Part shown: positions 1 to 64,000 of the stretch, piece by piece
Numbering within the stretch: the first letter of the stretch is position 1
How the letters are laid out: each line of letters begins with the position of its first letter
From: Candidatus Woesearchaeota archaeon
GTDB taxonomy: Archaea > Nanobdellota > Nanobdellia > Pacearchaeales > GW2011-AR1
Assembly (NCBI GenBank): GCA_964372205.1
Contig: CAYJQB010000001.1
Span: forward strand, 226,967 to 290,966
Length of the DNA: 64,000 nucleotides
Reading direction: 5' to 3'
Program-made: the position numbers and the translations under genes
The notes under the pieces: generated by a model
Databases searched by the model: none
What the model was told of the DNA's origin: nothing
Seen by the model: only the letters and a program-made list of their open reading frames with translations

Positions 1-89
1 CCTCCATCAACAATAACGTTAGAAGGATTCATATCTCCATGAATAAGAGCAATATCTACCTTTTTAAAGTCCTAGTTTCCTTATATTAA

Positions 90-641
90 GTGGAAATCTA
101 TTTCGTTAGACATGCCGAAAAAGAAAAGGATGTAGAAGACCCCTGGCTAACTGAAAGAGGAATCAAACAAGCAAAACTGCTGGCCAAGAGACTCAAGGAA
201 GAGAAGTTCACCCATTTCTATTGTAGCGACACTAAGCGAACGAAACAAACAGCAGAATATTTGGTTAAAGAGATAGGCATGAAACCTGAAATTGTGCCTT
301 GTTTGAACGAATATAGTTCAAAAATGCTAAAAACAGATACGGATGAATGGGAAGAGGGCGAGGCTATAAGATATACTGAACTTTTAAGTTTCTTAAAAAA
401 AATATCTGCCCACGCTTCCGAAACTAAAAAAATCTTAATTATAGCGCACGGAGTAACAAACAGACTGATAATGGCCGCACTACTCGACATTAATTTACAA
501 AATATAATCAGATTTGCACAACTTGAAGCCACAATTAATGTTGCTTATTGGGTTGAGCGTTTTGGTAACTGGAGATTACGTTACTGGAATGATAATAACT
601 ATCTTCCAAGTGAACTCAGACACAGCTTGGACGGATATTAA
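90..641 (+). CDS. histidine phosphatase superfamily protein (phosphoglycerate-mutase-like); GTG start
   Basis: N-terminal FVRHAE (RHG-type catalytic motif variant) and IIAHG second-His motif; 183 aa ORF. Confidence 0.6.
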   Translation: MEIYFVRHAEKEKDVEDPWLTERGIKQAKLLAKRLKEEKFTHFYCSDTKRTKQTAEYLVKEIGMKPEIVPCLNEYSSKMLKTDTDEWEEGEAIRYTELLSFLKKISAHASETKKILIIAHGVTNRLIMAALLDINLQNIIRFAQLEATINVAYWVERFGNWRLRYWNDNNYLPSELRHSLDGY

Positions 642-912
642 TTTTTCTTAAAAACCATTATTCCCTTCGGAGGAAATAAGTCTGGTTTTTCAAAATTGGC
701 CTTTATAAATTCGTAGTATTGGCATCGGAAATCTTTATCGGATAGTCTATATCGAAGGGTATTCTTTCAATAGATAACACCTCTCCAGATATTCTCATGC
801 GAGAGATTATTTGAATATGTATAAAAATCTTTCTTTAAACAGAGAATTTTAATTTTCATCTGATGAAATATATCGCAAGCCAAGTTTTTATGGGAGAGTT
901 ATTTATGCCTTC

Positions 913-1170
913 CTAGCAACAAGAAACGTCATAGAATTGTCTTCGCTGAAGAACTCTTCTTAATCTTCCAATTGCGTTATCTCTTATCTGTTCTACTCTC
1001 TGACGCGTCACGCCAAGAGATTGCCCTATGTCTTCTAGCATATTGTGTCCAAAATATATCTCTTCAAGAACAGTCCTTTCCCTTTCAGGCAAGAAACTCA
1101 TCCCATAAGTCAAAAGGTCTCTCTGTTCATGAGTTTCTATTGGAGAAACCACCAATGTTCGATAAACCAT
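913..1170 (-). CDS. small sigma-70 region-4-like HTH protein
   Basis: LPERERTVLEEIYFG...LEDIGQSLGVTRQRVEQIRDNAIGRLRR matches the sigma70 region 4 / ECF HTH pattern (RE..VL....G.....IG...GVTR.RV.QI...A...LR). Confidence 0.5.
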   Translation of the reverse strand: MVYRTLVVSPIETHEQRDLLTYGMSFLPERERTVLEEIYFGHNMLEDIGQSLGVTRQRVEQIRDNAIGRLRRVLQRRQFYDVSCC

Positions 1171-1266
1171 TATCTCCCAACCTCGCCAATATCAAGTTCA
1201 TCATTCAGCTTCCGGATAATATCGGAATCCATATTTACCTTTCAGAAAGTAAGGATTTAAGCATTT

Positions 1267-1704
1267 CTATAGTCCAATTTCTTCACATCTTTCAGTATCT
1301 TCTCCATAAGGAAACACTTCAGCATGACCGGATTTCACAACTTCTCTATTTACAAAAATGCCATCAGAATAAACATATCTAAGAAGCCTCCCATAAGAAT
1401 CTCTATCAGAAACATCACTTTCTAGCATAACATCCCTATCCAGTATAAGCTCTGAAAGATATTGAGTAGCTTCAACATATCCTGCTTCCCCAAATTCCGG
1501 AGCATCAACACAAATTAGTCTAACAATCTCTCCAGTTCCTATCTGGAATGTGTCTCCATCTATCACACTTACAACTCTATATGTCTGTTCATATCGAATT
1601 TGGTCAGATGGATAATCAAATCCTGGATTTCTGAAGATTATAATAAACATAACTATCAAGAAAACAATTAACATTCCAAGAAGCAATTTCCTATTTCTAA
1701 ACAT
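1267..1704 (-). CDS. membrane-anchored thermonuclease (staphylococcal nuclease / SNase-like)
   Basis: N-terminal TM helix; VIDGDTF...VRLICVDAPE...GYVEA...DRDSYGRLLRYVY motif set typical of SNase homologues. Confidence 0.75.
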   Translation of the reverse strand: MFRNRKLLLGMLIVFLIVMFIIIFRNPGFDYPSDQIRYEQTYRVVSVIDGDTFQIGTGEIVRLICVDAPEFGEAGYVEATQYLSELILDRDVMLESDVSDRDSYGRLLRYVYSDGIFVNREVVKSGHAEVFPYGEDTERCEEIGL

Positions 1705-1773
1705 GAAATTCCAAGTTTTCTTTATTTATAATTTGTTCCAAAGTTATATTAACTTTCGTAACTTAAGAATATT

Positions 1774-2037
1774 ATGAGTCTTCTGAAAAGAATTGAACCT
1801 TTCCCTAATCCAATTCCACGTGTGGACGAAGAATTAGAACCTCCTCCTCCAATGATTGATGTTCTGACATTTCAAGCACTAAGTGGAATTCCTCTTCCGA
1901 TAATTGTAGGATACATTGAAGAAAGAGCACAAAGGCATTATTCCCCTATCCCAATTTCACTGATAGCCCCTCAAGCCACATCAGATAGATCGATAATACT
2001 ATATTCCGGACCTGGATTGGACTATCAAGTTGATTAG
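1774..2037 (+). CDS. hypothetical Pro-rich small protein (doubtful)
   Basis: 87-aa ORF in a divergent intergenic region; no recognisable motif. Confidence 0.2.
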   Translation: MSLLKRIEPFPNPIPRVDEELEPPPPMIDVLTFQALSGIPLPIIVGYIEERAQRHYSPIPISLIAPQATSDRSIILYSGPGLDYQVD

Positions 2038-2072
2038 CCAAGCCTTAAATATATTTAATTCCAGATAGTCTT

Positions 2073-2537
2073 ATGCTAAATCTTACCACAATTGTTATTG
2101 TCATAATTGCTTTAATTGCAGTCTTCATAGCATTTCGTCTAGGTCAGAAATACGGAGCTTTTAGGAAAGAGCAGTACTGGCTCGGAGAACTTCCAAATCA
2201 CAGAAAGGATGCCATAATGAAGTCTCGAGCAGTTTTAGGAGGACACTTCACGGAGAATCTTGCTCCGTATTTGCCAAATTTTCCTTTTGTTCCAACAGAA
2301 TGTAGGTTTGTAGGAAAGCCTGTAGATTTTCTTGTGTTTAAAGGAATGGATGAAAAAAAGATAGATGAAGTCATTTTTGTAGAAGTGAAGAGTGGAAATG
2401 CCAAACTCTCTCCTCAAGAAAAGAACTTGAAGGAAGCCATAGACAAAAAACGAGTTAAGTTTGTTGAATACAGAATTCCTTCAGAACTGACGGACAAAAA
2501 TGACATTGAAGATAAGTTAGGTGAATTTTTAGATTAA
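2073..2537 (+). CDS. membrane-anchored PD-(D/E)xK nuclease-like protein (Hjc-like core)
   Basis: N-terminal TM helix; PVDFLVF...EVIFVEVKSGNAKLSPQEK resembles the D...E-V-K-S...Q core of archaeal Holliday-junction-resolvase-type nucleases. Confidence 0.45.
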   Translation: MLNLTTIVIVIIALIAVFIAFRLGQKYGAFRKEQYWLGELPNHRKDAIMKSRAVLGGHFTENLAPYLPNFPFVPTECRFVGKPVDFLVFKGMDEKKIDEVIFVEVKSGNAKLSPQEKNLKEAIDKKRVKFVEYRIPSELTDKNDIEDKLGEFLD

Positions 2538-2541
2538 TATC

Positions 2542-2829
2542 TTAACTGCCTCTTGGAAAACTTTCCATGTATGCTGGTCCAGATCTGTAAGGAGCATCTA
2601 CCTCTTGAGCCGCTCTAAAGAAATCTTCTTTTATTTGGCTTGATCGATGTTCAGGTGCTCCAACAATTATCTCTGTAGGCATTGAATCGATAGCAGTTAA
2701 TCCTTCTAAAACATGATATCCTTTCTCTCTCAAAGGTCGTATTAACCTCTCCTTCTCTTCTGAACTGAACTTTCCTCCAACAACTCTATTTTGATCAAGA
2801 TCAAATCTCTGGTACACTGCATTTGTCAT
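2542..2829 (-). CDS. hypothetical protein
   Basis: 95-aa ORF, no motif recognised. Confidence 0.3.
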   Translation of the reverse strand: MTNAVYQRFDLDQNRVVGGKFSSEEKERLIRPLREKGYHVLEGLTAIDSMPTEIIVGAPEHRSSQIKEDFFRAAQEVDAPYRSGPAYMESFPRGS

Positions 2830-2853
2830 GAAAAACTCACTTTTTGTCCATAT

Positions 2854-3459
2854 TTAAATATTTGCGCTTTGATTGGCACCAAGTCTTCTTCCTGTTTTCA
2901 TATTCTCAATTATAATTCCAACTCTCTTCATCCTTGTTTCAGGCCTCTTCGCATGAAGTAGCCATCTGAAATACATTCTCTTTTGAGATGGGGGAAGTTT
3001 TTCAAAATTCTCCTTGGCTGTTTTATTCTTCTTTTTTTCAAGCTCCGCCTTCAAATCCTCTGGCATATCAGGATTCTTAGGTATTCCATGATCATGCGGT
3101 TTCTTAGTCAAACCGAGTTCAAACATCTCTTTTCCAAAATCAGACATTTTCCCTTGAGAAATCATCTCTCTAGCTCTTGCAAAAGTGTTATCGCTCCATC
3201 TGCTTGTCTTTTTTCTCTTAACAAATGTAACTCCATACTTTTCATCATCTATTCTTTTCAACGTTGTATCAATCCATCCAAAACATATTGCCTCATTCAT
3301 AGCAATACTTTGATTGAACATTCCTTTTCCAGTATGTTTTTTGTATCTTATTAGCAGAACTCTATCTTCTTTCAAGTGATTCTTTTCAAGCCATGCTCTC
3401 CACTGCTCAACATTTTCACAAGTGATTTGTTTTATTTTCTCTTTATTATTCATCATCAT
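2854..3459 (-). CDS. YdeI/OmpD-associated (OmdA-domain) family protein
   Basis: W..WL..NH at N-terminus, CFGWID motif, C-terminal LPPSQKRMYFRWLLHAKRPETRMKRV typical of the YdeI/OmdA family. Confidence 0.55.
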   Translation of the reverse strand: MMMNNKEKIKQITCENVEQWRAWLEKNHLKEDRVLLIRYKKHTGKGMFNQSIAMNEAICFGWIDTTLKRIDDEKYGVTFVKRKKTSRWSDNTFARAREMISQGKMSDFGKEMFELGLTKKPHDHGIPKNPDMPEDLKAELEKKKNKTAKENFEKLPPSQKRMYFRWLLHAKRPETRMKRVGIIIENMKTGRRLGANQSANI

Positions 3460-6400
3460 AATCTTTCTATTGTTGTCCAGCCAACTAATCTTCTTAAATT
3501 ATCTATAAGTTTTGCCCATCCGTTACCCTCTCCTTCTGGAGAATAATTCAAGTTTCCTATTGGCGCTCCCCCAGAATTCATAAAGATACTATTTATCTCT
3601 GCATCACTTAAATCTCTATCGTAGAAACGAAATTCATCCATCATTCCCGTAAATTGATTAGCCGAGTTCCAAGGGTCTGCACCAAGAGCAAGAACATGAG
3701 TGAGTGTTAAGATAGGACCAGAAGCTGAGATTTCTTCTACTTTCTGCCCATCAATCCACAAACTAAGGAATAATCCATCATAGCGAACCACATAATGATG
3801 CCATTCCTCATCTCCAACTATAGTATGGGAAAGCCCGTAGGTATTATCATCAGTCGCAAGTCCTGCCGTAACCGTATTGGCGTCTGAAAAGCTCAGAGCA
3901 ATCTTATTGGGATGTGCATAGAATACCTTCCCGTCAGAATCAGAAAGATTACGCTTCACCCAAACGCCAATAGTAACAGCCTCAAGACCATTAAGTTCAG
4001 AAAAGTGCGTTTGCTGTAGATAACTAATGTTAGTAGTTTCTGAGAAAATCAATGAATTGCCATTAACTCCTTCACCATAAGTAGGTTCCATATTAGTAAG
4101 AAGTAAATGATTTCCTCGTCCAGACATATCAATATATTGACCATCAAAAGGCATGTAAACCAAAAGATCTGGATCCTCCGTATTTACTACCTGAATAGTT
4201 TTCTGATGGATATCTGTTCTGCCTGAAGAATCAACAGCAGTCAATGAAATAGCATGTTCTTCAACGAGAACAGTACGCAGGGAAAAGGTTGCATTGTTAA
4301 TGCGAATCCTATTCGTATCTCCACCACATCCAAGAGATTCCTTCTTCAGATAAACAGGACGAAGATCATTCTGCGGTGAGATACGGATATAATCGCTACC
4401 AATCTCTCGGATGATATATATTCTCGCATTTGACAGAGGAGAAGGAAGCCCCGTTCCATCAAAAGCAGTAACCATGACGAACTGTTCCAAAAATAGTCCA
4501 GTTGGATCAATGTATAATTTGCTAAACTCTAACTCTTGCTCATCCGTCAAATCATAATAAAAACATTCCCCATTGTCGTAATAATGTGTAGGAGGAAGGT
4601 TGAAGTGAAACTCCTTGAAATCAAGAGCACTATCAGCAGTATCCAGTTGAAGTGAAAGAGTATCTCCGTTGCCAACTACATTACCATTATCTTTCCATTC
4701 TTCACTTTGCAAAGATCCAACGCAAGCATAAGACCCGCTATAGAAATCAATCTCAGAACCACTAAAAACAAACTTGTTATTACCAGTTTTCAACGGATCA
4801 CTTCCAATAAGAGAAACTGGATTAGAGGAAATCTCGCAAGGTCTAAAATAACTCCAAGGTCCTTTTCTCGGAGTGGAATCTTCAAGATAAGATAAGTCTA
4901 CTACTTCTCGAGAACTATCCTCCAGGAGAGAATCATCCGGCCCGACAAAGCCGTAGGCTCCCCGTTCACGATTAACAGTTGGATATACAGTACCAATAGT
5001 CAATTCATCTCTGAATGTAGAATTAAGAGTATCGTGATTATTTGAAACATCCTGAGAATTAGTCATATTTTGTTCAGGAAAATCAAAATCGCTGAAGACC
5101 GCATTGACAGCAAATAAGTTCTTTTGCAGTTCTCCGTCAAGTTCAGGTACTTGAGTACCTCTTTCTCTCCAAACCCAGTTAACTCCGGGATTTCCAAAAT
5201 GCGCAAAGTAAAGATGATCCGTTGCTGCTGGTTGATTCTGAACAGGACCATCATTGATATTTTCAACAAAGACATTAACGAACGCCAAATCACTGATGCC
5301 ATATATGGCACAATCATAGAGGATGTTCTGGCTACCTAAAATACGATGTGCCAACACCCCATAATTAATTACATTTTCTACACGTCCATTGCACGAACCT
5401 GAAAAATATTGGAACACGTCCGTGTGATGGTCCAAAATGGAACCATCTAACCAATATATTTCTGTGTTTAAGACTAATTTAGAATTTTGCACCACGTCAC
5501 CAGATGACTTCTCAATCAACGATCCACGAAGGAGTTGCGCATCCGTAAATCCGTAAATCATGTCATAAGAATGAGAATTTGTTACATAGTAGCCAGAGTA
5601 ATCGGTTCTGAACGGACTAGACCCTCCATTGGAGTCTCCCCATCCTTTAGATTTTGTAATGAGGACATCGTCCAGCCAGACAGCATAATTTGTGTAAAAC
5701 TGAGAAACACGTGAAAAATCAACAGCAATATCCTGTAACTTTAATCGTTTTAGCTTTCCTCTCAAGTCGCTGTGGATAGGAAGATTCCAGCTATCCCAAT
5801 AAAAAAATAATCCATCTACATCTGGGTCATAAGCATAATTAACATCATCAGGATACACAGTTCCTTGGTCAATACCATAGGTTAGAAATACCTTTTTGCC
5901 ATTAATACTAGGATCGGAAGTGATTGTTACCCAGTGTTCAAACCCAGATAATGTACCACTTCGCATATTTGTTACACCATAATGGCCTTCTTCAAGCAGA
6001 ACAATCGTGCTCCCTTCATACCTTGCAGGATCGCTTGCCATGGTTTCAAAAGCTTGCCTGATAGTTCGATGTGGATTGTCCCTTGACCCATCAGTAACAG
6101 GTTGTTGATTGCTTGGTTGCACATACAATGTAGCAGAATTGGTATATGTATCGTTGCTATTTGTATACAAAAACATCGAATGTTCTCCAATCGTGATACG
6201 TTCTGTTCCAGGAATGTTATCATAGAGTTTGGTTCCATCAATTGCTCCTGATAGAACTCGCGGTTTCCCTTCGAAGGGATATATTATGGCGCGTACTTCA
6301 ATCATTTGGTCAGTAACGCTTGATGCGTTCACGCCGACAGTGTACTCATAGACATCCGTTCGTGAATTAAGAGTCATTTCGGAGACTGCTAAAAAAGGTC

Positions 6401-7418
6401 CTCCGTTAAGGGAGAACTCCAGCCTATTAATTCCTACCTTATGAAACGCAACAATTCCCAAGTTAAAGAGATTCCCAACCATATCACTGCTTCCACCAAA
6501 GCGTTGATAAGGAACAACGTCCCACCTTGCAATTGCCTGTGCATCTTCTTCAACCCCAATTGTCTCAGATATAGTATTTCCAAAACTATCAATTATTGGT
6601 CCGCTGTTGTCAACTAAAATTCCGTTTTCAAACCTCCAGTCACCATTAAAGCCCAAACCAGGAACAAGGATGACTCCATTCTCAGTAACATTTCCTTCAT
6701 CAGTTTCATCTCCATCATCCGTGCTTTGACATCCAGGATCAACCGGAAAGTCAATAAGTCCATCACCATCATCATCAGCTCCATTAGAACAAGCAGGAGA
6801 GCTTCCTCCACCTCCTCCCCCACCGCCACCTCCTCCTCCGCCTCCTCCATTCCCACGAGTTCCATCATCCCCATCTCCACCTTCATCTAACTGACAATTT
6901 ATAGGAGAGACAGCAGAACAATACCCAAAAGATTCAGAACCAGCAGATATCTGAACATAATCAACACTCGACACTTCATCTCTAGAAAAGCTGAACTCTT
7001 TACTTCCAGGAGATAAATCGACTTTTCTCACAAACGGAAGGAATGCAAGCCAATCAATAGTTTTTCTTACGGCAATGCTCAAAGGAGAAAAATAAACATC
7101 TTCAGAAAAACTATCGTCAAGGTTTTCAGTTGGATCTCCAAAAACAAAGTTTATAGAATCAACATTATCCAGATTTCCCTCAACAGTAACTTTCACTTCA
7201 TCATTATCATATAAACAAGAAATCGGTCTTACAGAAGCTTCACTACAGAACTCTTCCAAAGACTGAGTTGTTCCTTCTGCTCCAGAACTTGTACCCTTTC
7301 CATCTGTAATAAGTTGAGGAAGAAACACAAGAAGTATTCCAACTGTAACAACAACTATAGCAAGAACTAGATAATGCACTGGCTGTAATGTAAACCACCC
7401 TCTTTTAATCATTTTCAT
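3456..7418 (-). CDS. giant secreted/surface protein (1320 aa) with N-terminal signal anchor, 16-Gly tract, DDDGDGLID Ca-binding-type motif, C-terminal ConA/LamG-like lectin domain
   Basis: Continuous 1320-aa ORF; N-terminal TM (LVLAIVVVTVGILLVFL); poly-G plus acidic D-x-D-G-D motifs; C-terminal region with lectin-like HYVVRYDGLFLSLWIDGQKV pattern; paralogue of the adjacent gene. Confidence 0.85.
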   Translation of the reverse strand: MKMIKRGWFTLQPVHYLVLAIVVVTVGILLVFLPQLITDGKGTSSGAEGTTQSLEEFCSEASVRPISCLYDNDEVKVTVEGNLDNVDSINFVFGDPTENLDDSFSEDVYFSPLSIAVRKTIDWLAFLPFVRKVDLSPGSKEFSFSRDEVSSVDYVQISAGSESFGYCSAVSPINCQLDEGGDGDDGTRGNGGGGGGGGGGGGGGGSSPACSNGADDDGDGLIDFPVDPGCQSTDDGDETDEGNVTENGVILVPGLGFNGDWRFENGILVDNSGPIIDSFGNTISETIGVEEDAQAIARWDVVPYQRFGGSSDMVGNLFNLGIVAFHKVGINRLEFSLNGGPFLAVSEMTLNSRTDVYEYTVGVNASSVTDQMIEVRAIIYPFEGKPRVLSGAIDGTKLYDNIPGTERITIGEHSMFLYTNSNDTYTNSATLYVQPSNQQPVTDGSRDNPHRTIRQAFETMASDPARYEGSTIVLLEEGHYGVTNMRSGTLSGFEHWVTITSDPSINGKKVFLTYGIDQGTVYPDDVNYAYDPDVDGLFFYWDSWNLPIHSDLRGKLKRLKLQDIAVDFSRVSQFYTNYAVWLDDVLITKSKGWGDSNGGSSPFRTDYSGYYVTNSHSYDMIYGFTDAQLLRGSLIEKSSGDVVQNSKLVLNTEIYWLDGSILDHHTDVFQYFSGSCNGRVENVINYGVLAHRILGSQNILYDCAIYGISDLAFVNVFVENINDGPVQNQPAATDHLYFAHFGNPGVNWVWRERGTQVPELDGELQKNLFAVNAVFSDFDFPEQNMTNSQDVSNNHDTLNSTFRDELTIGTVYPTVNRERGAYGFVGPDDSLLEDSSREVVDLSYLEDSTPRKGPWSYFRPCEISSNPVSLIGSDPLKTGNNKFVFSGSEIDFYSGSYACVGSLQSEEWKDNGNVVGNGDTLSLQLDTADSALDFKEFHFNLPPTHYYDNGECFYYDLTDEQELEFSKLYIDPTGLFLEQFVMVTAFDGTGLPSPLSNARIYIIREIGSDYIRISPQNDLRPVYLKKESLGCGGDTNRIRINNATFSLRTVLVEEHAISLTAVDSSGRTDIHQKTIQVVNTEDPDLLVYMPFDGQYIDMSGRGNHLLLTNMEPTYGEGVNGNSLIFSETTNISYLQQTHFSELNGLEAVTIGVWVKRNLSDSDGKVFYAHPNKIALSFSDANTVTAGLATDDNTYGLSHTIVGDEEWHHYVVRYDGLFLSLWIDGQKVEEISASGPILTLTHVLALGADPWNSANQFTGMMDEFRFYDRDLSDAEINSIFMNSGGAPIGNLNYSPEGEGNGWAKLIDNLRRLVGWTTIERL
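6783..7418. repeat. ~640-bp direct repeat, copy 1 (5' end of giant gene 1; the first ~240 bp are 100% identical to copy 2, the rest ~90%)
   Basis: Nucleotide comparison of 6783-7418 with 11023-11656 by eye. Confidence 0.8.
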
Positions 7419-7444
7419 TAACCGAAGAATTTCTATTTAAACAT

Positions 7445-10400
7445 TTATATCTCTTCTATTGAAAACCCCAGAATTTTTTTAAAATTATCTATAAGTTTTG
7501 CCCATCCGTTACTCTCTTCTTCTGGAGAATAATTCAAGTCTCCTACAGGCAAGCCTCCACCCCCTAAACACGGATATGCACCCACATACCCTCCATCGTC
7601 AGCCATGGAGCAAGGATCTACAGGAGGTTCTCCAATAGGACTGGATTCTGTAAGATGATAATCTCCATTTGCTTCATCAATGAATACCAATGACATGTCA
7701 AGTTCCTGGCTTTCAAAATAGTTGCTAAGATTATAAGTCCTCTGTTGCCAATGATCTGTAACAAACAAGTTATGGTGACGATCATAATTTGGACCAACAG
7801 CACCCCCACCAAAAATATTATTTTTTACAACTACATTCTGGAAGTTGTCTCCGAATCCGATAGAACCAACAAGAGAATTACGTTCAATAGTGATTCCATT
7901 AGGGCTCCTTCCTTCATAGGACGAGTTCCAGCCAGATATGCCTACATTTCCGTGATTATACCTGAAGGTTATTCGTTCAGATTCTGAAACAGTCATATCA
8001 GTTGCATTAATAACAGTATTATTTTCTACTAATATGTCTTGGCTATTCTGGTATGTGGATATGGAATTGCCGTGCTGTCCAGCGCTATCATGAATATAGT
8101 TATCAGAGATTATTCCATCTTTAGCAAATGCAAAGTATATACCAGTTCTTCCCACACGAGTAATTTCATTACTTCTAACTAAAAATCCCGTACCCTGAAC
8201 TGACGAATTTCTTCCCCCTATACTTATTCCTCTTCCAATCAAAGTATCATGGATATAATTGTTTTCAATCAAGAGGTTATCTGCGAGGAGAATGCCAATA
8301 GAGAATCCTTTGATATGCCTTAGCTCATTATTTCGAATCTCAATATTTTGAATATCTGAATTGCTACCTTTATCGCGATTAACGATAGGCGTTCCCACAT
8401 ATCCTTCAATAGTAAATCCATCAATGATAATGTTGTTTTTTCCATTTAGCTCAAAAGCAATATTTTTACCAAATTCCTGTATGTTGTTTACAGAAGAAAG
8501 AGGCCAAAGATAGATTCTTGACATATCATAATCAACATAAAACTCTCCAGGCTCGTCCATAATCGATGGATGATTCCAAAGAGAATAAGTGTCTTTATCC
8601 TGTTCAAGAGAGGTATCTAAAGATTCGAAAGTAACTATGTGTAAATTAGGGTCATAAGTAAGAATCTCACGATAAAAGATGTTATTATTTCCTGAGTGGA
8701 TAATTAAGTAGCTTCCAACCCAGTAATTTGAATCAGGGTGAGTAAACACTGCAGCATCCGTGATAGAAGTTTGAGTAATTTCGGATGGACTGTACCATCC
8801 ATCAGGCTTATTAAAATATAATTTGTCTACAGGTGTTGGATCTTGTGCAACACTAAGCAAGGTGCTCTCCTCAAATAGCACAACTTCTTCTATTGGAGGA
8901 AGATTCGATTTATTAACATAATATACATTCTGCCAATTCGGATTATCTTGGCATTCTGCTTGCGAGGCACAGAGTTGCCAACCTGGAAGACTACTAAATC
9001 CAGAGACGACTGGTTTTTCCCCAGGGTACGCCTTAAATGTTATTGGTTGCCCCGGAAGCCCTTCATTATTAAACCAGACCGAAATATCTTCATCTCGCGC
9101 ATCGTAATGATAACCAATTTCATCGTAGACTCCTTCTCTGACTAAAACTGTATCTCTAGGCTGTATAACATCTGCTGCATGCTGTAGTGTTTTCCAAGGT
9201 TGTGAAATTGTTCCAGGATTTCCATCATTTCCGGAGGTGCTGACATAATAAGTAGCTTCTTCATCAGTGCTATTCTCTGTATTGTCATCGGAAGATAAGC
9301 ATTCAAGATCAAGCCCATAATCAATAAGTCCATCTCCATCATTGTCTTCAAAGTCTCTGCATTCAGGAGGATTTATTCTATACTTATTCCACATAGCTTC
9401 TGCAAATCCACTGATGTATCCAGCGCCGCCAGTATTGTTGTCTTGTCCATGTCTATATGGAAATCTTCCAATTCCATCAGAAGGGTCACTATCCATTATA
9501 CATGAGCTGAGATTGTTTGGATTTTCTCCATAAGTCACTTTATAGAACTCAGGTATCAGATTCTCACATCTGACTCCTCCACAATCATCATTAGGAGATG
9601 GTCCATGATCTACTCCACAAAGTTGGCCATTATAATCTCCTCCATTACATTGTCCCCCAGCACAATATCCATTAGGACAGGCGTTCACGTTCGCGTAAGT
9701 GCATACATTTCCATTATTGCTTCCTCCAACACAATATCCCATCACCGGAGCACATATATCTGGTTGTGCCCACGCCCCAAGATTAACCCATCTGTTGACA
9801 TAATCCTCAAACAATTGATTATTCCAGACATTTTTTGCTTCAGGCAATAATTGATTTATAAGAACAGAGCCTTTCCATATCAAGCTGTTTATTCCTTTCT
9901 GATAACTTGTTCCTGGAACAACTCCTCCATCAATATACCCATAAGGATCGGAAAGAGTTCTGCTTGCAGAATCAGTAGCAAGAGCTCTCCAATACCAAGA
10001 GGTTCCCTCTCCAAACAAAACTGTCCCAACTCCACTATTTGCCTGTGGATAGAAAGTCAAAAATCCATCTTCTTGGAAGGTCATCTTAGGAGCATTCATA
10101 ACGTCATCTTTCCAGGTTTGATTGTTGAAAAGTAATGCCGTGAATATTATAGGAGTCTTTCTCCCACTTCCATGTCCCCCATTTGGATACCAAACTCCAC
10201 CGTTATCCATTATGTGATAAAGGTCTATTCCCATCTGCATGTAATGCACTAATTGAGGAAACTTATCTTCGTAAGTGTCATTTAACATGAATCTTAATGC
10301 AGCGTCCCCATTATCTATAGCTACTCTACCACCATAACCTCTGTAACTCCCACTCCTATTGTAATTATCATAAGGTCTTACCTGTTCACCCGGATAACTT

Positions 10401-11656
10401 CCAATATCCAATTGTACTCTTCTAAACCTGTCATCCATCCATGAAAAACTTTCAGAAGAATAACCTGTTGGAGGCTCAAGACTTAACAGAATATCTTTAT
10501 TAATTTCTAATGTAGAGTACATTGGCTTGGCATTTCCAAAGAAAGGAGGTCTGAACACTGTAAGTCCTGCATTTGCGGGAACGCTCTCAAGAACAGTAAG
10601 CACAGCAGCAGTTTGCAAACAAGGTCTACAACCAGAGTCATTCAACGGCTCTAAAGATATTGTTTTAATGATTGAATCTCCAGGTTGTGCAGTATATGGA
10701 AGCACAGGAACAAGAGAGCTGTTGTAAAGAGGACCTGCTCTTGAGTCAAATGGTTGTTCTTTAGTGGTCTTGTAATTAACAGTCCATCCATGATGGCTTC
10801 CGTCATAGTCAGGAGTCATACTTGTGATGGTTACAGGCCCCACAACCCAATAATCACCATTCGCGAACTGTCCATATTCTACATCTTCAGAAAAAGTCCA
10901 AGTTATTCCATACTGCGATAAACTAGAATTATAATCTCCTTCAGGATTGTATTCGTCATTGTCGCTAGTATCATCACATCCTGAATCTTCCAAATCAATA
11001 AGTCCATCACCATCATCATCAACACCATTAGAACAAGCAGGAGAGCTTCCTCCACCTCCTCCCCCACCGCCACCTCCTCCTCCGCCTCCTCCATTCCCAC
11101 GAGTTCCATCATCCCCATCTCCACCTTCATCTAACTGACAATTTATAGGAGAGACAGCAGAACAATACCCAAAAGATTCAGAACCAGCAGATATCTGAAC
11201 ATAATCAACACTCGACACTTCATCTCTAGAAAAGCTGAACTCTTTACTTCCAGGAGATAAATCAACCTTTCTCACAAACGGAAGAAATGCAAGCCAGTCA
11301 ACAGTCTTTTGCACAAGAATCCCAAGAGGAGAGAAATAAACATCTTCAGAAATACTATCATCAAGATTTTCAGTTGGATCTCCAAAAACAAAGTTTATTG
11401 AATCAACATTATCAAGATTTCCCTCAACAGTAACTTTAACCTCATCATTATCATATAAACAAGAAATAGGTTTTACAGAAGCTTCACTACAAAACTGTTC
11501 CAAAGATTGTGTTGTTCCATCTGCTCCTGAAGAAGTAGAATTTCCATCACTAATCAACTGAGGAAGAAACACAAGAAGTATTCCAACTGTAACAACAATT
11601 ATAGCAAGAACTAGATAATGCACAGGCTGTAATGTAAACCACCCTCTTTTAAACAT
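7445..11656 (-). CDS. giant secreted/surface protein (1403 aa) with signal anchor, 16-Gly tract, Cys-rich module and right-handed parallel beta-helix (pectate-lyase-fold) repeats
   Basis: Continuous 1403-aa ORF; first ~230 aa nearly identical to the neighbouring gene; Cys-rich CAPVMGYCVGG...CNGG block; repeated NNxIxxxxxxGI / IENNYIHD beta-helix repeats; conserved C-terminal ~40 aa shared with the paralogue. Confidence 0.85.
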   Translation of the reverse strand: MFKRGWFTLQPVHYLVLAIIVVTVGILLVFLPQLISDGNSTSSGADGTTQSLEQFCSEASVKPISCLYDNDEVKVTVEGNLDNVDSINFVFGDPTENLDDSISEDVYFSPLGILVQKTVDWLAFLPFVRKVDLSPGSKEFSFSRDEVSSVDYVQISAGSESFGYCSAVSPINCQLDEGGDGDDGTRGNGGGGGGGGGGGGGGGSSPACSNGVDDDGDGLIDLEDSGCDDTSDNDEYNPEGDYNSSLSQYGITWTFSEDVEYGQFANGDYWVVGPVTITSMTPDYDGSHHGWTVNYKTTKEQPFDSRAGPLYNSSLVPVLPYTAQPGDSIIKTISLEPLNDSGCRPCLQTAAVLTVLESVPANAGLTVFRPPFFGNAKPMYSTLEINKDILLSLEPPTGYSSESFSWMDDRFRRVQLDIGSYPGEQVRPYDNYNRSGSYRGYGGRVAIDNGDAALRFMLNDTYEDKFPQLVHYMQMGIDLYHIMDNGGVWYPNGGHGSGRKTPIIFTALLFNNQTWKDDVMNAPKMTFQEDGFLTFYPQANSGVGTVLFGEGTSWYWRALATDSASRTLSDPYGYIDGGVVPGTSYQKGINSLIWKGSVLINQLLPEAKNVWNNQLFEDYVNRWVNLGAWAQPDICAPVMGYCVGGSNNGNVCTYANVNACPNGYCAGGQCNGGDYNGQLCGVDHGPSPNDDCGGVRCENLIPEFYKVTYGENPNNLSSCIMDSDPSDGIGRFPYRHGQDNNTGGAGYISGFAEAMWNKYRINPPECRDFEDNDGDGLIDYGLDLECLSSDDNTENSTDEEATYYVSTSGNDGNPGTISQPWKTLQHAADVIQPRDTVLVREGVYDEIGYHYDARDEDISVWFNNEGLPGQPITFKAYPGEKPVVSGFSSLPGWQLCASQAECQDNPNWQNVYYVNKSNLPPIEEVVLFEESTLLSVAQDPTPVDKLYFNKPDGWYSPSEITQTSITDAAVFTHPDSNYWVGSYLIIHSGNNNIFYREILTYDPNLHIVTFESLDTSLEQDKDTYSLWNHPSIMDEPGEFYVDYDMSRIYLWPLSSVNNIQEFGKNIAFELNGKNNIIIDGFTIEGYVGTPIVNRDKGSNSDIQNIEIRNNELRHIKGFSIGILLADNLLIENNYIHDTLIGRGISIGGRNSSVQGTGFLVRSNEITRVGRTGIYFAFAKDGIISDNYIHDSAGQHGNSISTYQNSQDILVENNTVINATDMTVSESERITFRYNHGNVGISGWNSSYEGRSPNGITIERNSLVGSIGFGDNFQNVVVKNNIFGGGAVGPNYDRHHNLFVTDHWQQRTYNLSNYFESQELDMSLVFIDEANGDYHLTESSPIGEPPVDPCSMADDGGYVGAYPCLGGGGLPVGDLNYSPEEESNGWAKLIDNFKKILGFSIEEI
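11023..11656. repeat. ~640-bp direct repeat, copy 2 (5' end of giant gene 2)
   Basis: See copy 1. Confidence 0.8.
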
Positions 11657-11696
11657 GCCTTCTAAGAGAAATATTTCTATTTAAGCATTTAGAAAT

Positions 11697-12164
11697 TTAT
11701 ACAAGAGCAATATTCAAGGTAAACGCAAATCCACACCAGACTAAATAGGGCAAAAGTATCCATCTAGTTCTTCTGTCAATTTTCCCGGAGACGATTATCA
11801 TTCCAATTATAGTTATTATTATCAATGCCAGGTTTATCAAGGCAATAGTAGGTTTTTGCATTCCAAAGAAAAATATACTCCAAGTCATATTAAGAAACAG
11901 GTTAATCCCATAAATCCACGCAATACTTTTTTTCTCTTTCTTCCTGGCTTTGCTCCATGTCAGATATAGCGCTATCCCTATTAACAGATATAGAATTGTC
12001 CAAGCAATAGGGAATACAAAATCAGGTGGGGTGTAACTCGGTTTATTGATTTCATACCATTCACTATTTGCTCCGGGCGATGTGAACATACTTCCAATAG
12101 CTCCAGGCAAGAACGCCAGGATTACGCAAATCACCAATAGTTTCGTATTTACCCTCTTTTCCAT
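11697..12164 (-). CDS. tspO: TspO/MBR family tryptophan-rich sensory protein
   Basis: Five TM segments; WY..L.KPS..PP...FPIAWTILY..IGIA motif typical of TspO. Confidence 0.7.
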   Translation of the reverse strand: MEKRVNTKLLVICVILAFLPGAIGSMFTSPGANSEWYEINKPSYTPPDFVFPIAWTILYLLIGIALYLTWSKARKKEKKSIAWIYGINLFLNMTWSIFFFGMQKPTIALINLALIIITIIGMIIVSGKIDRRTRWILLPYLVWCGFAFTLNIALV

Positions 12165-12349
12165 AATTAATAAAAGAAAATAGAGTATAAAAACCTAATA
12201 GATTAGAAAAAGTATCTTCCATCAGCACCCGACATACATATCAGGAGCCAAGTTGTTTTTAATGTCTTCCTAGCTCCTGTCCATATTCCTTAGAATTTAT
12301 ATTTGTTATAGGTAATTAAAAACTAAAAAATAAAAAATATTTTGTGAGT

Positions 12350-12475
12350 TTATCTTCTAGCTCTTGTTGTTCTTCTAGCGCCTGTTGCTCTTGTTGTTCT
12401 TCTTGCAGCAGTTGTTGTTCTTCTAGCACCAGTTCTAGCTCTTGTTGTTCTTCTTTCAGCCATTTTATACCTCCT
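12350..12475. repeat. imperfect tandem repeat (unit ~ cttgttgttcttctagc) encoding an E/Q-rich 61-aa ORF on the minus strand
   Basis: Visible tandem repetition in the DNA; ORF 12316-12501 translates to EEQQ/LEEQQ low-complexity coiled-coil-like sequence. Confidence 0.4.
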
Positions 12476-12526
12476 TTCTGTAGATTACTATAGTAACTCA
12501 ATTATATAAAATTTGCTAATCTCCTC

Positions 12527-13426
12527 TTATTTACCGACGAGCTTAATGAGCACAGCTTTCTCTGCCCACATCCTGTTTTCAGCCTGATTATACACAATAC
12601 TTCTCTTTGAGTCCATCACTCCATCAGTCACTTCATGCCCCCTTCCAGCCGGAAGGCAATGCATAAACAACGCCTTTTTGCTTACATTGAACAATTTTTC
12701 GTTAACCTGGTAAGGCTTGAATATCTTCTCCCGAGACTTTTCCTGATTTGCAGGTATCTGATAACTCATCCAGCTATCCGTGTATATCACATCAGCATTC
12801 TGCACAGCTTTTTCAGCATCTTTCTCATAGACATACTTGACATTTCCAATAGCCTTAGGGTTAGGCATAAAATCTTTCCCAGAAGGGCAGGACACAACCA
12901 TCTTTGCCCCAATCTTTTCAGCTCCAAGAATCAAATCGTGAGTTACATTGTTGTTCCCATCACCCAAATATACTATTTTGATACCCTTTAACTTTCCAAG
13001 ATGTTCTTTGATTGTCATAAAATCTCCTAATATTTGGCAAGGATGATAGTAATTTGTTAACCCATTTATTATAGGCACATCGGAATTCAATGCCAGCTCT
13101 TCAATATCTCTATGCTCATACAGCCGAGCCATTACAACATCAACATATCTGCTTATAACTTTAGAAAAATCCTTTATAGATTCTTTTTTTCCAAGAGTCG
13201 AATCTCCTAAATTGTAGAAGATAGGATATCCCCCAAGCTGATGCATAGCCACCTCAAAGCTCAAATGTGTTCTTAACGAAGGTTTTGCAAATATCATAAG
13301 AAGAGTTTTCCCAGAAAGAGTTTTCATCTGTTTCTTAGGAGACTTCTTCAACTTAATTCCCAGATTAACTATCTCTAAAATTTCCTTTTCAGACAAATCT
13401 TTTATAGATAAAAGATGCTTTCTCAT
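12527..13426 (-). CDS. ornithine-carbamoyltransferase-family enzyme (OTC/PTC-like)
   Basis: Carbamoyl-phosphate motif region SLRTH (STRTR variant), HPCQ (HPxQ) and HCLP motifs typical of OTCases. Confidence 0.75.
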   Translation of the reverse strand: MRKHLLSIKDLSEKEILEIVNLGIKLKKSPKKQMKTLSGKTLLMIFAKPSLRTHLSFEVAMHQLGGYPIFYNLGDSTLGKKESIKDFSKVISRYVDVVMARLYEHRDIEELALNSDVPIINGLTNYYHPCQILGDFMTIKEHLGKLKGIKIVYLGDGNNNVTHDLILGAEKIGAKMVVSCPSGKDFMPNPKAIGNVKYVYEKDAEKAVQNADVIYTDSWMSYQIPANQEKSREKIFKPYQVNEKLFNVSKKALFMHCLPAGRGHEVTDGVMDSKRSIVYNQAENRMWAEKAVLIKLVGK

Positions 13427-14730
13427 ATAAACTTCCTCTTTTTTAGGACATTTTCAAGACTAAGTCCTATTTCAACAAGAGCATAAGTAACATTTACAAT
13501 AGGCTTCTTTGCCTTTATCAATCTGGAGAGTTTTATTGGTGTTCCGCTGACAATCACATCACAAGGAGTCCTGTTTATAGTATCTTGAAGTTCCTTTATC
13601 TGCTTCTTCCCATACCCCATTGCTGGAAGAACTTCAGTTACATGAGGATACTTAGAATAAGTTTCTTTTATAGAGCCAACAGAGTAAGGTTTTGGGCTGA
13701 CGATTGTAGCTCCACTATTCTTTGCAGCAATATAACCTGCTCCGAATTTCATCCCTCCATGAGTTAAAGTTGGACCATCCTCAACAATCAATGCTCTCTG
13801 CCCTGCTAAATGGTCTCTATCAATAGTCAGTTCAGAAGCGGCATGTATGACAATTGCTGATGGGTTGAATTTCTTTATGTTGTCTTCAATTTTAGTCACC
13901 CCTTCTTTAGGTGCTGTCTGGACTTTATTAATAACAATAACGTCAGCCATCCTAAAATTAGCTTCTCCGGGATGATATAGCAATTCATGCCCTGCTCTGA
14001 AAGGGTCCGTAACAACAATATGTAAATCCGGCTTGTAGAAAGGTAAGTCGTTATTTCCTCCATCCCAAAGGATTATGTCTGCTTCTTTTTCAGCCATTCT
14101 TATTATTTTCTCATAATCAACTCCGGCATAGATTACCATTCCTTCCCTTATCCAAGGTTCATATTCTTCTCTTTCTTCAATAGTGCAATCTTGCTTGTCA
14201 AAATCTTGATAGTTTGCAAATCTCTGCACCTCCTGTTTAATCAAATTTCCATAAGGCATAGGATGTCTTATAGCCACAACTCTCTTTCCTTTTTTCTTAA
14301 GAATCTCTGCAACTTTTCTTGTTGTCTGGCTTTTTCCACTTCCAGTCCTTACAGCACAAACAGCAATAACGGGCTTTTTTGATTTTATCATTGTGTCCTC
14401 TGCCCCCAATAAAACATAGGTTGCCCCATTTGCAATAGCTATAGATGCCTTATGCATGACTTCTTCATGAGTTATATCAGAATATGCAAATACAACTTCG
14501 TCTATCTTGTATTTCTTTATTAGTTCAGGAAGCTGTTCCTCAGGGAATATTGGAATATCTTGTTTGTATCTTTTTCCAGCAAGTTTTTTTGGAAAAGTCC
14601 TTTTTTCAATACCTGGGATTTGGGCAGCCGTAAAGAATTTAACATCATAGTGCGGACTATCTCTATATTTTACAATGAAATTATGAAAATCTCTTCCTCC
14701 AGCACCTATTATGGCAACGTTCCTCTTCAT
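13423..14730 (-). CDS. two-domain protein: N-terminal Rossmann-like domain plus MobB-like P-loop NTPase (possibly DUF1611 / cyclic-2,3-diphosphoglycerate-synthetase-like); function uncertain
   Basis: VAIIGAGGRDFHNF glycine-rich Rossmann start; Walker A VRTGSGKSQTT followed by VAIRH as in MobB-type P-loops; 4-nt overlaps with both neighbours. Confidence 0.35.
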   Translation of the reverse strand: MKRNVAIIGAGGRDFHNFIVKYRDSPHYDVKFFTAAQIPGIEKRTFPKKLAGKRYKQDIPIFPEEQLPELIKKYKIDEVVFAYSDITHEEVMHKASIAIANGATYVLLGAEDTMIKSKKPVIAVCAVRTGSGKSQTTRKVAEILKKKGKRVVAIRHPMPYGNLIKQEVQRFANYQDFDKQDCTIEEREEYEPWIREGMVIYAGVDYEKIIRMAEKEADIILWDGGNNDLPFYKPDLHIVVTDPFRAGHELLYHPGEANFRMADVIVINKVQTAPKEGVTKIEDNIKKFNPSAIVIHAASELTIDRDHLAGQRALIVEDGPTLTHGGMKFGAGYIAAKNSGATIVSPKPYSVGSIKETYSKYPHVTEVLPAMGYGKKQIKELQDTINRTPCDVIVSGTPIKLSRLIKAKKPIVNVTYALVEIGLSLENVLKKRKFI

Positions 14731-15161
14731 TTAAACCTCTTCTCATAAAAATAAAATGCATTTCCCTTTTTATATCCTATCTTTTCATTAAATTTTTGCA
14801 TCTTTTTGTTGTCAATTTTGACTATTTGAGTAATATATTTGAATCTCATTTTTTTCGCCTGTTTTTCACATTCCTCTACAAGCTTAGTGGCTATTCCCTC
14901 ACCTCTGAACTTCTGGAACACAAAAATATCGTTCAAAATTGTTTGCTTCACGCTTGGAATGTGATGGGCAATCAAGAACCCCTGTACCTCACTACCATTC
15001 TCGGCAATCAAGACAAGATTGTCTTTGTCATATTTTATCACCGCCTTAAGCCAATCTTTATCATAGGTATCTCCAGTAGCATTTGATTGCAACTCCGGAG
15101 TCTCTGTAAGTATTTTCCATAAAATATTGAAATCAGTCTCTTTTGCTTTTCGTATTTTCAT
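14727..15161 (-). CDS. GNAT family N-acetyltransferase
   Basis: QKFRGEGIATKLV acetyl-CoA binding motif (Q/RxxGxG/A). Confidence 0.7.
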   Translation of the reverse strand: MKIRKAKETDFNILWKILTETPELQSNATGDTYDKDWLKAVIKYDKDNLVLIAENGSEVQGFLIAHHIPSVKQTILNDIFVFQKFRGEGIATKLVEECEKQAKKMRFKYITQIVKIDNKKMQKFNEKIGYKKGNAFYFYEKRFK

Positions 15162-16045
15162 CTTGTAATTGTCGTCCCGCTTTTTCCTACTAATGCTTTA
15201 GTTATGTTTTCTATGTTTGTGATTATCACTTTTCCTCTTCTTTTTTCCAGAAAGTTTATCGCAGCCTGTATCTTTGGTCCCATGCTTCCAGGAGGAAAAT
15301 GACCTTCTTTGTAAAGTTTTTTTATTTCTTTCAAGCTAATTTTGTCAAGTCCTTTTTCATCAGAGGAGTTGTAGCTCAAATAAGCCCTATCAACATCAGT
15401 CACCATTATGAAAACCTCAGCCCCTGTCGAATTTGCAACGCACGCAGATGCTAAATCTTTATCAATTACAGCTTCAGCACCTTCTAATTTTCCATTTTTG
15501 TATATCACAGGAATCCCTCCTCCACCAGCAGCAATAACAACAGCCTTCTGTTTCAGAAGGTTATTTACAGACTCAGACTCAATTATTTTTATAGGATTAG
15601 GGGACGCAACGACTCTTCTGTATCCCCTGTCAGAATCTTTTTTTATTTTGAAATCATTTTTCAATCTATCAGCTTCCAGCTTTGTATAAAAAGGTCCAAT
15701 AAACTTTGTGGGATTCTTAAATCCAGAATCATTTTTATCTACAAGAACTTGAGTAATAAGAGTTATCACCTCTCTGTTCCTTAGAACATTATGCAGTTTT
15801 TGTTGTATCATATAACCTATTTGTCCTCCGGTCTCTGCATCTAATATATCAAGAGGAGCATTCTGTTGCATTAGTAAATAGCCAACCTGAGGTCCGTTTC
15901 CATGAGTTATCACAACATCATTCTTCTTTATCACAGGAGCAAGAGCCTTTATAGCTTTGGTAACATTTCTCTCCTGAGTATCAAATGTAGGTTTCTCTCC
16001 CTTTTTCAGAAGTGCATTTCCGCCAAGTGCAATCACAAGTCTCAT
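15158..16045 (-). CDS. arcC: carbamate kinase
   Basis: LVIALGGNAL...VVITHGNGPQVG hallmark motifs of carbamate kinase; 295 aa. Confidence 0.8.
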   Translation of the reverse strand: MRLVIALGGNALLKKGEKPTFDTQERNVTKAIKALAPVIKKNDVVITHGNGPQVGYLLMQQNAPLDILDAETGGQIGYMIQQKLHNVLRNREVITLITQVLVDKNDSGFKNPTKFIGPFYTKLEADRLKNDFKIKKDSDRGYRRVVASPNPIKIIESESVNNLLKQKAVVIAAGGGGIPVIYKNGKLEGAEAVIDKDLASACVANSTGAEVFIMVTDVDRAYLSYNSSDEKGLDKISLKEIKKLYKEGHFPPGSMGPKIQAAINFLEKRRGKVIITNIENITKALVGKSGTTITR

Positions 16046-17193
16046 TTCTTCAACACCCTTTCTATTTTATCCATTGCAGTTTCAATAAGTTTGTAGTCTG
16101 TTGCAAAACTACATCTTACATAACCCTCTCCATGAGGCCCGAATTCAGTTCCAGGTATCACTGCAACCTTTGCTTTTTCAAGAAGCATCTTTGCAAATCT
16201 GCTTGAGTTGTTACTATACCTCTGAATATTTGAAAAAGTGTAAAATGCTCCAGAAGGAGTTATAGTGGGCATGTTAAGTTCATTCAATCTTTTAACAATA
16301 AGGTCCCTTCTTCTTTTATACTCTTTGTTCATTGAATTGATATATTTCTTATCGAGAGAAAGAGCTTTGATTCCCATAAACTGTGGTAAGCTAGGTGGAG
16401 AGACAGTCATGTAATAGTGGGATTTATTCATATCACGAATAAGTTTTTTAGGACCGATAGCATAACCTAATCTAAATCCACACATTGCAAATGTCTTTGA
16501 GAATGTTTGGAATGTTGCAACATAGTCTTCCATACCATTCAAACTTCCAACAGACACATGTTTTTTGTCATCGTAAATTATTTGTTCGTATGCTTCATCT
16601 GAAAAGATGTAAATATTTTTGTCAACAGCAACATCTGCCAATTCCTCCAGGATTTTTTTTGAAAGAACAGTTCCGGTTGGATTTCCAGGAGTGTTGATTA
16701 TTATTGCCTTTGTCTTTCTAGGATTTATCATTTTTTTAAGCTCATCAGGGTTTATTGAAAATCCCTCTTCTTCTTTAAGTTTCAAGAATACTGGAACTCC
16801 ATTTGCAAGTTCTACAACAGGCCTATATCCAGCATATCCAGGACTTGTCATAATAATCTGTTCAGTTGGATCAATAGAAGTCAATATAGCAGAAAAAAGA
16901 GCTTCCTGACTTCCACAAGTTACTAATACCCTATCAATATCCGCATTTATTTTATTTTCTTTTTTGACTTTTTTGATTATAGCTTCTCTTAATTCTTTCA
17001 TCCCCCTAGGGTCAGAATAATGAGTAGCTTTGTCTATCATTTTCTTAGCATAGTCCAATAAAGGTTTAGGAGTGATAAAATCCGGTTCTCCAGGCCCTAG
17101 AGAAATCACTTTCTTGTCATTGATGACTCTATCAAAAATTTTAGGAAATTCCAGTTCAGGAAGTTGCAACTCTCTTTCAGACAGATGTACCAT
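16042..17193 (-). CDS. class I/II pyridoxal-phosphate aminotransferase (AspAT-like)
   Basis: FSKTFAMCGFRLGY (SxSKxFxMxGxRxGY PLP-lysine motif), 383 aa. Confidence 0.8.
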   Translation of the reverse strand: MVHLSERELQLPELEFPKIFDRVINDKKVISLGPGEPDFITPKPLLDYAKKMIDKATHYSDPRGMKELREAIIKKVKKENKINADIDRVLVTCGSQEALFSAILTSIDPTEQIIMTSPGYAGYRPVVELANGVPVFLKLKEEEGFSINPDELKKMINPRKTKAIIINTPGNPTGTVLSKKILEELADVAVDKNIYIFSDEAYEQIIYDDKKHVSVGSLNGMEDYVATFQTFSKTFAMCGFRLGYAIGPKKLIRDMNKSHYYMTVSPPSLPQFMGIKALSLDKKYINSMNKEYKRRRDLIVKRLNELNMPTITPSGAFYTFSNIQRYSNNSSRFAKMLLEKAKVAVIPGTEFGPHGEGYVRCSFATDYKLIETAMDKIERVLKK

Positions 17194-17278
17194 ATAGCCT
17201 CTTTGTCCTCTTAATTTCGGAAAGATTGTTTAAATAAGTTCCCAATAGTATTTAAAAGCCAATCCGAGCTGAGATTAT

Positions 17279-17776
17279 ATGGACGAAAGTAGAGTTTATT
17301 TCCATCGCATTCCACAGACAGATTGGACTTTCATTGCAGATTCTAAAAGGCAGATAATCGGTTCTGTAAAATCTATAAATCATGAGAGATGGAAAGCCCA
17401 TAGAGATAGAAATCAGCAATTGGTTGTGCCTAATCTGGACGCAATCATCTCTTTGGCTTATGTTAATATTCCATTCGTCTTTCCAGACTCTACAAATGTC
17501 TCCGAAGAAGTTAGAATAGCCCCCAGAGTAAGCATCCACTTTGATTTAAGAGATGTAGGGTATCTAATGAGCTTAAGGGATATGACTTGGCAGGCAGGAG
17601 AGCTCTCTGGTTTTTACACAGGAAAAGATTCAATAACATTTACACCTGAAAGAATTATAGATGCAATTTCCGACTATGACTGGGAAAGTCATATTGAAAG
17701 AATGATGCCTCTAATTACTCAACCCGTTCCTGTAAGAAAAGTAATCCACAGGGCTCATCACACAAGGGAAATTTAG
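17279..17776 (+). CDS. hypothetical protein
   Basis: 165-aa ORF; competing 95-aa minus ORF overlaps its 5' part. Confidence 0.35.
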   Translation: MDESRVYFHRIPQTDWTFIADSKRQIIGSVKSINHERWKAHRDRNQQLVVPNLDAIISLAYVNIPFVFPDSTNVSEEVRIAPRVSIHFDLRDVGYLMSLRDMTWQAGELSGFYTGKDSITFTPERIIDAISDYDWESHIERMMPLITQPVPVRKVIHRAHHTREI

Positions 17777-18246
17777 CTTTGTTTGTTCCAATCAGAATTA
17801 ATCTTAGTCAAGAACTCTTGCATTTTTGGATTGAAGTCTGCATTCCAGAATTTCACACTATCATCTATAAATTCAGCTTCTCTTTTCTTGTCTTTAGAAA
17901 GTCCAACCAAAGTATTCCTGCTTGCAAGTTCCATAGCCTTTCTTATTAGTCTCCATAGATCATTCCTTTCTTGTTGACTAAGAGATTTGCTTTCAGAATT
18001 CATTATCATGTCAGAAGGGTTTGGAAATATCAGATTATACATGTAAGAGTTCCAGTTCATCAAATTTTCAGAGATTCGCGAACAAATTTGTCTCGAGAGT
18101 GCGTCGCTAACAAAACCATCTTTCAAAATAGCATCTTTCACAAAAAATATTTTTTCAATATCTTGGAAACTTGATTTGAAGCCAAGCTCTTTCTGCATTT
18201 TTTCAAAACTCTTCTCAAACTCCTCTAAAAGTTCATGTTTGCTCAT
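17773..18246 (-). CDS. hypothetical protein
   Basis: 157-aa ORF, 4-nt overlap with downstream phosphoesterase gene start region. Confidence 0.4.
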   Translation of the reverse strand: MSKHELLEEFEKSFEKMQKELGFKSSFQDIEKIFFVKDAILKDGFVSDALSRQICSRISENLMNWNSYMYNLIFPNPSDMIMNSESKSLSQQERNDLWRLIRKAMELASRNTLVGLSKDKKREAEFIDDSVKFWNADFNPKMQEFLTKINSDWNKQS

Positions 18247-18851
18247 ATGTCTATTACAACACCTTTCTTTCCCACATTTATAACTCTTGTCTTGTCAATA
18301 AGCTCTTCCATCCCAGAGGCTTCATGTATATGCCCATGTAATAACAAATCTGGCTTAAATTTCTTTACTGCTTTTCTTATAGCTTCACTACCTTCTATCC
18401 CAGAGAATTCAGACTTACTTCCTGCAGGATGCATGTGAGTGAGCATTACTTTTTTCTCTATACCTTCAAGTCCCTTGTGTGCTTTTTCAAGTGTCTTCAT
18501 AAGTTCTCTTTCACTAACTCTTGAAAACGGTCCAACATCTGCCCCTCCTGCTCCGAAAAATCCTATCTTATCATACACTGCAGAATATCCATGTATATTT
18601 CTCATTCCATAAAAATTTGCAAGAAAGTCTGTCGTAGCAAAACTATCCCAGTTTCCAGGCAGAAGAAGAACTTTCTGATTTTTTTTCTTGAAAGGCTTTA
18701 GGAGGTTATCACTCTCTTTAAGCCCAGTTATATCTCCACAAAGAACTACTAAATCAACCCCTTCTTTTTCAGCTCTCTCTGATAAGCTCTTTGTTGCACG
18801 CGTATCTCCATGAATATCCGATGCAGCCAAGATTTTTAGTTTTCTTGTCAT
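18243..18851 (-). CDS. metallophosphoesterase (calcineurin-like, YfcE-type)
   Basis: DIHGD, LCGDITG, GNWD, HMHP and HGHIHE metal-binding motifs in canonical order. Confidence 0.75.
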   Translation of the reverse strand: MTRKLKILAASDIHGDTRATKSLSERAEKEGVDLVVLCGDITGLKESDNLLKPFKKKNQKVLLLPGNWDSFATTDFLANFYGMRNIHGYSAVYDKIGFFGAGGADVGPFSRVSERELMKTLEKAHKGLEGIEKKVMLTHMHPAGSKSEFSGIEGSEAIRKAVKKFKPDLLLHGHIHEASGMEELIDKTRVINVGKKGVVIDI

Positions 18852-19015
18852 AACTCCTAGTAAGAAATAAGGTTTAATAGCTTTACTAACTCTTAAAAAG
18901 GATGAAAAACCATTTTAACAGAGCGACACGGATTAACTACTATTCTAGATAACAATCAGGCAGAAAAGTTTAAAAGCTATATAACGATTGAAATATATAG
19001 GTTGAAATATATAAG

Positions 19016-19282
19016 ATGAAAGACAATTTCGATGTATTCTTCAGGAGAAAGCCTGCATTGATGTTAGTTGCTTTAAAGAAGCTATCAAGGGCAAGATACG
19101 GCAGTTTACTAGCAAAAGAAGTTGACTGCACATACAGCCATGCTGTAAAAATCCTTCAGGCATTAGAAAAACTAGGATTGGTTGTTTTTGAAAAGAAAGG
19201 AAGAATGAAACTTATCAAGCTTACAAAGAAAGGCACAGAAGTCGCCAATAACATAGAAAACATCAAAAGACTTATAAGTTAA
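19016..19282 (+). CDS. winged-helix transcriptional regulator
   Basis: 88 aa; LAKEVDCTYSHAVKILQALEKLGLV helix-turn-helix followed by wing. Confidence 0.45.
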   Translation: MKDNFDVFFRRKPALMLVALKKLSRARYGSLLAKEVDCTYSHAVKILQALEKLGLVVFEKKGRMKLIKLTKKGTEVANNIENIKRLIS

Positions 19283-19344
19283 GCCTAGAATTCTTAAGTT
19301 TCTAAAATCGAAAGGTTTAAAATGTACTCAAATGTTATCTTTTT

Positions 19345-19647
19345 ATGGTAGCAAAAAACTTGCAAAGAATCTTAGGTGGAGCAATTTTAGCAGGAACTCT
19401 GCTTGGAAACGCATCGTGTAGCAATAGGTATATGTCAATTCATGATAGAAAAGACGAAACAATAATCAATTATCAAGGAAAACAATTGGTAGTGGTAGAC
19501 ACCGATTTAGGACCTCTAGTAGAGGGATATCTCAAAAGCGTGAGAGCTGATGGAGAGAGAAGAGCAATAATCGTTGAACCTCTTACAGCAGAAGAGAACA
19601 AAGAGATAAGAGATTATCTAAAGGCAAATCGTTTAGCAGGATTCTAG
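19345..19647 (+). CDS. hypothetical secreted/lipoprotein-like protein
   Basis: Signal-like N-terminus ending in GNASCS; 100 aa. Confidence 0.35.
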   Translation: MVAKNLQRILGGAILAGTLLGNASCSNRYMSIHDRKDETIINYQGKQLVVVDTDLGPLVEGYLKSVRADGERRAIIVEPLTAEENKEIRDYLKANRLAGF

Positions 19648-19868
19648 TCAACAAATAACTGAATGTCGTAGCCTTTCTCAATTACATACTTCTTTATTCT
19701 ACGGAAACTTACATTGTCAGGTCTTCCTCTACCAGATTCATAATTTTTTATACTACTCAAACCGACACCAATAATTCTTGCAAATTCATCTTGAGTTAAG
19801 CCTTCTAATTTTCTAATCTGTTTTGTCACATCCGAATTAAATCTTCTTTTCAAGTAATCACTCCACAA
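19644..19868 (-). CDS. XRE-family (Cro/C1-type) HTH regulator
   Basis: LTQDEFARIIGVGLSSIKNYESG helix-turn-helix signature. Confidence 0.6.
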   Translation of the reverse strand: MWSDYLKRRFNSDVTKQIRKLEGLTQDEFARIIGVGLSSIKNYESGRGRPDNVSFRRIKKYVIEKGYDIQLFVD

Positions 19869-19945
19869 ATAACTGGGCTCACATACTTTGTCCGAAATTT
19901 AAATATATGGAAATATTTATAAACTATGAGTATTCATGACTAATC

Positions 19946-20188
19946 ATGGATACAACAACAATAACTATAGACTTGAGAGTTAAGAAGATGCTTGATAGTT
20001 TGAAGCGTGCTAGAAGAGAGTCTTATAATGATGTTCTTAGTAGAGTTCTCCCAAGTGCATCAACTGATGATGTAGAGTCATTACAAGAGACTGCTGCGAT
20101 ACTGTCAGATTCTGATACAATGGCGAGGCTAGCAAAAAGTATGGGCGATTTTAAACATGGCCGTTTAATAGATTTTAAAGATGTGTAA
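19946..20188 (+). CDS. ribbon-helix-helix antitoxin (CopG/ParD-like)
   Basis: TITIDLRVKKMLDSLKRARRESYNDVLSRVL beta-strand plus two-helix RHH pattern; stop adjoins the RelE start. Confidence 0.5.
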   Translation: MDTTTITIDLRVKKMLDSLKRARRESYNDVLSRVLPSASTDDVESLQETAAILSDSDTMARLAKSMGDFKHGRLIDFKDV

Positions 20189-20446
20189 ATGGACAAACAA
20201 ATCAAGTTCACTCTAGAAAGCAAAGAAGCACTACACTCTTTACATATAGATATTCAAAAATCGGTAAAGTTTGCATTGAAGAAACTTGCCAACGGAGAGA
20301 TTCAGGGAAAACCTCTTACTGAAAGCCTCACAGGATTTAGCAGTCTTAGAGTCGGGAACCATAGAGTAATTTACAGCGTTGAAAAAGATGTGATTATTGT
20401 TTTTGATGTCGGACATCGTAAGAATATTTACAATAAAAAATTGTAA
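20189..20446 (+). CDS. relE: RelE/ParE family toxin
   Basis: LRVGNHRVIYSVEKDVIIVFDVGHRKNIY matches the RelE C-terminal consensus (RVG.YRIIY...I..I.HRK..Y). Confidence 0.75.
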   Translation: MDKQIKFTLESKEALHSLHIDIQKSVKFALKKLANGEIQGKPLTESLTGFSSLRVGNHRVIYSVEKDVIIVFDVGHRKNIYNKKL

Positions 20447-20462
20447 TGGCCCCGAGGGGATT
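20447..20462. repeat. 16-nt direct duplicate of the tRNA-Lys 3' end (att-like scar)
   Basis: tggccccgaggggatt identical to 20531-20546 (3' acceptor plus start of T-stem of tRNA-Lys). Confidence 0.6.
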
Positions 20463-20530
20463 CCTGAAGCTTCGTGAGAAGCGAGGGCTAGCGATTTCAA
20501 TCGCTCTGTGTTCAAATCCCTGAATATAAA

Positions 20531-20674
20531 TGGCCCCGAGGGGATTTGAACCCCCGACACCTGGATTTCTCCTTTCTGGCAATCTTAGTTTCTTTGATTT
20601 CCAGGGAAACTTTCTTTTCTAAAGAAAGTAAGCCTTAAGAGTCCAGTGCTCTAACCAGGCTGAGCTACGAGGCC
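20531..20674 (-). tRNA. tRNA-Lys (anticodon CTT) with 69-nt intron at canonical 37/38 position
   Basis: Hand-folded cloverleaf: acceptor GGCCTCG/CGGGGCC, D-stem GCTC/GAGC, anticodon stem CTGGA/TCCAG with loop CTCTTAA, T-arm GGGGG-TTCAAAT-CCCCT, discriminator A; anticodon 3' strand displaced by a 69-nt insert; BRE/TATA (tttaaaaa) ~28 nt upstream. Confidence 0.8.
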
Positions 20675-20966
20675 ATGCTTAAAAAAGAAACAATTTGTTT
20701 TTAAAGCTTAGTATAAAAATATTTTTAAAGGATATTTCATAAAAAACATCATGGGTGATGATAAGAGAACAGGTTTTCAATTAAGATCTCCAAATTATAG
20801 TGATTTGACTTTATTTCCCGGAAGTTTTCCTCCATCAAGAGATTCTTTAACAGAAGATGGGAATGTAGCATATGATGAAGGAACCCGTGACATACACACT
20901 CTACCATTATTTCCCCATATTCCAACAAATCTTACAGGCGAACAGAGAAAGATATCTTACGATTGA

Positions 20967-21275
20967 TTACTTGTACACTCTCCAAGTGTGTTCACACTCA
21001 GTACACTTATAGAATTTCGTTTCAGCTTCATCTGATGAACGAGTTTGCATAGTCCAGAAAAACGCTTCTTTGTTTTTGCACTTAGGACATTTTATCTCAA
21101 CAACTGGATAAGTATTCAGTTTGTTTTCATCTATTACTGCCACTCCTTCAGTTCTTTCTATCTTCTCAGAACTTTTTATCTTGATATGGCCTTTCGGCTT
21201 GTAACCACACTTAGCACAAGCAGCTTTTTTCTCTTTAATAAGTATAATACTGCCACATTTAGGGCAAAATTCCAT
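20967..21275 (-). CDS. tfs: transcription factor S / RNA polymerase subunit M
   Basis: N-terminal CPKCG...CAKCG zinc ribbon and C-terminal CPKC...QTRSSDEAETKFYKCTECEHTWR TFIIS-type zinc ribbon with acidic hairpin. Confidence 0.8.
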   Translation of the reverse strand: MEFCPKCGSIILIKEKKAACAKCGYKPKGHIKIKSSEKIERTEGVAVIDENKLNTYPVVEIKCPKCKNKEAFFWTMQTRSSDEAETKFYKCTECEHTWRVYK

Positions 21276-21326
21276 GCCGGTTTAAAGGGAGGGACACTAT
21301 TTTAAGCTTTTGGTTAGAAAAGATAA

Positions 21327-21896
21327 CTACTTACAGAATCCTCTTTGCTCTTCAGATCTAGAGCCTTCAAAGAAGATAAGCTTTAGCCATCCAACTACAG
21401 GTATTCTCACAACGGCTTTTCCAAGGATTTTATCTTCATCTATTCTCTTCTCCTGCGCAAGCTGTCCAAAGTTATTATCTCCCTTTGTGCTGTAAGGAAC
21501 TTCATCTATCAGTCTATGAATCAAAGGATACTTGAAGTCTGTTTGAAATACGATTATGTCTCCGAGTTCATAATCTCCTCTGCCGTATATAAGAACAACA
21601 TCCCCCTTATTCAGCCCGCTTTTCATAGAAAATTCTTCAAACTCTTCTTTCTCAATACCTTCCTTCTCATACCAAACACCATTTCTGTCCCACCACTCAT
21701 CGAAATCGACGCCGTGATACATAGAACAAGATTCCACCACAACTAATGGCAAAGAGCTTCCAGTAGCAAAAGACAACAACGGGAAAAATACAAATTTTAT
21801 AACTACAAAAGTTAATATCAAGGACACAATCCACGAATCCCAGGTATCTTTTTTTAGATATTTCCAAATCTTCTTAGGATATTCGAGAATATTCAT
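21327..21896 (-). CDS. signal peptidase I (S26 family, archaeal Sec11-type)
   Basis: TM anchor followed by VVESCSMYH (catalytic Ser motif), GDVVL and GDIIVF...IHRLI boxes. Confidence 0.7.
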   Translation of the reverse strand: MNILEYPKKIWKYLKKDTWDSWIVSLILTFVVIKFVFFPLLSFATGSSLPLVVVESCSMYHGVDFDEWWDRNGVWYEKEGIEKEEFEEFSMKSGLNKGDVVLIYGRGDYELGDIIVFQTDFKYPLIHRLIDEVPYSTKGDNNFGQLAQEKRIDEDKILGKAVVRIPVVGWLKLIFFEGSRSEEQRGFCK

Positions 21897-21927
21897 TTCC
21901 TTGAAAAAGAAACAAGTTATTTAAATT

Positions 21928-22695
21928 TCACTCTTTCAAATCATTATAACTCAATGGTCTAATCCCCAATCTTCCTCTTGAAGCTTGTAGACTTGGATCT
22001 CTCAGAGCAGTATATGTTTCATCACTCAAATCTTTCACTCCAATTGTGCTAAATGTAGTGCTAGAAGCCAAAAGCTTTCCAACAAGTCCAATCAATTTTC
22101 CAATTCTGTGCTCCCCTCTTCTGAATCTTAAAGTCACTTTGTCTCCACGAGCTACTGCGCTTCTGAGGCTATCAATTTCCCCTAGATAATATTCAAATGC
22201 TCCTGGTTGAACTTGCACGTCATAGCGTTCTTTGCTTAGCAATATGAGCATGGAGTTTACATTATCAAACTCACCTGCCCTATACAACACAGCTCTCAAT
22301 GAATAGTGACTAAGTAGAGATCCATCTCCTTTCACAACTCCTGCTCCAAACTCGAACCCTTTAACACGAGGCTTTCCTAAAGAGTTTCTAACTCCTTCTC
22401 TATAAATCTCTGCATCCTCCTCACAAAGCAGTTCCGAAAATCTTCTGTTTCTGAGAGTTTCTCTTCCATGTTGAAGGTTCATAAGAGCTTCTCCTCCAGC
22501 AACAATAATTTTTCCATCAGCATCAAGAACAAAATATCCTTTGCCTCGATTGTGAAACTTTCTTTTCTCTACAGGATGACTTGTTAAGAAATCTTGTAAT
22601 TCTTTCCTTGCAAGAGTTATAGAATTTCTTTGATATTCAGATAGCTCCATAAACTCACTTCTTGCGAAACATTTAAATAGTTGCTGTATATACAA
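21928..22695 (-). CDS. hypothetical protein
   Basis: 255-aa ORF, conserved-looking but not recognised. Confidence 0.4.
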   Translation of the reverse strand: MYIQQLFKCFARSEFMELSEYQRNSITLARKELQDFLTSHPVEKRKFHNRGKGYFVLDADGKIIVAGGEALMNLQHGRETLRNRRFSELLCEEDAEIYREGVRNSLGKPRVKGFEFGAGVVKGDGSLLSHYSLRAVLYRAGEFDNVNSMLILLSKERYDVQVQPGAFEYYLGEIDSLRSAVARGDKVTLRFRRGEHRIGKLIGLVGKLLASSTTFSTIGVKDLSDETYTALRDPSLQASRGRLGIRPLSYNDLKE

Positions 22696-22726
22696 TCAGT
22701 ATACACAAAGAGTATTTCCTTAGAAG

Positions 22727-23068
22727 ATGACTGACATATTTGATACGAAGATTATCTGCACAAAATGCAACAACAGGATGGAGCAAACATTCGTGCCTAA
22801 AAATGGCTTCAAGTTAAGGGCTGTAAAATGTCCTCAATGCCACGATCAGATAATTCATCCAGCTGACCAAGCCAAGTATGAAAAGTTTGACGATTTAAAG
22901 GGAAAAACTTATAATGTCAAGCTAAGACTTGTGGGTAATAGCCACGCAGTGAGTATCCCAAAGGAAATCATAGACTTCATCCACAAGCAGGAAGAAGTAA
23001 TGGATGACATGGTAAGGCTATGTTTTGAAGACATGCATAGAATAAGCTTAATGTTTGGAGACAAATAA
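22727..23068 (+). CDS. zinc-ribbon protein with AbrB/SpoVT-like C-terminal segment
   Basis: CTKC...CPQC zinc ribbon; VKLRLVGNSHAVSIPKEIIDF swapped-hairpin-like motif; 14-nt overlap with cdc48. Confidence 0.45.
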   Translation: MTDIFDTKIICTKCNNRMEQTFVPKNGFKLRAVKCPQCHDQIIHPADQAKYEKFDDLKGKTYNVKLRLVGNSHAVSIPKEIIDFIHKQEEVMDDMVRLCFEDMHRISLMFGDK

Positions 23069-25352
23069 TATGGTAGAACAAGTAAAACTTAAAGTGTTGG
23101 AAGCATTGCAGGACGATGCATACAAAGGTGTCGCGCGTATAGACACTGAGATAATGAAAGTACTCAATTTAAAGAGGGGAGATATAATTTCTATAAAAGG
23201 CGAAAGAGAAACTGTAGCTATAGTGGATAGGTCTTATCCTGCAGATGTAGGTGAAGGCATAATAAGGATAGACGGTTTGATAAGAAGAAACGCCAAAACA
23301 GGTATTGGAGAATTTGCGACAATAAAAAAATCGCCCCAAGTTAAACCTGCTAAAAAAATAGTTCTTGCACCTGCCCAACAAGGAGTTGTCGTACAAGGGG
23401 ATCCAGAATTTTTCAGGAATGGACTTCTAGGAAGGGCAGTAGTAAAAGGCGACATCATATCTTTAGGTGGAGCACAAAGACGTAGAGATTTGATGCATGA
23501 CATGTCTGACATATTTGGAGACATAGAAGAGCTATTCGGAAACAATTTCGGATTCTCAGGATTCCAAAGAGTGCGACTACTTGTTGCAAACGTAAATCCA
23601 GCACAGCCAGTCATAATAACAGAAGATACAGAAATAACAGTCAATTCCAAATCAATGGACATTACAGAAGAGAGTGTTCCAGATGTCACTTATGAAGATA
23701 TTGGAGGATTGAAAGAAGAGATAAAGAAAATCAGAGAGATGGTTGAACTTCCTTTGAAACATCCAGAAATATTCGACAGATTAGGAATAGAGCCTCCTAA
23801 GGGTGTTTTGTTACACGGTCCTCCCGGAACAGGTAAGACTCTATTAGCAAAAGCAGTTGCAACAGAATCAGAAGCAAACTTCATTCTTCTCAATGGTCCA
23901 GAAATAATGAGCAAGTTCTATGGAGAATCTGAAAAAAAGATTCGTGATTTGTTTGAAGATGCAGAAAAGAACGCTCCAACAATCATATTCATTGACGAGA
24001 TTGATGCAATTGCTCCGAAGAGAGAGGACGTTCAAGGAGAAGTTGAAAGAAGAGTTGTTTCACAATTGCTTACAGCCATGGACGGACTTCAGTCTAGAGG
24101 GAGAGTAATAGTTATAGGGGCAACAAACAGACCTAACTCAATTGACCAAGCTCTTAGGAGACCAGGAAGATTCGACAGAGAAATAGAGATATCAGTTCCT
24201 GATAAACACGGAAGATTAAACATTCTAAAGATTCACACGAGAAACATGCCTCTTGACAAGTCAGTAAAGTTAGAATTCCTTGCAGGAAAAACTCACGGAT
24301 TTGTAGGAGCAGACCTTGCATCATTAGCAAAAGAAGCTGCTATGAATCTTCTAAGAAAGATACTTCCAGACTTCAAACTAGAGGACGGAAAAGAAATACC
24401 TCAAGAAGTGTTGGATAAAATGATAATTTCAATGGAGCACTTTGAAGAAGCTCTTAAGGTTGTAAGACCTTCAGCGATGAGAGAAGTCTTAGTTGAAAGT
24501 CCGAATATTAAGTGGGAAGATATTGGCGGTCTTGATAACACTAAGCAGATGCTTAAGGAAGCAGTAGAATGGCCTATGAAATACAAAAGTAGTTTTGATA
24601 GATTAGGAATAAAACCTCCAAGAGGAGTTCTTCTTTATGGTCCTCCCGGAACAGGTAAGACTCTATTAGCAAAAGCAGTTGCAACAGAATCAGAAGCAAA
24701 CTTCATTCAAGTCAAAGGCCCCTCATTACTTTCTATGTGGGTAGGAAAATCAGAAGAAGGAGTAAGAAAGGTCTTTGAAAGAGCAAGGCAAGTATCTCCA
24801 TGTATAGTCTTCTTTGATGAAATAGATGCGCTTGCAGGAAAGAGAGGAATGGAAACGGGTACTAAAGTGACTGAACGTGTTCTCAATCAGCTTCTTGCAG
24901 AAATGGACGGACTTGAAGGGCTTAAAGATGTTACAGTTATAGCTGCTACAAATCGCCCGGACATGTTAGACTCTGCATTATTAAGACCGGGAAGATTTGA
25001 CAGAATATTATTGGTAGATGTTCCAGACAAGGAAAGCAGAAAGAGCATATTGGAAATTCATACAAAGAACATGCCTCTTGACAAGTCAGTAAAGATTGCT
25101 GATCTGGTTAAGAAGACAGAAGGATTTGTAGGAGCAGACCTTGAGAACTTCGTCAGAGAAGCAGCCCTCACAGCATTGCGTAAAAATATAAATGTCGATA
25201 AAGTAAGCATGGAAGATTTTGAAGAGGCATTGATGAAAACCAAACCTTCAGTATCAGAAGAAACTGCAAAGCGTTACAAGAAGATAGAAGACTATTATCT
25301 AAAGACTGCCAAAGCCGGGCTGGCATCACAAGGGCCTGTATACACAGGCTGA
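23055..25352 (+). CDS. cdc48: Cdc48/VCP-like AAA+ ATPase (tandem AAA domains)
   Basis: Two Walker [16 protein letters not shown], two Walker B/second-region-of-homology segments, N-terminal double-psi barrel region; 765 aa. Confidence 0.9.
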
Positions 25353-25525
25353 TCATAGTCACTCTGTTAAGGAGCGACGTCACCTCTTATCCCAGAAGAG
25401 GACGCTTGAATCCACCTAAGTTCTAAACCCCTCTTTAATTCAGGCGTTCTCTTCCAGGGTTGAAAGTTTGATTATAATTGTCTAGCTAATCAAATACATA
25501 ACCCAAAATTATCTTAATACAGAAA

Positions 25526-26353
25526 TTACTGCTTCGTCTTTACTTTACTCAAAGGAGTGAAATCTCTCCAATTCTTCTCAAACATCTCTTTCAAAGAACC
25601 AGCAAAGAAATCACTAGCGAGCCAGACAGCAACATCATAGTTAGGATGCACCTGTTTATCATCCATCAGCATGAACATAAGTTGTTTATCATCTACCATT
25701 GCAAACCTTCCTACAGACTTTCCATCAACAGATCTTACTTCTGCATACTTGGAGAGCTCTTTAGCAACCTTGTAATTTGAAGAATCAATAGGAGCTGCAA
25801 CCTTTATGCTCACTCCACGCTTTTTTGCCTTTTCAAACGCAGGCAATAATGCTTCCATCTTTCTATTAAGACCTTCAGCACTCGTTACAATAACTGCATT
25901 CTTCTCAGCATCTTTAAGCATCATATCAAGATGATTGTACATGTTCTGTCTTCCCTTTATGCTACCAGAAAGATCAGATGGCTCAACAAATTTTATCCCT
26001 TGAGTGAACAATCCACTCAACTCTTGCAGGACTTCGTCGTCTTTCAGCTTATCGAGTCTCTTCGATTTTTCATGAGCATCAACAACAAGATTCTTCTTTA
26101 CTCTTTCAACAACCTCTTCAGGCTTAAGAGCTATAAACTTTATTGGCTTTCCCAATTTCATTATAATAAATCCTTTCTTTTCAAGTGATTCAAGTATATC
26201 ATAAGTCCTGCTTCGTGGAACGTCAGAAATATTGCTCAGCTCCCCAGCAGTAGAAACACCTCGAGAAAGCAAAGAAGTCCAGACTTTAACCTCATATAGA
26301 TTTAGGTCAAAAATTTTTCTCAACCTGCTCAAAAACTCTTCATTAACTATCAT
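25526..26353 (-). CDS. TrmB-family transcriptional regulator
   Basis: N-terminal LNLYEVKVWTSLLSRGVSTAGELSNISDVPRSRTYDILESLEKKGF wHTH typical of TrmB, plus C-terminal sensor domain. Confidence 0.6.
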   Translation of the reverse strand: MIVNEEFLSRLRKIFDLNLYEVKVWTSLLSRGVSTAGELSNISDVPRSRTYDILESLEKKGFIIMKLGKPIKFIALKPEEVVERVKKNLVVDAHEKSKRLDKLKDDEVLQELSGLFTQGIKFVEPSDLSGSIKGRQNMYNHLDMMLKDAEKNAVIVTSAEGLNRKMEALLPAFEKAKKRGVSIKVAAPIDSSNYKVAKELSKYAEVRSVDGKSVGRFAMVDDKQLMFMLMDDKQVHPNYDVAVWLASDFFAGSLKEMFEKNWRDFTPLSKVKTKQ

Positions 26354-26429
26354 TTGGTCTCGAAATCAGCCTCTCAAATTTACAATTCAAAAGACTATTT
26401 AAATCTTTTTAATCGTTATTGCTTTTAAA

Positions 26430-29303
26430 TTACGAAATTTTGATGGAAAAATGTTTTTCCTTGATGGTGAAACTTAAACTATCATTCTCAGGTTTTTCGT
26501 CGGAAAAAATTATTTTTTTAGAATTTGTCCTTTCTTTCAAAAAATCTAGATAAGGGGTAAAAATCACCATATATTTTTTCTCGCTCCAGACTTTTAATTC
26601 GATTACGTCTTCTTTTTTCATACCAAGTTTTTTTCTTTCAGATTGGATTCTTCTAGCAAGCTCCCTTGCAAACCCTTCAGCTTCAAGCTCAGGAGTAATC
26701 TTGGTGTCCAAAACTGCAGTTGTTGTAGAATTATCTTTCTTTTTTACAACCACTTCCTTAACATTAAGCTGTCTTGATATTATCTCTTTCAACTCTTCGG
26801 GAAAATATTCATTGCCAAAAAGTTTATTGCTAATAGTAGCAGTTACAGATGGCAATGGCCATCTCAATCCCACTTTTGCATTATCTCTTTCAGCAAGTCC
26901 CTTCTCAATTATTTCCAATGCTATGTTAAAACCAAACTCAAGATTCGTGTCTATCTTCTTTTCATCTACTTCAGGCCAGCTTGTCAAATGAACACTTTCA
27001 CCCTCAGCGATTCCCTTGCTTCTTAAGTTTTGCCAGATTCTTTCAGTTATGAATAATGAAACTGGAGCTAACAATGTAAGAACTCTCTTCAAACAGTGTG
27101 AGATTATTTCTCCCTTTTGTTCATCTCTGTTCATCTGCACATATCCTCTTGAAAGGTCATCAAGTATAAATCCAGTAATATCTCTGAACGCATCACTGAA
27201 TTGAAATTTATCAACTTTTTCTTTATAATCTCTAGTCATCGTTTCCAATCTCGAAAGAATCCATTCATCAGTCACATCTTCGATTTTAACATCTCCCTTT
27301 ACAGCAAGATTTTGCAGGTTCCATAACACATTCAAAACTTTTCCAACCTCTTTTTTAGCAATATCCATATTGAACTTTTGAGTTTCATAAGGTGCAACAT
27401 CCCAACAAAAGTAATATCTGAGTGTATCTGCTCCAAGTGTGTCAAGCGCCTCTTCTGCCGTCGTGACATTACCTAAAGACTTAGACATTTTATTTCCATT
27501 TCTATCAAGCACCCACCCAGTCATGCTCACTTCTTTATACGCAGGCTTTTCAAAAATGGCTGAAGAGCAGAACATCAATGAATAGAACCATCCTCTTATC
27601 TGGTCTTGTGCTTCATTTATTCTAGACACGGGAAAATTCTTCTCAAATAGTTCCTTATTCTTTTCAGGATAACCTAAGCTTGCCCAGGGAGCAATCCCCG
27701 AATCAAACCAAACATCAAGGATTCCTTTCATCTTAATAAATTTCTTACCTTTCTTTTCTATTACTATGTCATCAACTGCATGCAAATCAGATATTTTTTT
27801 CCCACTAAGTTTCTCAAGCTCTTTTCCACTTTTGATTACAATCTCTTCTCCATCTTCAGCTCTCCAAATTGGAATTGGTATACCCCAGTATCTCTGTCTT
27901 GAGATGTTCCAGTCTTCTGCATTATCAACCCAATTATCAAATCTTTCTCTTGCAAAATCAGGATACCATAGTACCTTTTCATTTTCTCTTTGGATTATCT
28001 TTTTTACCTCATCAACTCTGAAAAATAATTGCTTGCTAAGTCTGAAAATCAAAGGCGATTTGCATCTCCAACAAAGTGGGTAATTGTGTTTTATGATTTC
28101 TTTGAAAAGAAGCTTACCCTCATTTTCCAGTCTTTCAATAATCTCATTATCTGCGTCTTTAACAAATCCCGAAAATCCAGAATCTTCAGTAAAATGGGCT
28201 CTGTTATCTAAAGGCGAGACTGCGGCAAGTTTGTAATGCTGTCCGACAAGGCCATCTGTCTTTCCATGTCCTGGAGCGGTGTGAACTAAACCAGTGCCTT
28301 CCACAGTTGTCACAAACTCTTCAAAAACATCCTCACCTTTAACACCCTTTTTAGTTCTCATCTTACTTGCCACTCTTTCTTTCAAGATAGCTATCGAAGC
28401 AACAATTATATGTGATTTTCCATATTTTCCTTTTAGAAGATTTCTTTGCAAAGGAACATCTAGCAATGGTTCATATTCCTTTCCAACTAATTCCTTTCCC
28501 TTGAAAGTTTTTAGGATGCTATATCCGAATCCTTCCTGTGATAATCTTTCCAGCCTTTTCTGAGCAAGAATTACTCTTTTTCCTGCAACTTCTGCTACAA
28601 CATAATCTTCATTAGGAGCTATAGCAATGGCGACATTAGCTGGCAAAGTCCAAGGCGTTGTGGTATACACAAGAAGATGCTCATCAGAATTTTTCAACCT
28701 GAAAAGAACATATACTCCAGGATCACTGACTTCTTTATAACTATCTGTGACTTCATAACCTGCAAGGCTAGTTTCACACCTAGGACACCACATAACCGGT
28801 TTCTCTCCCTCGTAAACAAGTCCCTTTTTGTACATCTCACTAAAAGCCCACCAACCCGATGAAACATAATAATCTTCATAGGTTAAGTAAGGTTTTTTCA
28901 AGGTGTAAAGGCTTCCAAGCTTTTCATAAGCTTTCATCCAAAGGTCTTTATTCAATATAGCACTTTCCTTACATTCTTTCATGAAATTGTGCACACCAAA
29001 TTTTTCAATATCTTTTTTAGTTTTCAAGTCAAGCTTCTTCTCAACCATATTTTCAACAGGCAGACCATGGGTATCAAATCCTGGCTGGAAAAGCACATTA
29101 TACCCTTTCATAAATGCGATTCTTATAATCATATCTTTGAAAATAGTGTTCTTGATGTGGCCTACGTGAGGCGTGAAATTAGCGTAAGGAGGACCATCAA
29201 GGAGAAAATAACTCTTTCCCTCCCTAGATATCAATTTTTCATTTATTTTATTTTTCTTCCAGAAATCTCTTACTTCTTTTTCAATTTGAGCATGGTCTAT
29301 CAT
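26430..29303 (-). CDS. ileS: class I aminoacyl-tRNA synthetase, most likely isoleucyl-tRNA synthetase
   Basis: HIGH-type motif PHVGH, KMSKS motif NKMSKSLGN, PGFDTHGLPVE (IleRS-type WDCHGLPIE box), WCPRCETSL zinc knuckle; 957 aa. Confidence 0.6.
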   Translation of the reverse strand: MIDHAQIEKEVRDFWKKNKINEKLISREGKSYFLLDGPPYANFTPHVGHIKNTIFKDMIIRIAFMKGYNVLFQPGFDTHGLPVENMVEKKLDLKTKKDIEKFGVHNFMKECKESAILNKDLWMKAYEKLGSLYTLKKPYLTYEDYYVSSGWWAFSEMYKKGLVYEGEKPVMWCPRCETSLAGYEVTDSYKEVSDPGVYVLFRLKNSDEHLLVYTTTPWTLPANVAIAIAPNEDYVVAEVAGKRVILAQKRLERLSQEGFGYSILKTFKGKELVGKEYEPLLDVPLQRNLLKGKYGKSHIIVASIAILKERVASKMRTKKGVKGEDVFEEFVTTVEGTGLVHTAPGHGKTDGLVGQHYKLAAVSPLDNRAHFTEDSGFSGFVKDADNEIIERLENEGKLLFKEIIKHNYPLCWRCKSPLIFRLSKQLFFRVDEVKKIIQRENEKVLWYPDFARERFDNWVDNAEDWNISRQRYWGIPIPIWRAEDGEEIVIKSGKELEKLSGKKISDLHAVDDIVIEKKGKKFIKMKGILDVWFDSGIAPWASLGYPEKNKELFEKNFPVSRINEAQDQIRGWFYSLMFCSSAIFEKPAYKEVSMTGWVLDRNGNKMSKSLGNVTTAEEALDTLGADTLRYYFCWDVAPYETQKFNMDIAKKEVGKVLNVLWNLQNLAVKGDVKIEDVTDEWILSRLETMTRDYKEKVDKFQFSDAFRDITGFILDDLSRGYVQMNRDEQKGEIISHCLKRVLTLLAPVSLFITERIWQNLRSKGIAEGESVHLTSWPEVDEKKIDTNLEFGFNIALEIIEKGLAERDNAKVGLRWPLPSVTATISNKLFGNEYFPEELKEIISRQLNVKEVVVKKKDNSTTTAVLDTKITPELEAEGFARELARRIQSERKKLGMKKEDVIELKVWSEKKYMVIFTPYLDFLKERTNSKKIIFSDEKPENDSLSFTIKEKHFSIKIS

Positions 29304-29327
29304 GAATATACTTCTCGAATTACTTTT

Positions 29328-29597
29328 TTAAAACCTTCTTTTTCGAGTCCAAGAATGGTCTTTGCTCTTTACAAGTCCAACAGAGGAAACTATCAGTATG
29401 AACAAAGATGTGAGCGCTTCGGCGGGGCTTTTAGTCAACCAGAACCATAAGACGCTCGCTACTGAAACAATGACTAGCATCCTTAGCCAGACTCTTCCTG
29501 GAACGAGTTCATCTCTTGCAAACCATGAAACTAAAAATCCTACAGGCACAGCTAATACCAGCACAATCAGAGTTAATACCCAGCTAGTCAAGGACAA
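29328..29597 (-). CDS. small membrane protein
   Basis: Three hydrophobic segments; 89 aa. Confidence 0.3.
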   Translation of the reverse strand: MSLTSWVLTLIVLVLAVPVGFLVSWFARDELVPGRVWLRMLVIVSVASVLWFWLTKSPAEALTSLFILIVSSVGLVKSKDHSWTRKRRF

Positions 29598-29958
29598 ATT
29601 CCCCTCCCTCTTTGTTTAAAGCAATTACTAAATCAATTATAGAGACAACTCCCAAAATTTTTCCAGCTCTTATAACAGGCAGAACTTCAAGTTTATTTTT
29701 TTTCATAATCTTTCCAACCTTTTCAAGTCCAGAGTTAGGAGACACTCCGATAATATTCTTGTTCATTATTTGAGATATCTTAAGGTTCTTACCAAAATTA
29801 TTCAATAAATCATCCTTAGTTATGACTCCAAGAACATTCTTTCCATTTAGATACATAATACTAGCAGTTCTTTTCTCAGTCATGATTTTCGCAGCCTCAG
29901 ACAGATTAATATCATTATCAACTGCAATCGCCTCTCCCATTATTTCATTTACAATCAT
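29584..29958 (-). CDS. CBS-domain pair protein
   Basis: Two CBS-like repeats (VGVITKDDLL... and LGVVSIIDLV). Confidence 0.6.
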   Translation of the reverse strand: MIVNEIMGEAIAVDNDINLSEAAKIMTEKRTASIMYLNGKNVLGVITKDDLLNNFGKNLKISQIMNKNIIGVSPNSGLEKVGKIMKKNKLEVLPVIRAGKILGVVSIIDLVIALNKEGGEFVLD

Positions 29959-29964
29959 TTTGAA

Positions 29965-30732
29965 TTATAATTTTTCCTTATATTTAAGCTTTCTTTTATT
30001 ACTCCCTACAAGCACCCTCAAAATTACTCCTACAGATATCAAAATTATTCCAGTTACAAAAACTCCAAAGAAGCTGACATAAAGAAGGTGTGTAAAATTA
30101 TCTAACAGGTTTTTCAACGCCAAAGGTATAAAATCTATTTCTACTACTGAAAAAATTCTTTCCTTTATAATTCTCAACACATTCTGCTCTATTCTACTAA
30201 CTCCTAGGAAAGGCAATCCTCCTAGAAAGCTTGAAATCCCAATAAAAGTTACAGCAGATATTTTCATTATCAAAAAAAGAGCAAGGGATAACACAACAAT
30301 AATCAGGCCGAACACCCACACGGAATACTTAACAAATTCAGTCTTGCTGTCAATATTCAATTTGTTCAGCTCTAGAACTACTTGAGATTTGACTTGTTCT
30401 TTGACAGCATCAACAAACGCTTCTTTTCTCTGCTTTATCTGTTCACAATCAATCTCCACAAGACCTCCATATTTTTCATTCGAGATTGTCAGGTTTTCTG
30501 CAGATTCACATTTTTCAAGGGCTGATTGGTAGGCTTCATCAATGTTTTCCTGAGAAACCTGGTTTTGCAGAGCGATTTCTACAGTTTCATTTGCAGAATC
30601 TATCAAAATCATATCTAAATCATTTTCAACAATCTGTGTTACAGAATTTGAAATTACAAATCCAACAATAGCTAGAGCTAAAAGAATACTTATAAACACA
30701 GAAACCAAAATCTTAACTCCTGCTCCTATCAT
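29965..30732 (-). CDS. membrane protein
   Basis: N- and C-terminal TM helices; 255 aa. Confidence 0.4.
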   Translation of the reverse strand: MIGAGVKILVSVFISILLALAIVGFVISNSVTQIVENDLDMILIDSANETVEIALQNQVSQENIDEAYQSALEKCESAENLTISNEKYGGLVEIDCEQIKQRKEAFVDAVKEQVKSQVVLELNKLNIDSKTEFVKYSVWVFGLIIVVLSLALFLIMKISAVTFIGISSFLGGLPFLGVSRIEQNVLRIIKERIFSVVEIDFIPLALKNLLDNFTHLLYVSFFGVFVTGIILISVGVILRVLVGSNKRKLKYKEKL

Positions 30733-31005
30733 CTACTTTCTTATTTTATCAACCTCTTCTGCAAAATCAAAATCATTATCTGTAAGCATCTTTTGAGAAT
30801 AAGTAGTCAATAGAATTCTAACCATATTATGACTTATTAAAATGTCGGGGTGATGGTTCTGTTTTTCTGCAATCTCTGCAATCTTATTGACGAATTCAAG
30901 AGCCATTTTAAAATCGGGAAAACTGAATATCTTGACTATGGTGTTGCCTTCTAAACTCCAATTGTGCAATTTATCCATCCGTTTAGCAATATCTTGAAGA
31001 TTCAT
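30733..31005 (-). CDS. pterin-4a-carbinolamine dehydratase (PCD/DCoH)
   Basis: FSFPDF...NHHPD...HNMV...LTTY motif order typical of PCD. Confidence 0.6.
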   Translation of the reverse strand: MNLQDIAKRMDKLHNWSLEGNTIVKIFSFPDFKMALEFVNKIAEIAEKQNHHPDILISHNMVRILLTTYSQKMLTDNDFDFAEEVDKIRK

Positions 31006-31039
31006 AAACTAAGAAGAAATAACCCGTTAATAAGTTTTC

Positions 31040-31744
31040 TTATTTTTTCTTTATAACTTTTTCAAGCTTTATAGCCTCTTTTTTCTGCTTCTCAAGTTTT
31101 TTTACTTTGTTCTTTTTAAGATCTTTCTCTATAGTCTTTACCTTAGACTTTAACTCACCTAGCTGATATTTTTCTTCTTTTATGTTTTTAGCTCTCTCCT
31201 TTTCTTTTTCTTTTTCAATATACTTGAAAAGTCTTTTTGCAGGAAATTTCAAGAGCTCTAATATGATTGAAAGTATCATTATTAAAATCAATAAAGCAAG
31301 GACAACTTCAACACTAATTTTTCTAGGAGTATAAACGAACAGAATCATCGCATAAGCAATGAGATTAATAGTTAATGTTGAGCCAAGATATCTGGCAAAT
31401 TTTTCAGGCAAGAGGTGTTCAAAGTTAAATCTCATCAAGATAAGCCCTATCAAGAACAAGAACACGACTGCAATGCTCTTCGATTGGTAAGTTATAAAAT
31501 TAATTGCTCCAGCACTATCTAAGCTGTAGATATATCTCAAAAGTCCCATAGCAACAAAAAGAAAGACAAGAGAGTTACCTAGGTAGTCATTCCATCCAGG
31601 TCTTTCCTCTCTATATCTCTGGAAATAAAGCAAGAGAAGTATTGTTGCTATTGCAAGAGGTATGACTTCCCATAAAACTATCTTTTGAAAAGTTAAACCT
31701 ATAAAATGGATTAGAGTTTTATAAATTTCAAAAATCATTTTCAC
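31040..31744 (-). CDS. membrane protein with K/E-rich coiled-coil C-terminus
   Basis: Four predicted TM helices then KEKE-rich tail. Confidence 0.4.
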   Translation of the reverse strand: MKMIFEIYKTLIHFIGLTFQKIVLWEVIPLAIATILLLLYFQRYREERPGWNDYLGNSLVFLFVAMGLLRYIYSLDSAGAINFITYQSKSIAVVFLFLIGLILMRFNFEHLLPEKFARYLGSTLTINLIAYAMILFVYTPRKISVEVVLALLILIMILSIILELLKFPAKRLFKYIEKEKEKERAKNIKEEKYQLGELKSKVKTIEKDLKKNKVKKLEKQKKEAIKLEKVIKKK

Positions 31745-31806
31745 CTCCAGTCTTTAGAGAAGCTTAGATACTTAAAGTTTATCAATAGATTCTCAAACCC
31801 TTAATT

Positions 31807-32223
31807 TTACTCTTCAGATTCTTCGTCTTCAAGATTTTCATCTTCAGACTCATCGTCATAATCGTCAGCAATCTCTAATTGCTCCAGCACGTTCAGTATT
31901 TTATCTAATTTTGCGTTGATTTGTTCAAATTGCTCTGAGGACGCTCCAGATGAGTTCCCTCTATCTCTTGAGCCTCTATCATCATTCTGTCTGAAACAAT
32001 CACTACAATAAACAGGCTTCTCTCCTGTTGGTTTGAATGGAACCTGGCAGTTTTTGCCACATTTACTACAAAGAACATTATGCATTTCAGGAGCTCCTCT
32101 AGAGTCTCTTCCTCTGAATCCCCCTCTGTCTCTATCTCCGCCAAAGCTTCTTCCACGGTTTCCACCAGATCGGCCGAATCCGCCACTTCTATTGTTTGAA
32201 TTAAATCTTCCCATATAAGTCAT
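31807..32223 (-). CDS. RGG-rich zinc-ribbon protein with acidic C-terminal tail (likely start at MTYMGRF)
   Basis: CSKCGK...CSDC zinc ribbon after RGG/RG repeats; TATA-like tttatata about 25 nt upstream of the internal ATG at 32223; the 5' extension in the ORF track overlaps another small ORF. Confidence 0.45.
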   Translation of the reverse strand: MTYMGRFNSNNRSGGFGRSGGNRGRSFGGDRDRGGFRGRDSRGAPEMHNVLCSKCGKNCQVPFKPTGEKPVYCSDCFRQNDDRGSRDRGNSSGASSEQFEQINAKLDKILNVLEQLEIADDYDDESEDENLEDEESEE

Positions 32224-32269
32224 CAAAGAAGTGAGTATATAAAGCTTAGCTATTTGGTTTTTACTCAAC

Positions 32270-32434
32270 CTAAATCTTGCCCTGATTAGCCACATACCTT
32301 TTCATAAGAATTTCAAGTTCTACTTGGGGTGCGAATCCTTTCAGACTGCACATTTTCATGAAGTTATCGAATGTAACTTGATCAACCATGAAGTCAAGTT
32401 TTCTCTTTCTTGCTCCAGGAGGTGTTGCTGCCAT
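32270..32434 (-). CDS. small protein (54 aa), possibly ribbon-helix-helix-like
   Basis: Uninterrupted ATG-to-TAG frame found by hand (below the ORF-track size cutoff). Confidence 0.25.
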   Translation of the reverse strand: MAATPPGARKRKLDFMVDQVTFDNFMKMCSLKGFAPQVELEILMKRYVANQGKI

Positions 32435-32472
32435 AAAGAGTAATTAGCTTCCTTCGTTATAAATCTTCCTGA

Positions 32473-32703
32473 TTACACGCCTAAGAATTTCAATATCTCA
32501 AATACTAAGAAAGCAGGCCAAACAAGAGCTTTAAGCACCCCTAAAAATCCCATCCAGAATCCTGTAGCTGTAGAAATATAGTATATTGCAGCTCCTAAAA
32601 ATCCCAGTCCGTAGAATGCTCCTCCACACGAATTACAAGACATGCTCTTGCAGGAGCGGTCTTTGTAGGAGTAGTCTTTACTTTTGTTCATTTTCCTTTT
32701 CAT
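32473..32703 (-). CDS. small Cys-rich membrane protein
   Basis: CxxxxC...CNSCGG N-terminus then two TM helices. Confidence 0.35.
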   Translation of the reverse strand: MKRKMNKSKDYSYKDRSCKSMSCNSCGGAFYGLGFLGAAIYYISTATGFWMGFLGVLKALVWPAFLVFEILKFLGV

Positions 32704-32759
32704 TCAAAAAACAGGCTTTTCTCATTTAAATATCTTGTTAAATAGAGTTTTTTTCTTAA

Positions 32760-33176
32760 CTATTGATTTTCTACGTAATTCTTGAAATTGTTCAAAATAG
32801 CCTGCCAGCCATTTCTTTGCATCTCAATAGAGTTTTCCATCTCAGGCTCAAAAGTTACCTTCACTCTAGTATCGCCATCTTCATTCTCACCGAACATGAC
32901 TTCCACTTTTCTTCCGTCATCCATAGTGTAAGAGATTATTTCATTTTCTTCAACTTCATCATAAACTCCTGAGAAATCAAACCCCGAATTCCCATCTTTT
33001 GATTCCATTCTATAAGTAAATCTTCCACCAACTTGCAAATCATTTTCAGCTCTAGGAGTATGCCAGTCTTCAGACGCATTATTCCATTGTTTTACATGTT
33101 CTGTCTGAGTATAGAATTCCCATACCCTTTCAAGAGGGGCATCAATTATGGTTTCGACAGTTATTTTTTCAGCCAT
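32760..33176 (-). CDS. SRPBCC superfamily protein (Aha1/ activator of Hsp90 ATPase-like)
   Basis: ITVETIIDAPLERVWEFYT...W motif and length 138 aa typical of AHSA1/SRPBCC. Confidence 0.6.
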   Translation of the reverse strand: MAEKITVETIIDAPLERVWEFYTQTEHVKQWNNASEDWHTPRAENDLQVGGRFTYRMESKDGNSGFDFSGVYDEVEENEIISYTMDDGRKVEVMFGENEDGDTRVKVTFEPEMENSIEMQRNGWQAILNNFKNYVENQ

Positions 33177-33223
33177 CTTTTGTTTTGTTTCTGAGTCTTT
33201 TTAAAATCTCGTAGTAATATTTA

Positions 33224-33562
33224 CTATTTCTTATTTTTTCTAGATTGTTTTTCGAGTATGCCTCTTACAGAAGGACTTACTTGTTTATCTTTCCTATGAA
33301 TACATCCAATCCAGCAACAAGGTCTTCGCATCCCTTCCTTGAGTTCACTAACAACTCTCCCAACATGCTCTTTTCTAGTATTATCTTGCTTTACAAAAGT
33401 AGTCCAACATATCCACTCGTTTCTTGCGAGAGGTGTAAGACCTTCCCACTTCTCCAGAGCCACTTTATCAGAACTAAGAGCTTTTCGTAAATCCTCTGGT
33501 AAATTATGCACAGTTCCTCCAGAGATTTCTTTGTTTGTCATACGATATATCATTCTTTCCAA
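33224..33562 (-). CDS. OmdA-domain (YdeI/OmpD-associated) protein
   Basis: LTPLARNEWICWTTFVKQDNTRKEHVGRVVSELKEG resembles the C-terminal domain of the 2854-3459 protein. Confidence 0.5.
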   Translation of the reverse strand: MERMIYRMTNKEISGGTVHNLPEDLRKALSSDKVALEKWEGLTPLARNEWICWTTFVKQDNTRKEHVGRVVSELKEGMRRPCCWIGCIHRKDKQVSPSVRGILEKQSRKNKK

Positions 33563-33585
33563 GATTTATAAGTTTTCCATCAAAA

Positions 33586-33700
33586 ATGCAAAAGTGTATT
33601 ACGCCCGGACCAAACACAGCACACTTTTGCATAATCACTGGGACTCGTATTGATTAGCTTATTTCTTTCTAGTGGCTAGGATTTTTAAGCATTCTCGAGA
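33586..33700. repeat. intergenic repeat copy A: 12-bp perfect hairpin enclosing a 14-nt copy of the tRNA-Ser 3' end, plus motif2 (gggactcgtattgattagctt) and motif3 (ggatttttaagcattctcgaga)
   Basis: atgcaaaagtgt / acacttttgcat inverted repeat; ttacgcccggacca identical to 38774-38787; motifs shared with copies B and C. Confidence 0.7.
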
Positions 33701-33768
33701 TGGAAGTGATATGTGATTATTTCACCTCAATCGGAAGATTTATATATAAGTAAGATATTCTTACCGGT

Positions 33769-34035
33769 ATGAAAATAGAGCTAACAAAAATAAGCAGTAA
33801 GGGACAAGTAGTCATACCTTTAGACGTGAGAAGAAAGCTTGCCCTTAAGGATGGAGAGACACTTGCAGTTTCTACTGAAGATGACTTAATTGTATTGAAA
33901 AAGGTAAAGAACCCTATGGAAGAAGATGATTTGCGTACTCTTAAGGAAATAAAAGAAGCTTGGAAAGAGATTGCACAAGGGAAATATAGAAAAATGAACA
34001 AAGAAGATTTTCTCAAAGAAATTGAGACCTGGTAA
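33769..34035 (+). CDS. AbrB/MazE/SpoVT-family antitoxin
   Basis: SKGQVVIPLDVRRKLALKDGETL swapped-hairpin motif. Confidence 0.7.
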   Translation: MKIELTKISSKGQVVIPLDVRRKLALKDGETLAVSTEDDLIVLKKVKNPMEEDDLRTLKEIKEAWKEIAQGKYRKMNKEDFLKEIETW

Positions 34036-34281
34036 ATGGTAGAATATATCTTTACAGAAAAATTTGAGAAGGAATTTAAAAAAGCAGACAATTCTATTAA
34101 AGAAAAAGCACGAAAACAAATAAAAAAGATACTTGAAGACCCAGAAACAGGAAAGCCATTAAGATATGACCTAAAAGGCGAGAGAACAGTCTATGTCAAA
34201 CCATTTAGAATAATATATTCGTTCTCGAATAACACAATTTACTTCCTACGATTTGAACATCGCAGCGAAGTTTATGATTAA
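34036..34281 (+). CDS. RelE/ParE family toxin
   Basis: YRIIYSFSNNTIYFLRFEHRSEVY C-terminal RelE consensus; start abuts antitoxin stop. Confidence 0.7.
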   Translation: MVEYIFTEKFEKEFKKADNSIKEKARKQIKKILEDPETGKPLRYDLKGERTVYVKPFRIIYSFSNNTIYFLRFEHRSEVYD

Positions 34282-34293
34282 TAACTAATCCGT

Positions 34294-34352
34294 GGGACTC
34301 TGATCGATTAGCTTCTTTTCTCTGATCTCTAGAATTTTTAAGGATTGTCGAC
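34294..34352. repeat. intergenic repeat copy B (motif2 plus motif3 only)
   Basis: gggactctgatcgattagctt ... gaatttttaaggattgtcgac, about 75% identical to the corresponding part of copy A. Confidence 0.6.
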
Positions 34353-34367
34353 TACTTCCAAGAAGAG

Positions 34368-34955
34368 TCACTCAAATCTCACATTTATTACGTAAGCCTC
34401 TCCGAGAAACAAATCATAACCCTCCCTATTGAGGGTTTTTTCAAATTCTTTTATTTTTGTCTTTGGAGGAGAGTCGCAACGATCTAATCTCCTTTTTAAG
34501 GCCAACACTCCTCCTCGGTCTGCCCTTTGCTCATTATCCGAAATCGGAACGTTTGTGAATTCAAGATTAACCTTGCTTGAAGCATTATCCAGAACTTCTA
34601 ACATTGCTTTTTCTCCGACCAGAGCTTCTAGAGCGTGCGCCTCTTCATGACCTCTAACAAATTCTGTGTGAAGTCCATCCATTCCAGAGCGGTAGGAAGT
34701 TCTTAAGGTAAGGCTTATTAGCTCTTCATTATTCCCGGCTACTACGCGTGTGGCTATACATAAACCAGTTGTTTGCATGTCTGATAAAATATTGTCTATA
34801 GTTTTCAATACAGGTTTTAAAGAAGGTCTCTCTGCTTTCATTCTATAGAGAAAGTAATTTCCAACAGCTCCATCATCATAATAACGTACATCAACACCTC
34901 CAGGTACAGGGACTTCAATTCCTAATCTTTCAAGATAAATTGTGTTTGTCATCAT
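34368..34955 (-). CDS. hypothetical HExxH-motif protein (possible small metallopeptidase, ImmA/IrrE-like?)
   Basis: RGHEEAHALE... with a Glu ~20 residues downstream; local GC visibly higher than surroundings. Confidence 0.35.
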   Translation of the reverse strand: MMTNTIYLERLGIEVPVPGGVDVRYYDDGAVGNYFLYRMKAERPSLKPVLKTIDNILSDMQTTGLCIATRVVAGNNEELISLTLRTSYRSGMDGLHTEFVRGHEEAHALEALVGEKAMLEVLDNASSKVNLEFTNVPISDNEQRADRGGVLALKRRLDRCDSPPKTKIKEFEKTLNREGYDLFLGEAYVINVRFE

Positions 34956-35041
34956 TATTCTGTTCTTATCAAGAGGACGAGTTTAATATTCATATTTAAA
35001 ACTTTCTATGTTGTTACTATTATTAAGAAACAAAAATGGTA

Positions 35042-35151
35042 TTACGCCCAGACCAAACCGAACCCTATCATGCGATATTTTAGGGACGGTTTTATGTACA
35101 AGTTATATACAAGATTTGCTAGACTTTTAGGATTTTTAAGGATTGTCGAGA
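35042..35151. repeat. intergenic repeat copy C: degenerate copy of tRNA-Ser 3' end (ttacgcccagacca, one mismatch) plus motif3 ggatttttaaggattgtcgaga
   Basis: Aligned by eye with copy A and with the tRNA-Ser 3' end. Confidence 0.65.
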
Positions 35152-35164
35152 TAGAATTGATGGA

Positions 35165-35923
35165 TTAAATATACCCTTTCCATTCTTCCTCACAAGGAAT
35201 TTCAAATTTCTCAAACGGGGCCTTAGTCTTCAATGGGAAGAATAAAGACTGGTTTATGTATGCTCTTGAATCCAAATGTGCTAGCAAATTTGCTATAAAG
35301 TAAGCGAAACTTAGATTTGGGATCTCATATCCTTTAAGTGAAAATGGTTTATGTTCCCACCAAACATGCAGAAATTTTTCATCTCCTAAGGCGATGTTGC
35401 TAACTTTTTTAAAAATTGAACAATCAGTTATGTTAAAATAATCTTTTAAAGAGTCTCGAATTGTATTGATAGTGAGAAAGCATTCATAACAAAACAAGCC
35501 ATTGAATATTTTATCATTTTGTGCAACAGTTTCTATTTTTTTGCCATTTTGTTCGCATTTCTTAATAGTTTCTTTGAGATCTGAACCATTCCTAATTGAG
35601 GTCTTAACTTCGATTATAGCTCTGACTATATTCGCAGGAACAATTACAAAATCTCCTTCTGAGAATAAAACAGGTGAACGATCATCGTAGATTATTAGAT
35701 CTATTTGGTTGGTTAATTCTTTTTTTGGATTTATTACAAATCCTGTTCCAATTGAGAGATTTTTTGGCAAAAATCGAGAGATAACATTCTTTAATACAGC
35801 CTCTTTATATCTCCCATCTTCTCCCCAGTGAGCCTCTCCTATCAGACTCCTTACTCTATCCTTAACAGCAATTAATTCTTTGTTTATTGATTCATAAAAA
35901 TTTTTGAAATCTTGTTCTACCAT
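35165..35923 (-). CDS. predicted PD-(D/E)xK-fold nuclease-like protein
   Basis: QIDLIIYDD ... FVIVPANIVRAIIEVKTS gives the D...(D/E)xK arrangement with flanking hydrophobic strands; 252 aa; 7-nt overlap with upstream gene. Confidence 0.45.
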   Translation of the reverse strand: MVEQDFKNFYESINKELIAVKDRVRSLIGEAHWGEDGRYKEAVLKNVISRFLPKNLSIGTGFVINPKKELTNQIDLIIYDDRSPVLFSEGDFVIVPANIVRAIIEVKTSIRNGSDLKETIKKCEQNGKKIETVAQNDKIFNGLFCYECFLTINTIRDSLKDYFNITDCSIFKKVSNIALGDEKFLHVWWEHKPFSLKGYEIPNLSFAYFIANLLAHLDSRAYINQSLFFPLKTKAPFEKFEIPCEEEWKGYI

Positions 35924-36597
35924 TTTTCGTATTGTAAGTTTTCTATATTTACATCCATTTTTTCTTTTTTAATTATCATATCCCATACTATGTACTTTAC
36001 ATCTTTTACCTTAAAATCATAATTATATGGAATGATTATTTTTTGATTTGGAAGAATTTTTCCTTTTTGGACAGGAGCTGTATATAAAACAGTATCCCCT
36101 ATAGTGAAGATAACATCCAAGTTCACATATTCACTATAATCATCTCCTATATTTGATAACACTATCTCTCCCGAAGACGTATGAATTGTGTCATCTAATG
36201 TTTCCTCTAAAGAATTAAACAATGGAATGGATTTAGAAACACAAGTCCCAAATGTGCTTGAGCCACAACCCAATAACTGAGCTGAATAGGCGGCCAGAAT
36301 TATAGAATCTTTTGTTATGGTGATTGCATGATAATCTCCTCTTTCATTGATCTTGTAATATTCAATTTTTGCGCTATTAACTTCCAAAGGAGATGGATCT
36401 TCTCCATCTAAATATCTATCTCCATCAGTGTTTGGGTTTGTTAAGTTTGTTCCCAAATTGAGTTCTTCTTCATCACTTAATCCATCTTTGTCAGTGTCCA
36501 TTGGTTTGCTCACTAGAAAAATTATAGCTAACAAGGCTACCAAGATAATTACAATTAAGCATAGAATCCAGTGAAACAAATCACCCTTTCTATTCAT
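35917..36597 (-). CDS. membrane-anchored protein with thrombospondin-type-3-like Ca-binding repeats (likely start MNRKGDLFHW)
   Basis: TM helix ILCLIVIILVALLAIIFLV followed by DTDKDGLSDEEE and NPNTDGDRYLDGED acidic D-x-D-x-D-G repeats; ATGA start/stop overlap with the upstream small peptide gene. Confidence 0.5.
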   Translation of the reverse strand: MNRKGDLFHWILCLIVIILVALLAIIFLVSKPMDTDKDGLSDEEELNLGTNLTNPNTDGDRYLDGEDPSPLEVNSAKIEYYKINERGDYHAITITKDSIILAAYSAQLLGCGSSTFGTCVSKSIPLFNSLEETLDDTIHTSSGEIVLSNIGDDYSEYVNLDVIFTIGDTVLYTAPVQKGKILPNQKIIIPYNYDFKVKDVKYIVWDMIIKKEKMDVNIENLQYEKW

Positions 36598-36758
36598 TTT
36601 CCATATGCTCCAAAAACAACGGCTAGTACAATCAGTATTCCCATTATTCCGCCAAATAACCAACCAAACACACTTCCAAAAGCAGTGATTATAGCTGTTG
36701 CGGCTCCAGTGGACAAAACTATTATGGCCATTATTATTGTTATTATCAATTTTTCCAT
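36594..36758 (-). CDS. 54-aa Gly-rich double-TM peptide (GlsB/YeaQ/YmgE-like transglycosylase-associated family?)
   Basis: Hand-found ORF MEKLIITIIMAIIVLSTGAATAIITAFGSVFGWLFGGIMGILIVLAVVFGAYGK with GGAGGT Shine-Dalgarno-like sequence 8 nt upstream; translationally coupled to the next gene. Confidence 0.45.
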   Translation of the reverse strand: MEKLIITIIMAIIVLSTGAATAIITAFGSVFGWLFGGIMGILIVLAVVFGAYGK

Positions 36759-36940
36759 TTTACCTTACCTCCATTTTATTTCTAGTGAATAAGAAGTAGC
36801 CTCAGAGGATACCCTCCAGGGTTACCTCTTTTTCTTTCAAAACGTGGTTTGAGAGATATTTATATTTTTCTACTGGTTCTTTAACTAACTTGTATAAATT
36901 TTGTACATAAAAACAGCCCACGAGATGTTTATAACCAGAT

Positions 36941-38617
36941 CTAATTTTCTTGATAAATATTTTCAAAAGAATTGTTTGGATTTCTTCTCACCAAACGAAT
37001 ATAATCTGCTTTTATTTTTCTGGACATATTCTGAACAAATTGAGAATTTTTAAAGATGTTTTTATAGTCCAAAAAACCATCATTTTGTTCAATATATTCT
37101 TCAAAGTCGATATTTATATCTGGAGTAATTAGCTCCCAAACCTTCTTAATAGTTGCAACAAATTTGGCTTTGTTTGTTGTTATACACTCTAAAGGATCAT
37201 CAATAATTTGCTTTCCAAGGTTGTCTTCTCTCAATATCTCTGCTAATACGTGCGAGAAGAAAAAGATGGAAAGCCCGTAGTCTCTTAAATGTTCATTATT
37301 TAACAAACCTGCTTCGTTTTTAACAAGGTCATATACGACCTTCCCAAGATATATTTTATTCGCAGAGATATTTCTTGAGAAAATATGATTATATTCTTCT
37401 CCAAATAATTTTTGTTTAAGATGGGTATTATGGGGTTTACCTAAATAGAAGGCCATAATTACCTGAGCAGCAAAATCTTTTTCAATTATCTCAGCTTCCG
37501 AGTTCAATTCCTCTCCTCGCTTCCTTCTGTAAAGAATATTTCCTTCAAATGTACGTTCAAACTCAGTCTGAATGGTTTTTTGCACAGAATCGTTTGATTT
37601 TAAATCCTTCAAACTTATGGAGTTTTGATTGTTAGTATAGAAAGTTATTTTCTTTACAAGAGGAGAAGTAGGGTTCAATTTTATTATTTTAACAAGGATA
37701 AAAAGATTATTGCTCAATGAATCTCTATTTTCAAAAAATGTTAACATTGATTGACATCCGTTGATTAAGGAATATCCTCCAAGAGTAATTTTGTGATTTG
37801 TTAGGTCCTCAGAGAAGTCTCTACAAATTATTGTAATGCCATTATGATACATAAAAAAATTGTTATGTTCTGAAGTATCCAAGATAGTTTTTTTGATGGC
37901 TTTGTTTACCCTGGTATTCCCAACACCATATCTTACATTTTTATAAAAAAGAGTCCTATCTTGAATACCTTCAAGTTTGACTAACTCCTTTGCTTTAATT
38001 GCATAGGTCCTAACAAGAGTACCATCAGGGAGGTTATATTCTATTTTTGAGGGATTTTGGATTGAAAGGTCTTTTTGAGGGAAGTTTGTTTCTTGGTCTG
38101 CAAAATAAGTATACTTGTCAAATAAAATATTAGAGTCATAACCCTCAAAATCAGTTATTGTGTTTATATAATCTTTCGCAGGAGAATTAAATATTTTGTT
38201 TGTAGTAAAAATTAGAACTTTTTTGTAATGAGTCTTTTCAGACAAGTTATTTCTTTCTACAAGAGATTTTAGCTCTCTATTTGCATCACTGTTGAGTAGA
38301 TTATTTATAGAATCACTACCTTCAAACCAGATCCTTGTTCCAACAAAATTTCTTATGTCTCTATCTCCTTGATCTTGGTTGTTGTTAGGGCTGAATTTTG
38401 ATTGAAATAAGTAAATTGTTTCTTCATCATCATCTACATATAATCCATCAATTCCTTTATCATTTCTATGATCGCACACACTATCTATTGCTTCTAAAGG
38501 ATCAAGCCTAAAAAAATTTTCAAGAAACCATATCAAAAATGCAGAAGACTCTTCTCTACCCGAACTATATTCAGAGACCTCATCCCTCATCCGATTATAG
38601 AATTCAGATTGATTCAT
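36941..38617 (-). CDS. AIPR-family abortive-infection-like protein
   Basis: 558 aa; N-terminal FLIWFLENFFRLDPLEAIDSVCDHRNDKGIDGLYVDDDEETIYLFQSKFS resembles the Mrr-like DG-IDG...Q-K N-terminal nuclease module of AIPR proteins. Confidence 0.55.
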   Translation of the reverse strand: MNQSEFYNRMRDEVSEYSSGREESSAFLIWFLENFFRLDPLEAIDSVCDHRNDKGIDGLYVDDDEETIYLFQSKFSPNNNQDQGDRDIRNFVGTRIWFEGSDSINNLLNSDANRELKSLVERNNLSEKTHYKKVLIFTTNKIFNSPAKDYINTITDFEGYDSNILFDKYTYFADQETNFPQKDLSIQNPSKIEYNLPDGTLVRTYAIKAKELVKLEGIQDRTLFYKNVRYGVGNTRVNKAIKKTILDTSEHNNFFMYHNGITIICRDFSEDLTNHKITLGGYSLINGCQSMLTFFENRDSLSNNLFILVKIIKLNPTSPLVKKITFYTNNQNSISLKDLKSNDSVQKTIQTEFERTFEGNILYRRKRGEELNSEAEIIEKDFAAQVIMAFYLGKPHNTHLKQKLFGEEYNHIFSRNISANKIYLGKVVYDLVKNEAGLLNNEHLRDYGLSIFFFSHVLAEILREDNLGKQIIDDPLECITTNKAKFVATIKKVWELITPDINIDFEEYIEQNDGFLDYKNIFKNSQFVQNMSRKIKADYIRLVRRNPNNSFENIYQEN

Positions 38618-38776
38618 AAATACAAATCAGTAATTGAACTTTAAATGAATTTCTATAATTGACTTTTTAGCTCTTTTACCAGCAAATTTCTTTTGTCATT
38701 TATGGAAAATTATCAAGAAATAACTTGTATAAAACTTGTATATACTCCGTCCCATGATTATCGCACAATAGGGTTA

Positions 38777-38861
38777 CGCCCGGACCAGGATTTGAACCTG
38801 GGAATCGCTTGCGCGAAACGGGATTAGCAATCCCGCGCAGTAACCGCTGTGCCATCCGGGC
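38777..38861 (-). tRNA. tRNA-Ser (anticodon GCT), long variable arm
   Basis: Hand-folded: acceptor GCCCGGA/TCCGGGC, anticodon stem CGGGA/TCCCG with loop TTGCTAA, long variable arm, T-arm CCAGG-TTCAAAT-CCTGG, discriminator G. Confidence 0.85.
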
Positions 38862-38907
38862 ATAAATTGATTAGAAAAAGATTGCTTTTAAGTCTTATTA
38901 TAGATTC

Positions 38908-39348
38908 TTATTTACTTCTCTTTTTTGCTAGAGCAAGTTTCCCTGCACCGAATGCAGCAAGCACTACCAAACAAATGAATATCAACAAATCTCTTTCAGA
39001 TCCTGCAGTTATTCCATTAGGTATTTGCATAAACAAGAATGCTACACCAATAACAACCATCAATGGATAAGTTACCCAAGGGAATCCCCCTCCGATAATC
39101 AATGCTAGTCCAAACACAACTTCAACAATTCCAACTATAATCCCAACCCATCCAGGCAATCCGAAAGGACCAAATCCTCCAGTCAATTTAGGATATCCAT
39201 GATATACAAATATGAAACCAATCCAAAGTCTCAAGGCCAATAATGCCCATCCTCTCAAACTCTCTTTTCTCATCGTTTTTTGTAATCTCCAAGCTTTAAA
39301 AATCTTTTTATGAAAAGTATATAAACCTTGAATCATTAAGACAGTCAT
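38908..39348 (-). CDS. DoxX-family membrane protein
   Basis: WALLALRLWIGFIFVYHGYPKL motif and four TM helices. Confidence 0.6.
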   Translation of the reverse strand: MTVLMIQGLYTFHKKIFKAWRLQKTMRKESLRGWALLALRLWIGFIFVYHGYPKLTGGFGPFGLPGWVGIIVGIVEVVFGLALIIGGGFPWVTYPLMVVIGVAFLFMQIPNGITAGSERDLLIFICLVVLAAFGAGKLALAKKRSK

Positions 39349-39601
39349 GGTGATGGAAACATTATTTTTTCAAAGCATTCCTCAATCATGGTTGATATGG
39401 TTAATCCCTTTGATGATATGGGAAGCTATATGGAAAGGTGTAGGTCTTTGGAAATCAGGAAGAAATAATCACCTAGTCTGGTTCGTGTTCATCTTCTTAG
39501 TTAATTCTGTGGGAATATTGCCAATAATTTATTTAGCATTCTTCCAAAAGAAGAAGTCTCAACCTAGAAGAAGTCCTAGAAAGGTAAAAAGAAGAAGATA
39601 A
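39347..39601 (+). CDS. small membrane protein with basic C-terminus
   Basis: Two TM helices, KKKSQPRRSPRKVKRRR tail. Confidence 0.4.
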   Translation: MVMETLFFQSIPQSWLIWLIPLMIWEAIWKGVGLWKSGRNNHLVWFVFIFLVNSVGILPIIYLAFFQKKKSQPRRSPRKVKRRR

Positions 39602-39602
39602 T

Positions 39603-40070
39603 TTAATCTAGTATTTTCTGATAAACGAATAATCCTTTTTCATACTCTATCTTTTCCCAAGCCCTCATACTCTGCATATTTCCAACCTCTACAAGAAACA
39701 TTATTTCTCGGATTCCTGCCCCCCTTAAGAATGATTCCATTTCCTTCATTATCTCTCCTCCAATGCCCTTGTTCTGCATATCCCCTCTGACAGATATCTC
39801 TGTTATTTCTCCATGTTCCTCAAACTTAGAGAAATTGACACTTTTCAGAATTTTACATGCCCCAAATCCAATAACCTCTTCATTCAACTCATAGACAATC
39901 AGCTTTCTTTTATCTTCGCCAATATATTTTTTGAATCTTTCTTGAAAATCTTTTTTTTCATTATCTTTCAGCGCGAATCTTCCTGGTTTGATTTTAACTA
40001 GTTTTTTTACTAACATTTCATGAAGCAAATACACTTTATTAAAATCCTCAATTTTAGCATCCCTAATCAT
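39603..40070 (-). CDS. GNAT family N-acetyltransferase
   Basis: MQNKGIGGEIMKEM (QxxGxG) motif. Confidence 0.65.
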   Translation of the reverse strand: MIRDAKIEDFNKVYLLHEMLVKKLVKIKPGRFALKDNEKKDFQERFKKYIGEDKRKLIVYELNEEVIGFGACKILKSVNFSKFEEHGEITEISVRGDMQNKGIGGEIMKEMESFLRGAGIREIMFLVEVGNMQSMRAWEKIEYEKGLFVYQKILD

Positions 40071-40122
40071 AGTCGCATGAAGACGATAACATTTAAAAGT
40101 CCTTTCATCGCTGTATTGTTAT

Positions 40123-40198
40123 AGCGGGGTGGAGCAGCCTGGAGTGCTCACCGGGCCCATAACCCGGAGGTCGCGTGGTTCAAATCCCGCCCCCGCTA
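40123..40198 (+). tRNA. initiator tRNA-Met (CAT)
   Basis: A1:U72 acceptor pair, anticodon stem with three consecutive G-C pairs (CCGGG/CCCGG), loop CCCATAA, T-loop TTCAAAT; one mismatch/bulge in T-stem. Confidence 0.75.
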
Positions 40199-40296
40199 CT
40201 TATTGTAGTCCCTAAAGTAGTGCCTAAATATCACGTTTTTATTCTGATAACGTTACACTATATCTTTTTAAACGGCCTCTCACCAGGTTTTCCACC

Positions 40297-40908
40297 ATGG
40301 CAGCCCAAATATCCTTAGTCAAGCTTGGAGAATCTCATTATTACTCACTCATAAGGTCAGCGATAGAATCTTGGCCAAAAGAGGTAATGGGAGAAGTATA
40401 TGGAAAAACTCACTCTAGCATTCTGAAAGCTACAAACATCTACGAATTTGTAACAGCTAGAAGACGCCCTACTTCAGTATCTTACGGAAATAATGAAGCC
40501 ATGAAGCGCCTAAGACGTTTAGATGAGGTAATAACAAGAAACAAATACCTCAAAAGCAAACTATTGGGAGGATTCCATACTCACGTTATAAATCGCTCCA
40601 ATAGGACACTCACAAGAAAACAGCAAAATACTCTCTCTAAGGAAGATATAGAGTTCATAAAAGGTGAGATGGAAATAGCAGGGCTTGGAGAATGGATAGA
40701 AATTCTTGTAAGGATTGAAAAGAAGAGTTATCTGTCACCAAAGAAACCAAGCAAGACTCTCACATATAAGGGGAAGAAAATGAGAATCAATTTGATTGAT
40801 CTTCCTCATTCAGGATACGACATAACTTTTTCAGCATTCCACATAAACAGAGATTCGAAAGTCAAAGAACTAGAAATAAGGAATGGGGAAATGATAAAGT
40901 CATCATGA
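40297..40908 (+). CDS. hypothetical protein (weak MPN/JAB-like HxH segment)
   Basis: GGFHTHVINRS resembles but does not complete the JAMM motif. Confidence 0.35.
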   Translation: MAAQISLVKLGESHYYSLIRSAIESWPKEVMGEVYGKTHSSILKATNIYEFVTARRRPTSVSYGNNEAMKRLRRLDEVITRNKYLKSKLLGGFHTHVINRSNRTLTRKQQNTLSKEDIEFIKGEMEIAGLGEWIEILVRIEKKSYLSPKKPSKTLTYKGKKMRINLIDLPHSGYDITFSAFHINRDSKVKELEIRNGEMIKSS

Positions 40909-40949
40909 TACAAATCATTAAAAATCCATAGTTCTGAATAAAGTTACTC

Positions 40950-41345
40950 ATGGAAGAAACTGATTTTTCTTCAAAATGGAAAGAGACTTCTCCTCATTCA
41001 AGAATATGGGAAATAACTGTCCACAAAGAAAACCCGGTGACTTATCATGCATGGAGAGAGTTGAACGGAGATAATCAACCTGTTTATGGAATAGGCTTCA
41101 AACCTAAAAAGACTCCTAAAGGTTATGCTTATCAAACTTACATCTCCGGCACAATAACTGAAATTAAAAAAGATGTGCACTCAAAAGAAAAAGCCACTAA
41201 TCTTGGAAACGGATTAAGTCTTGTTCGCAAGGGTGGTGGAACACTTCCAAGCGGAGTAAGAGAAGGTTTAGAAGGAGCAGTAGCAAAAAGACTAGGGGAA
41301 ATCCTTGAAAGAGACATGAAAAAAAGAACTTTCACTATAAGATAA
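40950..41345 (+). CDS. hypothetical protein
   Basis: 131-aa ORF. Confidence 0.35.
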   Translation: MEETDFSSKWKETSPHSRIWEITVHKENPVTYHAWRELNGDNQPVYGIGFKPKKTPKGYAYQTYISGTITEIKKDVHSKEKATNLGNGLSLVRKGGGTLPSGVREGLEGAVAKRLGEILERDMKKRTFTIR

Positions 41346-41351
41346 GTTTAA

Positions 41352-41756
41352 TCACCCGTTTAATGCTTCATTCACAAGTTCGTCAGCTCTCTGCTGGAAT
41401 TTATCCCATCTACTAACATGCTTGTAGATTATCTTTTCAAAATTATTTTCTAACTTCTTCGCTATAAGGTTTAGTGGAACAAGCTGACTTGCTCTCACTT
41501 GATACTCTCCATTCATCTGTTTCACAACAAGCTCCGAATCCATTATCACAATTACTTCTTTTTTTGTAAACCTGATTGCATTTTCTAAAGCCTTTATCAA
41601 AGAGTTATACTCCGCAACATTATTAGTAGTCACTCCTATTTTCTCTCTGAATTCAAAAAGAATTTTATCTTCATCTCTTATTACAAATCCAATAGCCGCT
41701 TTCCCAGGATTTCCTCTGCTTCCCCCATCGCAGTTTATTGTAATTTTATCATGCAT
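41352..41756 (-). CDS. rnhA: ribonuclease HI (RNase H type 1)
   Basis: CDGGSRGNPG...NNVAEYNSLIKAL...DSELVVKQMNGEY catalytic D-E-D architecture. Confidence 0.7.
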   Translation of the reverse strand: MHDKITINCDGGSRGNPGKAAIGFVIRDEDKILFEFREKIGVTTNNVAEYNSLIKALENAIRFTKKEVIVIMDSELVVKQMNGEYQVRASQLVPLNLIAKKLENNFEKIIYKHVSRWDKFQQRADELVNEALNG

Positions 41757-41849
41757 CCATATAACTTGGAAATTGGACTTTTAATATTTTTCATCTAAGA
41801 TATGTTTAAATAAAATGGTCAATTAACTTAATTATAAGGAGGCGAAACA

Positions 41850-42101
41850 ATGAAAGCTGAAGTAATAGAAAAGATTAGCGCCTTGATGATTGCTGCTTTT
41901 GGACTTGTTGCTGCGTTAGCTTGGAATGATGCAATCAGAGCGTTATTTGTAGGTCCATGTGGAACAGACGGAGCAGGAGCACTTTGCGCAGTTTCATCTG
42001 GAGGACCATGGTTGTATGCAGTAATAGTCACAGTAATTGCAGTGGTTGCAACAATCTGGATAGGCAAGGTTGCTGATAGAGCCAACAAGAAGAAGCAGTA
42101 G
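41850..42101 (+). CDS. small membrane protein
   Basis: Two TM helices, basic tail. Confidence 0.4.
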   Translation: MKAEVIEKISALMIAAFGLVAALAWNDAIRALFVGPCGTDGAGALCAVSSGGPWLYAVIVTVIAVVATIWIGKVADRANKKKQ

Positions 42102-42153
42102 CCAGATAACTTTGATTAACAAGATTTATATAATTGTTTAAATTTCATATTAA

Positions 42154-42765
42154 ATGGAGAGTGATATCAATTTTAAGAAGATATTTCTAATTACTCTTAT
42201 AATTTCCTTAAGTATTAGCGCTCTGTTAGGAATAATAATTTTCTTGATAGGAGAATTCGGCTATACTCAAACAAGAATTCTTTTAACAACTTTGACAATC
42301 GGAGGATTTAGTCTCACAGGTTTATGTTGTGCAACATTGTTAGATAGAAAAAGGTTTTCAGCATTTGCAATCATAGGAATGATTATTTCTGTTTTAGGAT
42401 TTTTGTTCATAACTTCCTTAATTTGGGAAATTATTGATTGGGACTCATCGAGTATTATTTCGAGAACTGTGATAATAGTGATAATTCTTGCATTTTCAGT
42501 AGCTCACGCTTCATTATTATTGCTCATAAAGTCGGATAAAACAATTGTCAATGTTTCACTCTCAACAACTCTTTTATTCTTGTCTCTCGTCGCTCTTGAG
42601 CTAATTGTTCTGGTCATTAACGAATTTGGAAATGTTGAAAATATATGGTGGAGGATTTTAGGAGTGTTTGCTATTCTAGACGTACTAGGAACGATTGTTA
42701 CTCCAATACTTCTAAAGGTGACTTCTTTGCATTCCCAAGAAAAAGCAGCAGGACAGAAAATTTGA
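42154..42765 (+). CDS. polytopic membrane protein
   Basis: Six hydrophobic segments. Confidence 0.45.
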   Translation: MESDINFKKIFLITLIISLSISALLGIIIFLIGEFGYTQTRILLTTLTIGGFSLTGLCCATLLDRKRFSAFAIIGMIISVLGFLFITSLIWEIIDWDSSSIISRTVIIVIILAFSVAHASLLLLIKSDKTIVNVSLSTTLLFLSLVALELIVLVINEFGNVENIWWRILGVFAILDVLGTIVTPILLKVTSLHSQEKAAGQKI

Positions 42766-42805
42766 AAGCCAATATATTTTTATACCTCTGACTTTTTCAT
42801 TAAAT

Positions 42806-43489
42806 ATGTACATAATAGGGGTGGACGATGCCGGAAGAGGTCCTTTAATTGGTCCAATGGTTTTAGCAGGGGTTTTGATAAAAACAGCAGACCAGGATTT
42901 CTTGAAAGAATCAGGAGTAAAAGACTCCAAAATGCTCACTCAGGAAAAACGTCTTGCTCTCGATGAATTAATCAAATCAAAATCCCTTGGATATAAAGCA
43001 GTTCTAGTTCCTCCAATCGAAATCGATGATGCAGTTCTCTCAGGAAGAAACTTAAACAATCTGGAAGCAATAAAATGTGCTGAAGTAATAGACTCCTTGA
43101 ATACAGAAGACATGCATGATAAAGAGATAAAGGTTATTGTAGACTGTCCATCTCCAAACACAAAAGCTTGGCAAGCTGTTCTCATCTCACATATAAAATA
43201 TTCTAAAAATCTAAAGATAAAATGTGAGCATAAAGCAGATGCGAATCATCCGTGTGTTTCAGCAGCATCTGTTTTGGCAAAATTAGCAAGAGAAGAAGCT
43301 GTAGCAGAAATCAAATCTCAATATGGGAATATAGGTTCAGGTTATCTAACAGACCCAGTAACTCAAGCATTCATAAAAGAAAAAAGCGCAGAACTTGAAA
43401 ACTCAGGCATATTCAGAAAATCATGGTCTACTTGGACTAATCTTGTCGCAGAAAAACAACAGAAGAAACTATTCGGGATATTCTTCTAG
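42806..43489 (+). CDS. rnhB: ribonuclease HII
   Basis: IIGVDDAGRGPLIGPMV N-terminal catalytic motif and DxxS...D region of RNase HII. Confidence 0.8.
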   Translation: MYIIGVDDAGRGPLIGPMVLAGVLIKTADQDFLKESGVKDSKMLTQEKRLALDELIKSKSLGYKAVLVPPIEIDDAVLSGRNLNNLEAIKCAEVIDSLNTEDMHDKEIKVIVDCPSPNTKAWQAVLISHIKYSKNLKIKCEHKADANHPCVSAASVLAKLAREEAVAEIKSQYGNIGSGYLTDPVTQAFIKEKSAELENSGIFRKSWSTWTNLVAEKQQKKLFGIFF

Positions 43490-44341
43490 TTTTTTCATCG
43501 CTAGCTTTATTGATTTGGAATTAGACGAAAATACTTTCCAAGGATTTTTCTCAAGATATCTTGAAATGCTTTTTATTGTATATTTATCAAATTTAAAATC
43601 TGGTTTAAGCTCATTCCAAGAGAGAGGCATTGCGATTGTTCCAGGCTCTTTTGCTCTTAATGAATAAGGCACGACTTTTAGTTGAGCTCTTGCGTTTCTC
43701 AAATAATCAATGAAAACTCTCCCTTTTCTCTTATTTATTCTCTGTTCTGTTGTGAACTTGTCAGGATTTATTTTTTCAATTATCTCAGCTATTCTTCTCG
43801 AAAACTTCTTTGTTTCATTAAACGTGACGTCTCTCTTTATAGGCACAATTATGTGAAAGCCCTTCTGACCGGTTGATAACAAATAACTCTTTAATTCTAG
43901 GGAGTCAAGAATCTTTTTTACTGCATTCGTTGCCTGAACTGCATCAGAAAGTTTTTTCTCATTCGGAGGATCAATGTCCCATACAACAACCTCCGGATAA
44001 TCAATTTTGTCAATCCTTGACAGCCAATGATGAAAAATCAGAGTATCTTGATTAGCAAGGTATACTAAAGTGTCTTTATCATTGCATACAACATATTCAG
44101 TTCCATTGATTTTCTTTGTTTTAATCCACTTAGGAAAATACCCCCCAGCATTTTTCTGATAGAAACACATTTTTCCAGCACCTTCAACACATCTCTCAAG
44201 AGCAATAGGTCTATCTTTCACATAAGGAAGAATTTTGTTTGAAACTTTAATGTAATAATTAATTACATCTTTTTTGGTTATCTTTGATTTAGGATAGATA
44301 ATCTTGTCAGGATGAGTGATTTCTACTTTTCCGATTTTCAT
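43469..44341 (-). CDS. LigD-type polymerase/primase (PrimPol) domain protein, stand-alone
   Basis: ITHPDKIIYP...ITKKDVINYY...DRPIALERC...FYQK motifs as in the NHEJ LigD Pol domain. Confidence 0.65.
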   Translation of the reverse strand: MKIGKVEITHPDKIIYPKSKITKKDVINYYIKVSNKILPYVKDRPIALERCVEGAGKMCFYQKNAGGYFPKWIKTKKINGTEYVVCNDKDTLVYLANQDTLIFHHWLSRIDKIDYPEVVVWDIDPPNEKKLSDAVQATNAVKKILDSLELKSYLLSTGQKGFHIIVPIKRDVTFNETKKFSRRIAEIIEKINPDKFTTEQRINKRKGRVFIDYLRNARAQLKVVPYSLRAKEPGTIAMPLSWNELKPDFKFDKYTIKSISRYLEKNPWKVFSSNSKSIKLAMKKLEEYPE

Positions 44342-44913
44342 TTTTTCTTCTTTCCTCTTGCAATCTGCTCAAGAGTTTTTCCAGACTTTACAGACTTATT
44401 TTCTCCAGCAATCTTCTTATTTGCAAAATCATCTTTCATTTTGAATAACAGCCAGTTTTTGTTTTGTCCTTTAAATCTTATTAGTGCATAAGCTCCATTC
44501 AGTTTCTTCCCTTCAAGAAACACTTCTATCATCCCCATTTCATAAGACTTCTTCATGTCAATAGGAGTTTCTTTTTCTCCTTTGAGGTTTATGAATTTAC
44601 CTTTGTCCCAGAGCATAACAGTTCCAGCTCCGTAATTTCCTTCAGGAATAATGCCTTCAAAGTTTCCATAGTCCATTGGATGTTCCTCTGTTTCAACAGC
44701 GAGCCGTTTATCGGTAGGATTATTAGAAATTCCCTTAGGCACAGCCCAGGATTTTAGCGCTCCTTCTATTTCTAATCTAAAATCATAATGTAACTGTGAA
44801 GCATCATGTTTCTGAACAACAAATACTCCTTTCTTCCCAGAGCTTTTCTTCACTTTCCATTTCGGCTCAGGAGTCTTATCGAATTTCCTCTTTTTTTCAT
44901 ATACTGTTGGCAT
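44338..44913 (-). CDS. LigD-type 3'-phosphoesterase domain protein, stand-alone
   Basis: FVVQKHDASQLHYDFRLE...LKSWAVPKG...EHPMDYGNFEGIIPEGNYGAGTVMLWD matches LigD PE domain motifs; 4-nt overlap with Pol gene. Confidence 0.7.
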   Translation of the reverse strand: MPTVYEKKRKFDKTPEPKWKVKKSSGKKGVFVVQKHDASQLHYDFRLEIEGALKSWAVPKGISNNPTDKRLAVETEEHPMDYGNFEGIIPEGNYGAGTVMLWDKGKFINLKGEKETPIDMKKSYEMGMIEVFLEGKKLNGAYALIRFKGQNKNWLLFKMKDDFANKKIAGENKSVKSGKTLEQIARGKKKK

Positions 44914-45023
44914 CCTTTAAGGAGGAAAAAGGTATTAATTAATGTTTTCCAATAAAATATGTCTTATAACGACTAACAAAAGCCCTAAATAATCTTTAAA
45001 TAACTCATATCCCAATAGATATC

Positions 45024-47894
45024 ATGACTCACATAAAAAGGTTGGTGATACAAGGATTCAAGTCATTCGCTCCAAAGACAGAGATACACTTCGGCCAAGG
45101 TATAAACGTCATAGTTGGTCCAAATGGCTCTGGTAAAAGCAACATCTCAGACGCATTATGCTTTGTTCTCGGTAGATTGTCTATAAAGTCCATGAGAGCT
45201 GCAAAAGCAAGCAATCTCCTTTTCATGGGGAGCAAATACACAAAGCCTGCTAAAGAGGCAAGCGTTGAATTGGTATTTGATAACACTAATAAGACTTTTT
45301 CTTTTGAAGCTCCAGAAGTATCTCTTAAGAGAGTTGTCAGACACAACGGTCAGAGCATATACAAAATAAATGACGAAGTAAAAACAAGAGCTGAGATTGT
45401 AGAAACGCTTGCACATGCAGGAATAGATCCTCATGGTTTTAATCTAGTTCTTCAGGGCCAGATACAAGCAATTGTGAAAACTCACCCTGAAGAGAGAAGA
45501 AAAATAGTAGAAGAAGTTGCAGGAATCTCCATCTATGAAATGAGGAAGGAGAAGTCTATAAAAGAATTAGACAAAACAGAAGAAAGACTAAAAGAAATAT
45601 CTACAATATTAAGAGAAAGAACAGCATTTCTAAGAAATCTTGAAAAAGAAAGAAGTCAGGCTCTAAGATACAAAGAGTTAGAGACTACTATAAAGAGATG
45701 TAAAGCATCCATCCTAAGCAGAAGAATACAAGACAAACAGAAAGAAGTTGAGAATATCCAAAAAACAATTCTTGAAAAGACTGCTCAAAGAGACAAAATA
45801 AAGGAATCAATCAGACAAACACAGGATTCTATAGATGAGATGAATGAGAACATTTCCAAAATCAATAAACACATTCAAAGGTCCACAGGTTTGGAACAGG
45901 AAACTCTCAGGACACAGATATCAAACTTAAGAGCAGAGATAGAAGGCCTGAAAGTAAGGAAAGAGAATTTTGAGCATAGACAACAGGAAATAGAAAGAAG
46001 GATAGAAGAGATGCAAAAATCCATTCCAGAGAATGAATCAGAAATTCTTGAACTAAGGAAAGAATCTCCAATGGTTGCTAAAAAACAAGAAGAGCTGAAA
46101 AAGAAAAAAGAAGAACTTAAGCAGATAGAAGAGGAAAAGAAGCAAGTATACACATTAAGAACAGAATTAAACGCAGTAAAAGAGCGCATTAGAGACAAAG
46201 AACTCAATCTAGAAAGACTAAGCTCGCAATCAGATTCTATTCTAAAGCAGATAGAAGAATACTCTACAGATATAGAATATGAAACAAGAGAGTCATGTGA
46301 GAAAGAAATATCTTCCTTAAAGAAGTCTGTCCAAGATTACAAGATTAAGATTGAAGAGTTAGTAAAGTTAGAGTTAGAGCAGAACAGAAAAATAACCTCA
46401 TCAGAGACTACAATTGCTTCTTCAGAAAAGATAAAATCTCAAGTCCAGAGCATAGAAGTTTGCCCCCTTTGCCAGAACAAGATGACTCCAGATCATCTCT
46501 CACACGTTCTATCAGACTCAGATAGCAAGATAGAAGAATCAAGAAAAATAATCTCAATTTCAGAAGAAGAGATATCAAAGATATTTAACTCCAAGAAAGG
46601 TTTTCAGGAAGAGCTTCAAAAATTAGGTATGAGGCAATCCAAATTGGAAAACGAGCTCCATACTCATAGGATTATCACAGACAAAAAATCACAGATTAAA
46701 TCTTTACTAGAACAGGAAGAAAAGCTGAAAACAGAAATAAAGTCTCTTCAAGTAAAAAGAGATAATCTTCAATCCCATACATTAGACACTTCGAGAATAG
46801 ACGAGAAATATGGAGCCAAGATTATGGAGATAGAGGAAATTTCTGCAAGAACAACAGAAGACATCGACAAGACTTTGATGTACAAAGAAAGAGAGCTTGA
46901 AAGAATGAAAGAAGTCATCAAGCTAAGCAAGCGTGATTTAGGTGAGATGGAGCAGGAAGTCACAGAGATAGCAGAAACAATAGAATCTAAGATTGAAACT
47001 TTGGAGAAGAAAGAAGAAGAGGATGCAGAGCTTACAGCTAAGTTCAAGAAGCTTTTTGCAGAGAGAGACAAGCTTCAGGAGATAATCCAGGAGAAGAGTT
47101 ACGAGTTAAGTAGTTCTCAAACTTCAGCAGCACAGATTGAAGAGCAAGTCAACTATTTGAAGGTTGGAAATGCAAAATTAAGCGCCGAAAGAGAAGCAAT
47201 AGAGATGGAGTTAAAAGAGTTTTCAGGAATTGAGCTGATAAAATCGCCACTTTCCTTTCTTGATGAAAAATTGAAGAAATCTCAGGAAGCTATAAGCACA
47301 ATAGGTCCTACAAACATGAGGGCTTTAGAAGTATATGATGGAGTAAAGGAAGAATATGACAAAGTCTATGAAAAAGTGCAAACAATAGAAAATGAAAAAA
47401 ATGAGATTCTAAGAATTATAGAAGAGATAGACAAGAAAAAAAAGAAATCATTCATGAAGACTTTCAACGGGATAAGTGATCTCTTCAGTAGCAACTTCTC
47501 TAAACTTTCTTCAAAAGGTCAGGCTTTCTTGGAGTTAGAGGACAAAGAGGACATTTTCAACGGAGGAGTGAATATAGTAGTAAAACTCGCAAAGGGAAAA
47601 TATTTCGATGTCACTTCTCTATCTGGAGGAGAACAGACTCTTATCGCAATATCTCTCCTATTCGCCATTCAAGAATTCAGGCCATATCACTTTTATGTTC
47701 TAGATGAGATAGATGCAGCCCTAGACAAAAGAAACTCAGAAAGGTTGTCTGCATTACTTAGAAAATATATGAAAGATGGTCAGTATATTGTAATTACTCA
47801 TAATGATGCTCTCATAATGGACTCTGATATCCTATACGGAGTTAGCATGCATGAGGGTGTTTCTAAAATCTTAAGCCTCAAGCTAAGTGAGTAA
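45024..47894 (+). CDS. smc: SMC-family ATPase (short, 956 aa) with mid-coil CPLC motif
   Basis: N-terminal GFKSF...GPNGSGKSN Walker A and VLGRLSIKSMRA SMC signature, C-terminal LSGGEQTLIAISLLFAI ABC signature and YVLDEIDAALD D-loop; long coiled coils; VCPLCQ at the midpoint. Confidence 0.7.
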   Translation: MTHIKRLVIQGFKSFAPKTEIHFGQGINVIVGPNGSGKSNISDALCFVLGRLSIKSMRAAKASNLLFMGSKYTKPAKEASVELVFDNTNKTFSFEAPEVSLKRVVRHNGQSIYKINDEVKTRAEIVETLAHAGIDPHGFNLVLQGQIQAIVKTHPEERRKIVEEVAGISIYEMRKEKSIKELDKTEERLKEISTILRERTAFLRNLEKERSQALRYKELETTIKRCKASILSRRIQDKQKEVENIQKTILEKTAQRDKIKESIRQTQDSIDEMNENISKINKHIQRSTGLEQETLRTQISNLRAEIEGLKVRKENFEHRQQEIERRIEEMQKSIPENESEILELRKESPMVAKKQEELKKKKEELKQIEEEKKQVYTLRTELNAVKERIRDKELNLERLSSQSDSILKQIEEYSTDIEYETRESCEKEISSLKKSVQDYKIKIEELVKLELEQNRKITSSETTIASSEKIKSQVQSIEVCPLCQNKMTPDHLSHVLSDSDSKIEESRKIISISEEEISKIFNSKKGFQEELQKLGMRQSKLENELHTHRIITDKKSQIKSLLEQEEKLKTEIKSLQVKRDNLQSHTLDTSRIDEKYGAKIMEIEEISARTTEDIDKTLMYKERELERMKEVIKLSKRDLGEMEQEVTEIAETIESKIETLEKKEEEDAELTAKFKKLFAERDKLQEIIQEKSYELSSSQTSAAQIEEQVNYLKVGNAKLSAEREAIEMELKEFSGIELIKSPLSFLDEKLKKSQEAISTIGPTNMRALEVYDGVKEEYDKVYEKVQTIENEKNEILRIIEEIDKKKKKSFMKTFNGISDLFSSNFSKLSSKGQAFLELEDKEDIFNGGVNIVVKLAKGKYFDVTSLSGGEQTLIAISLLFAIQEFRPYHFYVLDEIDAALDKRNSERLSALLRKYMKDGQYIVITHNDALIMDSDILYGVSMHEGVSKILSLKLSE

Positions 47895-47936
47895 TAAAAA
47901 AATAAAAATAGAAAAAGAGAAAATTAAAAAATAAAT

Positions 47937-49184
47937 TTAGTAATAACTTTCTCCGTAGTTTTCAGCTTTTTCAGGTTTCCTTGTTAAAAGCACGATAAGC
48001 ACTACAAGAAGAACTACAAAGACTATTGCTAGGATAACAGTCAATAAAACGACTGCGTTTCCTGTAACAGCTGAGCTTCTTCCTTCCACATTAGCTGTGA
48101 ATTCAGCGCTATCTATAAGTTGTTCCTCAGAGTACACGTTAACAACGAATCCGTATTCACCATCTTCGGAAGCCATAGCTGTTATCTGTACGCTCTTACT
48201 TGAGCCTGCAGGAACTGCCACAACGCTTTCGTCGAAGTCAACACTCAATCCGCTATCAGCGTCAACAACAAGGTCATAGACCATGATGCTGTTTCCGGCA
48301 TTGACAAGTGTCAAGGTGTAAGTTTGTTCTTCACCAGCGGCAAATGTCTTGCTTTTGCTTGAGGATACAACTCTATTGTCACTAGCAGAGCTCTTAATGA
48401 AGACCTTCTTACTTGCGAAAGTAGAGGAGTCGTCATTGAATGCTTCTAGCTCAAGGGTATAAAGACCTTCTGCAACGTTTGAAGGAATTCCAACCAGAAC
48501 TCTTCTCATTACAGCGTCTTCTGAGTTATCTCCATCAATATTGTCCTTGGCATAAAGATCTCCATAGAAAACAGTTCTGCTTATTCCAAGTTCAGCTATT
48601 GTAGCTCTCAAATAAACGTCTTCTGCTTTGTGGATTCCTCTATTCTTCACGACAACATCTACTGCAAGATTGTCTCCAGCTTTTACTTCATTCAAAGCAT
48701 CAAGAGGAGCAATCTCCAATAGGTAGGAGTCCCTTTGAACTACTAAGTCAATTCTTGCTTCGTCACCAACGCCATTTTCTCCTTCAACGGTAACCACCAA
48801 TGTAAAGGCTTCCTGTAAAGGATCTAGGTCGGATGGAACTCTCATTGTAAGAGTATTGTGGTAGGTTCTTCCACCATACGCTACAAACTCTTGTGTCTCA
48901 ACAAGTGTGCCACTCTCTCCCAAAATTCTTGCGGTGACTCTTGCAGTCCAGATTGGACTTATATTGTCATCAATTGTAACTACAGTGCTGATTTCAAGTT
49001 CATCGCCAGCGAAAACGCCAGTGACTCTATCATCTTCAGCTGTAAGTTGCCCATTGACACCAATTCTATTGAAGTCTGCCCAGTCATCTAATGCCAAGGC
49101 ACCCGGAACTACAAGAATTGCTAGTGCAAAAAGTGCAACAAGTGTAACCAAAATATTTTTGGCTCTCATTTTTGTTGTGTCCAT
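47937..49184 (-). CDS. cell-surface protein with signal peptide and C-terminal TM anchor
   Basis: N-terminal signal/TM, beta-rich repeats, C-terminal VVLLTVILAIVFVVLLVVLIVLLTRK anchor. Confidence 0.5.
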   Translation of the reverse strand: MDTTKMRAKNILVTLVALFALAILVVPGALALDDWADFNRIGVNGQLTAEDDRVTGVFAGDELEISTVVTIDDNISPIWTARVTARILGESGTLVETQEFVAYGGRTYHNTLTMRVPSDLDPLQEAFTLVVTVEGENGVGDEARIDLVVQRDSYLLEIAPLDALNEVKAGDNLAVDVVVKNRGIHKAEDVYLRATIAELGISRTVFYGDLYAKDNIDGDNSEDAVMRRVLVGIPSNVAEGLYTLELEAFNDDSSTFASKKVFIKSSASDNRVVSSSKSKTFAAGEEQTYTLTLVNAGNSIMVYDLVVDADSGLSVDFDESVVAVPAGSSKSVQITAMASEDGEYGFVVNVYSEEQLIDSAEFTANVEGRSSAVTGNAVVLLTVILAIVFVVLLVVLIVLLTRKPEKAENYGESYY

Positions 49185-49296
49185 ATTTAATTAATATTTC
49201 AACCCAGAAGTCCTTTATAAACTTTATGGTAATGACATAAAAACGTAATTATAGAGTAACGAAAAAGTTTATAAAATATACCTTGGTATACCTTAT

Positions 49297-49548
49297 ATGA
49301 ACAATATAACTACTATAAAACTTAATAAAAAAACGAAGGGCAGATTAGAAAACCTTCGCACTCATAAAAGGGAGACTTACGATGAAGTCATACAAAAAAT
49401 GCTCAACATACTCAACATTTGCAAGGCAAGCCCGGAGCAGGCAAGGATAAGATTGAGAAATATAGACAGAATTAGGATAATGAGCAAACAAAATAAGTCT
49501 AGCTCTGTAAAATCTTCAGACCCTCAACACAATCCTCAACAAGAGTAG
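49297..49548 (+). CDS. hypothetical small protein (doubtful)
   Basis: Overlaps 3' end of the convergent nfo gene by 50 nt. Confidence 0.2.
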   Translation: MNNITTIKLNKKTKGRLENLRTHKRETYDEVIQKMLNILNICKASPEQARIRLRNIDRIRIMSKQNKSSSVKSSDPQHNPQQE

Positions 49549-50266
49549 GAGACTCATTAACAATTACTATCTCTTTGTTTTCAGGCAAGTTTGCAAACAG
49601 TTCTTTCCATTCATCTGTCTTTGTTGTTATATGATGTTTTTCTCCCTTTTCACCATACACAATTCCTGAAAAGTGGCAGTGCCATTCTTTTTGAGGAAAG
49701 AGCATTTTCACTTTTTCATAATCAACTCTCTTATCTCTAGCAAGCATGTGGGCAAAATCAAGACAAAAAGAACATCCAGTATCATTAACAAGTTTAGATA
49801 TCTCTTCAACACTTCCAAAAACATTTACCTTTCCCATAGTTTCAGGAGCAATTTTTATCTTCCATCCCTTTTCTTTTATTTCTTGCATCATAGAATCAAC
49901 TCCCTCTTTTATCTTTCCGTACGCACTTTCCTTGTCCTTTCCATAATATCCCGGATGAAACACAACTGTTTTAACCCCCATTATCTCTCCAATTCTACAA
50001 CAGTCCAAAATTCTTTTCTTAGTTGATTCTCTTTTCTCTTTCTCAGAGGAGTTCAAGTTCAGCCAATAAGGAGCATGAATGCTTAGGTTTATCCCAAGCT
50101 CCTTAGCTTTCTTACCGATAGCTTCTGCATCAGAATCACTCTTTATGTATATTCCATAAGTAAACGCAATTTCACAAGCTCCGAATCCAAGTTCATGATA
50201 TTTCTCAAGAGTTCGAATAGCAGTCTTTACAGGTCCAAGCCCGGCAGGTCCGATTTTAATAGCCAT
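49499..50266 (-). CDS. nfo: endonuclease IV-like AP endonuclease / xylose-isomerase-fold TIM barrel
   Basis: SIHAPYWLNL and VVFHPGYY metal-binding boxes characteristic of AP endonuclease family 2. Confidence 0.6.
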   Translation of the reverse strand: MAIKIGPAGLGPVKTAIRTLEKYHELGFGACEIAFTYGIYIKSDSDAEAIGKKAKELGINLSIHAPYWLNLNSSEKEKRESTKKRILDCCRIGEIMGVKTVVFHPGYYGKDKESAYGKIKEGVDSMMQEIKEKGWKIKIAPETMGKVNVFGSVEEISKLVNDTGCSFCLDFAHMLARDKRVDYEKVKMLFPQKEWHCHFSGIVYGEKGEKHHITTKTDEWKELFANLPENKEIVIVNESPTLVEDCVEGLKILQS

Positions 50267-50295
50267 AATATAATGGAGTTTAAGGATTTAAATTT

Positions 50296-50748
50296 TTACT
50301 GATTCAACAAGTCATCTTTGATATCATCCAAGTTGTCCACAATGTATGCATGGAGATTCTTTATCAAAATAGTCTGCAAATCCTCTTTCAACAAGCCATG
50401 GCATTTAGATAAATCTTTCTCCGGGAACGCTGTCTCTCCAATATCATAAGCACAAATCATTGCATGCCCTTCATAGTTTCTAAGCTCAAGGTCTCCTTCC
50501 TTAGCTTGTAATAGTGTCACCTCTATAGAGCATCCATCTATCTTTTTACCAACTATTCTATAATCCCATGAAGCCTCGGTTTCTTCATTAATATAATGGG
50601 CACGCCTGCATGTTTCCATATATTCGTCAAAACAAGCTTTATCAGAACATTCTTTTCCTTGCACAAACCTGAATGCAAGAATAACAGCGAGTAATAAAAC
50701 AACTAACATAACAATTGCCAGTCCAATAAACCTCTTTTTATTCATCAT
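50296..50748 (-). CDS. hypothetical secreted/membrane-anchored protein
   Basis: N-terminal TM/signal, Cys-containing ectodomain. Confidence 0.4.
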   Translation of the reverse strand: MMNKKRFIGLAIVMLVVLLLAVILAFRFVQGKECSDKACFDEYMETCRRAHYINEETEASWDYRIVGKKIDGCSIEVTLLQAKEGDLELRNYEGHAMICAYDIGETAFPEKDLSKCHGLLKEDLQTILIKNLHAYIVDNLDDIKDDLLNQ

Positions 50749-50791
50749 ATCTCTAGGATTTTATCCTATATAAATATTAAGATTCTAAGAT

Positions 50792-51964
50792 TTAGATGCT
50801 AACAAGCTGCACTTTAGAATTAGGCACATAAGCAAAATTTGTAGCCCCTAGATAAGATACTCCCTTTTCATCACAGGATTTTATAAGGGGAGATGTAGCC
50901 TGTCCATCAACTATAACTGCAAAAACCCTTTTTCTTGTTCTAACCAATACTCCTGGAAGTCCAGCAGAATTAACTCTCTTCAGCTCATTCATTCCATTGT
51001 CAAAAAGAATAGCTCTTCGAGTATCTTTTATTTCAGAATATCTTTTTCTAAGCTCCTGCTTTAGGTCTCCTGCAAAATCTTCAACATCCTCGTCCTCTTC
51101 TTCAGGTTTTGTATAGTTAGAATAATTATTTCCTCCGTTCAACAATCCTCCATTTTTTTGAAGGAATTCATCTTTAGTCATTTTCCTTCTCAGACTAATG
51201 AGAATTTCTTTTCCAACAAGCTCCTCAACTTCTTTTCCATCAGGAGCAATGGCGACATAAGAAATATCGGCATTTCCGATTACATTTTTAGCAATGAGCT
51301 TCCCACCTCTATCGCCATCAATGAATAATGTAAGTTCTTTTTCTTTCCCTAATTCAGCAATCTCAGCAGGAAGTTTAGCTCCGTTCATTCCTATGACATT
51401 ATTCACCCTGTTCTTCAGAAGGTTTACAACATCAGCCCTTCCCTCAACAACTATTACTTCAGGTCCACTAATATCTCCACAAGGAAGCTTTTCAGCTCCA
51501 TATTCTTGGATTCTAGCCACTCTGGACTCCTCTTTAAGTGTTTTGGACATCTTAAGTTCATCTCCAGAATCCAACCCTTCTAGAAGTCTTCTAGCTCTTT
51601 CAATAATATAATCTCTTTTGTTTCCCCTCACATCTTCTATTCTAAGCACTTCGATTTTAGCTTCAGTAGGTCCAATTCTATCAATGGTTTCCAAAGTTGC
51701 AGCAATAATAGTAGTTTCAGACTTATCGAGAGCGCTAGGAACTTTTATCTCTCCAACTGTCTTCCCATCAACGGTATTAAGCTCAACTTCAATTCTTCCT
51801 ATTTTTCCCTCTTTCTGTAGCTCTCTCATTTCAAGATCACTTCCTAAAAGTCCTTCTGTCTGGCCGAATATTGCACCAATAACATCAGGTTTTTCAAGAG
51901 GACCATCAGCGCTAAAGCTAGCTAAAATCATATACTTAATTGATACCGGACTTATTTTTGCCAT
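50792..51964 (-). CDS. dnaG: archaeal DnaG-type primase (Toprim domain)
   Basis: IVVEGRADVVNL and FIDGDRGGKLI Toprim motifs, ~390 aa archaeal DnaG architecture. Confidence 0.75.
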   Translation of the reverse strand: MAKISPVSIKYMILASFSADGPLEKPDVIGAIFGQTEGLLGSDLEMRELQKEGKIGRIEVELNTVDGKTVGEIKVPSALDKSETTIIAATLETIDRIGPTEAKIEVLRIEDVRGNKRDYIIERARRLLEGLDSGDELKMSKTLKEESRVARIQEYGAEKLPCGDISGPEVIVVEGRADVVNLLKNRVNNVIGMNGAKLPAEIAELGKEKELTLFIDGDRGGKLIAKNVIGNADISYVAIAPDGKEVEELVGKEILISLRRKMTKDEFLQKNGGLLNGGNNYSNYTKPEEEDEDVEDFAGDLKQELRKRYSEIKDTRRAILFDNGMNELKRVNSAGLPGVLVRTRKRVFAVIVDGQATSPLIKSCDEKGVSYLGATNFAYVPNSKVQLVSI

Positions 51965-52022
51965 TTATACTCCTTTCTGAAAGAATCAGTCGCACATATA
52001 TTCAAAGGACTAATAACGAAGG

Positions 52023-52090
52023 TCCGTGAACGTGATGATGATAGGAACTAATCCCATTCAGTGATGATAGAACTTGTTTTCACGGTATTT
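52023..52090 (+). other. structured element: two direct GTGATGAT(G)A repeats closed by a 7-bp terminal stem (CCGTGAA/TTCACGG); function unknown
   Basis: Read directly; lies in the dnaG upstream region. Confidence 0.3.
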
Positions 52091-52219
52091 AAATCTTTTT
52101 GTAAGAAAAAAGGGTAAAAAATAATTAGATGTCCGAATATATAAATCTTGTCCAAAGTCAAAAATAGACGACAAAACATTTATAAAAGATTGCGCTCACC
52201 AGAAAGATAAATAAAAAAG

Positions 52220-52345
52220 ATGGTGACACAAACTGACTTAGAAGTAAACGAGCCTTCACTTGAGTCAGAATCCGACGAAGACTTGGAAACTGACTTCAAT
52301 CTTGGAGACTTCACTGATCTCGCAAGCGGCGATCTTATTGAATAA
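52220..52345 (+). CDS. small acidic protein (41 aa) with its own TATA box and T-rich terminator
   Basis: Hand-found ORF MVTQTDLEVNEPSLESESDEDLETDFNLGDFTDLASGDLIE; tttataaaa ~45 nt upstream; hairpin-free T-rich tract after stop. Confidence 0.25.
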   Translation: MVTQTDLEVNEPSLESESDEDLETDFNLGDFTDLASGDLIE

Positions 52346-52385
52346 CAACGCCTTTATTTTTTCAGGCTTTTTTTATTTTTTAGAA

Positions 52386-52955
52386 CTAATTTTCTTTCTT
52401 TAATTTATAATACTCTCTTATGTTCCCTAACTTATCATATATCTCAAGCAGATGATTCTGCACTTGGTTTCTTTCTCCAGGCTCAAGATCGAGGGTAAGT
52501 ATCTTCTCAAAAATCTTTTTTGCCTGATTTCTTTTATCTTTCTGAAGGAAAATTTTTGCCTGCACCATATAAAAGTCCTTAAGATTTGTCTTCATCTGCA
52601 TCTTCTCTCTTTCATTTCCAAGCGCAAGAGCTTGCGCAAAAACTCTATCTGCTTCTATATAATCTCCAGACTTTACATAAAGATCAACAACTTTCATATA
52701 GTCAGTTATCTGGCCTTTGAAAGTAGTGTTTATGTCTGCAGCAGCTTTCACAGACCTAGCAGCCTCAAGATACATGCCTTTTTTTTCATAAATCTTGGCA
52801 AGTCTTATCAATGCATATTTCTTTGTTTCAAAATCAAGAGGAGATTTCAAAGCTCTTTGCAAATAGCTCATCTGTACATATTCTCCCTGTCCTTGAAGTA
52901 CAGCTTCCATCTCCCTAGATGACCTCTCTTTTATAGGCCTATCAACGCCATGCAT
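52386..52955 (-). CDS. TPR-repeat protein
   Basis: Repeated A..Y/ALG/ALKSP 34-residue helical-hairpin patterns. Confidence 0.5.
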   Translation of the reverse strand: MHGVDRPIKERSSREMEAVLQGQGEYVQMSYLQRALKSPLDFETKKYALIRLAKIYEKKGMYLEAARSVKAAADINTTFKGQITDYMKVVDLYVKSGDYIEADRVFAQALALGNEREKMQMKTNLKDFYMVQAKIFLQKDKRNQAKKIFEKILTLDLEPGERNQVQNHLLEIYDKLGNIREYYKLKKEN

Positions 52956-53055
52956 GACTTTATCACTTTGTCTTAGTTTTTAATCTTTATTGTGAAATTT
53001 TGTTAGATTTTGCTCAAATCATAAGCTTAATAAACTAAGTTCTATCTGGATATTT

Positions 53056-53286
53056 ATGGCTAATAAACATGAGCCTGAAGATAGTCTTAGGAGCAAAGAC
53101 TCTAAATTAAAAAGGATTGCTAATGATGCAATCTGCGTTGCTACTGTAATAGGATTTGGAGCAGCATATGTTACAAACCTAGCTATACAAGGAGCAAGAA
53201 GACTCTATCATGAAGGATTGTTTGGAGAAAGATCAATTCTCGATGATCATGACACTTCTTTTCCAAAATATAGATTCTATAAATAA
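53056..53286 (+). CDS. hypothetical small membrane-associated protein
   Basis: 76-aa ORF with one hydrophobic segment. Confidence 0.3.
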   Translation: MANKHEPEDSLRSKDSKLKRIANDAICVATVIGFGAAYVTNLAIQGARRLYHEGLFGERSILDDHDTSFPKYRFYK

Positions 53287-53394
53287 AAGCAGATTGCCGT
53301 TTTTACATCAATTTCTCTTTGCCAGTCTAACCTAAACTAAAACTAAATTAACACTTTTTAATATTTTCTAAGATAAAGAGGTTAAAACAAAAAG

Positions 53395-54675
53395 TTAAAT
53401 TTTCTTTGCTGTTACTTCAATACATACACCAGCTGCAACTGTTGCTCCAGCGTCTCTTATTGCAAAACCAGACATATGTGGATTTGCTGCTTGAGTCTCA
53501 ATGACCAAGTTTCCAATAGGCTTGACTCTGACTTTAGCAACTTCTCCATTCTTCAAGAAGTCTGGCTTCTCTGTTTTGTGTCCGCTTGCATCTGTCTTTT
53601 CAATAAGCTCGATGAATTGGCATGGAACCTGAGCTGTGTGCACGTGAAATACAGGTGTGTATCCTTTAGCAATAACTGTTGGGTGTGAAATGACTGCAAT
53701 CTGTGCAACGAACTCTTCAGCTATTGTAGCCGGGCTTCCTGCATCACAGACAACGTCTCCTCTTGCAACATCTTTCTTTCCAACTCCTCTGATGTTTATA
53801 CCAACATTATCTCCTGCTTCAGCAGTTGGCATTTGTTCATGGTGCATTTCAATTGTTCTAACCTCACCATTAACTCCAGTTCCAGATCTTCCAGGTAATA
53901 TTACTACTTTCTGTCCGACTTTCATCACTCCAGTCTCAATCTTTCCAACAGGAACAGTTCCAATACCTGTAATTTCATAAACATCCTGCAAAGGCATTCT
54001 CAAAGGAAGACTAGTTGGTTTTTCAGGCTGTGGGAACAAATCAAGTTGCTCAAATACAGTTGGTCCTTTATACCAAGCCATCTTATCAGATTTCTTAAAG
54101 ACATTGTCACCCATAAGCCCAGAAGCTGCGATGAATGTTACTTCAGCAGGATTGTATCTTGCTTGCTTTATAATATTAGAAACATCTTCTTTACATTTAT
54201 TGAAGGCATCTTCTTTATAATCAACTGTATCCATCTTGTTGATTAACACTGCAATATTCTTTACACCCATGGTTCTCAAAAGCCATGCATGCTCTTTTGT
54301 CTGAGGCTGTACTCCTTCTTTTGCTGCAACAGTCAAGAAAGCTGCATCAGCCTGGCTTGCACCAGTAATCATGTTTTTGACAAAGTCTTTGTGTCCAGGA
54401 GCATCAATTATTGTAACTTCTCTCTTTGGTGTGATTATCTTTTGATATGAAAGGTCAATTGTAACTCCTCTTTCTCTCTCTTCCTTGAATCTGTCCATGA
54501 CATAAGCGAATTCAAATCCAACTTTTCCATGTTCTTTTGCAAGAGCCCTTAATTTCTCCAACTCTTGTGGTGGAACCGCGCCAGAATCAAACATAAGTCT
54601 ACCTATAGTTGTAGATTTTCCGTGGTCTACATGTCCGACGAATGCGACGTTAATTATTGGTTTTTCTCTTGCCAT
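53395..54675 (-). CDS. tuf: translation elongation factor 1-alpha
   Basis: [15 protein letters not shown]1 box, [12 protein letters not shown], full 426-aa aEF-1alpha architecture. Confidence 0.95.
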
Positions 54676-54813
54676 TTTAAATTGATAATTGTGTGTATTT
54701 TTTGAGGTTTTTAAACTTTGCGGTAACTTTTGTTTTCTATGGAGACCTTGCAGATAATATTCGACAATAACTCAACAAGACATGTATAAATAGGACATAG
54801 TCTATATTTTTTT

Positions 54814-55197
54814 ATGAATGATGAAAAAGATTGGAAGAAGAAACTAACAAGGGAGCAGTATAAAATTCTTAGAGGAAAAGGAACTGAGAAAGCATTTACA
54901 GGAAAGCTTCTTCACAATAAAGAAAAAGGAACTTACAATTGTGTAGCATGTGGAAATCCACTTTTCTCGTCGGAAACAAAGTTTGATTCAGGCTCTGGCT
55001 GGCCTAGTTTTTGCGATGTTATCTCAAAAGGTAATGTAAAACTTGTAGAAGATAAATCTCTTGGAATGAGCAGGACAGAAGTTGTATGTGCAAAATGTGG
55101 AAGCCATCTAGGTCATGTTTTCGACGATGCTCCGCACATGCCAACAGGAAAACGTTTTTGTATAAATTCCTGCGCACTCGATTTCAAGAAAAAATAA
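54814..55197 (+). CDS. msrB: peptide methionine sulfoxide reductase MsrB
   Basis: Two CxxC pairs (CVACG...CAKCG), GWPSF and HLGHVF motifs. Confidence 0.8.
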
Positions 55198-55389
55198 TTA
55201 GCAGTATTTGCTAAAACTATGCTCTTCTCTTCTCTTCTCTAATTGTTTGGTTTCTTTTTTCACAAGAGTATCCATTTCTGACTTCATGAACTTCTCGACT
55301 TTTTTGCTCATGCTGTATCCTTCCTTCTTACAGAACTCTTTAAATTTTTCATAGGTTTCGTTATCAATACTAAATGTTTTGATTCCCAT
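55198..55389 (-). CDS. hypothetical small protein
   Basis: 63-aa K/E-rich ORF. Confidence 0.3.
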   Translation of the reverse strand: MGIKTFSIDNETYEKFKEFCKKEGYSMSKKVEKFMKSEMDTLVKKETKQLEKRREEHSFSKYC

Positions 55390-55500
55390 AGTTCACCTCT
55401 TTGCACATTCTTTTTTAATTAAGATTATATATTTTCAGAGATTTTAAAGCTTTCTAAAACCTCCAAATTTAAAAATTGGTTAATTATTAATTAATTTTAA

Positions 55501-55926
55501 TTAAACAACAGAATATCCAGAACCAACTCTTTCAGTATCTCTAACCTCATGAAGAATACGTACAGCCCTCGAAAAGCTGAATTCAGGGTGCGTTCTAATA
55601 AATTCTGCTTTTTCCGAACCTAAGGGATCATCTGGCCTTTGATATGAATGTCTGCCAAATCCTCTATCTGGAGGATGATAGTCTGGACAACCTGCGACAA
55701 TCTTTCCCAAAATGTCACGTGCAGAATCATACTCGCGATGCGCAAGTTCTTTCAAAGCCGCCAAGAAAAGCAAGTCCATTCTTACTTGTAAGTTTTCAGA
55801 ACCAGGGAATCTATCAAGAGCAAGCAAATCATCAATTACAGAAACTGGATCTCCCTGACCTAATCTCCTACTACTTCCCCTTCCAGGAATCACAGAATGA
55901 TGGCTACTGTATTTTCTAGCACCCAT
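55501..55926 (-). CDS. hypothetical protein
   Basis: 141-aa ORF between EF-2 and EF-1alpha genes; composition atypical (more G+C) for this window. Confidence 0.4.
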   Translation of the reverse strand: MGARKYSSHHSVIPGRGSSRRLGQGDPVSVIDDLLALDRFPGSENLQVRMDLLFLAALKELAHREYDSARDILGKIVAGCPDYHPPDRGFGRHSYQRPDDPLGSEKAEFIRTHPEFSFSRAVRILHEVRDTERVGSGYSVV

Positions 55927-55975
55927 ATTACCTTAAAGAAAAATGGCTTTATAAAATTGTTTGTAATAAATTTAA

Positions 55976-58165
55976 TTACTGGTTTTCACTCAAACCCTTT
56001 CTTTCTCTAATCTTTCTTATAGCGTTTTCTTGAAGTTCTCTTGGAAGAGGCTTGAACTGCTGGTCCATTAAACTGGAAATTCCTCTGCCTTCAGTTGCGC
56101 TTCTTAAATCATTACTCCATCCAATCATCTCTGCAACAGGAATTTGTGCTTTAATCATGACTTGCCCACTTTCTTGCTGAACATCTTGTAATACTCCTCT
56201 CTTGCTTGCAACTAAGTTTGTAAGAGTTCCCATGAATTCAAGTGGCCCTTCAACAAGATGTGTCTGAATAGGTTCAAGCATTCCAGCCCCAGCTTGCTTC
56301 ATCGCTTCATGCATTCCAAGTCTTACAGAAGGATATATTTGAGCAGGCCCTCTGTGCATGTGGTCTGTGTGAATCTTAGCGTCATGCAATATGAATTTAG
56401 TCTTCATCATAGGTTCCTTTGCAAGAGGTCCGCCATTGATTACAAGTCTCCATCCATCCATAATAGATTCTATAATATCTCCAAGCAAAACAAGTCCTCT
56501 TGTTCTGTCCTCAAAAATGTTACCTTTATAGATATCTTTCACCTGTCTAGCTTCATCCGAAGACATTCCAGCTTCCTCGAGTTTCTTCCAAAGCTCTTCA
56601 GCTTTCTTCTTTGGCCTTCCTTCAGGAATTTCATTGCCGTCTATTTTTTTATAAACTTCATCTTCAAGAGTTTCTATACTAAAGAAGAATATGTTGTGCC
56701 CATTAGGTGTTCTTGCTTCAATCTTATCACTCTTCTTTGTTACAGTCTCTCTGTAAACAACTATCGGAGGCCCTGTTTTTACCTCAAGCCCTTTTTCACT
56801 CTTTATTCTTCCTTCAATAATCTCTAAGTGCAGTTCTCCCATTCCAGATATCAAGTTCTCACCAGTTTCTTCGTTGATTTCAATCTTAATGCTAGGATCT
56901 TCCTTTCCAACTTTTCTAAGAACATCAATAAGCTTAGGAAGATCAGCAGATCTAGTTACTTCAATAGATTTAGTGATTACAGGCTGGAAGATGTGTTTTA
57001 TCTCCTCAAATGGTTGTATATCCTCTGTAGAGATAGTATCTCCAACTTCTGTATTCAATCCTACAATAGCTACAACATTTCCAGCAGGAATCGTTTCAAC
57101 CTGTCTCGGCTTGATTCCTTCATAAACTAAAACCTGTTGTATCCTAGTCTTCTTCTTAGTCAATGTAGAGTACACTTCAGCACCATTCTGCAAAGTTCCA
57201 GAGAAAAGTCTTCCAGCTGCTACTTCCTTCCCAACTCTCGGATCTATTATTATTCTTGTAATAACGAAAGCCAACTTTCCGTTCTTATCACAGGTTACAA
57301 GATTTTGACCAAGTTCGCTCTCAATCTCTCCACTCCATATTTTAGGAATCCTATATTTTTGAGCGTCTACAGGATTAGGAAGATGTTTTACAACCATGTC
57401 AAGAATTACTTCATTCAATGCCGCATTTTTCCAGACCCAGTCCTGTCTTTCAGCTTCTTCCATCTCATATATTCTATAAATATCTTTGAAGCTTATCCCT
57501 TTCTTTTTCATGAATGGAACAGACATAGCCCAATTTTCTCTAGCAGAGCCAAAAGCAACACTTCCTTCGTTGATGCTAACTTGCCATTTCTCAGCCAATG
57601 CAGGTTCTGCTATCTGCTGGACAAGATGATTGAATTGGTTGAATATTTTGATGAATCTTTCCTGCATCTGTTCAGGAGTCACCTTAAGTTCTTTGATAAG
57701 TCTATCAACTTTATTGATGAACAACACTGGTTTAACCCTTTCTCTAAGTGCCTGTTTCAATACAGTCTCTGTCTGAGGCATTATCCCTTCAACAGCGCAC
57801 ACAAGAACAACTGTTCCATCAATGGCTCTCATAGCTCTTGTAACATTTCCAGAGAAGTCAACGTGTCCGGGAGTGTCAATAAGATTAATTAAATATTCTT
57901 CACCGCCGAATTCATGGGGCATAGAAACATTCGCAGCGTCAACAGTCATAAGTCTTTCCTGCTCATCTGCATGTTGCCAAGTAGTCATTCCCTCTTCCAA
58001 ATCTCCTGCATTTTTTGCAGCCATCATACCAGCCGCAGCTAACAAATTGTCAGTGAAAGCAGTTTTTCCATGGTGGATATGCGCGCTTGTCGCTATGTTT
58101 CTTATATTCTTCTGATTACTAATCAATCTGCTTATTTTGTGTAGTCCTGTTTCTTTTTCTGCCAT
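55976..58165 (-). CDS. fusA: translation elongation factor 2 (aEF-2)
   Basis: AHIHHGKTAFTD G1, DTPGHVDF, NKVD, domain IV with diphthamide-region GRGISS...; 729 aa. Confidence 0.95.
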   Translation of the reverse strand: MAEKETGLHKISRLISNQKNIRNIATSAHIHHGKTAFTDNLLAAAGMMAAKNAGDLEEGMTTWQHADEQERLMTVDAANVSMPHEFGGEEYLINLIDTPGHVDFSGNVTRAMRAIDGTVVLVCAVEGIMPQTETVLKQALRERVKPVLFINKVDRLIKELKVTPEQMQERFIKIFNQFNHLVQQIAEPALAEKWQVSINEGSVAFGSARENWAMSVPFMKKKGISFKDIYRIYEMEEAERQDWVWKNAALNEVILDMVVKHLPNPVDAQKYRIPKIWSGEIESELGQNLVTCDKNGKLAFVITRIIIDPRVGKEVAAGRLFSGTLQNGAEVYSTLTKKKTRIQQVLVYEGIKPRQVETIPAGNVVAIVGLNTEVGDTISTEDIQPFEEIKHIFQPVITKSIEVTRSADLPKLIDVLRKVGKEDPSIKIEINEETGENLISGMGELHLEIIEGRIKSEKGLEVKTGPPIVVYRETVTKKSDKIEARTPNGHNIFFFSIETLEDEVYKKIDGNEIPEGRPKKKAEELWKKLEEAGMSSDEARQVKDIYKGNIFEDRTRGLVLLGDIIESIMDGWRLVINGGPLAKEPMMKTKFILHDAKIHTDHMHRGPAQIYPSVRLGMHEAMKQAGAGMLEPIQTHLVEGPLEFMGTLTNLVASKRGVLQDVQQESGQVMIKAQIPVAEMIGWSNDLRSATEGRGISSLMDQQFKPLPRELQENAIRKIRERKGLSENQ

Positions 58166-58264
58166 TTTGTTCCAAAATTTTAGAATAATTTCTGATAGGA
58201 GAAACGCTTTTTAAACGTTTTGCTGTTTATATAAAAAAAGAGAAAGAAATAGCACTTTAATTAT

Positions 58265-58495
58265 TTACTTGAATAATTTTACAAGCACCCACAGTCCTGA
58301 CAACCCTACAAGCAAGTAAATGATTGCAGCAAGCCAAGGAAATCCGCCAAATATAAGTGCGACAATATCCCAGCTGTAAGATACTCCGCTGAAGCTTGTT
58401 ATTCCAACAAGTCCCCAGTTAATTGCACCAATAACAACTAGGACATAAGCTATCCAGTCAGTTGCGCTTCTTTTCATAGAAACACCTCCTTTCAT
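58265..58495 (-). CDS. DUF378-family small membrane protein
   Basis: INWGLVG ... two TM helices typical of DUF378. Confidence 0.5.
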   Translation of the reverse strand: MKGGVSMKRSATDWIAYVLVVIGAINWGLVGITSFSGVSYSWDIVALIFGGFPWLAAIIYLLVGLSGLWVLVKLFK

Positions 58496-58559
58496 ATATT
58501 AACCAGATTTGTCGAATATATAAACATTATCTAGAGACTCAAATTGTAGAACAAACTCC

Positions 58560-59153
58560 TTATCTTGCAGCATCAGCCTGCTTCTCAGACTCGTTCTTTT
58601 TCTGCATAGCGTAACCTTCCATATTACCATCAGAAGCAAGCATTATTTCATTAGCTAGCGATTCAGCCATTTTTCTTTTTTTTCCGAACGATTTTTGGTA
58701 AGCTCCCTGAACAAGCCATCTCACAGCTAAACTGACTCTTCTCATAGGAGATACATCAACAGCTTGAGGGTATCTTGCTCCACCATATTCAATAGTAGTT
58801 ATCTCATCTCTTGGAGAACATGCTTCAATTGCCTTCACAAGAATTTGTAGAGGGTTTTCTTTCTTTTTCTCTTCTATTATCTTTAGAGCATCCATAACAG
58901 TCTTCATGTTAGTGTTATATTTTCCTGAAGCCCAGTGAGTAATTATTCTGTGTTTCTTTCCAATATGTCCAGGGACGGCAATTCTGTTAGCAATCCTTTC
59001 TATTATGCTCACTCTTGCGCTTGTAAACTTTCCAAGATTTCTTCCATGGGACTTTATTAAAAGACGTGCATCCAGATTGATATATGGTTTAAGAGAAGGA
59101 TCTTTTACTGCTATCCCTCCAGCATCATACACACCAAATATTTTGAATTCCAT
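58560..59153 (-). CDS. rps7: 30S ribosomal protein S7
   Basis: Archaeal S7 length and conserved VKAIEACSPRDEITT... block; position downstream of S12. Confidence 0.9.
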   Translation of the reverse strand: MEFKIFGVYDAGGIAVKDPSLKPYINLDARLLIKSHGRNLGKFTSARVSIIERIANRIAVPGHIGKKHRIITHWASGKYNTNMKTVMDALKIIEEKKKENPLQILVKAIEACSPRDEITTIEYGGARYPQAVDVSPMRRVSLAVRWLVQGAYQKSFGKKRKMAESLANEIMLASDGNMEGYAMQKKNESEKQADAAR

Positions 59154-59155
59154 TA

Positions 59156-59578
59156 TTATCTTCTTCCTTTCTCTATCTTTCCTTTAACTAAAAGATGAAG
59201 GGGTTGGTCGTTAACTTTAATCACTTGATATCTTATCCCAGGAATATCTCCTTTGGATCTTCCCATTTTACCACCAATTCTTTCAATGAGAACTTCATCA
59301 TGTTCATCTACAAATTTTTGAGCTAGATTTCTAGGTATAAACGCGCCAACCTGAACGCCATTCTTTATCAACTGAACTTTGCAACATTTTCTCATAGCAG
59401 AGTTTGGCTGTTTTGCTTCTTTCTGGAATTTTTCAGTCACAATTCCTTTAGCTTGCCAGCTTCTTCCAAGAGGATCAGATTTCTCCTTCAGTTTCATGAC
59501 TCTATTCTTGTAAGTACGCTTGCTCCATCTGAATTTGTTCCTATTGTTCTTCAGTTTCCTTGCATTGTTTAATCCCAT
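59156..59578 (-). CDS. rps12: 30S ribosomal protein S12
   Basis: [10 protein letters not shown]...PNSAMRKC...NGVQV...IPG motif set of S12/S23. Confidence 0.9.
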
Positions 59579-59629
59579 TTTATGATTTTAATAAACGCTG
59601 TTTATAAATCTTCGTGGAGAAATCGCTTT

Positions 59630-60529
59630 TTAAAGATTACTATGGGCTTGAGGGGGAATAAAGTGCTTCCTCCTCCCTTTTCCATTTTTGATATTCCAGT
59701 ACTTTCTGAACTCGCAAAGTGCCCCCTCGATATTAGTTATAGAAAGATATGGATAATTTGAAAATGCTTTCTCATACGCAATGCTTTCCCATTTTTCTGA
59801 AAGAGAATCTTTTTGCATCTCATATAGCTCATACAGCCTATGCTTAACTTCTTTATTGCTTAATTTCTTTCCATAGATTATTTCTAATCCCCACTTTGCT
59901 CCAGGCCCAACGTTCACAAAGTCGTTATCATTCCAGCCCTGCCTAAAGAATCCTAAGTAAGTCAAATCCGTCCATATTTCACACGCAAGGAACGGACCAA
60001 CCATCGGAATTCTTTTTAATATCTCGAAAGACTCTTCAGGAGTGCTACTTTGGTCTATTCTTTTTATTATTTCACTAGAATTGTTGGAAAGAATTTTCAA
60101 ATTGTTTAGGACACTAACATGTTTATCTTCACCTTTTTTCCCTGAAATAATGTAAGCATTGTTGAACAAAGGTTTACCCAATTTTTTCATCCTATCGAAC
60201 TTTTTTAGGATTTCAGCTTTAACTCCATCGTCAAACTTCTTAAACGGCTCTATCTCCAATTCCTCATACAATCCGTGTCTGTTAAAAAATCTGTAAAATA
60301 CAACATTGAGAAGAATTGATTTCCTGTCACTCAATTTGTTTAGTTTTTTCAATAAATAAATGGTGCACTTGTCAAGCTCCCTATACATATTGATTACTTT
60401 ATATTTCTGTAGAATTTTATCCTCAGTCCAAGGGGAACGTTCTTTTAGAACAAATCTCTTATGCCAAATTAAATGTCTTCTGTAAATGAAATCAAAAAAC
60501 TCTTGTTTTAAATTTTCTCGCACAGGCAT
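59630..60529 (-). CDS. 299-aa protein resembling the alpha-glutamyl/putrescinyl thymine pyrophosphorylase (aGPT-Pplase) / DNA base hypermodification family; assignment tentative
   Basis: N-terminal FFDFIYRRHLIWHKRF...PWTEDKILQKYKVINMYRELDKCT resembles the conserved FxxERHxI...PWTxDxIL..Y.F.NVYRExD block of that family (from memory); start codon overlaps the nusA stop. Confidence 0.4.
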   Translation of the reverse strand: MPVRENLKQEFFDFIYRRHLIWHKRFVLKERSPWTEDKILQKYKVINMYRELDKCTIYLLKKLNKLSDRKSILLNVVFYRFFNRHGLYEELEIEPFKKFDDGVKAEILKKFDRMKKLGKPLFNNAYIISGKKGEDKHVSVLNNLKILSNNSSEIIKRIDQSSTPEESFEILKRIPMVGPFLACEIWTDLTYLGFFRQGWNDNDFVNVGPGAKWGLEIIYGKKLSNKEVKHRLYELYEMQKDSLSEKWESIAYEKAFSNYPYLSITNIEGALCEFRKYWNIKNGKGRRKHFIPPQAHSNL

Positions 60530-60942
60530 TACACAATCTTTAGCTCTTTGCCAAAGTAATCTTCCATTATCTTTGAAAGTTCTATCAAGCGCCTTTTGTT
60601 TCTTCCTATAAGGGCTGCTTTTCCGATTGAGCCAGCTGTTAAGATTATATGTCCTTCTTTTACTTCAAGTGATTTGAAACTTACTGGGTCAACTATATCC
60701 TGGATGAATCTTTGCACATCTCGATTATCTCTTGCTTCCTTGACAACCCTTATCTTTTTTCCCAAAGTCTCCTGAATCATCTTTATGTTCTTTCCGTTGT
60801 CTCCAAGAGCTTGCCTCATCATACTTCCGGGAACAACATATATGATGGAATTGTTATAAACAAAACAATCTTTAGTATTTACTCTAGCGACTCTTCTGAA
60901 CAGGTTGATATACCTAATAGTCTGCATATTGATTGTAGTCAT
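60529..60942 (-). CDS. nusA: archaeal NusA-like KH-domain transcription termination factor
   Basis: Two KH motifs (VVPGSMMRQALGDNGKNIKMIQETLGKKIRV and AALIGRNKRRLIELSKIMEDYFGKEL). Confidence 0.8.
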   Translation of the reverse strand: MTTINMQTIRYINLFRRVARVNTKDCFVYNNSIIYVVPGSMMRQALGDNGKNIKMIQETLGKKIRVVKEARDNRDVQRFIQDIVDPVSFKSLEVKEGHIILTAGSIGKAALIGRNKRRLIELSKIMEDYFGKELKIV

Positions 60943-60943
60943 C

Positions 60944-61183
60944 TTATCTTCTTATCCCAAATATCTCTGATCGGAATTCTAGTCCAATCTTTTTTGCAAT
61001 TTCATCTTTTGAAAACTCTGAAGTATCAAACTTTATTTTGTTCGCAGCAAGAATTTTTTTTATTTCAGCACGGCAATCTGCGCTTACAATTGCTCTCTCA
61101 ATTTGATTAGACTTTTTCAAGCACTCTCTGATTCCAAAAAAAATCTTTCGAGAGTCTATAAATTTTTTCAATTCATCAACCAT
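60944..61183 (-). CDS. rpl30e: 50S ribosomal protein L30e
   Basis: 79-aa L30e/L7Ae-fold protein in the canonical position between rpoA and nusA. Confidence 0.65.
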   Translation of the reverse strand: MVDELKKFIDSRKIFFGIRECLKKSNQIERAIVSADCRAEIKKILAANKIKFDTSEFSKDEIAKKIGLEFRSEIFGIRR

Positions 61184-61246
61184 TTTATCTAAAACCTATT
61201 CAACGAATTAGTTTATAAATTTATCTTTAAACTTAGTCAGTTCGTT

Positions 61247-64000
61247 TTATTTTTTATGCTCAAGAAGTTTTTTATCGACGAGAGGACCAGTGACTCTTAC
61301 TAATAATCCAGGTAATCCAGTTCCAATAGGTACAGGTTGATTTAACATTATGTTTTCAATAACTGATGCAAGTTCATCTCTCTTGCCTTGGATTGTTGCG
61401 TTAACAAATTCCTTATCAGGAGTTTCAAAGGCTGCTCTAGCAAAAACGCTTGATTTTTCCGAGACAATTCCCATTCTAGTTACTCCTTTGACAACTCCGC
61501 TTGAAGTCATAGCATCAGCAATAAGGTCAAGATGTCTTATGTTGATGTCAAGACCTTGGCTGTCAATGACCTTTTTCAATTCACCAACTATTGTTTGTCT
61601 TGCAGCTTCAATCCCAAGAACTTCAGCAGTTTCATGTATGTCATTAGAATAGATTTTATTCTTGTCAACACCCTTTACTTCAACTACTTCCTTCAGATTA
61701 GTTCCTGCAGTAAGTACAACATAATCCTTATCTCTCTTAGAAACAACCACTTGAGAGATATTCTTAACTCCAGAGATTATTGTCTTCTTAAGTTTCTCTT
61801 TTATCTTGAACATTTCCCTAAATGACTTCTCTCCAAGACCGACGATTATTTTGTTGGTGTCTTTTGCTTTAGCCTCGAATCCTTTATCATTCAGTCTATC
61901 TACAACTTTCTGGATTCCTGAATGGATATTTCTTAGTCCATTGTTGTCCAATTCAATCTCAATTTTCTTTCCAGAAAAGTCAATGCTGATTTCTTTGGAT
62001 ATTTCTTCGATAGAAACTTCTTTTATCTTTTCAGCAATTACTCTTGCGTCTTTTTCATTATTCGCTTCTTTCTCAAGATATATCTCCATCAATGGAGTGG
62101 AAGGTTTCTTCCTTGCATCAAATATCTCAATAAGTCTTGGTAATCCGAGTGTAATCTGCATTTCTGCGACTCCGGCAGAGTGGAATACGTTCAAAACCAT
62201 CTGTGTTGAAGCTTCTCCAAAGCTTTGCGCAGTGACAACTCCTACAGATTCACCAGGAGCTACTTGCTTGTTTAAGTGAAGGCTCGCAACATCCAATCCA
62301 TCTCCTCCATATAGATACTGGATTATATTTCCAGATGCATCTCTGACAGTTCCATCATATTCAGCTCTCAAATCTTGAAGAGCGCTTACAAGTCTTCTGT
62401 AAAGATAACCAGATTTAGGAGTTCTAAGTGCGGTATCCATAAGTGAGTCTCTTCCAGTTATTGCCCCAAAGAAGAACTCTGTAGGTTTCAATCCCTCAAA
62501 GAATGACGACTTAATGAATCCTCTAGCTTCTGGGCCTATATCTTTTTTATGGAAGAATGAAAGAGTTCTGTCAGTATAACCGAAGCTGATTCTCTTATTC
62601 CAGAGTATCTGTTGTCCGACACAACATCCAATCTGTGTTATGTTAAGCATGCTACCTTTAGCTCCAGGAGTAATCATTTTGTTGATATTAGCCTCTGCAG
62701 GGAATGTTGATTTTACAACTCTTCCAATCTCAGATCTGACTTCGTTAAGTACTTGTGATATTCTCAACTCCCTAGTTTCTTCAATACTCTTTCCAGGCAC
62801 AGGAGTAAGCTTTCCATTCTCAGCTTCTTTTATTATCTCTTGAGTCTTTTTCTCAGCCTCCGAGATTATTTCCTTTGTTGTGTCTTTAACCTTAGGAGCA
62901 ACATTCAAGTCTTGTGCTGAAAGAGTGTATCCTACTCTTGAGATGTGTGTAGTTCCTAGAGTGAACGCCTTCTTTATCGCTAGAACAGTTGCATCCTTTC
63001 CAAACTCTTTGTCCAGATGTTTTATCATTACACCATCTTCCACTCCAAAAGTTTTTTCTCCAGTTAAGTCATTAGGAATCTTTATCTCCGTACCCTTCGG
63101 CAAAATCTCTACAAAGATATCTTTTCCAGAAACTGTTTTTTTCTTAATTCCACTTACAATTCCAGCAGAATACAATAGTTGTTGCGCATATTCTCTGCTG
63201 TAATCTTCCCTACCTAGAAGATACAATCCTGTAACTGCATCAGTAATACATCCAACAAGGGCAGTATTATTCTTTGAAGATATGATATTCTGGTTTATTT
63301 CCAAAAGCTTTATTGCCTCAGCTCTTGCTTCTTCTGTCTGAGGGGAGTGGATGTTCAATTCATCTCCGTCAAAGTCAGCGTTGTAAGGGAAAGTCACAGC
63401 AGGATGTATTCTAAAAGTCCTGTGAGGAAGAATTCTAGCTCGGTGAGCCATGAGACTTTGTTTGTGAAGTGAAGGGTGTCTGTTCAGTAAGACAATGTCT
63501 CCATCTTGCAGATGTCTTTCAATTTTGTATCCTGGGACTATCTCATTGCACAAATCTTCTTTCAACTCATCAGTTATCTTCTTTTTCTTTCCATCAGGTC
63601 TAACAACATAGTTTGCTCCAGGATGTTCACTTCCTTTTCTTATTAGCTTCTTCATCCTTTCCATGTTCATGCTTGTGACATTTTCAGCCACAGTGATTAT
63701 TTCTGCTATTTCGAGAGGGATTCCAATCTCATCAATATCAAGGTAAGGGTCAGGAGAACCTACAGTTCTTCCAGAGAAGTTGACTCTTTTTCCAGCAAGA
63801 TTTTTTCTGATTCTTCCTTCTTTTCCTTTAATCCTTTCAGTTATAGTCTTCAAAGGCTGGCCAGATCTATGTCTAGCAGGAGGAATTCTCGAAGTGTTAT
63901 TATCAAAATATGTTGTTACGTGATACTGAAGCAAGTCCCATAAGTCCTCAATGATAACTTCAGGAGCTCCTGCGTTAAGATTCTCCCATAATCTTTGATT
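61247..64000 (-). CDS. rpoA: DNA-directed RNA polymerase largest subunit, apparently fused A'/A'' (5' end outside window)
   Basis: Catalytic NADFDGDE, bridge-helix region (TALRTPKSGYLYRRLV) and trigger-loop region (AQSFGEASTQMVLNVFHSAGV) in one uninterrupted 895+ aa frame that continues past position 64000. Confidence 0.85.
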   Translation of the reverse strand, partial: NQRLWENLNAGAPEVIIEDLWDLLQYHVTTYFDNNTSRIPPARHRSGQPLKTITERIKGKEGRIRKNLAGKRVNFSGRTVGSPDPYLDIDEIGIPLEIAEIITVAENVTSMNMERMKKLIRKGSEHPGANYVVRPDGKKKKITDELKEDLCNEIVPGYKIERHLQDGDIVLLNRHPSLHKQSLMAHRARILPHRTFRIHPAVTFPYNADFDGDELNIHSPQTEEARAEAIKLLEINQNIISSKNNTALVGCITDAVTGLYLLGREDYSREYAQQLLYSAGIVSGIKKKTVSGKDIFVEILPKGTEIKIPNDLTGEKTFGVEDGVMIKHLDKEFGKDATVLAIKKAFTLGTTHISRVGYTLSAQDLNVAPKVKDTTKEIISEAEKKTQEIIKEAENGKLTPVPGKSIEETRELRISQVLNEVRSEIGRVVKSTFPAEANINKMITPGAKGSMLNITQIGCCVGQQILWNKRISFGYTDRTLSFFHKKDIGPEARGFIKSSFFEGLKPTEFFFGAITGRDSLMDTALRTPKSGYLYRRLVSALQDLRAEYDGTVRDASGNIIQYLYGGDGLDVASLHLNKQVAPGESVGVVTAQSFGEASTQMVLNVFHSAGVAEMQITLGLPRLIEIFDARKKPSTPLMEIYLEKEANNEKDARVIAEKIKEVSIEEISKEISIDFSGKKIEIELDNNGLRNIHSGIQKVVDRLNDKGFEAKAKDTNKIIVGLGEKSFREMFKIKEKLKKTIISGVKNISQVVVSKRDKDYVVLTAGTNLKEVVEVKGVDKNKIYSNDIHETAEVLGIEAARQTIVGELKKVIDSQGLDINIRHLDLIADAMTSSGVVKGVTRMGIVSEKSSVFARAAFETPDKEFVNATIQGKRDELASVIENIMLNQPVPIGTGLPGLLVRVTGPLVDKKLLEHKK

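Follow-up and report, generated by a model that had tools for sequence, protein, structure and literature searches.

The smc gene and its ATPase head

The window analyzed here, i.e., the whole 64-kb stretch of DNA, carries an smc gene (45024-47894, + strand) that comprises 956 uninterrupted codons and a stop, in agreement with the protein length given in the initial annotation, and encodes a hook-type SMC matching Pfam SMC_N over aa 3-947 (3e-49). The TATA-like box TTTAAATA (44995-45002, +), read from the sequence approximately 22-29 nt 5' of the ATG, is a putative archaeal promoter, and its position would correspond to a short or absent leader on the smc transcript.

The ABC ATPase head is split between the two ends of the protein. 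Its N-terminal half (aa 1-168; 45024-45527, +), delimited by motif positions, invariance among 51 homologues, and secondary structure, includes Walker A GPNGSGKS (aa 32-39; 45117-45140, +) and the Q-loop LQGQ (aa 143-146). The C-terminal half (aa ~761-956; 47304-47891, +), assigned from motifs, invariant columns, and PDB matches to the C-terminal head of Smc, includes the signature LSGGE (aa 866-870; 47619-47633, +), the Walker B/D-loop FYVLDEIDAALD (aa 890-901; 47691-47726, +), and the H-loop ITHND (aa 924-928). All five motifs are invariant in the 51 homologues. The other motifs quoted in the initial annotation were also located, namely, GFKSF (aa 11-15), VLGRLSIKSMRA (aa 48-59), VCPLCQ (aa 479-484), LSGGEQTLIAISLLFAI (aa 866-882), and YVLDEIDAALD (aa 891-901).

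Comparison with curated models places the head on the SMC side, as had been claimed from these motifs. The protein scores 543.4 bits with the NCBIfam model TIGR02169 and 526.1 bits with TIGR02168, versus 113.8 bits with the best Rad50 model (cut-off 700) and 34 bits with RecN. In a PDB search, the Pyrococcus Smc head (5xei) was matched at E = 1.6e-102, and Rad50 heads at approximately 1e-15 (4e-15). Judged by these matches, the head is that of a genuine condensin-type SMC with every catalytic motif. Both SMC scores nonetheless fall below the equivalog cut-offs (729.4 bits for TIGR02169 and 567.35 bits for TIGR02168), which is consistent with a missing hinge as the source of the shortfall; such an architecture accounts for the sub-threshold scores of hook SMCs with curated SMC models and for their merely generic annotation. 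The confidence of the AF2 model is low over the head, probably because the alignment contained only 51 sequences.

Coiled-coil arms and apex

Two long antiparallel coiled-coil arms connect the head to the apex, modeled by AF2 as two helices of approximately 270-300 residues that fold back on each other. The N-terminal arm (aa 169-474; 45528-46445, +) consists of helices 169-345, 354-414, and 422-474, with breaks at aa 346-353 and 415-421; the C-terminal arm (aa 489-~760; 46488-47303, +) consists of helices 489-606, 613-731, and 743-760, interrupted at aa 607-612 and 732-742. Between them lies the zinc-hook loop (aa 475-488; 46446-46487, +), recognized by its invariant Cys-Pro-x-Cys together with profile, Foldseek, and AF2 evidence, and containing CPLC at aa 480-483 (46461-46472, +).

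Outside the hinge, the arms are collinear with those of hinge-type relatives. The N-terminal arm follows TIGR02169 positions 1-469 and residues 1-493 of the hinge-type homologue P0148, and in BLAST alignments aa 624-954 correspond to residues 808-1140 of the same protein; relative to hinge-bearing homologues, approximately 170-200 residues are lost between aa 466 and aa 557-624. Among 115 sequences compared over residues 1-956, a single indel of at least 5 residues was observed, after residue 312 in one sequence, with none near the apex. Within the close family, the arms have nearly their full length and hardly any indels. The initial description of a short SMC therefore holds for the total length of 956 aa and fails for the arms, since the sole cause of the small size is the missing hinge of approximately 200 aa.

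The absence of a hinge is supported by several comparisons. SMC_hinge (PF06470) has no match in the 956-aa protein even at E ≤ 1, including the region around residues 430-560, and is absent among the Pfam families matched by the 51 family members. The hinge glycine motif GDLxExSGAMxGG was not found in the protein by a motif check, and in 149 representatives (P0121-P0269) this motif and the hook CPxC never occur together. The AF2 model of the single chain contains instead a helix, a 14-residue loop, and a helix, with an apex pLDDT of 94.

The initial annotation had likened VCPLCQ, at the exact middle of the coiled coil, to a Rad50 zinc hook, and both the position and the resemblance stand. CPLC occupies fractions 0.502-0.505 of the chain; as the protein has only 5 Cys residues, approximately 0.026 CxxC motifs would be expected by chance. 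CPxC is invariant in 120/120 homologues sharing 57-69% identity, and also in all diverse representatives, with identity down to 38%, which indicates that the hook is kept under strong selection.

The single sequence reaches 18.2 bits with Pfam Rad50_zn_hook (PF04423), under the gathering cut-off of 24.3, although 17 of the 51 members match this family at E ≤ 0.01 (best 7.7e-5). A 150-column apex profile built from 26 members matched the P. furiosus Rad50 hooks 6zff (1.9e-11) and 1l8d (7.4e-11) in the PDB, as well as the human RAD50 hook 5gox (6.4e-6). With a 32-column core profile, 1l8d (1.2e-4) and 6zff (1.7e-4) still ranked first with negligible bias, whereas the single-sequence apex query gave no PDB match. 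The top Foldseek matches of the apex were 1l8d, 5gox, and 6zff, and Rad50 hooks occupied ranks 1-4 and 6; the corresponding E-values of 8e-3 are weak, which is to be expected of helical hairpins. Taken together, the sequence profiles and the predicted structure identify the apex as homologous to the Rad50 zinc hook. In PDB 1L8D, from P. furiosus Rad50, four Cys from two chains hold the Zn; for the hook SMC, intermolecular Zn2+ binding by four Cys and dimerization through the apex are predicted.

It is quite unlikely, in our estimate, that the Cys pair forms instead an intramolecular metal site (C2H2-like, with H491 and H494) or stabilizes the hairpin, with dimerization elsewhere or none at all. 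Close relatives would allow it: C480, C483, and H491 are invariant there, H494 is 97% conserved, and the spacing is C-x2-C-x7-H-x2-H. The wider family, however, keeps only C, P, and C, with Y, E, or A in place of H491 and no conservation of H494, and the P. furiosus Rad50 hook, too, has a His at +8 (CPVCGRELTDEH).

Zinc hooks are carried by archaea-specific SMC-related proteins (ASRPs: ClsN/Sph) as well (PMC9389158), and the protein matches the ASRP model NF045487 at E = 2e-35, with the best stretch at aa 298-624. This match is confined to the coiled coil and hook and yields 122.5 bits against a cut-off of 300; moreover, the model has 593 positions versus the 956 aa of the protein, and the heads, with 543 bits on the SMC model, fall within SMC in the tree. 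Membership of the ASRPs is thus highly improbable.

Genomic context, orthology, and spread

The neighborhood of the smc gene is a conserved housekeeping one in 79 loci, from a set that comprised 80 loci of the GTDB scan and additional ones. The conserved neighbors include AP endonuclease family 2 (55/79 loci), RNase HII (54/79), DnaG (42/79), and LigD phosphoesterase (25/79). In the window, smc is divergent from the genes for LigD phosphoesterase and Prim-Pol; its neighbors lie on differing strands and are not operonic with it.

As stated in the initial annotation, no ScpA, ScpB, or Mre11 adjoins the gene, and a Pfam scan of all ORFs of at least 70 aa found none of these, and no Rad50, across the 64-kb window. 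Serglycin matches in the Pfam scan were rejected as an artefact of the GS linkers joining concatenated ORF queries. The sole metallophosphoesterase of the window is a 202-aa ORF (18243-18851), and no Mre11/SbcD was found in the window or among the conserved neighbors of the loci. For the kleisin, an HMM of the ScpA N-domain was constructed from the PDB sequences 6ivh, 3w6j, 3zgx, and 4i98, the seeds having been found with a B. subtilis ScpA sequence that matches 3zgx_C at E = 9e-49. It detected nothing below E = 1 in the window and 86 related loci (approximately 1.3 Mb). The archaeal ScpA regular expression DPW[DN]I had no match in the six-frame translation of the window and loci, and clustering of 84 sequences (83 loci and a 23-kb window segment) revealed no kleisin-like conserved neighbor. 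Overall, neither the window, which covers about 10% of its genome, nor the 86 loci yielded a kleisin (ScpA, PF02616), ScpB, or a loader.

The proximity of DNA-repair and replication genes (RNase HII, AP endonuclease family 2, LigD phosphoesterase, and DnaG), the divergent arrangement with LigD phosphoesterase and Prim-Pol, and the homology of the apex to the archaeal Rad50 hook could suggest a Rad50-like repair or tethering ATPase, i.e., an SMC scaffold that absorbed Rad50 end-tethering in the reduced DPANN genomes, with the hook bridging complexes. We consider this function unlikely: the head is much nearer to SMC than to Rad50, no Mre11-like nuclease was found in the window or loci, and the neighbors are on differing strands and non-operonic. 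Furthermore, the hinge-type P0148 (PF06470-positive) occupies the same slot (RNase HII ... SMC ... surface protein), and an orthologue of the hinge type with the same synteny means that the neighborhood is not hook-specific.

The protein is very unlikely to be the SMC-like component of a system directed against phages or plasmids, such as LmuB of Lamassu or JetC of Wadjet. PADLOC models match weakly (mad3, 179 bits on the C-terminal head; LmuB, 86 bits; JetC, 32 bits), yet these scores are far under those of the SMC models, no partner genes adjoin, and the housekeeping neighborhood is conserved in the 79 loci.

A neighbor-joining tree restricted to 357 head columns recovers the hook proteins as a single clade in 60/60 bootstraps, placed within the hinge SMCs. 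By synteny and phylogeny, the hook protein is assigned as the positional and phylogenetic orthologue of the canonical archaeal SMC. With the head this well conserved, the earlier label of a divergent SMC-like protein does not apply. A scan with an alignment of closer sequences matched 265 stretches in one-genome-per-species GTDB contigs, labeled Pacearchaeota, Woesearchaeota, or Nanoarchaeota, and the same architecture was found in thousands of independently assembled metagenomic sequences. Contigs that encode hook SMCs include JAIFVX010000001.1 (575 kb), ENA ERZ26692762 ctg84324 (886 kb), and CAZOEF010000001.1 (422 kb). The hook SMC is natural, ancient, and fixed across a large, diverse archaeal clade. 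An assembly or annotation artefact, or a decaying gene that lost its hinge, would have in its favor nothing but the small size of the protein and a TIGR02169 score under the cut-off; this possibility retains practically no probability and is effectively refuted by the recurrence of the architecture in thousands of independent assemblies and by the invariant catalytic residues, and the arm length is tightly conserved.

Proposed function and comparison with known systems

The protein is most probably the chromosomal condensin-type SMC of an archaeon from the Nanoarchaeota/Pacearchaeota group of DPANN, in whose lineage a Rad50-type zinc hook took the place of the hinge on a single occasion. In the proposed mechanism, a single Zn2+ would be coordinated tetrahedrally by two cysteines from each of two protomers. 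This would make the dimer permanent at the apex, and the arms of approximately 45 nm would then align; ATP would cause the heads to engage and separate, and chromosomal DNA would be entrapped or extruded as it is by Smc-ScpA(B). A kleisin is presumed to bridge the heads, the kleisin-bridged ring being an assumption of the model. The metal-bridged hairpin would then perform the only indispensable job of the hinge, that is, stable dimerization at a fixed arm length.

A bolder version, which we regard as doubtful, is that the hook protein is the sole SMC of an order-level archaeal radiation, hinge-free and possibly kleisin-free, with the hook also linking complexes via zinc, so that condensin-like organization and Rad50-like tethering would be combined in one protein of a reduced genome. 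An additional hinge-bearing SMC may be encoded elsewhere in the genome. The roles of the hinge beyond dimerization (DNA binding, entry gate, and communication with the heads in loop extrusion) have long been debated, and the main case for its dispensability comes from a single engineered chimera in B. subtilis and from the converse swap in yeast Rad50. If the reading of a sole, hinge-free SMC is true, nature itself would have demonstrated that SMC loading and translocation can proceed without a hinge.

The hook SMC is a natural counterpart of the hinge-to-hook swap, otherwise reported in the literature searched as a laboratory construct; that literature (queried for SMC zinc hook, DPANN, and Nanoarchaeota, with subscription journals mostly outside it) contained no description of a natural hook SMC. 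The clade represents a case in which the two main branches of the SMC superfamily have exchanged a module, and it offers a natural test bed for SMC function independent of the hinge. A compact SMC of 956 aa, predicted to be homodimeric and metal-bridged, is also attractive for structural and single-molecule work.

Among known systems, the Smc of the Smc-ScpA(B) condensin (Pyrococcus Smc, PDB 5xei and 4i99) shares with the hook SMC the head, motifs, neck, arm length, and collinearity, as well as the genomic slot and phylogenetic position. The differences are the 14-residue CPxC loop in place of the globular hinge PF06470, the score of 543 versus 729 bits, and the kleisin, which for the hook SMC was not found in the window and 86 loci. 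The ASRPs (ClsN/coalescin and Sph1/2) are archaeal SMC-superfamily proteins with an apex zinc hook (PMC9389158); they form a separate family of approximately 600 aa with divergent heads, whereas the hook SMC is a true SMC. The Rad50/SbcC hook (PF04423; 1L8D, 6ZFF, and 5GOX) has the same helix-loop-helix fold as the hook SMC apex and resembles it nearly residue for residue (D-x-CPLC-x-x-K-I-T-x-E-H versus K-CPVCGRELTDEH), but in the hook SMC this apex is borne on an SMC head and Mre11 is not nearby. In yeast Rad50, hook and hinge are interchangeable (PMC6969161). The architecture of the hook SMC (SMC head, arms, and an archaeal Rad50-type hook) matches that of B. subtilis Smc(Zh), in which the hinge was swapped for the P. 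furiosus Rad50 hook; the chimera is reported to support normal growth on nutrient medium, and its function is sensitive to arm length (Buermann et al., 2017; PMC5344682), a dependence paralleled by the near absence of arm indels in the close family of the hook SMC. Whereas Smc(Zh) was engineered, the hook SMC, known here from its sequence, is natural, ancient, and fixed in its clade.

The smc gene, its ATPase head and its surroundings

The smc gene (45024-47894, +) is an uninterrupted reading frame of 956 codons, with a TATA-like TTTAAATA 22-29 nt upstream of its ATG that, as read from the sequence, is a putative promoter element. Its product contains GFKSF (aa 11-15), Walker A GPNGSGKS (aa 32-39), the VLGRLSIKSMRA motif (aa 48-59), the signature LSGGE (aa 866-870), the Walker B/D-loop FYVLDEIDAALD (aa 890-901), and the H-loop ITHND (aa 924-928); each head motif quoted in the initial annotation lies at the expected residue of the 956-aa protein. 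The Pfam family SMC_N spans aa 3-947 (3e-49). NCBIfam scores are 543 bits for TIGR02169 (SMC_prok_A) and 526 bits for TIGR02168, and 122, 114, and 34 bits for the archaea-specific SMC-related proteins (ASRP; ClsN/Sph, NF045487), the best Rad50 model, and RecN, respectively. Among PDB sequences, Pyrococcus Smc head constructs match at E-values of 1.6e-102 to 4e-81 and Rad50 heads at ~1e-15, and no catalytic position of the head varies among 51 aligned homologues. Therefore, judged by sequence, this is a bona fide condensin-type SMC head, and the description of the protein as divergent and SMC-like was abandoned, since the head is not strongly diverged. A Rad50-type head was rejected on both the bit scores and the PDB matches. 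Membership in the hook-bearing ASRP family is likewise disfavoured.

With ~36% GC, archaeal ribosomal, elongation factor, and RNA polymerase genes, and tRNAs, the window is typical of DPANN archaea. Divergent from smc are stand-alone genes for a LigD phosphoesterase (44338-44913, -; 191 aa) and a LigD Prim-Pol (primase-polymerase; 43469-44341, -; 290 aa), with neither a ligase domain nor Ku near them; the LigD 3'-phosphoesterase gene adjoins the hook-type smc gene in 25 of 79 loci. Convergent with smc is the gene for a 415-aa surface protein (47937-49184, -) with a signal peptide, a C-terminal TM helix, and no Pfam match (relatives show a faint NPCBM_assoc match), which is the most conserved smc neighbour (69/79 loci) and is also found beside a hinge-type orthologue. 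Because no listed neighbour is co-directional with smc, no operon partner is evident. ScpA, ScpB, Mre11, and Rad50 are not encoded in the 64-kb window, in line with the initial observation that no ScpA, ScpB, or Mre11 gene is adjacent, nor were they found in ~1.3 Mb of related loci. A Rad50-like repair role, which the apex described below might bring to mind, is disfavoured.

Several other features of the window were recorded. A tRNA with a 144-nt span (20531-20674, -), found by Rfam and missed by ARAGORN, probably contains an intron. An ORF strongly matching the 5-hmdU DNA kinase helical domain (59630-60529, -; PF18723, 2.8e-49) sits between the NusA-KH and ribosomal protein S12 genes of the conserved rpo/NusA/S12/S7/EF-2 cluster. 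The RNA polymerase subunit A ORF (61247-63934, -) contains Rpb1 domains 2-5 but, of domain 1, just the final 45 positions; A' and A'' are apparently fused, and the N-terminal portion seems to have a gene of its own or to lie past the window edge. The giant surface proteins of 1320 and 1403 aa encoded in tandem (3456-7418 and 7445-11656, both -) are nearly identical over their first ~215 aa, a stretch with a poly-Gly run, and differ beyond it, with Laminin_G_3 in one vs. a beta-helix in the other. A likely defence/mobile cluster (34036-38617) comprises a ParE toxin (34036-34281, +), DUF6602 (35165-35923, -), and an AIPR abortive-infection protein (36941-38617, -).

The apex of the coiled coil

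The SMC_hinge domain (PF06470) has no match in the smc protein even at E<=1 (Pfam), and a tally for 51 family members lists 25 families without it, any unlisted family matching no more than one member. The best TIGR02169 stretch aligns aa 3-475 with positions 1-469 of the 1165 in the model. By BLAST, aa 1-466 and 624-954 correspond to residues 1-493 and 808-1140 of P0148, and aa 557-954 to residues 752-1159 of P0153, the nearest hinge-bearing relatives, leaving ~170-200 residues of these proteins without a counterpart. The AlphaFold2 model of the whole protein (51-sequence alignment, mean pLDDT 75, low confidence in the head) consists of N-terminal arm helices (aa 169-345, 354-414, and 422-474), a loop (aa 475-488), helices 489-606 and 613-731, and the C-terminal head, with apex blocks at pLDDT 81-94; an apex-only model (aa ~410-559, pLDDT 94) forms a helix, a 14-residue loop with CPLC, and a helix. 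The suspected lack of a hinge is thus borne out by Pfam, the 51 members, and AlphaFold2, and the models leave no space for a globular hinge at the apex. The shortness of the protein is due to the absence of the hinge, not to shortened arms.

As initially noted, a CxxC motif marks the coiled-coil midpoint: CPLC occupies aa 480-483 (50.2-50.5% of the length), and the five Cys of the protein give ~0.026 CxxC expected by chance. Rad50_zn_hook (PF04423) matches the single protein at aa 468-508 with E 0.0022, which is sub-threshold (18.2 vs. 24.3 bits); of the 51 members, 17 match it at E<=0.01, with 7.7e-5 as the best value. An apex profile built from 26 diverse members, run against all PDB sequences, matched 6ZFF, a coiled-coil/zinc-hook structure of P. 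furiosus Rad50 (E 1.9e-11), the P. furiosus zinc hook 1L8D (7.4e-11), and the human RAD50 hook 5GOX (6.4e-6), with D-iCPlCkrkiTkeH aligned to K-CPVCGRELTDEH. After trimming to 32 columns around the motif, as a control for coiled-coil composition, 1L8D (1.2e-4) and 6ZFF (1.7e-4) ranked first and second of 177,635 sequences, with a bias of 0.1. In a Foldseek comparison of the apex model with 350,542 PDB chains, Rad50 hooks took ranks 1-4 and 6, at weak E-values (8e-3 and above) usual for hairpins. All three comparisons place Rad50 hooks first, as the suggested resemblance implied; thus, as far as sequence profiles and predicted fold indicate, the apex is homologous to the archaeal Rad50 zinc hook.

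Two further residues sit on opposite arms close to the helix break at aa 415-421: in close relatives, C425 (46296-46298) is invariant and H548 (46665-46667) at least 90% conserved; in the wider family, both vary. Together they could make a second conserved site, either a contact or a metal-binding one.

Conservation and origin of hook-type SMCs

Among 5.8 billion proteins, 7,929 scored matches were obtained. The best 120 of these (57-69% identity) are 946-1082 aa long, save a few with inteins, and lack a precomputed hinge domain; those with a source name are called SMC of Nanoarchaeota, Pacearchaeota, or Nanoarchaeia, the majority being unnamed and one intein-bearing match being named LAGLIDADG homing endonuclease. 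The Cys pair is conserved as CP[LIMT]C in all 120, and Cys, Pro, and Cys are the only invariant positions across 26 diverse hook members. An artefact is disfavoured, as is an intramolecular C2H2-type site at the apex. When 1.84 billion cluster representatives were searched exhaustively with HMMER, 149 of the best 150 sequences were new, and these fall into two mutually exclusive main classes: a hook class with CPxC-T-x-E-H and without the hinge glycine motif vs. a hinge class with GDLxExSGAMxGG and without an apical CxxC. A minority have neither motif. Full-length identity of hook-type sequences goes as low as 38%. Within aa 1-956, an insertion of >=5 residues interrupts only 1 of 115 close relatives (after residue 312), the remaining length variation being confined to the C-terminal tail past the head; therefore, arm length is tightly constrained. 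Acidic, apparently disordered tails of 10-126 aa occur in 71 of the 115 and are absent from the window protein.

A strict DNA-pattern scan (CPLC[QK][NTS][KT][MI]T) of one genome per GTDB species confirmed at least 265 stretches. The 80 listed of 265 records are labelled mostly Pacearchaeota, Woesearchaeota, Nanoarchaeota, or Nanoarchaeia; a few are unassigned 'archaeon', and Parvarchaeum and Dojkabacteria occur once each. The Dojkabacteria record, a contig whose bin is named 'Candidatus Dojkabacteria bacterium' (CPR bacterium; locus L067, JAFCCB010000021.1), probably reflects a binning error rather than transfer.

Other lengths were also encountered. SMC-head proteins of ~750-840 aa without a hinge Gly motif or apical CxxC (P0140, P0141, P0144, P0146, P0212, P0247, and P0262) may terminate the SMC arm in a third manner; four belong to the hook clade and are missing about one third of the arms, at the apical end, P0140 for example having nothing that matches query aa 439-622. 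Much shortened arms characterise the natural 'mini-SMCs' of ~800-850 aa (P0208, P0214, P0222, P0225, P0235, P0238, P0251, P0252, P0254, P0257, and P0268), which bear a hinge, its motif lying at ~aa 470-500. In six hook-type proteins of ~1480-1575 aa (P0020, P0026, P0052, P0054, P0115, and P0129), the Walker A region is interrupted by an intein/LAGLIDADG insertion of ~525 aa (PF14528, PF14890), with query aa ~36 aligning to ~561, and several hinge-type SMCs of ~1660-1800 aa resemble them.

In a head-only neighbour-joining tree (91 representatives, 357 columns), all 23 hook-type sequences form one clade nested among hinge-type SMCs and recovered in 60 of 60 bootstrap replicates, with four short sequences lacking both motifs grouped within it. 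Gene order is conserved across the 79 loci: a ~409-aa secreted/membrane protein (69), AP-endonuclease family 2 (55), RNase HII (54), DUF7557 (47), and DnaG (42). The same RNase HII ... SMC ... surface-protein arrangement surrounds the nearest hinge-type relative, P0148, which is PF06470-positive. A defence-system SMC is disfavoured, and on the simplest account a hook replaced the hinge once, in place, within the resident smc gene. As is well established, SMCs across the three domains of life universally possess the hinge, and the hook is therefore the derived state.

Proposed function and known precedents

In this protein, full-length arms link an SMC ATPase head to a Rad50-type hook. By analogy with Rad50, two protomers would share one Zn2+ via four cysteines, yielding a constitutive apex dimer with arms of ~45 nm (about 300 residues x 0.15 nm), and ATP-driven head engagement would act on DNA as in Smc-ScpA(B). 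The least disfavoured alternative is that the SMC role is supplemented by some Rad50-like tethering of DNA.

Archaeal Smc complexes are often binary Smc-ScpA (PMC7055376), according to a survey whose methods cover RefSeq assemblies only and whose text contains no DPANN lineage name; archaeal SMC surveys have counted DPANN sequences as 'canonical aSMC' (PMC8665677). Full-text literature searches, with most subscription journals outside their coverage, gave no description of a natural SMC with a zinc hook, the matches being engineered swaps and the ASRP family only, and we therefore do not claim absolute priority. One such study describes normal growth on nutrient medium for the engineered B. 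subtilis Smc(Zh) chimera (PMC5344682), and the reciprocal Rad50-MukB-hinge swap is functional in fission yeast (PMC6969161); by these analogies, the hook-on-SMC architecture is functionally plausible. The tight arm length of the hook SMC family recalls the arm-length dependence that the B. subtilis study reports for Smc and its hook chimera (PMC5344682).

Follow-up and report, generated by a model that had tools for sequence, protein, structure and literature searches.

A stand-alone cellular member of the PF18723 (aG/PT-PPlase clade 1) family at the nusA-rps12 junction of an archaeal genome

Introduction

The aG/PT-PPlase family was reportedly defined by Iyer et al. in 2013. Its clade 1, as it was named in 2018, corresponds to the Pfam family PF18723, which has since been renamed “5-hmdU DNA kinase helical domain.” PF18723 is a recurrent component of the phage gene clusters for thymidine hypermodification, and the phage proteins assigned to it include the C-terminal domain of SP10 gp186, SN1_020/M6 gp55, and members from phiRSL1, PhiW-14 and PhiJL001 (gp19). 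We know of no clade-1 protein, phage members included, for which an activity has been demonstrated, and a literature search by the name or accession of PF18723 returned no papers. Instead, hypermodification activity has been demonstrated for the P-loop kinase (PF18748, HMUDK_HMUD1) and for the clade-2 transferase (PF18724), and the demonstrated steps of the pathway depend on three enzymes, namely a dUMP hydroxymethylase, a P-loop kinase for 5-hmdU and a transferase of clade 2 (PMC8989533). M6 gp55, which is clade 1 by synteny, was omitted from the reconstitution in lysate, where the kinase and transferase steps were intact (PMC8989533). In clade 2 a Cys and a Glu are essential (PMC8989533), with Glu243, Thr244 and Cys247 of the transferase gp46 forming a metal and base-clamp site (PMC11472151), such that residues of the clade-2 motif are either essential or metal-binding (PMC8989533; PMC11472151; PMC13458397).

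Here we describe a member of PF18723, termed gene X, that is encoded in a 64-kb stretch of archaeal DNA (the window). The gene order around X is that of the canonical archaeal rpoA-L30e-NusA / S12-S7-EF2 cluster, from which the locus departs at two points, with X placed between nusA and rps12 and a DUF378 ORF between rps7 and EF-2 (Table 1).

Gene X and the nusA-rps12 junction

The initial annotation had placed a 299-aa ORF between nusA and rps12, and the ORF list indeed contains one at this position, with an ATG start and 299 codons on the minus strand, whose N-terminus reads MPVRENLKQEFFDFIYRRHLIWHKRF...PWTEDKILQKYKVINMYRELDKCT as had been quoted. The ATG was said to overlap the nusA stop codon, which is confirmed: the plus-strand letters c-a-t-t-a at 60527-60531 read TAATG on the minus strand, so that one base belongs both to the TAA that ends nusA and to the ATG that begins X. 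At the other end X extends, stop codon included, to 59630 and rps12 begins at 59578, leaving a gap that is real, but measures 51 nt instead of the 50 nt originally given. One close relative (L001) has the same gene order and an identical 1-nt TAATG overlap, and its nusA is 99% identical. Among the homolog loci examined, the NusA-X-S12 order was found in this genome and in that relative only, so that the position is conserved in one close relative but in none of the homologs with 68% identity or less. The label “L30e” for the 79-aa ORF ahead of nusA is based on position only, since the ORF has no Pfam L30e/L7Ae match. An internal rpoA start at 63934 was dismissed as an artefact of the window edge, because the frame is open up to base 64000.

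The spacer between X and rps12 is identical to that of the relative at 50 of 51 bases, compared with 81% identity at the nucleotide level for X itself, and carries, 23-30 nt before the rps12 start codon, the TATA-like sequence TTTATAAA (59601-59608). Across the window this sequence is over-represented, with further copies lying 22-37 nt before other gene starts, and the copy ahead of the L30e-like ORF falls within the 63-nt gap after rpoA. Judged from sequence, both boxes probably function as promoters, and the L30e-like ORF, nusA and X are probably co-transcribed. X would then be the 3′-terminal gene of an L30e-NusA-X unit, immediately before the rps12 promoter, and its site would be the junction of two transcription units rather than the interior of an operon. 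The earlier suggestion of co-transcription with core genes can thus be retained insofar as X seems to close the L30e-NusA-X unit, but not for the downstream cluster, since rps12 seemingly has a TATA-like promoter of its own.

Gene X is genuine and under selection. It has at least 120 homologs that are 49-100% identical, and comparison with a 78%-identical ortholog yields a dN/dS of 0.18. The GC content of X and its neighbours is alike (0.32-0.38), and on this and the dN/dS the ideas of an ORF that arose by chance and of foreign DNA inserted recently were rejected, although the dS of X (0.73) is about twice the dS of the neighbouring genes. An Rfam scan of positions 55000-64000 returned no match.

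Table 1. Positions of gene X, its putative functional elements and the surrounding genes in the window
Feature	Position	Strand	Basis or remark
TATA-like box TTTATAAA	61212..61219	minus	29-36 nt before the start of the L30e-like ORF
79-aa ORF at the rpl30e position, putatively opening the L30e-NusA-X unit	60944..61183	minus	ORF list
nusA, archaeal KH-domain NusA-like protein, 137 aa	60529..60942	minus	Pfam KH_2 + KH_5 (NusA-like KH)
TAATG junction, nusA stop TAA / X start ATG	60527..60531	minus	Plus-strand letters c-a-t-t-a
Gene X, stand-alone PF18723 protein, 299 aa	59630..60529	minus	Pfam, AF2 model, dN/dS
Helix-hairpin-helix-like element, residues 173-191 (IPMVGPFLACEIWTDLTYL)	59957..60013	minus	AF2 model, conservation
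Candidate catalytic motif E268-G-A-L-C272-E273-F-R-K276	59702..59728	minus	Family conservation, clade-2 alignment
X-rps12 spacer, 51 nt, BRE/TATA-like CGAAGA-TTTATAAA	59579..59629	minus	Conservation in L001; recurrence in window
rps12, opening the downstream S12-S7-DUF378-EF2 cluster	59156..59578	minus	Pfam Ribosom_S12_S23, E 2e-37
rps7 (58560-59153), DUF378 membrane ORF (58265-58495), EF-2 (55976-58165)	55976..59153	minus	ORF list, Pfam, Pfam annotation of syntenic L001 genes

Assignment of X to PF18723

X matches the Pfam profile PF18723 (HMUDK_hel) with an E-value of 2.4e-50 and 171.9 bits (gathering cut-off 25), such that residues 8-281 of the protein cover positions 4-275 of the 281 profile positions, while no second Pfam domain and no match to the NCBIfam profiles was found in X. 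The resemblance to the aGPT-Pplase family that had been suggested from the N-terminus is therefore right in substance: X has no Pfam hit named aGPT-Pplase, but the full-length, significant match to PF18723 is to the family known in the literature as aG/PT-PPlase clade 1. This correspondence is illustrated by SN1_020 of phage SN1, which is annotated in GenBank as “aGPT-Pplase clade 1” and scores 1e-55 on PF18723, as well as by the C-terminal half of SP10 gp186, which also matches PF18723 and is listed as “aG/PT-PPlase1 gp186C*” in Table 3 of Lee et al. 2018 (PMC5889632). Direct comparisons agree, with hhalign aligning the archaeal family to SN1_020 over the full length (probability 99.1%, E 1.4e-18), X matching PHROG 2396 (E 4.6e-48), and tblastn of X recovering SP10 gp186 (E 2e-14) among 309 matching phage records, of which a spread sample includes the thymidine-hypermodifying phages M6, SN1 and SP-10 and ViI-like Salmonella phages. 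X is thus a new member of a known family, and a stand-alone cellular one.

X and the phage clade-1 proteins share the motifs PWT.D, N.[YF]RELD, GPF.A.E..TDL, GPGA..GL and IE..LCEF.KY, the last including a Cys-Glu pair, but are only 23-29% identical. Unlike the phage proteins, X stands alone, is encoded in a cell, and groups with proteins of DPANN archaea and CPR bacteria in a separate and tight clade whose genes lie in housekeeping contexts; furthermore, no PF18748 kinase, either fused or adjacent, and no clade-2 transferase, Nmad5 or hydroxymethylase was found near X. A weak tblastn match of the phage ADDT transferase elsewhere in the window, at 44102-44293, is spurious, the ORF being a LigD primase-polymerase.

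The DPANN/CPR clade and its genomic neighbourhood

Members of the DPANN/CPR clade share 49-78% identity. The 150 nearest representatives have a median length of 310 aa and none of them carries a Walker A motif; in longer homologs (381-600 aa), which were inspected for fused kinase or other domains, PF18723 alone was recognisable and a Walker A motif was likewise lacking. At 21 non-redundant DPANN/CPR loci the commonest neighbour families are HD_3/YfbR-like, ThyA, DHFR and NUDIX, and P-loop kinases of the AAA_18 and Cytidylate_kin families also recur. Overall, the recurrent neighbours of the clade comprise a YfbR-like HD 5′-deoxynucleotidase, ThyA with DHFR, Tmk, dUTPase, dCMP deaminase, NUDIX, NMP kinases and RNR/NrdR, together with the replication genes RFC and PolB. 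The HD gene lies directly upstream of the homolog in four loci from three lineages, being co-directional in three of them and divergent in the archaeal locus L017. A dense cluster for dNTP metabolism surrounds the homolog in L007, and at other loci its flanking genes are RFC and NUDIX (L003), RNR/NrdR (L069) or PolB (L071). A deoxynucleotide-metabolism gene occurs within ±6 kb at 10 of 16 archaeal and 4 of 7 CPR loci, although this thymidylate context is guilt by association, the enrichment estimate is rough, and the loci are phylogenetically non-independent. The X locus in the window has no nucleotide-metabolism neighbour of its own. In pelagiphages the same trio of TS, 5′-deoxynucleotidase and PPlase1 has been described (PMC9599517).

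Predicted fold and candidate catalytic residues

A single-sequence AF2 model was discarded (pLDDT 37) in favour of an alignment-based model with a pLDDT of 91 and a pTM of 0.88. In this model X adopts an all-alpha, DNA-glycosylase-like HhH fold (HhH-GPD fold) that is almost superimposable on the C-terminal domain of the SP10 5-hmdU DNA kinase, and a fold comparison with BFVD gave TM-scores of 0.80 to the SP10 kinase and 0.79 to the phiRSL1 protein. The nearest solved structure is that of the clade-2 amino-acid:DNA transferase gp46, whereas searching the PDB with the X sequence produced only chance matches to designed proteins. The helix-hairpin-helix-like element is modelled as a hairpin flanked by helices 164-172 and 179-191, with F180 invariant and G178 and D188 nearly so throughout the family, and the fold matches are HhH-GPD glycosylases and gp46.

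An alignment (A3) of 45 diverse family members, down to 24% identity, has R18, R50, D53, F180, P209, G210, C272, E273 and K276 as invariant residues, all of which are present in X. The segment around Cys272 (codon 59714-59716) is a candidate catalytic motif, in which a nucleophilic Cys may be combined with an acidic or metal-binding Glu. Between the X family and clade 2 (PF18724; PaMx11 gp46/PUGT, PDB 8z2m; M6 gp51) there is no significant sequence similarity, since hhalign aligns only 21 columns at an E-value of 0.44, and the Pfam ADDT profile (PF18724) does not match X at E≤1. This short alignment sets IEGALCEF against VETVLCKW and thereby pairs E268...C272 of X with E243...C247 of gp46. When the HhH motifs are aligned by eye (GfGPWigfK and mvGPFlacE), the glycine-binding Trp146 and Lys150 of gp46 appear to be replaced by Phe180 and Glu184 in X, the former being invariant in the family and the latter within the DPANN/CPR clade, so that an amino-acid donor site would not be expected to be conserved in X.

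Compared with the HhH-GPD glycosylases (EndoIII, AlkA, Mag1, Ogg, MutY), X is 8-15% identical and has no Pfam HhH-GPD match, and the family-wide candidate for the catalytic residue is an invariant Cys in place of the glycosylase Asp. Within the DPANN/CPR clade, D201 (conserved in at least 90%) and D203 (invariant) do occur at the spacing of the glycosylase Asp, about 25 residues past the hairpin, but neither is conserved among phage members.

Possible roles of X

Taken together, the conserved clade without kinases, the invariant Cys-Glu, the thymidylate-gene neighbours and the attachment to the nusA unit suggest that the domain is itself enzymatic and serves the cell. The best explanation is that X is a stand-alone PF18723 housekeeping enzyme that acts on uracil- or thymine-type bases and is encoded at the end of the L30e-NusA-X unit, a proposal to which we give an even chance of being correct. 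Mechanistically, X would flip a uracil- or thymine-type base out of DNA by means of its HhH element, as the clade-2 relatives do, whereupon the thiolate of Cys272 could attack C6 of the pyrimidine and thus enable chemistry at C5, with Glu268 and Glu273 acting as acids or metal ligands beside it. In reduced genomes such an enzyme would perform a housekeeping task linked to the supply of dTMP, namely surveillance, repair or processing of U/5-hmU/T-type bases, and would work outside the multi-enzyme hypermodification pathway of phages. The extension to the whole clade is put forward with low confidence: as housekeeping enzymes, its members would use a Cys for C5/C6 chemistry on bases of the thymine family, either in cellular DNA or within the dNMP pool. 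They might process or repair 5-hmU or U directly, or introduce a thymine-derived modification into self-DNA at a low level.

The initial annotation had instead raised the possibility that X modifies thymine in the archaeon's DNA as a mark of self. X would then belong to a thymidine-hypermodification pathway like that of phages M6, ViI, SP10 and PhiW-14, whose hypermodification gene clusters contain the X family. This would fit the invariant Cys-Glu that X retains in common with the proven clade-2 transferase, as well as one CPR locus where the homolog is accompanied by a divergent 594-aa ThyA-like protein and an HD phosphohydrolase, a layout similar to the hydroxymethylase, HD and clade-1 arrangement of phages. 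However, tblastn of the window, which covers 64 kb of a contig of roughly 0.66 Mb, revealed no 5-hmdU P-loop kinase, clade-2 transferase, Nmad5 or hydroxymethylase, and no PF18748-type kinase, ADDT transferase or Nmad5 was present in the ±6 kb around 59 cellular homolog loci, the SN1 kinase query returning nothing in either set; partners may yet be encoded elsewhere in the genome. Moreover, the ThyA beside the archaeal homologs is canonical (E 9e-79) and paired with DHFR, indicating ordinary dTMP synthesis, and clade 1 was dispensable in the reconstitution. Self-DNA hypermodification is thus left unsupported, and is regarded as quite improbable. The dispensability of M6 gp55, together with the fact that no clade-1 activity has been shown, means that the PF18723 domain could also be non-catalytic, such that X would be a DNA-binding or base-presenting module for a kinase or other enzyme encoded elsewhere. 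The Pfam name “helical domain” matches this idea, the domain is fused to the kinase in SP10 and follows the kinase as the next gene in SN1/M6, and an M6 kinase that is active without clade 1 is what would be expected of an accessory specificity factor. Yet the Cys-Glu and several charged residues are invariant down to 24% identity, which resembles an active site more than a scaffold, none of the 150 nearest representatives carries a Walker A motif, and no phage-type kinase is present within ±6 kb of the 59 cellular loci. A purely non-catalytic module is considered unlikely.

Another view, which we consider doubtful and which is drawn by analogy, is that X acts on free deoxynucleotides, for salvage or pool sanitation of thymidine-type dNMPs in organisms that scavenge nucleotides. 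The queuosine-5′-phosphate salvage enzyme QNG1/DUF2419 offers a precedent for a glycosylase-fold enzyme acting on a free nucleotide, although it is 5-11% identical to X, has no relationship to it at the sequence level and acts on another class of substrate. On the other hand, X has kept the HhH hairpin and many conserved Arg and Lys residues, the archaeal proteins are basic (pI 8.7-9.7), the nearest structural relatives (gp46, the SP10 kinase and DNA glycosylases) all act on DNA, and some neighbours are genes for replication or recombination (RFC, PolB, RuvC, RecX). A function in anti-phage defence, for example by recognising or excising 5-hmU-type bases in invading phage DNA, appears very improbable. 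A glycosylase-like fold would suit such a task, aGPT-Pplase systems have been predicted to be defensive, and an E. coli defence system containing a 5-hydroxymethyluracil-kinase domain has been validated (PMC13092281), but that domain could be either PF18723 or the P-loop kinase. PADLOC gave no match at E≤0.1 for X or for one alphaproteobacterial homolog, the neighbours are core housekeeping genes rather than defence islands, and the very high conservation between archaea and CPR bacteria is unlike that of fast-evolving defence genes.

Implications

The presence of gene X is by itself no evidence of hypermodified DNA, and proteins of the clade are misleadingly annotated by names like “nucleotide kinase domain-containing protein” and “terminase small subunit.” A domain that is familiar from the thymidine-hypermodification clusters of phages is found here in a tightly conserved, kinase-less cellular clade, which supplies simple and small proteins suited to biochemical assay. 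If the housekeeping enzyme proposed here is real, it would provide the first function for the PF18723 family, phages included, and would represent an unrecognised step in the thymidylate or DNA-base metabolism of ultra-small symbiotic archaea and bacteria.

Family Assignment and Fold

The ORF between nusA and rps12 (X) encodes 299 amino acids and lies on the minus strand; its place and N-terminus were confirmed in the ORF listing as given in the initial annotation. The single Pfam match of X is PF18723 ("HMUDK_hel, 5-hmdU DNA kinase helical domain"), which spans the full length with an E-value of 2.4e-50; PHROGs assigns X to phrog_2396, a group labeled "unknown function", no Pfam match carried the name aGPT-Pplase, and the NCBIfam search gave no match. 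The resemblance to aGPT-Pplase recorded in the initial annotation nevertheless pointed to the right family, since the mismatch stems from a change in family naming rather than from a real conflict. The homolog in phage SN1 is annotated "aGPT-Pplase clade 1" and matches PF18723 with a score of 1e-55, while its "clade 2" neighbor matches PF18724, now named "ADDT." For phage SP10, "SP10 gp186C*" has been listed as aG/PT-PPlase1 (Lee et al., 2018; PMC5889632); gp186 matches PF18723 in this C-terminal half and the kinase domain PF18748 in its N-terminal half. A profile built from 34 homologs of archaea and CPR bacteria aligned over the full length with the SN1 clade-1 protein (hhalign; probability 99.1%, E 1.4e-18). 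Homologs were found by tblastn in 309 phage genome records, a spread sample of which includes the thymidine-hypermodifying phages M6, SN1 and SP-10, as well as ViI-like Salmonella phages, phiRSL1 and PhiJL001; cellular homologs have been noted before in the phage literature (PMC5889632). PF18723-domain proteins are labeled "terminase small subunit" in NC_019487.1 (SP10 gp186) and PP931173.1 (PAKlein3), as is phrog_800, which for PF18723 proteins looks like a propagated mis-annotation.

The AlphaFold2 model of X, built from the 34-sequence alignment, is confident (pLDDT 91, pTM 0.88) and all-alpha, and among viral models it matches those of the SP10 5-hmdU DNA kinase (TM 0.80) and the phiRSL1 protein (TM 0.79), compared with a TM of about 0.5 for viral ADDT models; a sequence search of the PDB with X returned no relative. 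In an alignment of 45 sequences reaching down to 24% identity, comprising the cellular clades, stand-alone phage proteins and the kinase-fused SP10 domain, R18, R50, D53, F180, P209, G210, C272, E273 and K276 are invariant. The sole segment of the X family that hhalign aligned with a clade-2 transferase is a short, putatively corresponding Cys motif (IEGALCEF versus VETVLCKW); the overall similarity of the two clades is not significant (E 0.44). In clade 2 the conserved Cys and a neighboring Glu are both essential, and the Cys was proposed to attack the pyrimidine C6 (PMC8989533). In the DNA-bound structure of the clade-2 protein gp46 a metal on the thymine O4 is held by Glu243 and Thr244, while Cys247 clamps the base (PMC11472151), and metal dependence has been documented for this clade (PMC13458397). 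Together, the invariant Cys-Glu pair, the aligned motif and the essential clade-2 residues suggest that PF18723 proteins are catalytic, with an active site built on Cys and related to that of clade 2, and thus more than a "helical domain."

Distribution and Genomic Context of the Homologs

The nearest homologs of X, at 49–78% identity, come from DPANN archaea (Pace-, Woese- and Nanoarchaeota) and CPR/Patescibacteria and form a tight clade with it, within a wider family of 4,347 clusters at 50% identity. More distant homologs (34–40% identity) occur in MAGs of uncultured Alphaproteobacteria, many of them gut-derived. These loci (L028–L064) show two fixed syntenies, X homolog, SLT_2 transglycosylase, DPBB/SPOR, PBP5 and Tmk in one, and Hsp33, one ORF, RecX, X homolog and RuvC in the other; thus, the family is also present in a further bacterial group, apparently with small genomes, where it lies beside recombination genes.

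The position between NusA and S12 is lineage-restricted: it recurs only in the relative with the 78%-identical ortholog (locus L001), in which gene order and the TAATG at the nusA–X junction are identical, whereas homologs of at most 68% identity sit elsewhere. These lie between RFC-small and NUDIX, RFC-large and HerA, near EndoV, RNase HII and NUDIX, next to RNR and NrdR or ribosomal S10, abutting PolB, or near an integrase. At one locus of Candidatus Magasanikbacteria the homolog is part of a dense dNTP-metabolism cluster (Tmk, deoxyribosyltransferase-like, ThyA-like, HD 5'-deoxynucleotidase, DHFR, dUTPase, dNMP-kinase-like and dCMP deaminase). The ThyA-like protein of two Magasanikbacteria loci (L007 and L018) is divergent (585–594 aa, Pfam E only 7e-10, ~340 extra residues), and its gene runs in the same direction as those of a split HD 5'-deoxynucleotidase and the X homolog; canonical ThyA fragments, DHFR, dUTPase and dCMP deaminase occupy the opposite strand. 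This layout resembles the hydroxymethylase-HD-clade 1 arrangement of phages and may be a hint that a CPR bacterium encodes a pyrimidine hydroxymethylase.

The DPANN/CPR clade is associated with thymidylate, deoxynucleotide and replication genes. Among 21 non-redundant loci surveyed for Pfam families within ±3 ORFs, the commonest neighbors are HD_3/YfbR-like, thymidylate synthase, DHFR and NUDIX; AAA_18 and Cytidylate_kin P-loop kinases, as well as generic helicase and AAA families, also recur. Four loci, belonging to three lineages, have an HD gene directly upstream of the homolog; the two genes share their direction at three of these loci and diverge at the fourth, the archaeal locus L017. 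Of the 16 archaeal loci 10, and of the 7 CPR loci 4, have one or more deoxynucleotide-metabolism genes within ±6 kb, against a chance expectation of ~0.2 per locus, a rough figure (~12 such genes per 800-gene genome, ~13 genes per ±6-kb stretch) that ignores clustering and the phylogenetic relatedness of the loci. A trio of TS, 5'-deoxynucleotidase and PPlase1 was reported independently for pelagiphages (PMC9599517). The ThyA adjoining archaeal homologs is canonical and is accompanied by DHFR, an arrangement indicative of ordinary dTMP synthesis and not of 5-hmdU production.

Local Organization of the Locus

Features of the window and of related loci
Feature	Sequence	Position	Strand
X	window	59630–60529	−
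X ortholog	L001	6001–6894	
nusA stop/X start (c-a-t-t-a on plus strand)	window	60527–60531	
rps12 ATG	window	59578	
TTTATAAA sites (and 7 others)	window	59601–59608, 61212–61219, 55948–55955, 49214–49221	
L30e-like ORF	window	60944–61183	−
DUF378 ORF	window	58265–58495	−
DUF378 ORF	L001	8207–8419	
RNA polymerase largest subunit	window	61247–64000	−
RNA polymerase largest subunit	L001	1849–5283	
RNase HII	window	42806–43489	+
LigD primase-polymerase	window	43469–44341	−
LigD 3'-phosphoesterase	window	44338–44913	−
SMC/Rad50-like ATPase with zinc hook	window	45024–47894	+
DNA-repair gene group	window	42806–47894	
pyrB (aspartate carbamoyltransferase)	window	12527–13426	−
Gene group with divergent ThyA-like protein	L007	3484–6903	
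Gene group with divergent ThyA-like protein	L018	3457–6897	

The coding strand reads TAATG at the nusA–X junction, so that the stop and start codons share one base and overlap as first described. By Pfam, X is flanked by a KH-domain NusA-like protein and S12, followed by S7, a DUF378 ORF and EF-2. Its GC content equals that of the neighboring genes and its dN/dS is 0.18 relative to the ortholog of the nearest genome available; X is a genuine gene, and purifying selection acts on it. X diverges much faster than the flanking genes of the same genome pair (amino-acid identity 78% versus 94–99%), and its dS is raised about twofold (0.73 versus 0.11–0.46), possibly owing to weaker codon-usage constraint or to a different history, e.g. 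allelic replacement.

By contrast to X, which is only 81% nucleotide-identical, the 51-nt X–rps12 spacer is identical at 50 of 51 bases in the two genomes. It carries CGAAGA-TTTATAAA, with the TATA-like octamer 23–30 nt upstream of the rps12 ATG. This palindromic octamer occurs 11 times in the window (4.9 ± 2.1 expected), and also precedes the start codons of the L30e-like ORF and two other minus-strand genes by 22–37 nt, a placement that fits archaeal TATA boxes of mRNAs with a very short leader or none. The octamer is absent in front of nusA and X, both of which abut or overlap the preceding gene, and an Rfam search of 55000–64000 found no known RNA element. The sequence thus suggests two transcription units, L30e-like–NusA–X and S12–S7–DUF378–EF2, with X probably placed at a unit boundary, an insertion-tolerant position, rather than in an operon interior. 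The proposed co-transcription of X with core genes would accordingly hold for the L30e-like–NusA–X unit but not for the S12 unit.

No L30e/L7Ae profile of Pfam matches the 79-aa ORF found where L30e is expected (best hit HeH, E 0.13), so that its name derives from position alone. The 76-aa DUF378 membrane-protein ORF between rps7 and EF-2, conserved in the relative L001, is a second non-canonical gene of the str cluster, which in this lineage has thus accepted another extra gene. In most archaea the largest RNA polymerase subunit is split into A' and A''; here one unsplit protein of 1144 aa carries Rpb1 domains 1–5. Elsewhere in the window, the DNA-repair group comprises NHEJ-type modules in a small-genome archaeon, and the presence of pyrB means that the de novo pyrimidine pathway is kept at least in part.

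Possible Function

X has no kinase domain, the 150 family representatives nearest to it, with a median length of 310 aa, all lack a Walker A motif, and PF18723 is the only domain recognized in the few longer homologs. No tblastn match to the SN1 kinase, ADDT, Nmad5, hydroxymethylase or HD proteins was found in the 64-kb window. The first three of these queries were also run against 59 cellular homolog loci, where none matched within ±6 kb. The demonstrated hypermodification activities are those of the P-loop kinase and the clade-2 transferase; M6 gp55, the synteny counterpart of clade 1, was omitted from the lysate reconstitution with these steps intact, and was assigned no function in the 2021 study (PMC8989533). 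Genuine self-DNA hypermodification in the archaeon, as initially proposed, is therefore left with family membership as its one positive argument. Alternatively, X could be a non-catalytic module presenting the base to a kinase encoded elsewhere; the family-wide Cys-Glu signature, described here for the first time, argues for catalysis.

We favor a model in which X would flip a uracil- or thymine-type base out of DNA, Cys272, aided by Glu268/Glu273 and possibly a metal, would perform chemistry at C6/C5, and the activity would serve a housekeeping task tied to dTMP supply. The soluble-enzyme neighbors, and the precedent of QNG1, a glycosylase-fold enzyme acting on free nucleotide, would also suit an action on free dNMPs in salvage or pool sanitation. 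A role in anti-phage defense has a precedent in a 5-hmU-kinase-domain system validated in E. coli (PMC13092281), but the PADLOC search of X gave no match and the homolog contexts are not defense islands. Apart from the function that X may have, its membership in a strongly conserved DPANN/CPR clade with kinase-less nearest representatives, the thymidylate-metabolism neighborhood of this clade, and the lineage-specific attachment to the NusA unit are new.
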